Assembly: GCA_002269645.1 (NCBI GenBank)
Contig: NIVC01001780.1
Span: 1-64,000 of the forward strand
DNA length: 64,000 nt
Reading direction: 5' to 3'
Origin: Macrostomum lignano
Taxonomy: Eukaryota
Part shown: positions 1 to 64,000 of the stretch, one piece after another
Layout of the letters: each line of letters starts with the position of its first letter
Numbering within the stretch: position 1 is the stretch's first letter
Position numbers and translations under genes: made by a program
The notes under the pieces: generated by a model
What the model was told of the DNA's origin: nothing
Seen by the model: only the letters and a program-made list of their open reading frames with translations
Databases searched by the model: none

Positions 1-505
1 CAGTATCTAACAGGTGACGTCAGTATCTAACAGGTGACATCAGTGTCTAACATGTCACTCTAGTATCTAACAGGTGACGTCAGTATCTAACAGGTGACAC
101 CAGTATCTAACAGGTGACATCAGTATCTAACAGGTGACATCAGTATCAAAAAGGTGACATCAGTATCTAACAGGTGACATCGATATCTAACAGGTGACAT
201 AAGTGTCTCACAGCTGACATCAGTATCTAATACGTGACTTCTTTATCTAACAGGTGACGTCAGTATCTAACAGGTGACGTCAGTATCTAACAGGTGACAT
301 CAGTATCATACAAGTGACATCAGTATCTAACAGGCGATATCGGTATCAAACACGTGACACCATTATCTAACAGGTGACATCAGTATCTAACAGGTGACAT
401 CAGTATCATACAAGTGACATCAGTATCTAACAGGCGATATCGGTATCAAACACGTGACACCATTATCTAACAGGTGACATCAGTATCTAACAGGTGACAT
501 CAGTA
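1..505. repeat. 20-bp minisatellite (CAGTATCTAACAGGTGACAT)n
   Basis: Direct tandem copies running off the window start. The same unit recurs at ~2053-2274, ~2695-2835, ~3114-3331 and ~27536-28038. Confidence 0.95.
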
Positions 506-1099
506 TCGTGCTGCGTGTAATTGATTTTTCGAGAATGGCTCAACGATTCTCTTCAAACTTGCACCATTCGATCAGAAATTTTCCTGGGATGGTGCATGCA
601 TCTTGGCTAAGAAATTGATCAATATTAAAGGAATTAAATATTCGAAAAAACTGATTTTCTGCAAAGGTCAAGCAGCTCTTTCGACCTGAAATGCATTGTA
701 AAAATGCTAGAGAAAAACCTGACTGACTGAATTTCAATTCTGATAAAGATTGCATCACAGCAAGTTGAAAACAGTGCCAAAGAAATGCACACACGACTTG
801 ATTTAAATTGCGTAACCATATTGCTAACTTAAATTGAGACTGATACTGGCTGACTGAGAAATTGATTATGTCATAACTTTTTACTCTAACCGATTTGCTA
901 TAAGAATGAATTATAAGGGCCACAATTCATGTTCTCCAATCGACAAGAGATAGCATAGATGCGAACAGACTGGACTGCTAATTCAGCGACCTGGGTTCGA
1001 ATCTAAGTAGTGCAAAATAATTTTTTTATTAAAACATCTTAAAAACAAAATGCTAAGCATAAAAGAAGCACAATGTCAAACAAAAGTGGCACCATTTCA

Positions 1100-1630
1100 A
1101 ACATTAAAGGCCACCATGTCAAACATATATGTGACTCCATGTCTAACATTAAAGAGCCACCATGTCAAACATTAAAGAGCCACCATGTCGAACATTAAAG
1201 AGCCATCATGTCGAACATTAAAGAGCCATCATGTCGAACATTAAAGAGCCACCATGGTGAACATTAAGAAGCCATCATTACAGACATTAAGGTGCCACCA
1301 GGTCAAACATTAAAGAGCCACCATGTCGAACATAAAAGAGCCACTATGTCAAACATCAACGAGTCACCATGTCAAGCGTATAAGTGACTCCATGTCAGAC
1401 ATTAAAGAGCCATCATTGCAGACATTAAGATGCCACCAGGTCAAACATTAAAAAGCCACCATGTCAAACATAAAAGAGCCACCATGTCAAACATTAAAGA
1501 GCCACCATGTCGAACATAAAAGAGCACCATGTCGAACATTAAAGAGCCATCATTACAGACATTAAGATGCCACCAGGTCAAACATTAAAGAGCCACCATG
1601 TCAAACACAAAACAGCTACCATGTCAAACA
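1100..1630. repeat. Degenerate ~22-bp minisatellite (AAAGAGCCACCATGTCAAACATT-like)
   Basis: Many imperfect tandem copies; boundaries approximate. Confidence 0.85.
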
Positions 1631-1790
1631 TAAATGGGGTGCCTACTATCTTGGAGTGCTTGCTATCTGGGGTGCTTGCTATTAGGTGGATGCTTGCTAT
1701 CTGGGGTGCCTGCTATCTTGGAGTGCTTGCTATCTGGAGATGCGTGCTATCTGGGGTGCTTGCTATCTGGGGGGGATGCTTGCTATCTTG

Positions 1791-2922
1791 GGGGTTCTAG
1801 CTATCTGGGGGTGCTTGCTATTAGGTGGATGCTTGCTATCTGGGGTGCCTGCTATCTGGAGATGCTTGCTATCTGGGGGTGCTTGCTACTGGGGGGTTGC
1901 TTGCTGTCCTGGGATGTTTTCTTTTTGCATTACACTTCATTTGAGCAGTTTTTCTATTGTCTATGTGAAGGCTTTATTTGGCCGTCTTTTTGATACTTGT
2001 AGAGAGCTAGAGATTCTATCTAGATGCCCCCATCGGGGGCGAAGATTGCTAGTCAGTATCTAACAGGTGACATCAGTATCTAACAGGTGACATCAGTATC
2101 TAACAAGTGACATCAGTATCTCACAGGTGACATCAATATCTAACACGTGACATCAATATCTAACAGGTGACATCAGTATCTAACAGGTGACCTGGGTATC
2201 TAACAGGTGACACCAATATCTAACAGGTTACACCAGTATCTAACAGGTTACACCAGTATCTAACAGGTGACATCTGTGGCAAAGTGCCACTGGACTGATC
2301 TGAGGTTGCTTGGGGTGTAGGGTTGCGTGGGCACGTTGATTATTGCTTAAGTAGCTCGTAAGGGGTTCTAGCTATCTGGGGGTGCTTGCTATTAGGTGGA
2401 TGCTTGCTATCTGGGGTGCCTGCTATCTTGGAGTGCTTGCTATCTGGGGGTGCTTGCTATTAGGTGGATGCTTGCTATCTGGGGTGCCTGCTATCTGGAG
2501 ATGCTTGCTATCTGGGGGTGCTTGCTATCTGGGGGGTTGCTTGCTGTCCTGGGATGTTTTCTTTTTGCATTGCACTTCATTTGAGCAGTTTTTCTATTGT
2601 CTATGTGAAGGCTTTATTTGGCCGTCTTTTTGATACTTGTAGAGAGCTAGAGATTTTATCTAGATGCCCCCATCGGGGGGCGAAGATTGCTAGTCAGTAT
2701 CTAACAGGTGACATCAGTATCTAACAGGTGACCTCGGTATCTAACATTTGACACCAATATCTAACAGGTTACACCAGTATCTAACAGGTTACACCAGTAT
2801 CTAACAGGTTACACCAGTATCTAACAGGTGACATCTGTGGCAAAGTGCCACTGGACTGATCTGAGGTTGCTTGGGGTGTAGGGTTGCGTGGGCACGTTGA
2901 TTATTGCTTAAGTAGCTCGTAA
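1791..2922. repeat. Tandem duplication of ~570 bp (1791-2361 and 2362-2922) containing GTGCTTGCTATCTGGGG repeats and the 20-bp minisatellite
   Basis: Both halves start GGGGTTCTAGCTATCTGGGG and end ...TTGCTTAAGTAGCTCGTAA, with near-identical unique sequence between. Confidence 0.9.
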
Positions 2923-3113
2923 ATACACCTCATTGATTGCTCGTCCTCGCGTGTACGTGTATCGTGTACTAATGTACGTCTTGCTTATTAAATATATATG
3001 CGCGTGCGCTAACTAGCAGTCGCTCAAGTTTTCTCAAGAAGTTCTTACTTACTTAACCAGTGGAGTCCGTGTGAGTTACTACATCTAATATAGTAATAAT
3101 ATAGGATCTAGTA

Positions 3114-4422
3114 TAGTATCTAACAAGTGACATCAGTATCTAACGGGTGACATCGGTATCTAACAGGTGACATCGGTATCTAACGGGTGACATCGGTATC
3201 TAACGGGTGACATCGGTATCTAACGGGTGACATCGGTATCTAACGGGTGACACCAGTATCTAACAGAAGACACCAGTATCTAAAAGGTGACACCAGTATC
3301 TAACAGGTGACATCAGTATCTAACGGGTGACTGGCCACTGGAGAGACCGCGCGTTAGTGCCCAGTCGACGAAAAATATCGCGCCACTTAACTAATCAATA
3401 ATTAATTCGTCACTTGACAGTCATGATACTTGATTTTCTGATTTAAATTTAGTGAAATTTAATTTCCACGACACGCACAATTTGTGCACGAATTTGAAAG
3501 TTGGATTCAATTTCCTTGGATTGATGCTTTGAAAAAATTACCTGATCAAAGAAATGATCCATTAAAATTGCTATTTTTTAATTGCTTGGTTTAGAGGACT
3601 GCTGAGACTTTAAACTATACAGCCAGGGTGTCCTAGTAGCTTGACTACGGGCTACTGTGGTATATTTGATTGGGTAAATATTTCATGTAACACAATATCC
3701 GCTAACATCCGCATAGAGAAGCTATTATTTTGTATGGGCTAATTGGGGAATTAAAGCAAGCTTACGCGAAAATAGTTAATGTTTTTTAGCATGTAGATAT
3801 TATGTCAAACATTTGGAAAGTCTCGCATCAACGCTTGACTTCAAACTTGACGTCTTTGCACTCGTTGATTGTTTCGCAAGAATCTAAAATAGAAAAAAAT
3901 GTCAGTAAAGATATCTGGATTGTGAAATATTTTATTTGAAACTTTCTATTTGGTAGAGAAGGAACAGCTTCTTACCAGCAGTGCAGCAGATGCCTCTGGA
4001 AGCGCAGCGACCCTTGCCTCCCAGACAGACGGTGGCGACGCGACCGCAGCCAAGGACTTTCGCTGGCAGACGGCGACACGCGGCGGTGTCCGGGCCGAAG
4101 CCGACGCGATATCCGCCGTGGGGGTGACAGCAGATGGCGCGGCCGAAACAGCGGCCCCAGCCGTGGGAGCAGCTCAGGCAGGGACCGTTGATGGTATTGG
4201 TTGCCGGTACATGACTGCCTGCGGGTTTGAAGTTATGGTAGACTTTAAAATACCTGTGTTTGGATTCGGCGTGCCGTTACATTAATTTGAGGTTCAAGGC
4301 CCAGGGCTGGCTGGCCATCTCAAAATGCCCACAGTGTGCATACTGTTGTAGCACAGTGGTACAGCGTCGGACTATCGAAAAAAGCCACAGAACTCTTAAC
4401 GGTTCCTGGATATTGAAAAGCT
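3114..4422. repeat. Segmental duplication of ~27536-29765 with a 637-bp internal deletion
   Basis: Near-identity from the 20-bp array and TGGCCACTGGAGAGACCGCGCG through ...TTGAAAAGCT. Offset is ~24.7 kb. Confidence 0.9.
3828..4218 (-). pseudogene. Truncated duplicate of the vasopressin/oxytocin-like precursor gene: neurophysin exons only (4218-3976, 3883-3828)
   Basis: The 243-nt exon differs from 28925-28683 at 6 positions, including neurophysin Cys TGT->TAT (Tyr) at 4109-4111. Splice sites are intact. The signal-peptide/nonapeptide exon is deleted at junction 4371-4373. Confidence 0.88.
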
Positions 4423-4432
4423 CGGTGCAGCA

Positions 4433-4780
4433 GCTGTGCTACTGCAAGTACTGAATATGGCTCGCTTGACTGCAATCTGCATGAATTTGTGTCTGACTTT
4501 GCTGCCTTCACTTTACCCTGCTGTGCTACTGCAAGTACTGAATATGGCTCGCTTGACTGCAGTCTGCATGAATTTGTGTCTGACTTTGCTGCCTTCACTT
4601 TACCCAGCTGTGCTACTGCAAGTACTGAATATGGCTCGCTTGACTGCAGTCTGCATGAATTTGTGTCTGACTTTGCTGCCTTCACTTTACCCAGCTGTGC
4701 TACTGCAAGTACTGAATATGGCTCGCTTGACTGCAATCTGCATGAATTTGTGTCTGACTTTGCTGCCTTCACTTCACCCT
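4433..4780. repeat. 87-bp tandem repeat, 4 copies
   Basis: Units start at 4433, 4520, 4607 and 4694 (GCTGTGCTACTGCAAGTACTGAATATGG...). Confidence 0.95.
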
Positions 4781-5306
4781 GCTGTGGCACCTCATCAATG
4801 GCGCTTTGTGCTCAAATGCAGTTTATTTATAAATTTATTAATAATTTTGCATTTTGTACTCACGGTTTATTTTGCTAATCTTTATACACAGTTCAGGTGT
4901 GCATTTTGTAATCCACCTTTGATAATCTTTGGATTTATTTATCCGGTGCAACAGACTGACCCTGCTTCTACTCGCCCCGACCCTAGCCATCCAAGCAGCT
5001 CCAGACCAGCCGAGCTCAATGCCTAGAGGACAATGGCGAAGCTGAGGTTTAAGGGCCGAGCCGGCAGCCTGCGAACGCGTGTCAAAAGAAGACTCGCTGC
5101 AAATGCTTTTTTAGGAGGGGGGGGGGGTTGATGGCTGCCTAAAAGCGGCACAGAGACAAGATGCGTGAGCGCTAACCCTGCCCCGCTCAAACAATTCACT
5201 GCTTTGCATTGCGCTTGTGCTCTCAGCAAAAATTTACTGCCTTTGATATTCGGCACTTCGTGTTTTCAGATGCGAGCCTCCCACTCATATTGGGCGTTTA
5301 GAATTA

Positions 5307-6280
5307 GGGAGAGGGCAGGGAGAGACAGGCTGGGATGTAGGGTGAGGGGCAGGGAGAGACAGGCTCGGATGTAGGGTGAGGGGCAGGGAGAGACAGGCTG
5401 GGATGTAGGGTGAGGGGCAGGGAGAGAGACAGGCTGGGATGTAGGGTGAGGGGCACGGAGAGAGAAAGGCTGGGATGTAGGGTGAGGGGCAGGGAGAGAG
5501 ACAGGCTGGGATGTAGGGTGAGGGGCAGGGAGAGAGACAGGCTGGGATGTAGGGTGAGGGGCAGGGAGAGAGACAGGCTGGGATGTAGGGTGAGGGGCAG
5601 GGAGAGAGACAGGCTGGGATGTAGGGTGAGGGCAGGGAGAGAGACAGGCTGGGATGTAGGGTGAGGGCAGGGAGAGAGACAGGCTGGGATGTAGGGTGAG
5701 GGGCAGGGAGAGAGAAAGGCTGGGATGTAGGGTGAGGGGCAGGGAGAGAGAAAGGCTGGGATGTAGGGTGAGAAGCAGGGAGGGAGACAGGCTGGGATGT
5801 AGGGTGAGGGGCAGGGAGAGAGACAGGCTGGGATGTAGGGTGAGGGACAAGAAGAGATAGGCTGGGATGTAGGGTGAGAAGCAGGGAGGGAGAAAGGCTG
5901 GGATGTAGGGTGAGGGCAGGAGAGAGACAGGCTGGGATGTAGGGTGAGGGGCAGGGAGAGAGAAAGGCTGGGATGTAGGGTGAGGGGCAGGGAGAGAGAA
6001 AGGCTGGGATGTAGGGTGAGAAGCAGGGAGAGAGACAGGCTGGGATGTAGGGTGAGGGGCAGGGAGAGAGACAGGCTGGGATGTAGGGTGAGGGGCAGGG
6101 AGAGAGACAGGCTGGGATGTAGGGTGAGAGGCAGGGAGGGAGACAGGCTGGGATGTAGGGTGAGGGGCAGGGAGAGAGACAGGCTGGGATGTAGGGTGAG
6201 AGGCAGGGAGAGAGAAAGGCTGGGATGTAGGGTGAGGGGCAGGGAGAGAGACAGGCTGAGATGTAGGGTGAGAGGCAGGG
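5307..6280. repeat. 36-bp minisatellite (GGGAGAGAGACAGGCTGGGATGTAGGGTGAGGGGCA)n
   Basis: About 27 tandem copies. A shorter array of the same unit lies at ~13713-13923. Confidence 0.95.
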
Positions 6281-6674
6281 CTGGCAAAATACCTTCCAAA
6301 ATACCTTCAAAATCGCCAATAAAACAGCTGCCATCAATCCAATCACTTCATGACTTCATAACTTGCATCACTTCTTGGCTTTCGTAGGCATATAGTCGTT
6401 CAGTTCAAAAATAGTTTTAAATCTCCGCAAACAATATCGCTTACAATACGCTACTCATAGTACTCATAAGAATACCATTTGCCGTTAAAGAGAAGAGCAG
6501 CTAGATGGATTTTTTCCAGAAATTCGTTTGCACCTGAAGATTCGCTTTGCTGGAGTTTTTTACTCAAAAGCGAATGACAAAACTCTTACACTGCCGTGAG
6601 TCGTGCCTCGGCTCTCGGGGTGGGCGCTCAGTTTTTGAATTTTCCAGCGTCTCCGATGCACCTCACTCTGCATC

Positions 6675-7312
<638 letters not shown>

Positions 7313-8060
7313 CAGCTTGTGTTTTGTTGCGCACCTGTAAGAATTCAATTTTATTGCACATTCGAGTCCGCCTCTCCATCGGTTTCATTGTCCGCATTTG
7401 GCTTGTAAAAAAACTGGCTTCTCAAGCAGCTGATTGCATTTTATAGCGAATGCTCGCTCAGCTCGAGTTTTGTTTAGCTGCGAGCTTGAGCAGTCCTGCT
7501 CACAGGGCTCTCTTCGCCAGCTGCATGAGCACGCAAATCAACTGACAGAATTCAGCAATCCAACCTCGCTTTGGCCCACTGACCAGATGTTCCACACTTC
7601 TTTATATTTTTGCCTCCAAGAAGTCCAAAAGCAACAGCCAATCAGATTTTGCTTTCGATGCGCAGATTTTTAGTGGCGATAAAAGTGAAAATTGAATACT
7701 GATTTATTATTTCGAAAACGTTGGACTACCCTTAGAAAATGAGAAACAGTCCATCACAGGCGCGTGTGGTTGGTGCTGACTCACAGCCATCCTTCAGGTA
7801 GCTGACTGCTCACACAGCCAGTGCAATTACATGTACATTATTTATCCGGTGCAACAGACTGGCTCAGCAGTTCAGCATTAATAATCTAGTTTTTCATCTG
7901 CATTGCTCAAATAAAAGTATTGCTGTTTCAATGTTTCTGCCAGATCACTAATGGATGACAATGCAGAGCAGCACATGTAAAGTATGTGCATTTGTGCATA
8001 AAGTTCTCGGCTGGTGTTCGTCTTTGCTATTTTGTTCGTGGTTTGGAATCTCAGATTCGT

Positions 8061-8958
8061 GCTCATGTGCCATGACTAATATCTCATGCACACAGCCATT
8101 TCTCATGTGCAATGACCCATATCTCATGCACACAGCCATTGCTCATGTGCTATGACCCATATCTCATGCACACAGCCATTTCTCATGTGCAATGACCCAT
8201 ATCTCATGCACACAGCCATTGCTCATGTGCCATGACCCATATCTCATGCACACAGCCATTGCTCATGTGCCATGACCCATATCTCATGCACACAGCCATT
8301 GCTCATGTGCCATAACTAATATCTCATGCACACAGCCATTGCTCATGTGCTATGACCCATATCTCATGCACACAGCCATTGCTCATGTGCCATGACCCAT
8401 ATCTCATGCACACAGCCATTGCTCATGTGCCATAACTAATATCTCATGCACACAGCCATTGCTCATGTGCTATGACCCATATCTCATGCACACAGCCATT
8501 GCTCATGTGCCATGACCCATATCTCATGCACACAGCCATTGCTCATGTGCAATGATCCACATCTCATGCACACAGCCATTGCTCATGTGCCATAACTAAT
8601 ATCTCATGCACACAGCCATTGCTCATGTGCCATAACTAATATCTCATGCACACAGCCATTGCTCATGTGCCATAACTAATATCTCATGCACACAGCCATT
8701 GCTCATGTGCTATGACCCATATCTCATGCACACAGCCATTGCTCATGTGCCATGACCCATATCTCATGCACACAGCCATTGCTCATGTGCCATGACCCAT
8801 ATCTCATGCACACAGCCATTGCTCATGTGCCATGACACATATCTCATGCACACAGCCATTGCTCATGTGCCATGACCCATATCTGATGCACACAGCCATT
8901 GCTCATGTGCCATGACCCATATCTCATGCACACAGCCATTGCTCATGTGCCATGACCA
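8061..8958. repeat. 40-bp minisatellite (ATCTCATGCACACAGCCATTGCTCATGTGCCATGACCCAT)n
   Basis: About 22 tandem copies. Confidence 0.97.
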
Positions 8959-9102
8959 TCTGATTGTCTCTATTGTGTTTCTCCGACCATCTCCCTTTTA
9001 CACACCCCTCCCACCCATCCCCCTCTCACCTATCCCCCTCTCACCCATCCCCTCTCACCCATCCCCTCTCACCCATCCCCCTCTCATCCTCCCCCTCTCG
9101 CC

Positions 9103-9258
9103 AGCTTCTCTATTCTCCATCAGATCCCAGCTCAGTTTCTCTATTCTCCATCAGATCCCAGCTCAGCTTCTCTATTCTCCATCAGATCCCAGCTCAGCTT
9201 CTCTATTCTCCATCAGATCCCAGCTCAGCTTCTCCATTCTCCATCAGATCCCAGCTCA
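9103..9258. repeat. 31-bp tandem repeat (CAGCTTCTCTATTCTCCATCAGATCCCAGCT)
   Basis: About 5 copies. Confidence 0.9.
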
Positions 9259-12220
9259 GACTCAAAAAACGCTTGTTTTCTCCTGTTTCGAGAAAGCTAA
9301 AAAAGCTAAAAGTGCAGCTGGCCGCCAGCTCAGCCAGCGGGGGGGGGGGGCAGGCAGGGTGCTCAAGCACAATGCAGACTCTCCATTGTGCGAGGCTGGG
9401 GCTGCAACTCATTCGGGAGCAGCCGCCACTGCAGCCTCAGACAGCTCAGGTTTGCGCTGCTCATCTCTGCAGCCTCATCGCTAATTGAATCTCCAACCTT
9501 CATCTGGAACGGCCCCACCCAGCTCAGCACTCGCAGTGCGACAGTCTGGCGTGATAAAAGCAGCCGGCAAAGAGAAAACTGCTCGAGTTCGCAATCACCC
9601 CATACTGGCCTCTCGAACCACCCAACCCCCCCGCAACCCCTGCCTGAGACAATAAGCAAGTCCAGCTACAATGCAACTCCACCCAGCTCACTGCTCAAAA
9701 CAGAGACCGAGCGCTGCACTGCTGGTTGCCCCCCAGAGTCTGCCAAACTGCAGGGAGGCTGGCAGAGCGGTGCGTGGCCTGAGAATAGCGAGCGAGCAGA
9801 GATAATTGCTGCTTGAGGTTGAGCTGGCCTCTCTAACCACCCGCTCTCTACGGCTCAAGACTGCGTTTTGTCATAAATAAGGCATTGTTGCCATGCTCGA
9901 ATCTCAGAATTTGATGGCTCTCAGGCCATTCAGTGCGGCTCAAAGCCTGTCTGTTGCTGCTGGCTGCAGGTGGCAGGAGTGCAAAATGCAGTGAGTTGCT
10001 GCGGCCGAGAGCTGGACAGAATTGAGATGGGCTGCCAGAGCTCAGCTGCACTTTAATAATAAACAACTGATGAAGCCCGAGACTGCAATTGAGGGGCTGA
10101 GCAGCTGCCTCTTGCGAAAAGTTATACATGTACTGTGGTTCGATTCTGTGCGATTGGCCTGAGGTGATTCCCAGCCCAGCCATGAAGGCCAACTTCTTAG
10201 GCACTCTGGTACAATGGGTTGGTTTTTAATGGAGCTGAACCAATATCAACTAAAATCACTGTACTAATCAGCATACCTGTACACTATGCGGACAATGCGA
10301 TAGGATTTCAAGGATTGCTTTTTGGACTTCTGCTGGGTCACAGATTCATGGGAAATCAGTAGTTTCCAGGGCATATCAGTAGTCTTCACAAGATGCGTGG
10401 GCCCACAGGTAAGCAAATTCAGCAGGTATCGAGTAGGCTGAGCAATGGCTGGAGTTGCGATCATGCGCTTCCGGCTGGTTGCAGTGATGAGCAATGGTAC
10501 AGTAGAAAATATTTTAAACTCTGTTGCTTGCTCCATTTTCAGCAGGGCTTATTGATCCTCGCTGCTCTCCGTGCCTGCTTATCTACACAACCGAGCTTCA
10601 AACTCGGTGACCGCGTGCCTGCCCAGAGCTGAGCAAAACTATTTGAGCGGGAAAAGTGAGCAACAACTGCATCGGTCCCTGCACACCAGTGCCTCACCTC
10701 CAGTCAGCCGGGTTTGCCATCCCAACAGACTGCACCCAAAACAGGGCGGCTCACTCCTCAGACCCGTGCACTGGTCCCTCCTACCGGGGTACCGGGTGCC
10801 TGTGCCGCCTACGGCCCCTCGGTCTCTCCTCCAGCCTTCTGTCACTAGCGGACACAAAAGTTGCAGCCAACAAGGGGGTCGCACCCACCTTCCTGCCGCT
10901 GCCGTGACGCGAACTTGAGTCGAGTTCCAACATTCGGATAGCAGAGTGGCGTTCCATGGTCGCCGCAGTGCTGCTCCGTCTGCCTCCTCCTCACCTCGAG
11001 GTGGCTTTTCCCAAGGGCGAACGGATTCCGCCCCCAAGAGCCGTGGTGTCGGGTTGCTGACGCCTGCGGGGGCACTCTCAAAGGGGTAGCCATGGTCTTA
11101 CGCTTGACCAGCATGCTTGACTCCCCTAAGAGCTGGCATGCTTTGCCTTCTAAGGTGACTGTCTAACACTAGCAAGCAACTTTAATTAAGCAAACAGTTT
11201 TTAACTTTACTCTTTTTTGTTTATTTACTGAATTTTTCTGAATAGAGCAGTTTTAATGCCATCAGTCGGTGCACATGGCTGGATTTGGCAGGCCTTTTTG
11301 CCTTAATTTTAGCGGACAGCACCTGGGATCAAGTCAACAGGTCGTTTGCTGTGTCACATGACAAGGCTGATTCCTATAGCCGAGCCACAACGTCTCAAAC
11401 ATCTGGTTCTGTTGACGCCAGCACCCTACTAGCCCTGCGTGATGCTGTCTAGTCCGCTCTCTCACACTGTATGACTGCCTCGCAGACATCGCAGTCCAGA
11501 GTTTTCATCGTGGACTCCGTCTGACGAGGCAACCAGACAGCGGTTGAAACTGACATCGCCTGCATGTGCACCGGTCTGTCTACATAAGTCAATATTTTAC
11601 AATTTTTATTTAAACTAATGAATACAGTAATCGATACATTTTACTGCAACTCAGCCTCTGCCGCATGTCATCCTCCAGCTCTTGTCTTTTGCCGCTCATG
11701 TCCTCTTGGTTGGAAAAACTGGTGTTTTCTAAGAAATGCTTGTCCAGACTCCGGAAAGTCAGGTAACCAGCATGTATAGGCGGTTTTCGTGGGTCGGAAT
11801 GGGCGGTGATCGTTGCACCTCCTTTTACTTTCAGTATGTGCAGACCAAGTCTTATAACTGCAATGGCTCCATTGTTCGGGCGCAAGTTGAAAGTTTATCT
11901 TCTTTTCCGCGCTCATATTTGTGCTCAGTCGCATTATTCGAAACCTGCACAATAGCAAGAGGGTTAGAGAACTACGCAATAGCAACTACTTGAGTGAAAA
12001 AATGAACGCCTGTACGCCAGTTCCACGTGAACACGGCTAGATCAGACCTGGCCGTTGTGCATCATCGTTGATGCTGCTGCTGATGGTTGTGTGAGTCGAG
12101 CTACGTTGGGTGCCTTAGACAGAGGCAGCGTCCGCAGCGTTGGGTGCCTTAGACAGAGGCAGCGTCCGCAGCGTTGGGGCCTACTTCTTAGCTTTGGTCC
12201 CCTTCGCTCCAGGCTCACAT

Positions 12221-12975
12221 TGGGTCTGGGACTCGGGCTGGGACTGGGGCTGGGACTGGGACTTGGACTGGGACTGGGACTGGGGCTGGGACTGGGGCTG
12301 GGACTGGGACTTGGACTGGGACTGGGACTGGGGCTGGGAATGGGGCTGGGACTGGGGCTGGGAATGGAGCTGGGACTGGGACTTGGACTGGGACTGGGAC
12401 TTGGACTGGGACTGGGACTGGGGCTGGGAATGGGGCTGGGACTGGGGCTGGGAATGGGGCTGGGACTGGGACTTGGACTGGGACTAGGACTGGGGCTGGG
12501 AATGGGGCTGGGAATGGGGCTTGGACTGGGGCTGGAAATGGGGCTGGGAATGGGGCTGGGACTGGGGCTTGGACTGGGGCTGGGACTAGGGCTGGGAATG
12601 GGACTGGGAATGGGGCTTGGACTGGGGCTGGGACTGGGGCTGGGAATGGGGCTGGGAATGGGGCTGGGACTGGGACTTGAACTGGGACTGGGACTGGGGC
12701 TGGGACTGGGGCTGGGAATTGGGCTTGGACTGGGGCTGGAAATGGGGCTGGGAATGGGGCTGGGACTGGGGCTTGGACTGGGGCTGGGACTAGGGCTGGG
12801 AATGGGACTGGGAATGGGGCTTGGACTGGGGCTGGGACTGGGGCTGGGAATGGGGCTGGGAATGGGTCTGGGACTGGGACTTGAACTGGGACTGGGACTG
12901 GGGCTGGGACTGGGGCTGGGAATTGGGCTGGGACTGAGGCTGGGACTGGGGCTGGGAATGGGGCTGAGGCCGGGG
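12221..12975. repeat. Hexamer satellite (GGGCTG/GGACTG/GGAATG)n
   Basis: Tandem hexamers with higher-order blocks; they explain the poly-GL ORF. Confidence 0.95.
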
Positions 12976-15296
12976 CTAATAAAGACTTGTTTTCTCTAGT
13001 TTCTAGAAAGCTAAATAGGCTAAAAGTGCAGCTGGCCGGCAGCCCAGCCTCCGCCCGTCATCTCTGAGCACAAAAGCGAAGGTGCAGTGAGGGGAAGGCA
13101 GGGTGCTCAAGCACAATGCAGAGTCTCCATTGTGCAAGGCTGGGGCTGAAAATCATTCGGGAGCAGCCGCCAGTGCAGCCTCAGACAGCTCAGGTTTGCG
13201 CTGCTCATCTCTGCAGCCTCAGACAGCTCAGGTTTGCGCTGCTCATCTCTGCAGCCTCAGACAGCTCAGGTTTGCGCTGCTCATCTCTGCAGCCTCATCG
13301 CTAATTAAATCTCGCTTTTGCAATGACCTTGATTCTCAGTGCCCCTGATATGTCATGCTGTCAAGAGCTGCATTTTCTGAACAGCTGCTGTGTACTGCTG
13401 GGATTCGACAGCTCAGCCCCATCTCATTCTGCATCATTTAGAGCTGCTAGCCTCCTCTCTGCAGAGGCCCTGAGCAGCTCATTGTGCCACCGTACTGACC
13501 GCCTTTGGCTCTCATGAGATGCTGAATTTCTTGGCAACTCCTTTGCACCTCATCTTCTCAGCTGCCCGCTTCGGACTGCCTCAGGCTTGGGGTGGGCGCT
13601 CAGCCTCGAGTCTCTCAGCATCTCCGCAAAGCACTGCTCACTGGCCTCTCAGCTCTTGGGTGGTCTGACTTTCACCTGCATGCACAAGCTCTGTTTATCA
13701 GCCACCTGAAAGAGACAGGCTGGGATGAAGGGTGAGGGGCAGGGAGAGAGACAGGCTGGGATGAAGGGTGAGGGGCAGGGAGGGAGACAGGCTGGGATGT
13801 AGGGTGAGGGGCAGGGAGGGAGACAGGCTGGGATGTAGGGTGAGGGTCAGGAAGGGAGACAGGCTGGGATGTAGGGTGAGGGGCAGGGAGGGAGACAGGC
13901 TGGGATGCAGGGTGAGGGGCAGGGTTGGTCGCCGGCCCATGGGAGGGGCCAATATCGATACTGCATGGTTGGACACCCACAAAAACTCCAAGAAACATGA
14001 AAAAGCGCATAAAACCCGGTACGGCAGCTGCCAGCAATCTCTATGCATCGCTTCTTTGGCTCTCGCGGATATGCGAGTATAATCTGCCAATCTAAAAATA
14101 TTTTTAATCTCCGCAAACAATATCGCTTACAGTAAGCTACTCATAAGACTGGTGCGGCAAGCATATCCTTGTTGTAAAAGAGAATACCCGTATAGCATAT
14201 TGGGAAAATGTATTGCCAACTGCTCATCAAGGAGTCACCAAGCAACAATCAATCCGAATTGGTTTGCGATGTGAAGTTTTTCAGTGGCGATAAAACTGTA
14301 ATAAATAGTAATTTATTAGTTAGAAAACTTTCGAATAATCACAGGGTAAAAAACTGAACGAAAAGAAAAAATATTATAAGAAAAAAAGTTCACATTAATT
14401 AAGTAAGGTTAAACAAATCAACTTGAGTAGACATGGGAGCCGATTAACAATTAGATTAAAGTGCACTTGAGCAGAAGGGGCCAAAAATTAACGTAATTGA
14501 GAATGGTAAAGCAGATCCACTTTAGTAAGCATCGGAGCCGAATACCTGCTACCAGCATACGGTGGGTTTGAGCTGAAGGCCATGGAAACACAGCAGTCAA
14601 GAGAAGCAAAATGTGTTCAGTATTGTAGCGCAAAATGGAGAACAAAACTTGAATAAACAATTCAGAACAGCTCATAAATCTGTTTTCTCTCTGATAAATT
14701 GAAAATCTTACGAGGAATGTAAAATTTAGAAAGCATGTAAAATTGTTGTCCGCATCAAAATATACCGAAAAAATTATTTATATCATAAAGCATAATAGAG
14801 GTCAAATCTGGATAGGCACTGCACACAATAAAACAATTGGGCTGCAGGTACAGGTAAAGTTCGGCTGCTTGAGTTAACTGGAGAGCAGAATTTCAACAGC
14901 AAGAAAGATAGTGTGTCAAAACCAAAACCATCTATATAAAAAACTAAACAAACTAAAAAAATCTAAAAAAACAAACAAACATACATATGTTTCAAATATT
15001 ATACACTCAGCAACATGTAAAAGTTTCCACCCCGAAACCAGTGGCCAAATTTTCTCAGATCTCAGCCCCAAACAACGAAATTTATCTCAATTGAGGGTGA
15101 TGCAATTTTGGTCACAAGGTCGCAGCTGAGGCAGGTCAGGAGAGAGTGGAGAGTCATGGCTAGAGGCTAGATTGAAGCTGCCACTGTCAGTTCTCAGTCC
15201 CCATGAGCTTGTTTCGGTGTGGAAACTCACATGCTGCTTGGGTGTACACTCGTAAAAGTGTCACAAAAACCGCTAAACAATTTCATTGAGCAGCCT

Positions 15297-16698
15297 CTAA
15301 GCTTTCCGAGCTCTTTCTGGATCGAAGCTAACAAGGCGTGAAAGCTGGTCGACTTTTTGCGGTACACTGGGATACTGGCAGCCTTGAATCTGAACAGGAT
15401 TTTCCTGCAAGTGGCGGTTCACCTTGGTCATGATGTGACTGACGTCGAGCTGACGGAAGTACTTCTCGATGAACTTGCAAACAGTCTGCACGTACACCGA
15501 ACCCGAGTCGATGTTTCTAAAGGCGGCTGAGCCTTCAGTGGTGGCGTAGCAGAGCAGAAAGTCGCCATCTGCAGGACGGATCGCGGAGTTGAACACCGGC
15601 GGAGCGGCTGCCTCGTCTGTTTGCTCACGAGATTTGGCAGCATCAGCTCGGTCGCGACGTGTGCCACGACAGGCCTGGATGAAGAACAATTTCGGCTTTC
15701 CTTCAAGGCTGCGGCAGACAGGGCTCTGTGATGCAATGGTAGTTGCAGTGGAGTCTTCAGCCTTAGAAACTAAGCACAGTTTAGCCTAGACTTTTGTATG
15801 TGTGAAAAACATGTCAAGATCACCTTTTGATACAACATTACATGTTTCTATTTTAGAGAATTTTTAAATCCCTGTTATTGCCTATATCTTGCTTATCTTG
15901 GGCGTATATAGATAGTTAGGCTCACCTTGAACTTTCCTGCCAGCTCTCGAATTTTGTAGGGAAAACCGTCCCTACCGTAGATGCAGTCGTGGCTGCCGTG
16001 CGCCATCAAGAAGCAGACGAAGCTGCCGTGCTTGGCAAGGTCCCGTGACTTTTTAATCTCATTGAGGAAATCATCCACCTCTTCGACAGTGAAGTCCTCT
16101 TTTATCTCGACGATGAAGCGCAGCCTCTTGAATACCTGCTTCACTCGGTGAACATCACGATCCGAACCTTGACGCTCTGCAAGATTGAATGTGATGTCAC
16201 TTCCCGTGTCGTACTTGCTGATGTTGAGGATCAGACAGTAGCCTTGCGGGTCCGTCACTGGAAAGAAATCCTCTTCGTGCCTGGAATGCAGAAGATTCTG
16301 AAAATGGTTTTATACTGTTACAGCACACGAAATCACCAATTCACAAGAATTATGAATTGAGCACCTTGACGGTTGATTTCGAACTGCTTTATCGCGCGTG
16401 GCCCCTTTTGTACTTCTGAAAATTTTTAAATGAGACAAAAGAACGAATTCAATTGCCCAATATAATGAGTAAATATTAATATAAAGTGTTTCTACATCAA
16501 AAGCTTTAACTTGCATGGCTCCTTTAGTAAAGTTTCAAAATTTTTAAAATTGACATTAGAACAAATTCAATTGCACAATTCAATAGGTGAATATTCGTAA
16601 CTAGTTTCTAAATAACACACAATCAAAAAATCACTCACGAACAACGTTCATCATCACTCGGTTCCTCGTTATGAGCATGGTCCGTCACAACTCTTCGC
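15297..16698 (-). CDS. Caspase (peptidase C14A) catalytic region; exons 16698-16639, 16415-16365, 16280-15926, 15725-15297
   Basis: p20 contains PQGYCLILN...FVCFLMAHG (catalytic His), then CRSLEGKPKLFFIQACRG (catalytic Cys). p10 contains ADGDFLLCYATTEGSAAFRNIDSGSVYVQTVC. GT-AG junctions are phase-consistent and the stop TAG is at 15297-15299. Confidence 0.95.
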
Positions 16699-19600
16699 CT
16701 GTAAAAATTAAAAACGCGATATAAAGTTTTCTGAGCTCAGTGTGCTGTAGCTGTGTGTGCTGTAGCTGTGTGTGCTGTAGCTGTGTGTGCTGTAGCTGTG
16801 TGTGCTGTAGCTGTGTGCTGTAGCTGTGTGTGCTGTAGCTGTGTGCTGTAGCTGTGTGTGCTGTAGCTGTGTGTGCTGTAGCTGTGTGCTGTAGCTGTGT
16901 GTGCTGTAGCTGTGTGCTGTAGCTGTGTGTGCTGTAGCTGTGTGCTGTAGCTGTATGTGCAGTAGCTGTGTGTGCTGTAGCTGTGTGTGCTGTAGCTGTG
17001 TATGCTGTAGCTGTGTGCTGTAGCTGTGTGTGCTGTAGCTGTGTGTGCTGTAGCTGTGTGTTCTGTAGCTGTGTGTGCTGTAGCTGTGTGTGCTGTAGCT
17101 GTGTGCTGTAGCTGTGTGTGCTGTAGCTGTGTGCTGTAGCTGTGTGTGCTGTAGCTGTGTGCTGTAGCTGTATGTGCAGTAGCTGTGTGTGCTGTAGCTG
17201 TGTGTGCTGTAGCTGTGTATGCTGTAGCTGTGTGCTGTAGCTGTGTGTGCTGTAGCTGTGTGCTGTAGCTGTGTGTGCTGTAGCTGTGTGCTGTAGCTGT
17301 GTGTGCTGTAGCTGTGTGCTGTAGCTGTGTGTGCAGTAGCTGTGTGCTGTAGCTGTGTGCTGTAGCTGTGTATGCTGTAGCTGTGTGTGCTGTAGCTGTG
17401 TGTGCTGTAGCTGTGTGTGCTAAGCTGTGTGTGCTGTAGCTGTGTGTGCTGTAGCTGTGTGCTGTAGCTGTGTGTGCTGTAGCTGTGTGTGCTGTAGCTG
17501 TGTGTGCTGTAGCTGTGTGCTGTAGCTGTGTGCTGTAGCTGTGTGCTGTAGCTGTGTGTGCTGTAGCTGTGTGTGCTGTAGCTGTGTGTGCTGTAGCTGT
17601 GTATGCTGTAGCTGTGTGCTGTAGCTGTGTGTGCTGTAGCTGTGTGTGCTGTAGCTGTGTGTGCTGTAGCTGTGTGTGCTGTAGCTGTGTGTGCTGTAGC
17701 TGTGTGTGCTGTAGTTGTGTGCTGTAGCTGTGTGTGCTGTAGCTGTGTGTGCTGTAGCTGTGTGCTGTAGCTGTGTGTGCTGTAGCTGTGTGTGCTGTAG
17801 CTGTGTGTGCTGTAGCTGTGTGTGCTGTAGCTGTGTGTGCTGTAGCTGTGTGTGCTGTAGCTGTGTGCTGTAGCTGTGTGTGCTGTAGCTGTGTGCTGTA
17901 GCTGTGTGTGCTGTAGCTGTGTGCTGTAGCTGTATGTGCAGTAGCTGTGTGTGCTGTAGCTGTGTGTGCTGTAGCTGTGTATGCTGTAGCTGTGTGCTGT
18001 AGCTGTGTGTGCTGTAGCTGTGTGTGCTGTAGTTGTGTGCTGTAGCTGTGTGTGCTGTAGCTGTGTGTGCTGTAGCTGTGTGTGCTGTAGCTGTGTGTGC
18101 TGTAGCTGTGTATGCTGTAGCTGTGTGCTGTAGCTGTGTGTGCTGTAGCTGTGTGTGCTGTAGCTGTGTGTGCTGTAGCTGTGTGTGCTGTAGCTGTGTG
18201 TGCTGTAGCTGTGTGTGCTGTAGCTGTGTGTGCTGTAGCTGTGTGTGCTGTAGCTTGTGTGCTGTAGCTGTGTGTGCTGTAGCTGTGTGTGCTGTAGCTG
18301 TGTGCTGTAGCTGTGTGTGCTGTAGCTGTGTGTGCTGTAGCTGTGTGTGCTGTAGCTGTGTGCTGTAGCTGTGTGTGCTGTAGCTGTGTGCTGTAGCTGT
18401 ATGTGCAGTAGCTGTGTGTGCTGTAGCTGTGTGTGCTGTAGCTGTGTGTGCTGTAGTTGTGTGCTGTAGCTGTGTGTGCTGTAGCTGTGTGTGCTGTAGC
18501 TGTGTGCTGTAGCTGTGTGTGCTGTAGCTGTGTGTGCTGTAGCTGTGTGTGCTGTAGCTGTGTGTGCTGTAGCTGTGTGTGCTGTAGCTGTGTGTGCTGT
18601 AGCTGTGTGCTGTAGCTGTGTGTGCTGTAGCTGTGTGCTGTAGCTGTGTGTGCTGTAGCTGTGTGCTGTAGCTGTGTGTGCTGTAGCTGTGTGCTGTAGC
18701 TGTGTGCTGTAGCTGTGTGCTGTAGCTGTGTGCTGTAGCTGTGTGTGCTGTAGCTGTGTGTGCTGTAGCTGTGTGTGCTGTAGCTGTGTGTGCTAGCTGT
18801 GTGTGCTGTAGCTGTGTGTGCTGTAGCTGTGTGCTGTAGCTGTGTGTGCTGTAGCTGTGTGTGCTGTAGCTGTGTGTGCTGTAGCTGTGTGCTGTAGCTG
18901 TGTGCTGTAGCTGTGTGCTGTAGCTGTGTGTGCTGTAGCTGTGTGTGCTGTAGCTGTGTGTGCTGTAGCTGTGTATGCTGTAGCTGTGTGCTGTAGCTGT
19001 GTGTGCTGTAGCTGTGTGTGCTGTAGCTGTGTGTGCTGTAGCTGTGTGTGCTGTAGCTGTGTGTGCTGTAGCTGTGTGTGCTGTAGCTGTGTGTGTGTAG
19101 CTGTGTGTGCTGTAGCTGTGTGTGCTGTAGCTGTGTGTGCTGTAGCTGTGTGTGTAGCTGTGTCTGTGTAGCTGTGTTGCTGTAGCTGTGTGTGCTGTAG
19201 CTGTGTGTGCTGTAGCTGTGTGTGCTGTAGCTGTGTGCTGTAGCTGTGTGTGCTGTAGCTGTGTGTGCTGTAGCTGTGTGTGCTGTAGCTGTGTGCTGTA
19301 GCTGTGTGTGCTGTAGCTGTGTGTGCTGTAGCTGTGTATGCTGTAGCTGTGTGCTGTAGCTGTGTGTGCTGTAGCTGTGTATGCTGTAGCTGTGTGCTGT
19401 AGCTGTGTGTGCTGTAGCTGTGTGTGCTGTAGCTTGTGTGCTGTAGCTGTGTGTGCTGTAGCTGTGTGTGCTGTAGCTGTGTGTGCTGTAGCTGTGTGCT
19501 GTAGCTGTGTTGCTGTAGCTGTGTGCTGTAGCTGTGTGTGCTGTAGCTGTGTGTGCTGTAGCTGTGTGTGCTGTAGCTGTGTGCTGTAGCTGTGTGCTGT

Positions 19601-22600
19601 AGCTGTGTGCTGTAGCTGTGTGTGCTGTAGCTGTGTGCTGTAGCTGTGTGTGCTGTAGCTGTGTGTGCTGTAGCTGTGTGCTGTAGCTGTGTGTGCTGTA
19701 GCTGTGTGTGCTGTAGCTGTGTGCTGTAGCTGTGTGTGCTGTAGCTGTGTGTGCTGTAGCTGTGTGTGCTGTAGCTGTGTGTGCTGTAGCTGTGTGTGCT
19801 GTAGCTGTGTGTGCTGTAGCTGTGTGCTGTAGCTGTGTGTGCTGTAGCTGTGTGTGCTGTAGCTGTGTGCTGTAGCTGTGTGTGCTGTAGCTGTGTGTGC
19901 TGTAGCTGTGTGCTGTAGCTGTGTGTGCTGTAGCTGTGTGTGTTGTAACTGTGTCTGATGTAGCTGTGTTTGCTGTAGCTGTGTGTGCTGTAGCTGTGTG
20001 TGCTGTAGCTGTGTGCTGTAGCTGTGTGCTGTAGCTGTGTGTGCTGTAGCTGTGTGCTGTAGCTGTGTGCTGTAGCTGTGTGTGCTGTAGCTGTGTGTGC
20101 TGTAGCTGTGTGTGCTGTAGCTGTGTGTGCTGTAGCTGTGTGTGCTGTAGCTGTGTGCTGTAGCTGTGTGTGTTGCTGTGCTGTGTAGCTGTGTGCTGTA
20201 GCTGTGTGTGCTGTAGCTGTGTGTGCTGTAGCTGTGTGTGCTGTAGCTGTGTGCTGTAGCTGTGTGTGCTGTAGCTGTGTGCTGTAGCTGTGTGTGCTGT
20301 AGCTGTGTGTGCTGTAGCTGTGTGTGCTGTAGCTGTGTATGCTGTAGCTGTGTGCTGTAGCTGTGTGTGCTGTAGCTGTGTGCTGTAGCTGTGTGCTGTA
20401 GCTGTGTGTGCTGTAGCTGTGTGCTGTAGCTGTGTGTGCTGTAGCTGTGTGTGCTGTAGCTGTGTGTGCTGTAGCTGTGTGTGCTGTAGCTGTGTGCTGT
20501 AGCTGTGTGTGCTGTAGCTGTGTGTGCTGTAGCTGTGTGTGCTGTAGCCTTGTGTGCTGTAGCTGTGTGTGCTGTAGCTGTGTGTGCTGTAGCTGTGTGT
20601 GCTGTAGCTGTGTGCTGTAGCTGTGTGTGCTGTAGCTGTGTGCTGTAGCTGTGTGTGCTGTAGCTGTGTGTGCTGTAGCTGTGTGCTGTAGCTGTGTGCT
20701 GTAGCTGTGTGCTGTAGCTGTGTGTGCTGTAGCTGTGTGCTGTAGCTGTGTGTGCTGTAGCTGTGTGTGCAGCTGTGTGTGCTGTAGCTGTGTTGCTGTA
20801 GCTGTGTGTGCTGTAGCTGTGTGTGCTGTAGCTGTGTGTGCTGTAGCTGTGTGCTGTAGCTGTGTGTGCTGTAGCTGTGTATGCTGTAGCTGTGTATGCT
20901 GTAGCTGTGTGCTGTAGCTGTGTGTGCTGTAGCTGTGTGCTGTAGCTGTGTGTGCTGTAGCTGTGTGTGCTGTAGCTGTGTGTGCTGTAGCTGTGTGTGC
21001 TGTAGCTGTGTGTGCTGTAGCTGTGTGCTGTAGCTGTGTGTGCTGTAGCTGTGTGCTGTAGCTGTGTGTGCTGTAGCTGTGTGTGTGTAGCTGTGTCTGA
21101 TGTAGCTGTGTGCTGTAGCTGTGTGTGCTGTAGCTGTGTGTGCTGTAGCTGTGTGCTGTAGCTGTGTGCTGTAGCTGTGTGTGCTGTAGCCTTGTGTGCT
21201 GTAGCTGTGTATGCTGTAGCTGTGTGCTGTAGCTGTGTGTGCTGTAGCTGTGTGTGCTGTAGCTGTGTGCTGTAGCTGTGTGTGCTGTAGCTGTGTGCTG
21301 TAGCTGTGTGTGCTGTAGCTGTGTGTGCTGTAGCTGTGTGTGCTGTAGCTGTGTGCTGTAGCTGTGTGTGCTGTAGCTGTGTGTGCTGTAGCTGTGTGTG
21401 CTGTAGCTTGTGTGCTGTAGCTGTGTGCTGTAGCTGTGTGCTGTAGCTGTGTGTGCTGTAGCTGTGTGTGCTGTAGCTGTGTGTGCTGTAGCCTTGTGTG
21501 CTGTAGCTGTGTATGCTGTAGCTGTGTGCTGTAGCTGTGTGTGCTGTAGCTGTGTGCTGTAGCTGTGTGCTGTAGCTGTGTGTGCTGTAGCTGTGTGCTG
21601 TAGCTGTGTGTGCTGTAGCTGTGTGTGCTGTAGCTGTGTGTGCTGTAGCTGTGTGTGCTGTAGCTGTGTGCTGTAGCTGTGTGTGCTGTAGCTGTGTGTG
21701 CTGTAGCTGTGTGTGCTGTAGCTGTGTGCTGTAGCTGTGTGTGCTGTAGCTGTGTGCTGTAGCTGTGTGCTGTAGCTGTGTGTGCTGTAGCTGTGTGCTG
21801 TAGCTGTGTGTGCTGTAGCTGTGTGTGCTGTAGCTGTGTGCTGTAGCTGTGTGCTGTAGCTGTGTGTGCTGTAGCTGTGTGCTGTAGCTGTGTGCTGTAG
21901 CTGTGTGCTGTAGCTGTGTGTGCTGTAGTTGTGTGCTGTAGCTGTGTGTGCTGTAGCTGTGTGCTGTAGCTGTGTGTGCTGTAGCTGTGTGTGCTGAGCT
22001 GTGTGTGCCGTAGCTTTGTGTGCTGTAGCTGTGTGTGCAGAAGCTGTGTGTGCTGTAGCTGTGTGTGCTGTAGCTGTGTGTGCTGTAGCTGTGTGCTGTA
22101 GCTGTGTGCTGTAGCTGTGTGTGCTGTAGCTGTGTGCTGTAGCTGTGTGTGCTGTAGCTGTGTGTGCTGTAGCTGTGTGTGCTGTAGCTGTGTGTGTAGT
22201 AGCTGTGTGTGCTGTAACTGTGTGTGCTGTAGCTGTGTGTGCTGTAGCTGTGTGTGCTGTAGCTGTGTGTGCTGAGCTGTGTGTGCCGTAGCTTTGTGTG
22301 CTGTAGCTGTGTGTGCAGAAGCTGTGTGTGCTGTAGCTGTGTGTGCTGTAGCTGTGTGTGCTGTAGCTGTGTGCTGTAGCTGTGTGCTGTAGCTGTGTGT
22401 GCTGTAGCTGTGTGCTGTAGCTGTGTGTGCTGTAGCTGTGTGTGCTGTAGCTGTGTGTGCTGTAGCTGTGTGTGTAGTAGCTGTGTGTGCTGTAACTGTG
22501 TGTGCTGTAGCTGTGTGTGCTGTAGCTGTGTGTGTTGTAACTGTGTGTGCTGTAGCTGTGTGCTGTAGCTGTGTGTGCTGTAGCCTTGTGTGCTGTAGCT

Positions 22601-25600
22601 GTGTATGCTGTAGCTGTGTGCTGTAGCTGTGTGTGCTGTAGCTGTGTATGCTGTAGCTGTGTGCTGTAGCTGTGTGTGCTGTAGCTGTGTGCTGTAGCTG
22701 TGTGTGCTGTAGCTGTGTGTGCTGTAGCTGTGTGTGCTGTAGCTGTGTATGCTGTAGCTGTGTGCTGTAGCTGTGTGTGCTGTAGCTGTGTGTGCTGTAG
22801 CCTTGTGTGCTGTAGCTGTGTGTTCTGTAGCTGTGTGTGCTGTAGCTGTGTGTGCTGTAGCCTTGTGTGCTGTAGCTGTGTATGCTGTAGCTGTGTGCTG
22901 TAGCTGTGTGTGCTGTAGCTGTGTGTGCTGTAGCTGTGTGTGCTGTAGCTGTGTGCTGTAGCTGTGTGTGCTGTAGCTGTGTGTGCTGTAGCTGTGTGCT
23001 GTAGCTGTGTGTGCTGTAGCTGTGTGCTGTAGCTGTATGTGCAGTAGCTGTAAGTGCTGTAGCTGTGTGTGCTGAGCTGTGTGTGCCTTAGCTTTGTGTG
23101 CTGTAGCTGTGTGTGCAGAAGCTGTGTGTGCTGTAGCTGTGTGTGCTGTAGCTGTGTGTGCTGTAGCTGTGTATGCTGTAGCTTTGTGCTGTAGCTGTGT
23201 GTGCTGTAGCTGTGTGCAGTAGCTGTGTGTGCTGTAGCTGTGTGTGCTGTAGCTGTGTGTGCTGTAGCTGTGTGTGCAGTAGCTGTGTGTGCTGTAGCTG
23301 TGTGTGTTGTAACTGTGTATGATGTAGCTGTGTGTGCTGTAGCTGTGTGTGTTGTAACTGTGTATGATGTAGCTGTGTGTGCTGTAGCTGTGTTTGCTGT
23401 AGCTGTGTGTGCTGTAGCTGTGTGTGCTGTAGCTGTGTGTGTTGTAGCTGTGTATGATGTAGCTGTGTTTGCTGTAGCTGTGTTTGCTGTAGCTGTGTGT
23501 GCTGTAGCTGTGTGTGCTGTAGCTGTGTGTGCTGTAGCTGTGTGCTGTAGCTGTGTGTGCTGTAGCTGTGTGTGCTGTAGCTGTGTGTGCTGTAGCTGTG
23601 TGTGCTGTAGCTGTGTGTGCTGTAGCTGTGTGCTGTAGCTGTGTGTGCTGTAGCTGTGTGCTGTAGCTGTGTGCTGTAGCTGTGTGCTGTAGCTGTGTGT
23701 GCTGTAGCTGTGTGTACTGTAGCTCTGTGCTGTAGCTGTGTGTGCTGTAGCTGTGTGCTGTAGCTGTGTGTGCTGTAGCTGTGTGTGCTGTAGCTGTGTG
23801 TGCTGTAGCTGTGGGCTGTAGCTGTGTGTGCTGTAGCTGTGTGTGCTGTAGCTGTGTGCTGTAGCTGTATGCTGTAGCTGTATGCTGTAGCTGTTTGCTG
23901 TAGCTGTGTGGGCTGAATGAACTCACGCCAGTGCCAGATGCTCGTCGAAGTAAATCTTGTACGTGTACATACCCTCTGGTAAATAAGAAGCCCCTGCAAG
24001 TTGAGCTTTGGGTGGCGCTATATGGACATTGGGGGCGCGATCGGGAGATTGCGGCGCCACGAAGAGATTGGAGGCTCTCAAATCATTCAAGTGGCAATAT
24101 TTTGAACATCACATCAAGTACATTCCTACTAAAATCGGAGAGTTTGATGGCACTTGAACTCGCTGATGCTTTGTGTTGAAAACTCCTGCAGATTGAGATG
24201 TAGGTGGGGGCGCCATGAGGAGATTGGGGGCGCCATGGGGAGATTGGGGGCGCCATAGGGAGGTCGGGGGCGCCATGGGGAGGTCGGGGGCGCCATGGGG
24301 AGGTTGGAGGCACCATGGGGAGGTTGGAGGCGTCATGGGGAGGTTGGGGGCGCCATGAGGAGCTGCACTGACATTCATGACGCCCTCGCTTGACTGCGGC
24401 GCTGCTGAGAATTTCAGGGCGCCGATCATCAAAGCGCAATGAATTTTCGCCAAACAATATTTTCAGTATTTTCAGTGTCAGGCAGCAGCTCTCAGTCAGG
24501 ACTCACCCAGCTGAGGCGGCAGTCGGCGCTGAGCTGGCAGCGGGAGGCCGAGAGGCTTCGAGCCGCCGCTGCGTGGAGGAAATCCAGTCCCGCTTTGCTG
24601 ACACGTCTGTGAAGCACCGCCAAATCTCAACAACATCAGCCGGTGTTTGGCCACAGTTGTTCTTCAAGCTGAACATTTCGGCTCCGATTTGGTCAAAAAT
24701 GAACTGAAGAGAGTCGACTGGCTGATGCTGAGCGGCCAAATGGACGGCCGTGTTACCCTCTTTGTCAGGAACTGTGAGACAGTCGCTTCCGAGCTCCTTC
24801 ACCAGCCACTTCAGATTTGAATTGTCAGACTTCTCAGCAGCAAAGTGAAATGCTGTTCTATCCCACCATCCTCCCTTCAGCCGAAAGCAGTCAGTTCCGA
24901 TCTGTCTCTTGATCCACTCCAGCGACTCGATGCCCTGATGCTCAGCGGCCAAATGGACGGCCGTGGTACCGCAATTGTCAGGAACTGTGAGACAGTGGCT
25001 GCCGAGCTCCTTCACCAGCCACTTCAGATTTGAATTGTCAGACTTCTTAGCAGCAAAGTGAAATGCTGTTATATTACTCTCTGTCTTCAGCCGAAAGCAG
25101 TCAGTTCCGATCTGTCTCTTGATCCACTCCAGCGACTCGATGCCCTGATGCTCAGCGGCCAAATGGACGGCCGTGTAACCGCAATTGTCAGGAACTGTGA
25201 GACAGTGGCTGCCGAGCTCCTTCACCAGCCACTTCAGCATTGAATTGTCAGACTTCTGAGCAGCAATGTGAAATGCTCTCTGTCCCTTCAGCCGAAAGCA
25301 GTCAGTACCGATCTGTCTCTTGATCCACTCCAGCGACTCGATGCCCTGATGCTCAGAGGCCCAATGGACGGCCGTGTAACCGTAATTGTCAGGAACTGTG
25401 AGACAGTCGCTGCCGAGCTCCTTCACCAGCCACTTCAGATTTGAATTGTCAGACTTCTTAGCAGCAAAGTGAAATGCTGTTCTATCACCATCTCCCTTCA
25501 GCCGAAAGCAGTCAGTTCCGATCTGTCTCTTGATCCACTCCAGCGACTCGATGCCCTGATGCTGAGCGGCCAAATGGACGGCCGTGGTACCGTCTTCGTC

Positions 25601-26932
25601 AGGAACTGTGAGACAGTGGCTGCCGAGCTCCTTCACCAGCCACTTCAGCATTGAATTGTCAGACTTCTGAGCAGCAATGTGAAATGCCGTTCTATCACCA
25701 TCTCCCTTCAGCCGAAAGCAGTCAGTTCCGATCTGTCTCTTGATCCACTCCAGCGACTCGATGCCCTGATGCTCAGCGGCCAAATGGACGGCCGTGTCAC
25801 CGTATTCGCCAGGAACTGTGAGACAGTCGCTGCCGAGCTCCTTCACCAGCCACTTCAGATTTGAATTGTCAGACTTCTTAGCAGCAAAGTGAAATGCTGT
25901 TCTATCACCATCTCCCTTCAGCCGAAAGCAGTCAGTTCCGATCTGTCTCTTGATCCACTCCAGCGACTCGATGCCCTGATGCTCAGCGGCCAAATGGACG
26001 GCCGTGTTACCGTAACTGTCAGGAACTGTGAGACAGTCGTTGCCGAGCTCCTTCACCAGCCACTTCAGATTTGAATTGTCAGACTTTTTAGCAGCAAAGT
26101 GAAATGCTGTTCTATCGAGCCTTCCTTTCAGCCGAAAGCAGTCAGTTCCGATCTGTCTCTTGATCCACTCCAGCGACTCGATGCTCTGATGCTGAGCGGC
26201 CAAATGGACGGCCGTGTTCCCGTATTTGTAAGGAACTGTGAGACAGTCGTTGCCGAGCTCCTTCACCAGCCACTTCAGATTTGAATTGTCAGACTTCTTA
26301 GCAGCAAAGTGAAATGCTGTTCTATCACCATCTCCCTTCAGCCGAAAGCAGTCAGTTCCGATCTGTCTCTTGATCCACTCCAGCGACTCGATGCCCTGAT
26401 GCTGAGCGGCCAAATGGACGGCCGTGGTACCGTCTTCGTCAGGAACTGTGAGACAGTCGCTGCCGAGCTCCTTCACCAGCCACTTCAGACAAGAGTTGCT
26501 TTTTCTGTTCATAGCGGCAAAGTGAGCGACTGTCTCTCCATTTTTAGCGGCAATTCTCAAGCAGCCTCTGCCTACCTTCTTTTTAACCAGCTCAATCCAA
26601 GACTCGTCCTGATGCTGGGCAGCCAAGTGCACTGGAGTCTCGTACGTATCATTTCCAAGTGTCAGACAGTCGGGTCCGAATCTGTCAATCAGCAGCTCCA
26701 GGCACGACGAGCTCACCGGCTTGCAGGCAACGTGATGGGCCAGCGGCATGCGAAGCTCTTCCAAGGGAAAGTCGGGAAAGTCTTGCTTGTCGAAGCCGCC
26801 CACCTCCAGCCAGATGTTGCTGCCGACCTCACCGCACAGTCGCTGCAGCTCCTCGCTGTCTCCAGCCTCCAGCGCCGCCCTCAGCTTCCACTCCATCTCT
26901 GTTGCCATGGCTACACTCCCAGTGTTCCCCAT
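15297..26932 (-). CDS. Predicted ankyrin-caspase fusion gene (~1147 aa): exons 26932-24507, 24185-24130, 23993-23927, 16698-16639, 16415-16365, 16280-15926, 15725-15297
   Basis: All junctions are GT-AG with matching phases, and the summed CDS is 3444 nt with no internal stop. The 24185-24130 linker exon is the least certain; 24404-24373 is an alternative with the same phases. Confidence 0.7.
16739..23914. repeat. ~7.2-kb 15/13-bp satellite (GCTGTAGCTGTGT[GT])n inside a predicted intron of the ANK-caspase gene
   Basis: Uninterrupted tandem array; it explains the 2168-aa HTQLQ/HTATA/HSYST ORF. Confidence 0.98.
24205..24360. repeat. 20-bp repeat (GGGGCGCCATGGGGAGGTYG)
   Basis: About 8 imperfect copies, intronic. 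Confidence 0.85.
24507..26932 (-). CDS. Ankyrin-repeat exon (~21 ANK repeats, 210-bp two-repeat unit); probable N-terminal part of the caspase gene
   Basis: Long open frame with repeated DxxGxTAVHLAA / DRTAFHFAA motifs. It ends at a GG|gtgagt donor (24506-24501) whose TGA is the apparent ORF stop. The first in-frame ATG is at 26932 (MGNTGS); the frame stays open to 27073. Confidence 0.9.
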
Positions 26933-27535
26933 GCCGGCTTCTCCTAGCAGCGCTTCTCTGCCGATCTGCTGTCTGCCGCAGCTGTTCCACACGGCTTCAA
27001 ACTGAGTGCTTTGCTCTTCTTCAAGCGAATTTGCCTGCCAGCTCAGCAGCAGCAGCAAAAGTCCGGCTGTCACGGACTGAAATCTCTGAGCTCTCCTGTG
27101 CAGAGAAATTTGTTTAAATGGACTGAGGCCGATTCTCTTCTCTGACCCAGCGGCTGTGTTTGAGGCCTGATTGGGTGCCAGGGGGTCCGGCAGCTGCTCT
27201 GCTCAGCGGGGTGAGAGATGCAGGAGCAGTGAGATGCTGCGAGCTCTGCTGAGTTAAACAATGAGAGCTGACTGTGGCTGCGTGCTCGGCATAGCAAGTG
27301 CATTGTCAGTGGGCAGGGGTGAAGGGGCGGCAGCTGAGACACGAGGGGAGAGAGATGGAGAGGGGGGGAGGGCAGGGCTGAGGCCTGGAAACCAAGCGGA
27401 GCGCTCTGACGATTTTCAATTCAGTTTGCAATTGTATGGCAAATATTTTGCAGAAAAATGCTTATAACTGAGGATTTTCTGTTGCTGAACTCGAAACAGA
27501 TGGAGAATGGTCGCTTGGGTTTGCCAGCGACAATT

Positions 27536-28038
27536 TACATCAGTATCTAACAGGTGACATCAGTATCTAACAGGTGACATCGGTATCTAACATGTGACAT
27601 CATTATCTAACAGGTGACACGAGTATTTAACAGGTGACACCAGTATCTAACCGGTGACATCAGTATCTAACAGGTGACACCATTATCTAACGGGTGACAT
27701 CAGTATCTAACAGGTGACACCAGTATCTAACGGGTGACATCAGTATCTAACAGGTGACACCAGTATCTAACAGGTGACACCAGTATCTAACAGGTGACAC
27801 CAGTATCTAACGGGTGACATCGGTATCTAACGGGTGACACCAGTATCTAACAGGTGACACCAGTATCTAACAGGTGACACCAGTATCTAACGGGTGACAT
27901 CGGTATCTAACAGAAGACACCAGTATCTAACAGGTGACACCAGTATCTAAAAGGTGACACCAGTATCTAACAGAAGACACCAGTATCTAAAAGGTGACAC
28001 CAGTATCTAACAGGTGACATCAGTATCTAACAGGTGAC
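27536..28038. repeat. 20-bp minisatellite (CAGTATCTAACAGGTGACAY)n
   Basis: About 25 copies; same unit as at 1-505. Confidence 0.95.
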
Positions 28039-28535
28039 TGGCCACTGGAGAGACCGCGCGTTAGTGCCCAGTCAACGAAAAATATCGCACCACTTAACTA
28101 ATCAATAATTAATTCGTCACTTGACAGTCATGATACTTGATTTTCTGATTTAAATTTAGTAAAATTTAATTTCCACGACACGCAAAATTTGTGCAAGAAT
28201 TTGAAAGTTTGATTAAATTTCCTTGGATTGATGCTTTGAAAAAAATTACCTGATCGAAGAAATGATCTATTAAAAATGCTATTTTTGAAATGCTTGGTTT
28301 AGAGGACTGCTGACTTTAACCATACAGTCAGGGTGTCCTAGTAGCTTGACTACGGGCTACTGTGGTATATTTTGATTCGGTAAATATTTCATGTAACACA
28401 ATATCCGCTAACATCCGCATAGAGAAGCTATTATTTTGTATGGGCTAATTGGGGAATTAAAGCAAGCTTACGCGCAAATATTTTAATGTTTTTTTAGCAT
28501 GTAGATATTATGTCAAACATTTGGAAAGTCTCGCA

Positions 28536-29667
28536 TCAACGCTTGACTTCAAACTTGACGTCTTTGCACTCGTTGATTGTTTCGCAAGAATCTGAAATAG
28601 AAAAAAAGTCAGTAAACATATCTGGATTGTGAAATATTTTATTTGAAACTTTCTATTTGGTAGAGAAGGAACAGCTTCTTACCAGCAGTGCAGCAGATGC
28701 CTCTGGAAGCGCAGCGACCCTTGCCTCCCAGACAGACGGTGGCGACGCGACCGCAGCCCAGGACTTTCGCTGGCAGACGGCGGCACGCGGTGGTGTCCGG
28801 GCCGAAGCCGACGCGACATCCGCCGTGGGGGTGACAGCAGATGGTGCGGCCGAAACAGCGGCCCCAGCCGTGGGAGCAGCTCAGACAGGGACCGTTGATG
28901 GTATTGGTTGCCGGTACATGACTGCCTGCAGGTTTGAAGTTATGGTAGAATTTAAAATACCTGCGTTTGGATTCGGCGTGCCTTTACATTAATTTGAGGT
29001 TTAAGGCCCAGGGCTGGTTGGCCATCTCAAAATGCACACAGTGTGCATACTGTTGTAGCCCAGTGATAGAGCGTCGGACTCACGACTTGAAGGTCGGGAG
29101 TTCGATTCCCGATCCCACTCGGAACAATTTGTGTCCTTGAGCAAGGACAACTTAACTCTGCATTGCTTCAGTTCGCAAAGCTGTAAAATGGGTGTCAGCA
29201 TTAGCTGGGGTAATTGAGGCTGTGTGTGGGAGACACCCCAGTCCTTTGACTGAACAGCCTTCAGATGCACTGCGCAATAGCTGCGGCTGAGCTGTCGGTT
29301 GCAGATCTGGCCCAACTGGGGCAGGTGTAATCAATTATTATTATTATACTGCTGTACATTAAGAGTGTGTACCTGTGTGCTCGGATGTCAGTGACTGCTT
29401 GACTTCTTGCTGACGGCTGTAGCTATTAAAGCCTCCCTTCTGATGAGTATTTGGAATCAAAATTTTGAAGATTTTTAACGTGACTGCCTGCGACTCACCA
29501 GTCTCATCAGCTTGCATCGGCGCCAATTCAAACTCGTCTATCGAGCGTTTCTTTTTGCCGCCGGGCGCACAGTTTTCCATGAAACAGGCGCCGCAGCAAT
29601 GCAACAGGTATGCCAGGCACAGAAGAGTGAGAAGCTTGCGTTGAGCTGCTGTCGTCTTGTAGGTCAT
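28536..29667 (-). CDS. Vasopressin/oxytocin-family (platytocin-like) prepropeptide, 155 aa; exons 29667-29499, 28925-28683, 28591-28536
   Basis: Signal peptide (MTYKTTAAQRKLLTLLCLAYLLHCCGA), then CFMENCAPG-G-KKKR, then a neurophysin with 14 Cys (CLSCSHGWGRCFGRTICC...GKGRCASRGICCTADSCETINEC). Two phase-1 GT-AG introns give a 468-nt in-frame CDS. Confidence 0.95.
29052..29348 (+). mobile_element. tRNA-derived SINE with a CORE-like central domain, in intron 1 of the neuropeptide gene
   Basis: A-box TAGCCCAGTGA and B-box GAGTTCGATTCC. The central GTGTCCTTGAGCAAGGACAACTTAACTCTGCATTGCTTCAGTTCGCAAAGCTGTAAAATGGG resembles the MIR/CORE consensus. (ATT)n tail; possible ATACTG TSD. Confidence 0.75.
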
Positions 29668-29889
29668 TGTTAGTTTCTGTAAAATAGAACGAGAAGTATT
29701 CGATAGTAGCTGATACTATCGACAAAAGCTACAGAACTCTTTACGGTTCCTGGAAATTGAAAAGCTGGTAGTCAACTTACCGGTTGAAGAAGATACGAGG
29801 CAGCACAGCTAGGAAGAAAAAATTCTGATGAGCTCGAAAGGTTACCTGTTCAATCTTGGCTATTCCTTTTCCGCGCTTCTTGCTCTGTC

Positions 29890-29896
29890 TTTTATA
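29890..29896 (-). promoter_or_regulatory. Candidate TATA box (TATAAAA) of the neuropeptide gene
   Basis: Perfect TATAAAA upstream of putative 5'UTR exons (donors at 29845 and 29781; acceptors at 29809 and ~29678). Confidence 0.4.
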
Positions 29897-30473
29897 GACA
29901 TTTCCAAATCCGCGAGTAGATGGCTTGGGCTTTGGAGGCGGCGATTTTGTCCCCAATTGGAATAATTATTCACAACGTTTGAAGCTCAAGTTTCATTTGC
30001 TCAAATTTGAAATTGGTCCATTTTTCTGATCAGCAATTATAAAATTCAGTGAAAGAAGAAAATTGTTGAAACTTTTTGCCCAATTACTGATGGGGCTCTC
30101 GGTAAAAGAAAAAACGCCTCTTACAAAGCCCCTAACAAATTATTAGAATAACAGTTTTCGCCTTTCATCTCACATGTTTATACAATTTATACTTTCGTTG
30201 TAATTTCTCGTAAATGAAAACTTTCGTGTTTCGTATCGGATAGAAGATATGGACTGGAAAGCAGTTGTTAGTTAGTCTTGAGGGATACTTCTGGGTGTAG
30301 TGTCGCAAAGTCGCTTTTCGCTGAACCCCTGAGCACGCATATGGATTACTTACTCATGCAAAGTGTACGAGTGGCTTTGAACTTCTCAACAATAAAGGAT
30401 TGCCACAACACGCGGAAAAATCTAAAAGAACTCTGGAGCTAGAGTCGGTCGTGTCAGGGCTCTGTCGATTTGT

Positions 30474-30861
30474 CATGAATCTCTTGAAGATATAGATCAA
30501 GATCATGAATCTCTTGAAGATATAGATCAGGATCATGAATCTCTTAAAGATATAGATCAAGATCATGAATCTCTTAAAGATATAGATCAAGATCATGAAT
30601 CTCTTGAAGATATAGATCAAGATCATGAATCTCTTGAAGATATAGATCAAGATCATGAATCTCTTCAAGATATAGATCAATATCATGAATCTCTTAAAGA
30701 TATAGATCAAGATCATGAATCTCTTGAAGATATAGATCAAGATCATGAATCTCTTGAAGATATAGATCAAGATCATGAATCTCTTAAAGATATAGATCAA
30801 TATCATGAATCTCTTAAAGATATAGATCAATATCATGAATCTCTTAAAGATATAGATCAAT
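30474..30861. repeat. 30-bp minisatellite (GATCATGAATCTCTTGAAGATATAGATCAA)n
   Basis: About 13 copies. Confidence 0.95.
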
Positions 30862-31951
30862 ATAATTAATCTCTAGAAGATAAATCAAGACGTCAATTTG
30901 GTAAGTGCATGGACCTCTTAAAAGTTCAGGTTTTAACTAGATACATTGACATGTAAATGTTTTCTAGGGGTAACTTTCATGGCATCTCAGAAGTCCACCC
31001 ATGGGACTTGACGTATTGGCGATTCCCCCCAGGAGGCGTTTATGGTTGAGAGGTCAAATACAAGCGTATTCTATGGTAAAACTGATGTTAACACTGTCCC
31101 TAACCTTTTTGTTTGATATGACGCTTCTTTTATGTTAGAGGTGGCATGACATGGTCCATGAACATAAGCAGTGATTTAGTTGACTCTTTGTCACAGCTTT
31201 TCCTTAACAGAACTGTAACACTTTTGAGAGCATGGTCTTATTGTCGTTTGCTGCTTCACTAACACTGCTGATTAATTTGCTAATACATTTGCGTAATAAG
31301 TTTATTTTGAATGCTGTCATGTTCTCAACTTCAATCAATATACTAGTATTAATTATATTTATATTCTGACTAAGACATTCTCCGCAGTGAGTTTAGGGTG
31401 GGTGCAAAATTTGGTTTTGTAGAGTTTTCATTTTTATTGCTAGAGATTATAATATAGTTATCTAAACATTAGTATAAACAAAATTATATTTAAGAAAATC
31501 TTTTTTTTCGATTTCCAGTGCCCACTAGCTAAGTGCATCGATAATTATAATTAACCACGCAATTATTTAAACAAAAAAGAAGCAATTTTGAATTGCTCAA
31601 TCTTCTATGCCGAAATTTTTCTGCTAAATCACAGATTGCCGATTGCCGATTTGCGACTTGTTTTTATCGCTTCAAAGGTTTTCCTCCAGAATCTTCATAA
31701 TTTTAACTCCAATTAAATCTCCTCACCACGGTCTTCTTCCTAATTCCTAATGCCTGGCGTTTGAAAATTTTGCGCGGAGTTTTTCTCACTTATCATCGTT
31801 TTCTTCATCGGAGAAATTACGGTAATTATTTCTAAGAAAAGAAAAATAAATTTCTCGATCTTCGACCCACGATTTTCGAGGATGCTTTAATTCTCAATTT
31901 TTTTAATTTATTTGCGAGGGATGCGAAGCTTATTGCCACTTGGGGGTTGTC

Positions 31952-32157
31952 GAGGATGACAACGCGCCGCCACACCGAGCCGATGCTGTTAGTCAACTGA
32001 AAGAACAGCTACAGCTGCGCACTCTGCGCTGACCTTCCCGGTCCCCAGGCATAAATCACATCGAGCATGTCTGGGACTTCCTAAAAACGCAGAATTCGAA
32101 AAGAGAATCTACCACAGAATGTTGCGGAGCTGCGTCATGCCATTGAAAACGCATCCC
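31952..32157 (+). mobile_element. Tc1-family transposase pseudogene fragment (DD34E)
   Basis: Translates EDDNAPPHRA...R*PSRSPGINHIEHVWDFLK, matching the Tc1 DNAPxH...WPSxSPDLNPIEHVW motif with 34 residues between D and E. It has an in-frame stop and a frameshift and is cut by a satellite at ~32155. Confidence 0.8.
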
Positions 32158-33160
32158 AGATCTCAGATCCCAGATCTCAGATCCCAGATCTCAGATCCCA
32201 GATCTCAGATCCCAGATCTCAGATCCCAGATCTCAGATCCCAGATCTCAGATCCCAGATCTCAGATCCCAGATCTCAGATCCCAGATCTCAGATCCCAGA
32301 TCTCAGATCCCAGATCTCAGATCCCAGATCTCAGATCCCAGATCTCAGATCCCAGATCTCAGATCCCATTTGAGTAGTATCAGAATCCACAACTCCTATT
32401 TGAGCACTTTCAGAATCCTCAAATCCCATTTGAGCAGTATCAGAATCATCAAATCTCATTTGAGTAGTATCAGAATCCACAACTCCTAGTTGAGCAGTAT
32501 CAGAATCCTCAAATCCTATTTGAGCAGTATCAGAATCCTCAAATCCCACTTGAGCAGTATCAGAATCCACAACTCCTATTTGAGTAGTATCAGAATCATC
32601 AAATCCCATTTCAGTTGTATCAGAATTCAAATCCCATTTCAGTTGTATCAGAATTCAAATCCCATTTGAGTAGTATCAGAATCCCAAAATCCTATTGAGA
32701 AGTTTCCGTGGCGCTAGAAAAACCCTGTGGCGCAGGTGAGCTGCTCTGTTTCGTTAATCATCTGTCACAAATCTTTCAGATCTGGACTTTAAATGCCGCT
32801 AAGAGTCCTAATTTAACTAGTCCTGAAGTTCAGCCCTAAAAAGATTTAAAATATAGAATCCCAAATCCCGAATCCCAAAAATCAAAATCCCACATCTTAA
32901 ATCCCAAATCCCACATCCCAAATCCCACATCCCACATCCCAAATCCAAAATCTCAATCCCAAATCGTAAATTACAAATCTCAAATCCCAAATCCAAATCC
33001 CAAATCCCAAATCCCAAATTTCAAATCCCAAATCGCAAATCTCAAATCCTAAATCCCAAATCTCAAATCCCAAATTAAAAATCCCAAATTCTAAATCTCA
33101 AATCCCAAATCTCAAATCCAAAATCTCAAATCCAAAATCTCAAATCCCAAATCGCAAATC
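32155..33160. repeat. Satellite cluster: 14-bp (TCTCAGATCCCAGA)n 32155-32367; 30-bp unit ~32364-32690; (AAATCCC)n-like ~32855-33160
   Basis: Tandem units visible directly. Confidence 0.9.
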
Positions 33161-33321
33161 TTATGTCCGTAATGTCCAAAGTTTTAGATCCAAAACTTTC
33201 CAAATCCCTAAAAATCCCAAACCACTCCATAATCCTAACCATTCTCCGAAACCAGACCAAACCTTTGTAGACTGAGTCTTGTAGACTGGAGCCTTATGTT
33301 ATTAGTTCGCAACTTCTCATT

Positions 33322-33430
33322 GGTTGTAGCCTAGTGGTTGGAGCTTCGGATTCACGACGATTCCAGATCCCACTGGAACAGTTAAGCACATGCATCTGGC
33401 CCAACTTGGGGCAGGTGTAATAAATAATAA
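33322..33430 (+). mobile_element. Internally deleted copy of the SINE at 29052
   Basis: Shares the head GGTTGTAGCCTAGTGG...GGATTCACGAC and the tail ATCTGGCCCAACTTGGGGCAGGTGTAAT(AAT)n. Confidence 0.7.
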
Positions 33431-33834
33431 CAGTAATCGCTATTCTATCTCATGCTGTCGGTTTGCTCCGACTACTGACCATAATTACAACGCTATGGAC
33501 AGCCACAGGATCCGTTCTTGTTGACGTACATGTATGTCTATTCAACACACTGGACCTTCGTCCAGCATGCAAATCCATGCATAACCAGCATCGATCTCTG
33601 TCGAAATCAACGCATCCTTATGGGTCTCTCCGTGGAAGCGGCATGCTGCGGAAGAATCTGCCTTGCTGCCTTGCCTTGCCTTGATCAAAGTAGGTGTTTG
33701 AGCTTTGACAGGTCCCCCCAGTAAAAGCTATGGATCAGGGACATGCCAATGCTTTGTTTCCCCCACCCCATCAATTGTGTCCCGTAGTTGTGAAAAGCAA
33801 TAATTTTGTTTTAGGGCGCTAAAATATAGCACCT

Positions 33835-34128
33835 ACGGCGGCGCGAAAATGAGTGCCTGCGGCGCTAAAATGAGTGCCTGCGGCGCTAAAAATGAGTGCC
33901 TGCGGCGCTAAAATGAGTGCCTGCGGCTCTAAAATGAGTGCCTGCGGTGCTAAAATGAGTGCCTGCGGTGCTAAAATGAGTGCCTGCGGTGCTAAAATGA
34001 GTGTCTGCGGCGCTAAAATGAGTGCCTGCGGCTCTAAAATGAGTGCCTGCGGTGCTAAAATGAGTGTCTGCGGCTCTAAAATGAGTGCCTGCGGTGCTAA
34101 AATGAGTGTCTGCGGCTCTAAAATGAGC
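33835..34128. repeat. 21-bp minisatellite (AAAATGAGTGCCTGCGGCGCT)n
   Basis: About 14 copies. Confidence 0.95.
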
Positions 34129-36197
34129 GCTGACAACACCGATTCTCAAAATAATGCACATGTAGAAATTTAGTTATGTGCAGTGTACATTTAAAATTCC
34201 TTGCTTTGTCCCTCCACCATAAAACTCATGGCGATCGACGCCCTCTCTGCTTCATGCCGCAGGGGCAGCTCAAGCCTGTGCCTGACCACCATGAGCCTGA
34301 GCCTCTGGTTCTACTCGTACTTTTGATGGCTCCCAGCCCGGCCTATCGCCCGTCCGCGCCTGGCTGCCCTGCATCTTCTTCAGCGGCTCCGACACTAATC
34401 GAAAATCATTACAATCATTACAATGGAAAATCGAAGAGTTTTCTCATCCTTGCTTTAATGTACGCGCATGGTTTGCCTTCAGCTGTTGTTTTTCATGCGG
34501 CTTTTAGCCCTTCCATACCCAGGATCCAGGTGTATGTTAGTGTCGCCTGTCAGCAGTGCAGTCATAACAGTGGTAGGGCATTCTCCATGACTCTGCCTGC
34601 TTGGTATTGAAACTTGCTGCGCTCGTATTCAGAAAAATAACTAACACAAACAAAGTTTTAAAAGGTTTAATAAAAAAACAGATAGATAATAGCTAAAAAA
34701 AGTAGCCAAACACACAGATGGCTAATTTAAGCTAAGGTCTTTACATTTTTGAAAAGAACAAAGTAAACATTAATTAATATGATTACATAGATTGTACCAA
34801 AGTACAAATAAACAACACTATTCCGCAGTCCGCAGCCATTAAATTTTATTAGCGTTCAAAACGCTGATATGCTATTACAGACTTATCATAGATATTTAAT
34901 GTTAGACCCACCCATTTGCCTGCACTAAAACAGCCACGCAGACCATGCATGCCCTCTCTGTGTTAATTTATCTAACTGCCTAACTATGCAAAAAAGCAAA
35001 TAAGATGGGTGGGGCGGAAAAATATCACGCCACCACCCCAACACTGCCCCTGAGCACAATGTCGAGCATTATAAATACAATGCAATTGAAAGAGCCGAGG
35101 CTCTTCACTGCCGAGTTTAGTAGAGTTTGAGCTCAAACCTAAGAAAAGGGCTTGTCTCAGTTCTTCGAAGCTTCTGTCTGTCGTGGCAGAGGGGTAGCAG
35201 GCGTGTAAGGTAGTTGGCGTGAGAGGCCACCAGAGACTACCGATAAACGACCTGTTACAAATTTACTGACCCCCCGAATTTAAACAAAGGCTGTCGATTC
35301 GTCCACCTTTTTAAAGGTTCGCCTGCTTTCGCGTTTTGGGATCTGGACTGCCTTTGCAGCAGCACCAATTCATAGGGAAAAACATAAGAAATAAACTACA
35401 AATTCTCCCCTTTAAGCCTACACCTACTCAACTTCATTCAATTTATCCATCTCTACAGTATTCTGTCATCTCCTTCTCTATCCACTCTACTACACCATTA
35501 AACTGCTACTGCCACCAGCATGGTGGATATGGTATGGATTTAGTTAGCTCGTAATTAGTGCTGTCAATGCTTTCTTTTCTCATGTAAGCGAAATTGTGAG
35601 CACATTACGTGCTACCAGCATGCTAATCCAACATTGTACCCACCCTACTTCTACTCTCTACCCTTCTCCTCTTAACTCTACCCTCCCTACTTTGTCCTAT
35701 CATCTCCTCTACCGTCTCCTCTCATCTCCCTCCCCGTAAGTCTCTGTCGAAAATATTCTGTCCCTGGAGTCTCGGAGGGGCTCCTCTCGTGACCGAGGTG
35801 ATCCTCATCTCCGAGCACTGCCACCTGAAACCCGCGGGCACAGTGGACAGCCGCTGAGCGAATTTCTCTGCTCTCTCCGTACATCTGACCTCCAAACTTT
35901 GATAACTTTTTTAAATGTCTCAAAGGTAAATGGAAACGAGTTTTTTTTCAACTGGGGTTTCTCAATGCTACTCAAACTCAAATAGTCAATATTTGAAGTT
36001 GGTGCATAAACCACTGAAAGCAAAACAGGATGGACGCGAGACGCTAAGATGACGAATACATGAAAAATACATGTGCGCACAACATGGGAATAAGTATCTT
36101 GTGCGCAAGGTGAGTGGAAGGGGGCGAGAGAAATCTTGTGCCCAGTGTCCAGGAGAACTTGGCGCGACGCAGGCCTTCCGCTCCAGCTGAGTCGTCA

Positions 36198-36818
36198 GTG
36201 GCGGTAGGCAGTGGACCTGTTGGGGGAGAGGCGGTAGGCAGCGGAGCTGTTGGGGGAGAGGCGGTAGGCAGTGGAGATGTTGGGGGAGAGGCGGTAGGCA
36301 GCGGAGCTGTTGGGGGAGATTCGGTAGGCAGTGGACCTGTTGGGGGAGAGGCGGTAGGCAGCGGAGCTGTTGGGGGAGAGGCGGTAGGCAGTGGACCTGT
36401 TGTGGGAGAGGCGGTAGGCAGCGGAGCTGTTGGGGGAGAGGCGGTAGGCAGTGGAGATGTTGGGGGAGAGGCGGTAGGCAGTGGAGATGCTGGGGGAGAG
36501 GCGGTAGGCAGCGGAGCTGTTGGGGGAGAGGCGGTAGGCAGTGGACCTGTTGGGGGAGAGGCGGTAGGCAGTGGAGATGTTGGGGGAGAGGCGGTAGGCA
36601 GCGGAGCTGTTGGGGGAGAGGCGGTAGGCAGTGGAGATGTTGGGGGAGAGGCGGTAGGCAGTGGAGATGTTGGGGGAGAGGCGGTAGGCAGCGGAGCTGT
36701 TGGGGGAGAGGCGGCAGGCAGCGGAGCTGTTGGGGGAGAGGCGGCAGGCAGCGGAGCTGTTGGGGGAGAGGCGGCAGGCAGCGGAGCTATTGGGGGAGAG
36801 GCGGCAGGCAGCGGAGCT
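36198..36818. repeat. 30-bp minisatellite (GCGGTAGGCAGYGGAGMTGTTGGGGGAGAG)n
   Basis: About 20 copies. Confidence 0.95.
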
Positions 36819-37827
36819 GAGGAATATTCAAAGTGAGGAGGAGAGGGGTAATTAACGAGTAGGGGTAGGGGTAGGAGTTGAGGAGGATCGAGAGGGGGGT
36901 AGAGGTGATCGGAGGACAGGAGGTTGGGTTAAGAGGAGTCCTGTCATGATCATAAACTGCACAATTTCACCTCAAAATAATCATATTTTGAAATAGATGA
37001 GGGTATATAGGGGTAGAGTTAACCTAAACTGTGGGGGTCTCTGTGTACAATCTGTATACAAGACTTTATACAATCTTGGAGTTTATAACTATACAACAAA
37101 AACCATACAATCTTTGGGTCTTGCACCTAAAAGAGTCGACTACATGTATAAGGTCAGGGACGGTAGAGTGAGGAGAGAGGAGTGTAGGCGTTTTGTGACG
37201 TATAAAGTGGCGGTCTCGAGAATAAACGGCGAAGGCAAATAAATACGGCAGAGGCAAATTTGTAGCGGTAGCACTTGGCAGTAATGGCGGCTAATGCGAG
37301 CAATGGCCGCAGACTTCGTTTAGTGTAACGTATGTTATTGTCAACAGAGACAGGTCAAAGTACTAGTTAGGTTCGTAACGATGCACTGGTGGCTACACAA
37401 CAATGAGTTAGATAGTAGAAGGTCGATGAGTTGAGGCAGTGGCGACGAGATGATGGCGGTGAACGTACGGTGGCGGTGCTCGTAGTGAGAGCTCGAACAG
37501 ACAGTAGGAGTGGCGTGACTGAGAGTGGCAGAGGCGTGGTCTAGAACCGTGGCGGAGTGAGGCAGGAAGAGAAGGCAAGAACAAGAGTGCCGGGGCGGCA
37601 AGGATCTACAGGCGGGGACGCAAAACCCGATTAACCCCGAGCGCACGGCCAGACAGGACTGATAAAGAGCGGGCTGGGGGGGTGGGCGCGCGAGGAGAAC
37701 TTAGTATAATTAACCCGCAACCCCACCAGCAGCAAAAGGAAGGCAAAGGCGGGTTGGCAGCGAGCACAAAGCAGCGACGACGTGGGGAAGGCAACCCCAA
37801 CCCCGAAAAAAGAAGAAGCGGGTGAAG

Positions 37828-38499
37828 TTAGTGATAATTAATAGAAGCAGCAATCTGCTGGACGGCGGAGCGCCTGCGGGCAAAAGCTGCATCGTCCGAG
37901 AAATAGCGGAAGACGGAGTCGGAGCGCCAGTCACCAAGGCAGCGGATGTCGGCCACGGAGAGGCCACCCTGGAAGGCGGCGCTGGCTCCGCCCCTGCGCA
38001 GACTGTGGCCAGAGAAGTTTTCCTCAGCAGGGATGCCGCAGATCGACAGGCCCCGCTTGAGCAGGCGGATGAAGTTTGAGGCAGCCAACGGGACTCTGCG
38101 GGCGCCCAGGACAGCGAAGAGAGGCTGGTGCGGCTCGACAACTTGGTTCTCACGCAGATGAGTGGCGAGGGCAGAGACCGGGCAGATCGGTGGGCAGTCG
38201 GTGCATTGCGGAAGGAACATCAGCAGCTGACGCTCCTTGAACTGGTTCGTCTTGGACTTGCCGATGGTCATGCGGAGGCCATCAGGGCAGGTCGACAGCG
38301 CACCGTGGCGCAAAGCAGCGCCAGCGGTAGACGGAAGAAGCTCGCCTAGACGAAGGACGCCCCACCAGGCAACCAGCAGCGCAGCCTTGAAGGCCACGAA
38401 GAGGCACCGGGGCAGCAATTGCTGAAGCAGAGGGCTGTTGCAGAGCAGGCGGAGATGATGCGGCTGCAGTGGCTCTGCCCTGCGTGGCTGTCTGCTTAG
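37828..38499 (-). CDS. Tyrosine recombinase catalytic domain (N-terminally truncated)
   Basis: WWGVLRLGELL...KSKTNQF...CPVSAL...FSGHSLRRGGASAAF...LGDWRSDSVFRY contains the R, K, HxxR, W and Y catalytic residues. The frame is closed by TGA just before DLLSRQPRRAEPL. Confidence 0.92.
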   Translation of the reverse strand, partial: LSRQPRRAEPLQPHHLRLLCNSPLLQQLLPRCLFVAFKAALLVAWWGVLRLGELLPSTAGAALRHGALSTCPDGLRMTIGKSKTNQFKERQLLMFLPQCTDCPPICPVSALATHLRENQVVEPHQPLFAVLGARRVPLAASNFIRLLKRGLSICGIPAEENFSGHSLRRGGASAAFQGGLSVADIRCLGDWRSDSVFRYFSDDAAFARRRSAVQQIAASINYH

Positions 38500-39428
38500 T
38501 AGATCTCACGGGAGAGGCAGTCCTTTAGCAAATCTCTGGTGCTGGCGGCCTTGTCCATGGGCAGCGACAGTGTTCCGTCATTTGTGTCGATTTGAACGCC
38601 GAGAAAGACCATCCGCTGCGTTGGGGCCGTGGACTTGCTCCAGTTGATGGTGAAGCCCAGGTCTTGCAGGAGGTGCACCAGGTAGACGTAAGCGCATTCA
38701 GAGGCTTCCTGTGAGTCGCCGGCAACTACCCAGTCGTCCAGGTAGTTGACCGTAGCTTGGAAGCCTTGCCTAAGCATGTGGCGATGAATGGCGGCTGAGA
38801 GACGGTGAAAGATCTCGCAAGAAGCCCGGGCACCGAATGGCAGCCGGGTGTCGATGAACACCGAGGATTCGGTGTCAGCTGTGCAACGCCAGCTGATGCC
38901 TGTCAACGCCTGATCGTCCGGGTGGATGCCGACAGAGCGGTAGGCCTGCTTCAGATCGCCCTTGCCGATAAACGAGTCGGGCCGGATGTGACGCAGCAGA
39001 TCCTGCACGGAGGAGAATCTCAGACTCCGCTCCTGCTGATAGCTGTCATTGACCGAAGAGCCGGAAGGACTGGACAGATCGTGAATTATCCGAACGCTGC
39101 CGTCAGACTTAGGGATGGCGCCGATAGCATTCACCATGACGCGTCCGCTAGCGGGTTTTAAGCGGCCAAGGCGGAGCTCTTCGGAGAGTTGCTTGTCAAC
39201 CTGCTCGGCATGGTCAGTAGCAGAACGGTAGTTGGAAGAATGCGTGGAGGCAGGCGGAAGCTTGTTGATGAGGCGGAAGCCGTTATAAAGGCCTTTTCGG
39301 AGGAATCTCTCGTCTGGGTCGTTGCGTAGCAGAAGATTCCAAGAAGCCAAGTTCATGTCAGAAGACAGCACCCGATGCGGCGGGGGAGGTGGGTCGGGTT
39401 GGCGGGCAGGGTGAGGGGATGCAAGCAA
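38496..39428 (-). CDS. Reverse transcriptase of a DIRS/Ngaro element, truncated before RNase H
   Basis: RIIHDLS, KGDLKQAYRSV, LPFGARAS, VNYLDDWVV, GFTINWSKS, FLGVQID and LPMDK motifs. Confidence 0.92.
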   Translation of the reverse strand: MLASPHPARQPDPPPPPHRVLSSDMNLASWNLLLRNDPDERFLRKGLYNGFRLINKLPPASTHSSNYRSATDHAEQVDKQLSEELRLGRLKPASGRVMVNAIGAIPKSDGSVRIIHDLSSPSGSSVNDSYQQERSLRFSSVQDLLRHIRPDSFIGKGDLKQAYRSVGIHPDDQALTGISWRCTADTESSVFIDTRLPFGARASCEIFHRLSAAIHRHMLRQGFQATVNYLDDWVVAGDSQEASECAYVYLVHLLQDLGFTINWSKSTAPTQRMVFLGVQIDTNDGTLSLPMDKAASTRDLLKDCLSREIY

Positions 39429-39476
39429 TGGGATGGGGGCGGGTGGGGGATAAAAGCATGGTGGCTATAAAATAAA

Positions 39477-40446
39477 TCTAGTTTTTTGACCCCTCCGCCG
39501 CATCGCTGCTCTGACGATGCAGTTGGGCGGGATGCGGCTTGCCGCAGCCAGGCAGCTTGCAGACGTGCCGTTACCTGCAGCTGGACCGTTGACAGCCAGC
39601 TGTTGAGTTGAAGCTCAGGCAAACGGGCGCCTGCGGCTGCGAGATACCTTCAGATTGCGTAGAGCGTTCAGGTGTCGATGGTACAGCTGCGAGGGTTCGC
39701 ACCCCCACTGATGCAAGTCTGACTCGGCCATCAGCTTCCTGTAGTCTTCATCGAACTCCCACACAACGTTTGGGCTGTAGTTGGCGTCCAGGAGTTCGCC
39801 GATCTTCTGGGAGTACAGCAGGTAGCCTCTCAGCTCGCTGGTGTTCACAGACCCGTCGTCATTCAGCTAGATGAGCGAGCTGTCGTCAATCAGGCGCTGT
39901 AGGATTTGAGCATTGTCAGAGATCCATTGGCCGGTGGAAATCTTGCTTAGGTTTGGCGGCTGCTTGATTGGCGTTGGCTTGACAAAGTCTCGGATCAGGT
40001 AGGCCCGGCTGCGCTTTCTGGCTGACTGACCGCTCTCTACACCTGCGCAAGATAAAAAGGCCTCATGCACACCAGCAGGAAAGAGAAGGCAGCAGTCTGA
40101 GAGACCTTGAGAGAAGGCAGCAGTCTGATTCCCGTTGAGCTCCCGCTGCAGTTGAGCACGGCGCCGCGTCAGCGCCTTGATTTCCAGCTCTTCGACCTCC
40201 TTCCGCAGAGCCGCCAGGTCGCCAGCCGCGCCCTCCGTCGCCTCTTGCCCGCCTGTTGACTGGTCGTCGATGATTCCTGCATCAAAAGTCGAGCCGGAGC
40301 TGTCAGAGTCGGCTGCAGGAGCTTCAGACTGCAAGTGGCGGCATAGCCGTTCGTAGAGCTGTTGTTTGCAGCCTGTTTTTGGGAGACCGCGCTTGGCCAG
40401 CTCTGCTCTGAGCTGTCTAGCTGTTAGTGCACGTGCACTTTCCATG
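39477..40446 (-). pseudogene. Gag/ORF1 with an N-terminal SAP-like domain and a C-terminal zinc finger; disrupted
   Basis: LTARQLRAELAKRGLPKTGCKQQLYERL (SAP-like). In-frame TAG at 39867-39869, then YSQKIGELL...VVWEFDEDYRK...W. A frameshifted CLSFNSTAGCQRSSCR*RHVCKLPGCGKPH...SKN* follows. Confidence 0.8.
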
Positions 40447-41716
40447 GTTGTTGACAAATAAAAAAATTGCAAATAAAAAATCTGAGCAATTGCACACAGA
40501 CGGTCAAGCCAGAAAATACTGGGTTTAAGAACCCCCGGCACGCGGCGGAGGGGGGCAGAAGAGAGGTGGGCAAAGGGGGTGGGGTGGGGTTAACACACTG
40601 TACACTGAGGCCCACGGAGCAGGCCTAGTGTAAAGTAGACATTTAATGCGCGAGGCTTTTCTATTGGCCGGCTGGGAAAAAAAGAAAACCGAAATTATCG
40701 ATCGCGCACTGAACGCAGGCTTTAGAAATGTACGCAGATGATTAAAATTCTTTGGACACTACTTTAAGAAAACGTGAGAGTACAAAACCAACAACATTAT
40801 AGATTGGTACCGTATGTCAAAACGGCCCTTGGCGGGCCGGCTACTTAAAAACTGCAGACGTCACCGTTTAGCGATGAGCGTCTAGCCATATTGGTCAACC
40901 GCTCACGTACTTTCTTCCAATCTTTTTTTCAAGGACCACTAGGAACACTTCGTTATAAAAGTCTAGTCTAGTAGTCCTTGTCTTTTTTGCAGCAGAGCGC
41001 CCAGCTCTACTCGCCGCAATAGCGGCACGATTTTACTAGGGCCGCCGCCATCCCGTGATCCCCCATCATATGAAGTTGTTTTCCCATTTCGCTCGTACTA
41101 ATTGTAGATGCAAGCCGTTGTTCGAGCCAAAAATCTCGACATGCCAGTGTAAAGACCGTATGTAGCAAATACCAATTAAAACTAAAAACGCACGAACATG
41201 ATGTATACGTTCAAAAAGCTTTAAAACATATTTTTAATAAAAATATAATGAAAGATAGAGTTATTATGAAAGTTGCACTTACGCTACACAGTTTTCATGG
41301 ATATCAAACTCTTATTGCTGTTAGCTTTTTTGTTTAAGTCTTTTAACTTCTTAGCAAAATAGATTTGATTTAAATGTCTCTTTTTACTTATGGCTGGCCA
41401 GCGGACCTGTGCGCGCCGGGAGCTTAATGCTTGCTTAATGCTTTGCTTGCTTGCTGACGTTATAATAAACTTATAAAGGAAGCTATTATAAAAGTGACAA
41501 CTCAGGCCTAGGCTAATAGAGTTAAAAAGCTTTCTGATTCGCTTATTTAGTCTTTGCTATTTTATTCACGGTCAACATTCAAACATTGTCATTGCTAAGA
41601 GTAAGACTAAGGCTGAGTCTACTTTTTTTCTGTTTAGGCTTAATTAATATAGTTTTTAGCTTAACAGAAAAGCCTTTTAATAACCTTCGTTCTGTTAATG
41701 AGAAACATCCTTTAAA

Positions 41717-44700
41717 ATGGTCGAAAATTCAGTTCTGCATGAAGAAGTGACTAGTAAGTACATAGCGATAGCCCAGCCATTGACCATCAATAACATTAAG
41801 TTATTTGACTTTTAAATAAAATGTGTTTTGTAATAGGTCTGCTCATTCAGACTTCAGAGTCATTCCATGCCATGCCAACTATGTGCATTCTAACATTAAG
41901 AAACTTCCAGGTAAAAAATGCTTATTATACCTAGGGTTGGGCACCAGTCTATTAATAAGCATTAATCAATTAATAAGTGCTAATAAGTGTTGAGATTTTT
42001 CATTATGTTAATGGACTGCCATTATGGACTGCCGTTAAGATTTTTTGAACTAGCAGATTAACAAATTTGCATTGACAAATTTATCGTTAACATTAGGCCT
42101 AACAACAATGTCAAAAGTCAAGACCAACAACGAAAAGAAAGAACAAAAATAAGTCTAACAAGAAGCTATAACATTATTATGAATGTATTCAAATTTACCT
42201 AAATGCCTAGGCCCTAATTAATCTCTTTGTTTATAATAAGGGTGCTGACCAGTTTGGTGACAAACAAATTTGGCAATAGAGATTCACAATGCCCTATTGC
42301 AGCGCATGGCTTAAGTATGCCAGACGCCTACACAACCTGCGCCACGCTGTGAAATGACTTACCTGTGAAAGAAACCCTAAAGCAAAATTAACGCTTTGGG
42401 TAATAAGTTTTGGGTAAACGGCAGGAGTAACTATGACTGTCTTATCAAGCCTAAATGCCTTGGAATCCAATTAGTACCGCGCCGCGCCGTACTAATCGCC
42501 ACACGCCGTACACGCCGCGCCGCGCCGTATTAGATCCGCGCCGGACGCCGTCCGCCAAAATGCCCATGCGCTGCAATCAGGTCACAATGGACTAATTCGG
42601 TGAAAGCAAATTCGGCAACAATTAATGAAGGAAAAATAATTGCATATGATCTGAATAATTCCTTTTGTAGAATGGTATTCTATAATGCAGATTAGTTTTC
42701 CTTTTTTAACTGAGTTTGTTTTATCTATCATTTATTCTTAGTGAATTTTAAGTCCTTTCCAAGAAATGTTCTAATTTCAGCCTGAGTGGCCTCATAAGCA
42801 AAAACCTATTGGACTTGGAAAAAATGAGAAAAATGATTTCTCGTATGCCTAATAAGGTCTTTCCATTGTTACAATGTCAGGAAGGACTTCAGCCTTTTAA
42901 CTGCCCCCCCCCCTCATTTGATGTGAGCCATTTCAGGCACCAAATTTATTCTAATTTAAACCCCCTTTTCTATGGCTATCTATCTGTTTTATTACTCCGC
43001 AATTAGTCACCTACCCTACCTCCGTGTGTGCTTGCCAAAGAGTGCAAGCAGGGTGGTGACTGGTGCCTTGTTCCAAAGTGTGAATCTCCTTTATTCATCG
43101 CTTGGACGGCCTCTTGAGTATATAAGGCTCAAATATACCAGATTTATTTGTGTGAATGCAACGCTGGCAGCCTGATTGCAGCGCATGGGCATTTTGGCGG
43201 ACGGCGTCCGGCGCGGATCTAATACGGCGCGGCGCGGCGTGTATGGCGCGCGGCAATTAGTACGGTGCGGCACGGTACTAATTAGATGCCGAGGCATTTA
43301 GGCTTGATAAGACAGTCATAGTTACTCCTGCCGTTTACCCAAAACTGCGTTAATTTTGCTTTAGGGTTTCTTTCACAGCGTGGCGCAGGTTGTGTAGGCG
43401 TCTGGCGTACTTGAGCCATGCGCTGCAATAGGGGCTGGCAGGAATTCAAATGTGGAATCTACCCCACCTCATTTCTTGAGTGTCATCAACCAACCGATTT
43501 CAAGTCAAACCCCAAGTTTTATTTTCTTTCTCTACCCCCATCTCATTTGCTTTAACTTGTCTTTTATTAGGCTAGCTATAAAAAGACATGTCACTAAATT
43601 TGCCTAGATTGTTGCCCAATTTGCTTTCACCAAATTAGTCCATTGTGAATCTCTGTCGCCAAATTTGTTTGTCGCCAAATTTGTGTGCATCCTATAATTA
43701 TAATCATGCAGGTGTACTGGTATAGCAACTTTGGCAATTCTTCAGTTTACAATCACTGTCTATTTTGCCAGTTTCAGTTTACCATCACCTATTTTTCCAG
43801 TTTAGGTTTATGATCACCTTATATTTTGCTTATTGCAGTGCAAAAATGGCATGTTCAAAACTAAGACATAAATGAAAATGAAAAGAATGCAAAAGTCGGC
43901 TGATCAACTAACTTTGTTTATTTGAAATTGAAAAGATTTGTATATAGGTCACTATTAGCTTATATATAGCACTTTTGGTTTATGATCATCCAAAGCTGGC
44001 TATAGTAAAGCATGTCAAGCCTAGCTTAGGACTAGTATAATTAATCTTTTTGTGAAATTTTGTGTTTTGTGTTTTTGTGTTTTTTTGTGTTTTGTTTTGT
44101 GTAAATTGTGAACTTTTTTGCTTGTGCGTGAGTATTGATTGCTTTGATTTACTTCTTTGCCAATCTTTTGTAACTTTCTGCTGCATCTGCTAATGCTATT
44201 GAAAGTTTTTACTATTATTATTTGTTATTTTTAGCTAATAAATTGCTTGGATGACCTCTGTGCTTTGCTAAAAAAGATGGAAAAACAAAAGCAATGCATT
44301 ATAAAGTCTGTTTTGGAAAAAAGTGCAAGATTTTGATATTTACTTTGTAAACTTTAACAGATTAATGCTTATCAACAATTATCAGTTAATTATCAACTAA
44401 CAAAACTATGAGTTAAGAGTTAAGATTTTTTGTTTTAATGCTAACATTTTTGCCATTAATGGAAGTTAAGATTCTAATTAATGGTGCCTAACACTAATTA
44501 TACCTAATAGTGGCAATGCTGGTTTGGAATCTTGGATAATATCACTGAGTAAAATGACAGATCACCTTACAACTTGTAAAATAATTAAGGTAAATAGAAT
44601 TTTTCAAAATGACAAACTGTTTCTTGCAACTCAAGATTTCAAGCATTCATGGAACAAATGATTCTAGCAATTTTAAAAATTAACACCCTATTTATCATAT

Positions 44701-47700
44701 CAGTTTTGGTCTTTGGGATAATAATCAATATAAGAATTTCATATAAAAATTATTTTGTTTCAAAAGCACAAGCTCTATTTCTTTCAAAAAATAAAGTTAG
44801 ATTGAGCTTTAAACTGAATTCCAGTTGTTTTGCCCTTAAACAATTTTGGCCATTTGACATTTTGCTCCTTGACCATTTAGCCCATAGTCCATTTTGCCTA
44901 TAACACAGTTTGGCTATAGGCATTTCAGCAATAACGCTAATGGTAATCATGTAATTTAGAGATACAACTATATTATATATATGTATCTTTAATTTTTCCT
45001 TTTTCAATATTAATTTTTTGTATTTACTAGTGCATAATGCCCCATAGGGGGCATTAAAATTTATAGTTCAAACATTGAAAGCATGAAAATTGTTTTTAAT
45101 ATTTGACTTACTAACTATTGGTAGAAATTTTATATGCCAATTTGCCAAATGAATTTGAATCAATTGGGCCCATTAGCTATTGCCCCTATCTAAAACTGTG
45201 CCACTCAGTGTTATATTCATAAAATAGGACAAACAAGATCAAAGCAGTTTAGGGAGTTGATAAATTTTAGGCCAGCTTTTTAACCTCCTCCCTATGCACC
45301 CACTCTTTTATCAACAATAATAAAATTCAACCAACCCCACAAATTGCAAGCCTGCTATGTGAAAGGTCATAAAACTCCTTTAGCCTAATTGTGATAAATG
45401 TACATCTTACACTGTACATTGGCCAAGGAGAGGCCTGAATGGTTGAACTAAGCAATTAAATTTAGAAATGGAATGCTTTTTGAAAGCATTAAGAATCATT
45501 TTTCAAATATTTAATCCACTTCCCATTCAATTTTTTCAATAAAAAAGTTATGCATAATCCCTAAAAAACTTGTCTTTTTTATAGCAAATTTGAAAAAAAA
45601 TTGGCCAAATAATTGTCAAAAAATAAACAACAAACAGATAGACAGAAAGGCAAATAGTGCAAAATTAATTTATTATTAATTTATTATTATTATTAATTTA
45701 TTAATATCTAATTGCAATATAGATATAGTATATTTAGATATGTATTAATTGTTTCTATAATACAAGTTAATTATGAAATTGTGTCTTGTGACTTATGGTT
45801 TTAAATTATTATGAGCTTATTCCAAGAAAGTAATTCCTTTCAAAAGTGCATAAGCCATTTTAATCAGAGTTAATACTAAGATCTGTCAACTTTCTGCAAG
45901 TTTGGACATTCATTGCCACCTTTGCCAAATTGGTCCAGTTGGCTTAGAGGCAAAATAGTCCATGGCCAATATGGTCTAGGGGCAAAATGACTAGTTAACC
46001 TTAAACCACTTACATATAATGTCTCAAATATAATGGCTCCACTGCATGGGGCCTTGGCTTCAATTTTGTGTAAATATAAAAATCTGTAGATTATAAATAG
46101 TGTTTCTACTATAAGGGAGGTCCATGTGCTATAGCTGTAGCCATAAGCAAAACTACCACTTATTCTAATTCTTTGTATTCTATAGCCATAGGGATTCCAA
46201 TATTACCATATTCCCATAGCTGTAGTCATAGTTTTGACAAAAATTCTCAATAATAAAGTTCTTTGAATCAGGAAAATATAAACCAAATAACTAACTGCAA
46301 GGGTTGTTTAAAAGACTGCAAAGAAAAAAAATTGCTAAAAAAATAAGCAAACTAGCTAAGTATCTACTGGCCATCTATTGTAGGCATGTCTGTAGTTGCC
46401 ATATGCATTTATTTTACCATATTTGCTATAATATCCCATAGCCATAGCCAGGTAGAATAATAATCATAAGGTAGAGTATGCCTAGGATAGTATGCACCCA
46501 TTTCAATTTTAGAAGACAATCATTTAGATATTATTCATACTATTAATATTTGTATTGTTATTAGCAAATGATCATGAACCAAAAAATTAACAATTGTACT
46601 TAATAGTTTTGACAAAAATAGTTATAGCATATAGCATAAACAAACTTATTTAATAGGAATAGTTTCAGTGCACACAGTGCAAGCAAACTTTTTATAGGAT
46701 AATTTAGTTGCTTTCATATATAGTCATTTTGTCTGACTTGACTGCCTTTTATCTGCTAGTTAAAAAATGACTTAATTATTGTATAATTTTGTTTATTGCA
46801 AAATTTCACCAAAGCATAATTAGAGTTCTATTATTATAGTTATAAATATAGCTATGGAAAGTTTTGGAAACAGAGGTTTTTTAGCAAAGCATATGGATAT
46901 GGTTATGGGAACACATAGTTCTTATATCTAGATCCTGTATCTAATAATACCAATTAACTAAAACTTAAACAACCATTGGAACTATTGACTTGATTGGGGT
47001 AGGTTAGTGGAAATAAATGAATGCTGCTAGTTTAAAAGTTGGAAGAACATTTGAGTCCCTAGAATTTTCAATGCCTTGTTCACATTGTGGTTGCATGGTA
47101 GGAGCTAAAGTTTATATGAATCAACCTAGCATTTGCCACTATCAAAGGCTAGATTGCAAAGGAGTCTTCTTGGAAACCAATTGATGAGTTAGGCCATCAC
47201 CCTCACAGAATATTTTGCATAGTAGTAATTGGAAATTTTGTTAATTGAGTTACTTGAACAATATATGAAAATATTTCAGGAGAGAGATGAGAGGTAGAAA
47301 AGAGAGAGTCAAAGAAGGGGAAAATAAAAGATGATCTTGTCATTCGCCCTTGGCCTGCAGCTTGAGCAATATTTATTGTTCAAGCTATTGTTCAAGCTAG
47401 ATATTTGCATAGCAGAAGGCATCTGACCAGATAACATGGCTAGTCAGTTGAAGTTGTTGCCTGCATAGCAGGTCAGGCCACATCAGGCGCACCCTTGTGT
47501 AAAGCACAGCTAATAAAGTATATTGAGTCTTATTAACCATTATAAGGTGCATAAAATTCTTCTAAAAACTGTAAGCAAACAAGTTGCTATTTACCATAAT
47601 TAAAAACATTTACATTAGTAAGTATATGTTTGTACGTATATTAAACCCTTTTGAAGTTGTATACTTTAGAGAAATAATATGGAAACCTTTATATATTTAT

Positions 47701-49137
47701 CCTTAGAAATACTTATAATTGTTTAATATTCAATAGTTAAATGGCAAAGAATGCAACCAACTAACACACAACACAAAAATTTAGAGCTGCTTGCTGGCGC
47801 AGACCTGAACGATCTCACAGTGAAGAAGGTGCGCAAAGAGCTTGAGCAGCGACTCGGAGTCAGCCTAGCAGATAGGAAGACTGATATTGAACAGGCAATC
47901 GAGGCTGTACTGACAGCCCGCGGCAACAGTGCTAGCAACCAAGATGAAGCTAAAAGCAGCAATAGCGGCAATGAAGATAAACATGATGATGATGATGACA
48001 CAGACTCCAGCTTATCTGAACTAGAAGACGCTGCTCCATCAAGGAAATCGGCAAAATTGTCTTCAGCTTCATCCGCTGCAGCAGCTTCGTCTTCTGCTTC
48101 TGCAAAAAAGAAGCAGAAAGCTCAGACAGACGAAGAATTGGCCAGGGAGTTGCACCTGAAAGAGAATGGCTTAACAACCCGTCGGCGTAGGACTGTCGGC
48201 TCAAGCGGTGATTCTTCCGCTACTAAAAGCAGAAAAGCGCCAAGAAAATCTGGCGGCGGATTCTCCAAGCCGTGCGCGTTGAGTCCCGCATTGGCCAGCG
48301 TTGTTGGCTGCGACTCCATGCCCAGACAGCAGGTGGGTGCAAGCATTGTGGCAGCCACATTTAGAGACTGGTGTTTTGGCGAGGCATTCCAAATTAGCAC
48401 TCTAAAAGGCACTCTCTATTGTTGTCACTGTATGGGCATTCCACTTTGTTACTTAAATGCATGTCTAAATTTTATTATAAAGTCTCTAAACTTTATAGTG
48501 ACTCTACTTTGACAAACCTTTCACTCCAAAGGTCACAAACCTGTCACTCTAAAAGTCACGAATCTGTCACTCTAAACGTCGAAAACCTGTCACTCGGAAA
48601 AGTCACAAACCTGTCAGTCTAAGTCGCAAACCTGCCACTCTTAAAGTCACAAACCTGTCACTGTAAAAGTCTCAAACCTGTCACTCCAAATGCCATAAAC
48701 CTGTCACTAAAAGTCACAGACCTGTCACTCTAAATTTCACAGACCTGGCACTAAAAGTCACAGACCTGCCACTCTAAAAGTCACAGACCTGTCACTCTAA
48801 AAGTCATGGACCTGTCACTTGAAAAGTCACAAATCTGTCACTCTAAAAGTCACGGATCTGTCAGTCCTAAAGTCACATTGCTTTTTACTTTGTAAGCACT
48901 CTTACAAGCCCAATGAGAGTCACTCCACTTGTCACTATGAGACACAATCAATTCTCCTTCATCACGCAGGTGGTGAAGCGCCTGTGGGACATCGCCAAAG
49001 AGCGCGACATGTTCGACCCGAAGAACAAGCAGTTTGTGATTTGCGACGCAGAGTTTGAGCAACTGTTCGGGAAAAAGCGACTTCGGATGTTCGCTCTGAT
49101 GAAGTATCTGAAGAATCACGTTAAAAATGTGGACTAA
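41717..49137 (+). CDS. DEK-C + SWIB/MDM2 domain protein (UAF30/Spp27-like), 250 aa; exons 41717-41753, 47785-48332, 48970-49137
   Basis: MVENSVLHEEVTKLLAGADLNDLTVKKVRKELEQRLGVSL (DEK-C), TDEELARELH, and GGFSKPCALSPALASVVG...RQQVVKRLWDIAKERDMFDPKNKQFVICD...LF (SWIB). Junctions are phase-consistent; exon 1 is inferred from fit. Confidence 0.87.
42292..42581. mobile_element. MITE copy 1: TIR CCCT/CCTG-ATTGCAGCGCATGG, 8-bp TSD TCACAATG
   Basis: TSD at 42284-42291 and 42582-42589; 14-bp perfect inverted core at both ends; internal 28S-like segment at 42412-42475. Confidence 0.9.
43171..43433. mobile_element. MITE copy 2 (opposite orientation), 8-bp TSD GCTGGCAG
   Basis: TSD at 43163-43170 and 43434-43441; same TIRs; internal 28S-like segment at 43277-43340. 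Confidence 0.9.
48530..48870. repeat. ~21-bp repeat (CTAAAAGTCACAGACCTGTCA) in SWIB-gene intron 2
   Basis: Imperfect tandem copies. Confidence 0.85.
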
Positions 49138-49359
49138 CTGGACACCGAGAAGGGCAGTTTTCCTGTTTTTTAATTTACATAATCTGTATTTGTAAGTGGT
49201 TCATTCAGCATTCAGCTTATTATTTTTGGAGATTCAAGATACAGTAGGAACAAGCTGTCTTCAACTCAACGCATTGGCCTCACAGTTTATTGAATCGTCT
49301 TTCTATCAAGTAATTCGCTCATTTCAGCTTATCTCACTAAAGAAGAGGTCATAAATCCC

Positions 49360-49810
49360 ATTTGAGAATGGGTCATAAATTCGATTTAAGAATCGGTCAT
49401 TGATCCATTTGAGAATCCGTCATAAATCTCATTTGAGAATCCGTCATAAATCCCATTTGAGAATCCGTCATAAATCCCATTTGAGAATCCGTCATAAATC
49501 CCATTTGAGAATCGGTCATTGATCCCAGTGTAGAATCGGTCATAAATCCTATTTGAGAATCGGTTATTGATCCCAGTGTAGAATCGGTCATAAATCCTAT
49601 TTGAGAATCGGTCATAAATCCTATTTGAGAATCGGTCATAAATCCTATTTGAGAATCGGTCATTGATCCCAGTGTAGAATCGGTCATAAAGCCCATTTGA
49701 GAATCGGTCATTTGATCCCAGTGTAGAATCGGTCATTGATCCCATTTTAGAATCGGTCATTGATTCCATTTAAGAAACGGTCATAAATCCCATTTTAGAA
49801 TTGGTCATTA
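49360..49810. repeat. 24-bp minisatellite (GAGAATCGGTCATAAATCCCATTT)n
   Basis: About 18 copies. Confidence 0.92.
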
Positions 49811-50807
49811 ATCCTAACATCTCACTTGATGAAAGTTTCTTTTATATTTAACTTTAAGTACTGTATATGAAATATTTTTACTTTCAAGTAGCTGTCCTAC
49901 TACTTGCAGTAACAATTGTAAAATTGAATGCTTATATAAATTGTCAATTATTATTTAAAAGTAATACTTTATCTTATACTACTGACTATATAAGTAGTTG
50001 AACTGCGTTGCCTCTTCATCTCTGGCTGCAGTAGTAGCCAAGCGGCTTTCATGAAAGTTCATAAAAGTCCCATTTGCAATTGCCATACACTGTTGCATTT
50101 TGTCACCCGTTATCGCGTATTGAATATGAAAATGCAAAGTTAAACTGACTACTCAATAAATAGTAGCTTATGAGCGCACTGTCTCCGGTCAGAATTGTAC
50201 TGTAGACACACGCATTCGCTGCAATAAATGTCTTGAAGGTGTGTTTTGTTTTAACCATCTTTTGTATAGTACCAAGAGTACTTTAAGCTGCTTTTCACTT
50301 CAGTCAAACAAACAAAAAATAATATTAAATATTATTAAATAAAATGACCTGTGGACTGTTTTCTTCCATCTGTTTGCCCCACCTGTTGAAGTTAAATTGC
50401 TGTCTAATTATGTCCTTTGCATTCATTTTTTCATTGTTTCAAGATTAACAACAAGAAACAACTTAGCAGTCACTGATTGGCAGGTGAAAACTGTCACAAA
50501 TCACGAAAAGAGAACACTTATGAGTGTGTTTATTTGTGTGTATCAATTTTTTATTTCGATAGCAAGGCAAAATCACAGAGTTTCAAGTGGAAGATTGAAG
50601 CTTTAGCGTCCTTCACAAGGGCGCCGCACAGTGCATATCACAAAATTTACGTTTTTTCTTTAGAAACACCAGAAAGATTTCAAAACTATATCGAAAGATT
50701 AAAAAAGAAAATGAGCCAATTTTATTATTACAAGATAGAAAAAATACGGTTGAGGAGGCAGATCGACCTAGCTTAGTCAATTTTAATTGTATCTTGATAA
50801 GCAAGAT

Positions 50808-51460
50808 CTGCTTGTCTTAGCCAATAGAATCGTAGCTTGAATCTAATTGGTCAAAAGGAGCCAGATCAGCTCAACTCTTTACCAATAGAATTTAGTTCGA
50901 ATCTGATTGGTCAAAAAAAGCCAGATCAGCTTGACTCTTAGCCAATAGAAATGGAGCTTGAATCTGATTGGTCAATAAAAGCCAGATCAGCTTGTCGTAG
51001 CCAATAGAATCGTAGCTTGAATCCGATTGGTCAAGAAAAGCCAGATCAGCTTGTCTTAGCCAATAGAATCGTAGCTTAAATCTGATTGGTCAAGAAAAGC
51101 CAGATCAGTTTGTCTTCGCCAATAAAATCGTAGCTTGAATCCGATTGGTCAAGAAAAGCCAGATCAGCTTGTCTTAGCCAAGAGAATTGGATCTTAAATC
51201 TGATTGGTCAAAAAAATCCGAATCAGCTTGTCTTAGCCAATAGAATCGTAGCTTGAATCCGATTGGTCAAGAAAATCCAAATTAGCTTGTCTTAGCCAAT
51301 AGAATCAGAGCTTGAATCCGATTGGTCAAGAAAAGCCAGATCAGCTTGTCTTAGCCAATAGAATCGTAGCTTAAATCTGATTAGTCAAGAAAATCCGAAT
51401 CAGCTTGTCCTAGTCAATAAAATTCTAGCTTAAATTCTATTGGCTAAGAAAACTCAGTTG
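50808..51460. repeat. 59-bp minisatellite with a CCAAT and an ATTGG in each unit
   Basis: Unit CTTGTCTTAGCCAATAGAATCGTAGCTTGAATCCGATTGGTCAAGAAAAGCCAGATCAG, about 11 copies. Confidence 0.92.
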
Positions 51461-51544
51461 ATTTTATCAGCCTGGTTTCTAATTGGTCGATCAGTGCGCC
51501 TCAGACAATGGTAGATAAAGTTAAGTAGCAGCTTCTGCAGCCAA

Positions 51545-63974
<12,430 letters not shown>

Positions 63975-64000
63975 ATTTTGTTTTGATCAGTAATTGTTCT

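What the first reader, a model, noticed from the sequence alone, without database searches (positions are those of the whole stretch)
24720..26520. ANK repeats are homogenised except at the DARPin-type binding positions
Seen: across the 210-bp units the helix-2/outer segments are nearly identical even at silent sites (e.g. CAGTTCCGATCTGTCTCTTGATCCACTCCAGCGACTCGATG). The beta-hairpin tips vary by amino-acid changes: DEDGT, YKYGN, DSYGN, GEYGD, DEDGT, DNYGY, DNCGY, DNCGT, DKEGN in type A. Type B shows GDGDRT, GRLDRT, GQR (3-aa deletion), TESNIT and GGWWDRT (1-aa insertion), plus AA[QE]H and AA[KQE]K. Established: these are the DxxGxT and AAxx positions randomised in designed ankyrin repeat proteins. 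Inference: diversifying selection on a recognition surface against concerted evolution of the scaffold, as expected for a variable pathogen sensor.
Basis: partly seen in the sequence, partly recalled or inferred. Interest (0 to 1): 0.76.

Follow-up and report, generated by a model that had tools for sequence, protein, structure and literature searches.

The report
Hypervariable ankyrin array on a flatworm caspase
A flatworm (Macrostomum lignano-type) gene carries about 22 ankyrin repeats whose framework is almost identical from copy to copy but whose target-binding loops differ strongly, and it appears to be spliced to a cell-death protease, so it looks like a fast-evolving recognition module wired to a death or signalling enzyme.

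Summary
Window 24722-26489 (- strand) holds 8.4 tandem 210-bp units, each encoding two 35-aa ankyrin (ANK) repeats, A and B. The framework differs by 2-3% at the nucleotide level (dS 0.03). Ten codons differ by 31%: the loop before helix 1 (ANK positions 1-5) and position 13.

The 12 DARPin-randomised positions hold 58% of amino-acid diversity (permutation p<5e-6), though positions 14 and 33 are fixed here.

Selection is supported, with a caveat. Non-synonymous change at the variable codons is 8-17 times the flanking synonymous rate (p<1e-7). Local dN/dS is only 1.5-1.6 in this array (P=0.10), but 2.0-2.6 across 36 units from six paralogues (P<0.01).

All relatives above 40% identity are from Macrostomum lignano. 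They form a young family with 3-13 units per gene, and a second subfamily varies at the same positions.

The reading frame's "stop" lies in a splice donor. A four-exon GT-AG model joins the array to an intact caspase-3/7-like domain, where the five sequenced paralogues carry STE-type kinases. No NOD domain is present.

"Pathogen sensor" is untested. The closest analogue is the highly conserved ANK repeats of fungal NLRs.

The parts
24507..26908 (-). Coding exon 1: 800 codons plus 2 bases, from MATEMEW... to ...TAASAG. It forms an all-ankyrin solenoid of about 22 repeats. The ATG at 26908 is chosen by homology to the paralogues' start.
   Evidence: The AlphaFold2 model has mean pLDDT 90.8 and pTM 0.70. 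The best Foldseek matches are the AnkB/AnkR 24-repeat domains, NOMPC and Espin.
26459..26908 (-). N-terminal cap plus degenerate, single-copy ANK repeats (residues 1-150). Their hairpins also differ between paralogues.
   Evidence: Non-synonymous changes cluster at ...LGNDT--YET... and ...AAKNGET....
24785..26458 (-). Eight complete 210-bp (70-aa) A+B di-repeat units. One is 201 bp and one is 213 bp because of hairpin indels. Units average 87% amino-acid and 93% nucleotide identity.
24507..24784 (-). Ninth A-type repeat (DKEGN), whose second half diverges, followed by the C-terminal cap repeat and a Pro/Ser/Ala tail. This cap region shows an excess of non-synonymous change between paralogues.
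   Evidence: Minimal-change N/S rate ratio 2.33, p=0.02.
26423..26440 (-). First A hairpin (DEDGTT). The other A hairpins lie at 26213-26230, 26003-26020, 25793-25810, 25583-25600, 25373-25390, 25172-25189, 24962-24979 and 24749-24766. The variable position 13 (Q/E) is the codon 19-21 nt downstream of each hairpin, for example 26402-26404.
26318..26335 (-). First B hairpin (GDGDRT). The other B hairpins lie at 26108-26125, 25898-25915, 25688-25705, 25478-25495, 25277-25285 (GQR, deletion), 25067-25084 (TESNIT) and 24854-24874 (GGWWDRT, insertion). The variable position 13 (K/Q/E) is, for example, 26297-26299.
24501..24506 (-). Splice donor GG|gtgagt (phase 2). The apparent stop codon TGA at 24503-24505 lies inside it. 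The 16 bases gtgagtcctgactgag are identical in paralogues L002-L005, where the donor joins kinase exons.
16740..23915 (.). A 7.2-kb 15-bp satellite (GTGTGCTGTAGCTGT)n filling most of the inferred intron 1. A 20-bp minisatellite at 24205-24362 lies just after the donor.
   Evidence: The public models P0121 and P0123 of paralogous caspases begin with a translation of the same satellite.
16639..16698 (-). Inferred 60-nt linker mini-exon of phase 2 to 2, encoding (G)RRVVTDHAHNEEPSDDERC(S). The acceptor is tttttacag| and the donor is |gtgagt. It has no in-frame ATG.
   Evidence: It is 72-82% identical to the N-terminal parts of P0121 and P0123.
15926..16280 (-). Caspase exon for the large subunit: HEEDFFPVTDPQGYC...FLMAHGSHD...GKFK. 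The acceptor ctgcattccag| (phase 2) is homologous to that of the ANK-caspase gene in L006.
15297..15725 (-). Caspase exon carrying the QACRG active site and the small subunit, ending at stop codon TAG (15297-15299).

Best explanation
The region is the core of the first coding exon of a lineage-specific flatworm gene. All relatives above 40% identity are from Macrostomum lignano.

Shown:
- The exon encodes an ankyrin solenoid of about 22 repeats. Its centre is a young tandem array of 70-aa A+B di-repeats.
- The array grows, shrinks and is kept uniform by unequal crossing-over or gene conversion. Paralogues carry 3, 3, 4, 5, 8 and 13 units, and gene-private framework variants have spread across units.
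- Amino-acid replacements and small indels accumulate at 8-17 times the local silent rate, almost only in the loop before helix 1 (ANK positions 1-5) and at position 13. These are the positions that contact ligands in natural ANK domains and that are randomised in DARPins.

Inferred:
- This reflects positive diversifying selection on a ligand-binding groove built on a fixed scaffold.
- The exon is spliced through a conserved phase-2 donor and a 60-nt acidic linker exon to a caspase-3/7-like protease with an intact His/Cys dyad. The five paralogues whose loci were sequenced here use the same donor to reach STE-group (SLK/MST/ASK1-like) kinase domains.
- The array is therefore a variable recognition pro-domain. 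Binding of a multivalent or oligomeric target would bring the effector domains together and activate them. Initiator caspases and MST/ASK-type kinases are both activated by induced proximity.

The nature of the ligand (pathogen or parasite, mobile element, or self protein) is unknown.
For: Array and variable positions:
- Array and hairpins.
- Family-wide entropy exceeds 1.8 bits only at A2, A3, A5, A13, B2, B3 and B13. It is 1.0-1.3 bits at B1, B4 and B5 and below 0.7 bits in the other 60 columns, across 43 units from 14 proteins (13 paralogues plus the window).
- The a-priori DARPin columns hold 58-61% of diversity, p<5e-6.
- The AlphaFold model puts the variable sites in the pre-helix-1 loop and the end of helix 1. 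Published surveys identify that face as the binding face (PMC8415598).

Selection:
- dN at the variable codons is 0.43 against a framework dS of 0.031.
- The minimal-change rate ratio is 8.4 (window), 16.8 (L003) and 5.0 (all units), with p from 4e-8 to 4e-10.
- Local pN/pS is 2.05-2.11 against neutral simulations, P<=0.007, in L003 and in all 36 units.
- Pairs of units with the same amino acid use different codons no more often at variable sites (3.3%) than at framework sites (2.4%).
- The synonymous third positions of the invariant Gly4 and Thr6 codons, which sit between variable codons, are as uniform as the framework. This argues against a regional mutation hotspot or conversion tracts that skip the hairpin.
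- The single-copy C-cap has an N/S ratio of 2.33, p=0.02.
- The independent subfamily L006 is variable at A3, A5, A13, A14, B2, B3, B10 and B13, with nucleotide distance 0.41 against 0.036.

Gene model:
- The donor is identical to that of the kinase paralogues, the acceptor is homologous to that of the L006 ANK-caspase, and all junctions are phase 2.
- The mini-exon is described.
- The four-exon model gives a 1081-codon open frame with GT-AG at all three introns.
- The caspase exon has an in-frame stop 12 codons upstream and no usable ATG.
- The caspase aligns to caspase-3 with QACRG and the catalytic His.
- Related caspases P0122 and P0124 carry other ANK pro-domains ending ...LLRG| before the HEEDF or DGDF junction.
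- ANK-caspases are a recognised platyhelminth clade (PMC11463336).
Against: - In this window's array alone, local dN/dS at the variable codons is 1.5-1.6 and not significant (P=0.10; MST ratio 1.16).
- Codon-position-3 diversity at the variable codons is also raised (0.23). Much of that is non-synonymous or part of multi-base changes.
- Recombination among units violates tree-based tests. My counts are heuristic, not PAML or HyPhy.
- No transcript evidence supports the exon 1-2-3 joins. Intron 1 would be 7.8 kb of satellite. The closest public caspase models (P0121-P0123) are annotated as short proteins.
- Activation by induced proximity, and any immune role, are pure inference.
- No population or allele data were available.
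Confidence: 0.6

Rival explanations
1. Relaxed constraint only. The array is a very recent tandem duplication in a genome that makes minisatellites everywhere. The framework is held by purifying selection for folding. The exposed loop residues are simply free to drift, so no positive selection and no special recognition role are needed.
For: - The window is packed with tandem arrays.
- Paralogues are young, with dS 0.04-0.10.
- Local dN/dS in this array is not significantly above 1.
- Framework omega is about 0.6-1.0.
Against: - Under neutrality, the variable codons should diverge no faster than neighbouring silent sites. They diverge 8-17 times faster and 14 times faster by NG86.
- Silent sites of the Gly4 and Thr6 codons, interleaved with the variable codons, are homogeneous.
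- Family-level pN/pS of 2.0-2.1 exceeds neutral simulations.
- The same structural positions vary in a second subfamily with a different scaffold.
- Replacements are radical (W, Y, R, D, K, G) and include in-frame indels.
Confidence: 0.12
2. Diversifying selection is real, but the targets are the worm's own proteins or gametes. On this view the ANK arrays are substrate- or partner-recruiting modules that direct each caspase or kinase paralogue to different endogenous clients, or they take part in sexual conflict or genetic conflict with selfish elements. They would not sense pathogens.
For: - ANK domains commonly act as adaptors, and the concave face is the usual binding site (PMC8415598).
- The family is a large paralogous expansion with several effector types.
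- There is no signal peptide, NOD, TIR or death domain to tie it to known immune pathways.
Against: - Nothing here discriminates between this and a pathogen-sensing role.
- Rapid turnover, copy-number change and hypervariable binding sites fused to a death protease are more typical of non-self recognition, as in fungal NLRs (PMC4986451).
Confidence: 0.2
3. The ANK exon is an orphan. A kinase-type gene lost its kinase exons when the 7-kb satellite expanded, and the downstream caspase is a separate gene with a short pro-domain. The array would then be a decaying relic.
For: - No kinase sequence is found anywhere in the window.
- The array's sequence is of the kinase-type subfamily, 80-87% identical to those paralogues.
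- P0121-P0123 are modelled as 300-321-aa caspases.
Against: - A 2.4-kb frame stays open through 8 near-identical units, where any slippage would shift it.
- The donor is intact and identical to functional paralogues.
- The mini-exon and caspase exon have no in-frame start and need an upstream phase-2 exon.
- P0121 and P0123 have no Met and start inside translated satellite, so they are truncated models.
- A relic would not keep the excess of replacements restricted to binding positions.
Confidence: 0.1
4. Assembly artefact: a collapsed or chimeric assembly of several paralogous arrays produces apparent unit-to-unit variation.
For: - Near-identical 210-bp units are hard to assemble.
- Public gene models of paralogues already mis-handle the arrays.
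Against: - Differences are codon-structured, in frame, and confined to specific positions.
- The same architecture appears in six independently assembled loci of GCA_002269645.1.
- The array contains no Ns and no frame breaks.
Confidence: 0.03

Closest known systems
[quoted passage not shown]
   Same: - Repeats are at least 85% identical over more than 100 aa.
- Repeat number varies between copies.
- Units are exchanged or spread within and between paralogues.
- Hypervariable, positively selected sites lie on the concave ANK face (inner helix plus hairpin loop).
- One repeat type combines modularly with different effector domains, including kinases.
   Different: - There is no NACHT or NB-ARC domain.
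- The organism is an animal, not a fungus.
- The effector is C-terminal and is a caspase or STE kinase.
- The duplicating unit is a 70-aa A+B di-repeat of 35-aa ANK repeats.
- No RIP-type mutagenesis is available.
- That paper found HIC repeats in only 0.8% of metazoan ANK, TPR and WD repeats.
Designed ankyrin repeat proteins (DARPins), which have a consensus scaffold with positions 2, 3, 5, 13, 14 and 33 randomised (Binz et al. 2003, from my own knowledge)
   Same: - The scaffold is fixed and diversity sits at positions 2, 3, 5 and 13. Position 14 also varies in the L006 subfamily.
- Sequence and fold match ANK consensus proteins and DARPins.
   Different: - This is natural, not designed.
- Positions 14 and 33 are invariant in this array.
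- The repeats are 35 aa, with an extra short helical turn after helix 2.
- Type B repeats also vary in hairpin length and at positions 1, 4, 5 and 10.
- There are about 22 repeats rather than 4-6.
[quoted passage not shown]
   Same: An ankyrin pro-domain lies N-terminal to a caspase domain, in a flatworm. Macrostomum lignano proteins P0005, P0026-P0028, P0124 and P0127 have this architecture.
   Different: - That paper describes ANK-caspases as typical of parasitic flatworms. For M. lignano it reports only a caspase with a kinase-like pro-domain.
- It does not report tandem homogenised arrays or hypervariable positions.
- The join here is inferred from splice phases, not from cDNA.
PRDM9 zinc-finger minisatellite arrays (from my own knowledge; one paper on PRDM9 surfaced)
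   Same: A coding minisatellite evolves by unequal exchange, with positive selection confined to the few ligand-contact residues of each repeat.
   Different: The fold is C2H2 zinc finger, the ligand is DNA, and it is a single gene rather than a family with swapped effectors.
ANK-plus-kinase proteins of animals: ILK and TNNI3K (ANK N-terminal to the kinase), and DAPK1 and RIPK4/ANKK1 (from my own knowledge; RIPK4 hits appear)
   Same: The paralogues combine an ANK array with a protein kinase domain.
   Different: The kinase here belongs to the STE group (closest are SLK, MST and ASK1). The arrays are long, homogenised and hypervariable. Similarity to RIPK4 lies only in generic ANK repeats (26% identity).

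Membership tests
Ankyrin repeat superfamily | Matches the ANK profile HMMs above the curated threshold | tested here: met
   Ank_2 scores 229.8 bits against a cut-off of 27.3. Ank_4, Ank_5, Ank and Ank_3 are all above their cut-offs.
Ankyrin repeat superfamily | Helix-turn-helix plus loop solenoid fold | tested here: met
   The AlphaFold2 model has pLDDT 90.8 and regular paired helices in every repeat. Foldseek matches the AnkB 24-repeat domain with E=1.2e-32, and Espin-AR with TM 0.70.
DARPin-like variability pattern | Diversity confined to positions 2, 3, 5, 13, 14 and 33 of each repeat | tested here: inconclusive
   Positions 2, 3, 5 and 13 are hypervariable in both repeat types. Positions 14 and 33 are invariant in this array. 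Additional variation occurs at B1, B4, B5, B10 and B19. Position 14 is variable in subfamily L006.
High-internal-conservation (HIC) repeat domain as defined in PMC4986451 | At least 85% identity between repeats over at least 100 aa | tested here: met
   The eight 70-aa units average 87% amino-acid identity (range 81-97%) over 558 aa.
High-internal-conservation (HIC) repeat domain as defined in PMC4986451 | Repeat-number variation between copies or alleles | tested here: met
   Paralogues carry 3, 3, 4, 5, 8 and 13 full units. Alleles were not available.
High-internal-conservation (HIC) repeat domain as defined in PMC4986451 | Positive diversifying selection at binding-surface codons | tested here: inconclusive
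   Against framework silent sites, the excess is 8-17-fold with p<1e-7. Local pN/pS is 1.48 in this array (P=0.10), 2.11 in L003 (P=0.003) and 2.05 in all units (P<0.007). HyPhy and PAML were not available.
NOD-like receptor / STAND | Central NACHT or NB-ARC nucleotide-binding domain | tested here: not met
   No such Pfam domain is found in the window protein or in six long family members. The precomputed Pfam lists show only ANK, kinase and caspase domains.
Platyhelminth ANK-caspase | ANK pro-domain and caspase domain in one polypeptide | tested here: inconclusive
   A four-exon GT-AG model gives one 1081-codon frame. Splice phases and the acceptor are homologous to the L006 ANK-caspase. No transcript evidence is available.
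Caspase (peptidase C14) | Catalytic His and the Cys of the QACxG pentapeptide | tested here: met
   FLMAHG and QACRG align to SHG and QACRG of human caspase-3, E=3.7e-38.
Immune or pathogen sensor | Binds a non-self ligand and signals on infection | not testable with these tools
   No ligand, expression or infection data are available.

The most novel reading that the evidence does not exclude
Macrostomum carries a germline-encoded, rapidly diversifying family of receptors that amount to natural DARPins. Each has a hypervariable ankyrin solenoid fused directly, without a NOD module, to an induced-proximity effector: a caspase or an STE kinase, exchanged by phase-2 exon shuffling. On this reading the family is an animal counterpart of fungal HIC-repeat NLRs. 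In flatworms it would replace the lost DED-caspase/FADD extrinsic death pathway with direct ligand-sensing initiator caspases.
Probability: 0.3. Interest if true: 0.85.

Novelty: new variant of a known kind. Interest (0 to 1): 0.66.

Why it matters
Flatworms have lost FADD and DED-caspases, and how they trigger cell death or recognise non-self is largely unknown (PMC11463336). A family in which a hypervariable ANK groove sits directly on a caspase or a stress-type kinase would offer a concrete, testable candidate for the receptor layer of flatworm immunity or conflict systems.

It would also extend the pattern of a homogenised scaffold with hypervariable contact residues from fungal NLRs, PRDM9 and VLRs to animal ankyrin proteins. 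That pattern is nature arriving at the DARPin library design.

There is a practical point too. Public gene models of this family collapse the arrays and break at satellite-filled introns, so the family's size and architecture are underestimated.

Tried and rejected
1. NLR reading. No NACHT or NB-ARC domain is found in the window protein or its relatives, so this was rejected.

2. Kinase exons in the window. tblastn with the P0001 and P0007 kinase domains found nothing at E<1e-3.

3. An ordinary ANK pro-domain exon upstream of the caspase, like that of P0122 or P0124. tblastn at E<=10 found only the junction residues.

4. A conservative count of minimal changes per codon, using a minimum spanning tree (MST) over the distinct codons in each column. 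The local N/S ratio is 1.2-1.9 and not significant. The method books synonymous-looking pairs such as AGG/CGG or GGA/GGG as silent steps, although they can arise by separate replacements from TGG or GAT, so it is biased against selection. I report it as a limit rather than discarding it.

5. NG86 dS measured at the variable codons themselves. It is inflated by multi-step path averaging, so I did not use it alone.

6. Hairpins as old sequence that escapes conversion. The silent sites of Gly4 and Thr6, 1-3 nt from the variable bases, are homogeneous. Conversion tracts cannot skip single codons.

7. Mapping variable sites onto 3-D coordinates. The structure tool returns only secondary structure and confidence, and no coordinate file was available. 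Mapping is therefore by secondary-structure element only.

8. Looking for the family outside M. lignano. An exhaustive HMMER search found nothing above about 36% identity in other taxa. Hits from sawflies, a mayfly and a bacterial metagenome-assembled genome are generic ANK proteins.

9. Literature. No paper linking Macrostomum ankyrin arrays to hypervariability was found.

Full report
**What is in the sequence**

The window is eukaryotic and rich in minisatellites. The flagged interval lies in an 856-codon open frame at 24503-27073 on the - strand. That frame scores as ankyrin (ANK) repeats only (Ank_2 E=3.6e-69).

Tandem Repeats Finder reports 8.4 copies of a 210-bp unit at 24722-26489, with 92% matches. 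Each unit encodes two 35-aa ANK repeats of different sequence:
- A: DCLTVP-DxxGxT-AVHLAAxHQGIESLEWIKRQIGT
- B: DCFRLK-GxxDRT-AFHFAAxKSDNSNLKWLVKELGS

**How uneven the variation is**

I aligned the units codon by codon. The differences concentrate in ANK positions A1-A3, A5 and A13, and in B1-B5 and B13. Minor variants occur at B10, B19, B29 and B30.

Nucleotide diversity at the ten variable codons is 0.45/0.27/0.23 for codon positions 1/2/3. In the other 60 codons it is about 0.03 at every position.

To avoid circularity I used the 12 DARPin library columns as an a-priori set (positions 2, 3, 5, 13, 14, 33, from my knowledge of Binz et al. 2003). They hold 58% of amino-acid heterozygosity, and none of 200,000 random 12-column draws reaches that value. 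Positions 14 and 33 are nevertheless invariant here, so the correspondence with DARPins is partial.

**Whose gene it is**

The best database matches are all Macrostomum lignano proteins, at 68-85% identity over the ANK part. Most carry a C-terminal protein kinase domain. A more distant set (about 40-50% identity) carries a caspase domain.

An exhaustive HMMER scan of 1.8 billion representatives, followed by a name look-up, shows that everything above about 40% identity is M. lignano. Weaker hits are generic ANK proteins of insects or bacteria. No family member I scanned has a NACHT or NB-ARC domain.

**The pattern is family-wide**

I collected 43 full units from 14 proteins (13 paralogues plus the window protein). 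Shannon entropy exceeds 1.8 bits only at A2, A3, A5, A13, B2, B3 and B13. It is 1.0-1.3 bits at B1, B4 and B5, and below 0.7 bits in the remaining 60 columns.

I then fetched the genomic DNA of five kinase-type paralogues and one ANK-caspase locus from assembly GCA_002269645.1. The genomic frames contain 3, 3, 4, 5 and 13 full units, against 8 in the window. The public model P0004 skips eight of the 13 units in its locus, so annotation underestimates the arrays.

The ANK-caspase subfamily (L006) has a different homogenised scaffold, about 48% identical. It is hypervariable at A3, A5, A13, A14, B2, B3, B10 and B13, with nucleotide distance 0.41 against 0.036 elsewhere. The same structural positions therefore vary on two different scaffolds.

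**Selection tests**

PAML and HyPhy were not available, so the tests below are my own counts and simulations.

| Test | Window array | L003 (13 units) | All 36 units |
|---|---|---|---|
| NG86 dN at variable codons | 0.43 | 0.58 | 0.57 |
| NG86 framework dS | 0.031 | 0.019 | 0.035 |
| Minimal-change rate: variable-codon non-synonymous / framework synonymous | 8.4 (p=4e-8) | 16.8 (p=2e-10) | 5.0 (p=4e-10) |
| Local NG86 dN/dS at variable codons | 1.6 | 2.6 | 2.5 |
| Local minimal-change ratio | 1.16 | 1.60 | 1.54 |
| Local pN/pS against neutral coalescent simulations | 1.48 (P=0.10) | 2.11 (P=0.003) | 2.05 (0 of 150) |

- The local minimal-change ratios are not significant. This count books synonymous-looking codon pairs as silent steps, which biases it against selection.
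- The neutral simulations were matched for nucleotide divergence and gave a median pN/pS of about 0.93.
- A hotspot or an "old hairpin" explanation fits poorly. Pairs of units with the same residue differ in codon no more often at variable sites (3.3%) than at framework sites (2.4%). The silent third positions of the invariant Gly4 and Thr6 codons, interleaved with the variable codons, are as uniform as the framework.
- In the single-copy parts of the exon, compared between paralogues at orthologous positions, dS is 0.04-0.10. Replacements cluster in the hairpins of the degenerate N-terminal repeats and in the C-cap. In the C-cap the N/S rate ratio is 2.33 (p=0.02), and pairwise omega reaches about 10.

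My reading is that diversifying selection on the hairpin and helix-1 positions is well supported for the family. For this array taken alone it is suggestive but not formally proven.

**Concerted evolution versus recent duplication**

Framework distance is 2.3% within genes and 3.1% between genes (permutation p=4e-4). The variable codons are as different within a gene (35%) as between genes (37%).

Gene-private framework variants have spread to several units. Examples are GGA (Gly) at column 31 in 6 of 13 L003 units, and CAC (His) at column 1 in 3 of 8 window units.

Together with the copy-number differences, this shows ongoing unequal exchange or unit duplication after the genes separated. The family is young overall, so "homogenised" partly means "recently duplicated".

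**Structure**

An AlphaFold2 model of the exon-1 protein (801 aa, built with a 26-sequence alignment) has mean pLDDT 90.8 and pTM 0.70.
- Each repeat shows an 8-residue loop, helix 1, helix 2 and an extra short helical turn. The extra turn accounts for the 35-aa length.
- A2, A3 and A5 lie in the loop, and A13 lies in the last turn of helix 1.
- The B variable sites lie in the equivalent loop and at the end of a shorter helix 1.
- Foldseek's best matches are the 24-repeat domains of ankyrin-B and ankyrin-R, NOMPC and Espin.
- A survey of 7,407 ANK repeats places most ligand contacts on this concave face, meaning the beta-turn/loop plus the first helix (PMC8415598).

**The gene does not end where the frame ends**

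The TGA at 24503-24505 sits inside GG|gtgagtcctgactgag. This string is identical to the phase-2 donor that joins the ANK exon to the kinase exons in L002-L005.

The window has no kinase sequence. Downstream on the same strand, the order is:
1. A 20-bp minisatellite and a 7.2-kb 15-bp satellite (16740-23915).
2. A 60-nt exon-like segment at 16698-16639, with acceptor tttttacag| and donor |gtgagt, of phase 2 to 2, encoding RRVVTDHAHNEEPSDDERC.
3. Two caspase exons at 16280-15926 and 15725-15297.

The first caspase exon starts at a phase-2 acceptor (ctgcattccag|G CAC GAA GAG...). This acceptor is homologous to that of the L006 ANK-caspase (ctgcattccag|A CTC CAT GAG...). The exon has an in-frame stop 12 codons upstream and no usable ATG.

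Joining the four pieces gives one 1081-codon frame with GT-AG at all three introns. The caspase is caspase-3/7-like, with the catalytic His (AHG) and QACRG.

Its closest relatives (78-81% identity) are short public models. Two of them begin, without a Met, inside a translation of the same satellite. Two others carry different ANK pro-domains ending ...LLRG| before the HEEDF or DGDF junction. The paralogues' kinase belongs to the STE group, closest to SLK, MST and ASK1.

I therefore infer, without transcript evidence, that this copy is an ANK-caspase, and that phase-2 exon shuffling has placed the same kind of ANK exon on different effectors.

**Comparison with what is known**

- ANK-caspases are a recognised platyhelminth clade. 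The paper describing them treats them as typical of parasitic species and notes only a kinase-pro-domain caspase in M. lignano. It does not describe homogenised or hypervariable arrays (PMC11463336).
[quoted passage not shown] These show at least 85% identity, repeat-number polymorphism, exchange within and between paralogues, and positive selection on the concave ANK face. In that study, such repeats made up only 0.8% of metazoan ANK, TPR and WD repeats (PMC4986451).
- The present family meets the HIC identity criterion, at a mean of 87%, and the copy-number criterion. It lacks the NOD module, so it works like those arrays but is not an NLR.
- I found no paper describing this family.

**Verdict**

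The inference of diversifying selection on a recognition surface is largely supported. "Pathogen sensor" remains a hypothesis.

The new points are the likely caspase (or, in paralogues, kinase) effector and the lineage-specific, NOD-less architecture. I rate this a new variant of a known kind, with interest 0.66.

Noticed in passing
window 16740-23915, also 24205-24362: A 7.2-kb satellite of a 15-bp unit (GTGTGCTGTAGCTGT, about 500 copies) fills the inferred first intron. A 20-bp minisatellite sits just after the splice donor. The same satellite is translated at the start of the public caspase models P0121 and P0123 (AHTATAH..., TQLQHT...), so paralogous loci share it and their gene models are truncated in it.
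   Followed up: partly
L003 2931-6460 (GCA_002269645.1 NIVC01000558.1); L001: Public gene models collapse the arrays. P0004 contains about 5 units but the genomic open frame has 13 full units. P0001 has a GDRT junction created by an annotated intron inside the array. Repeat numbers in this family are therefore underestimated in public annotation.
   Followed up: partly
window 26909-26932 (- strand): An in-frame ATG lies 8 codons upstream of the homology-supported start. It would add MGNTGSVA, and MGNTGS fits the N-myristoylation consensus MGxxxS/T. The paralogues L001 and L003 lack this ATG.
   Followed up: no
window 1-507, 2053-2274, 3115-3331, 27537-28038: The same 20-bp minisatellite unit (CAGTATCTAACAGGTGACAT) forms four separate arrays on both sides of the ANK gene. 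A 36-bp unit likewise recurs at 5305-6280 and 13712-13924. About 30 distinct tandem arrays with score above 300 lie in the 64 kb.
   Followed up: no
window 38496-39428 (-): An open frame with a reverse-transcriptase domain (RVT_1, E=1.4e-13). It is probably a retroelement fragment.
   Followed up: no
window 39867-40541 (-) and 47751-48512 (+): Open frames with a SAP domain (E=1.9e-9) and a DEK C-terminal domain (E=4.3e-12), on opposite strands. They are possibly parts of chromatin-protein genes.
   Followed up: no
window 60734-61591 (-): An open frame matching the fourth Ig-like domain of CFAP65 (E=4.8e-12). It is likely an exon of a ciliary protein gene.
   Followed up: no
L006 3-3728 and 12455-13728; contigs NIVC01000558.1 and NIVC01000085.1: Family members are clustered. 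Two ANK-caspase genes lie about 9 kb apart in L006. P0001 and P0004 lie about 60 kb apart on one contig, and P0003 and P0008 about 50 kb apart on another. L001 also carries a further 385-aa ANK gene on the opposite strand at 31072-33050.
   Followed up: no
L003 array (units at residues 313-453 and 804-944 of the open frame): There is a higher-order duplication inside the 13-unit array. The A-hairpin series SRGD, KYGT, ILGD recurs in the same order. The intervening B hairpins differ (GDDDRT/GLLDRT/GWLDKT against GDGERT/RDDDRT/RWLDKT), so the B hairpins changed or were exchanged after a three-unit block duplication.
   Followed up: no
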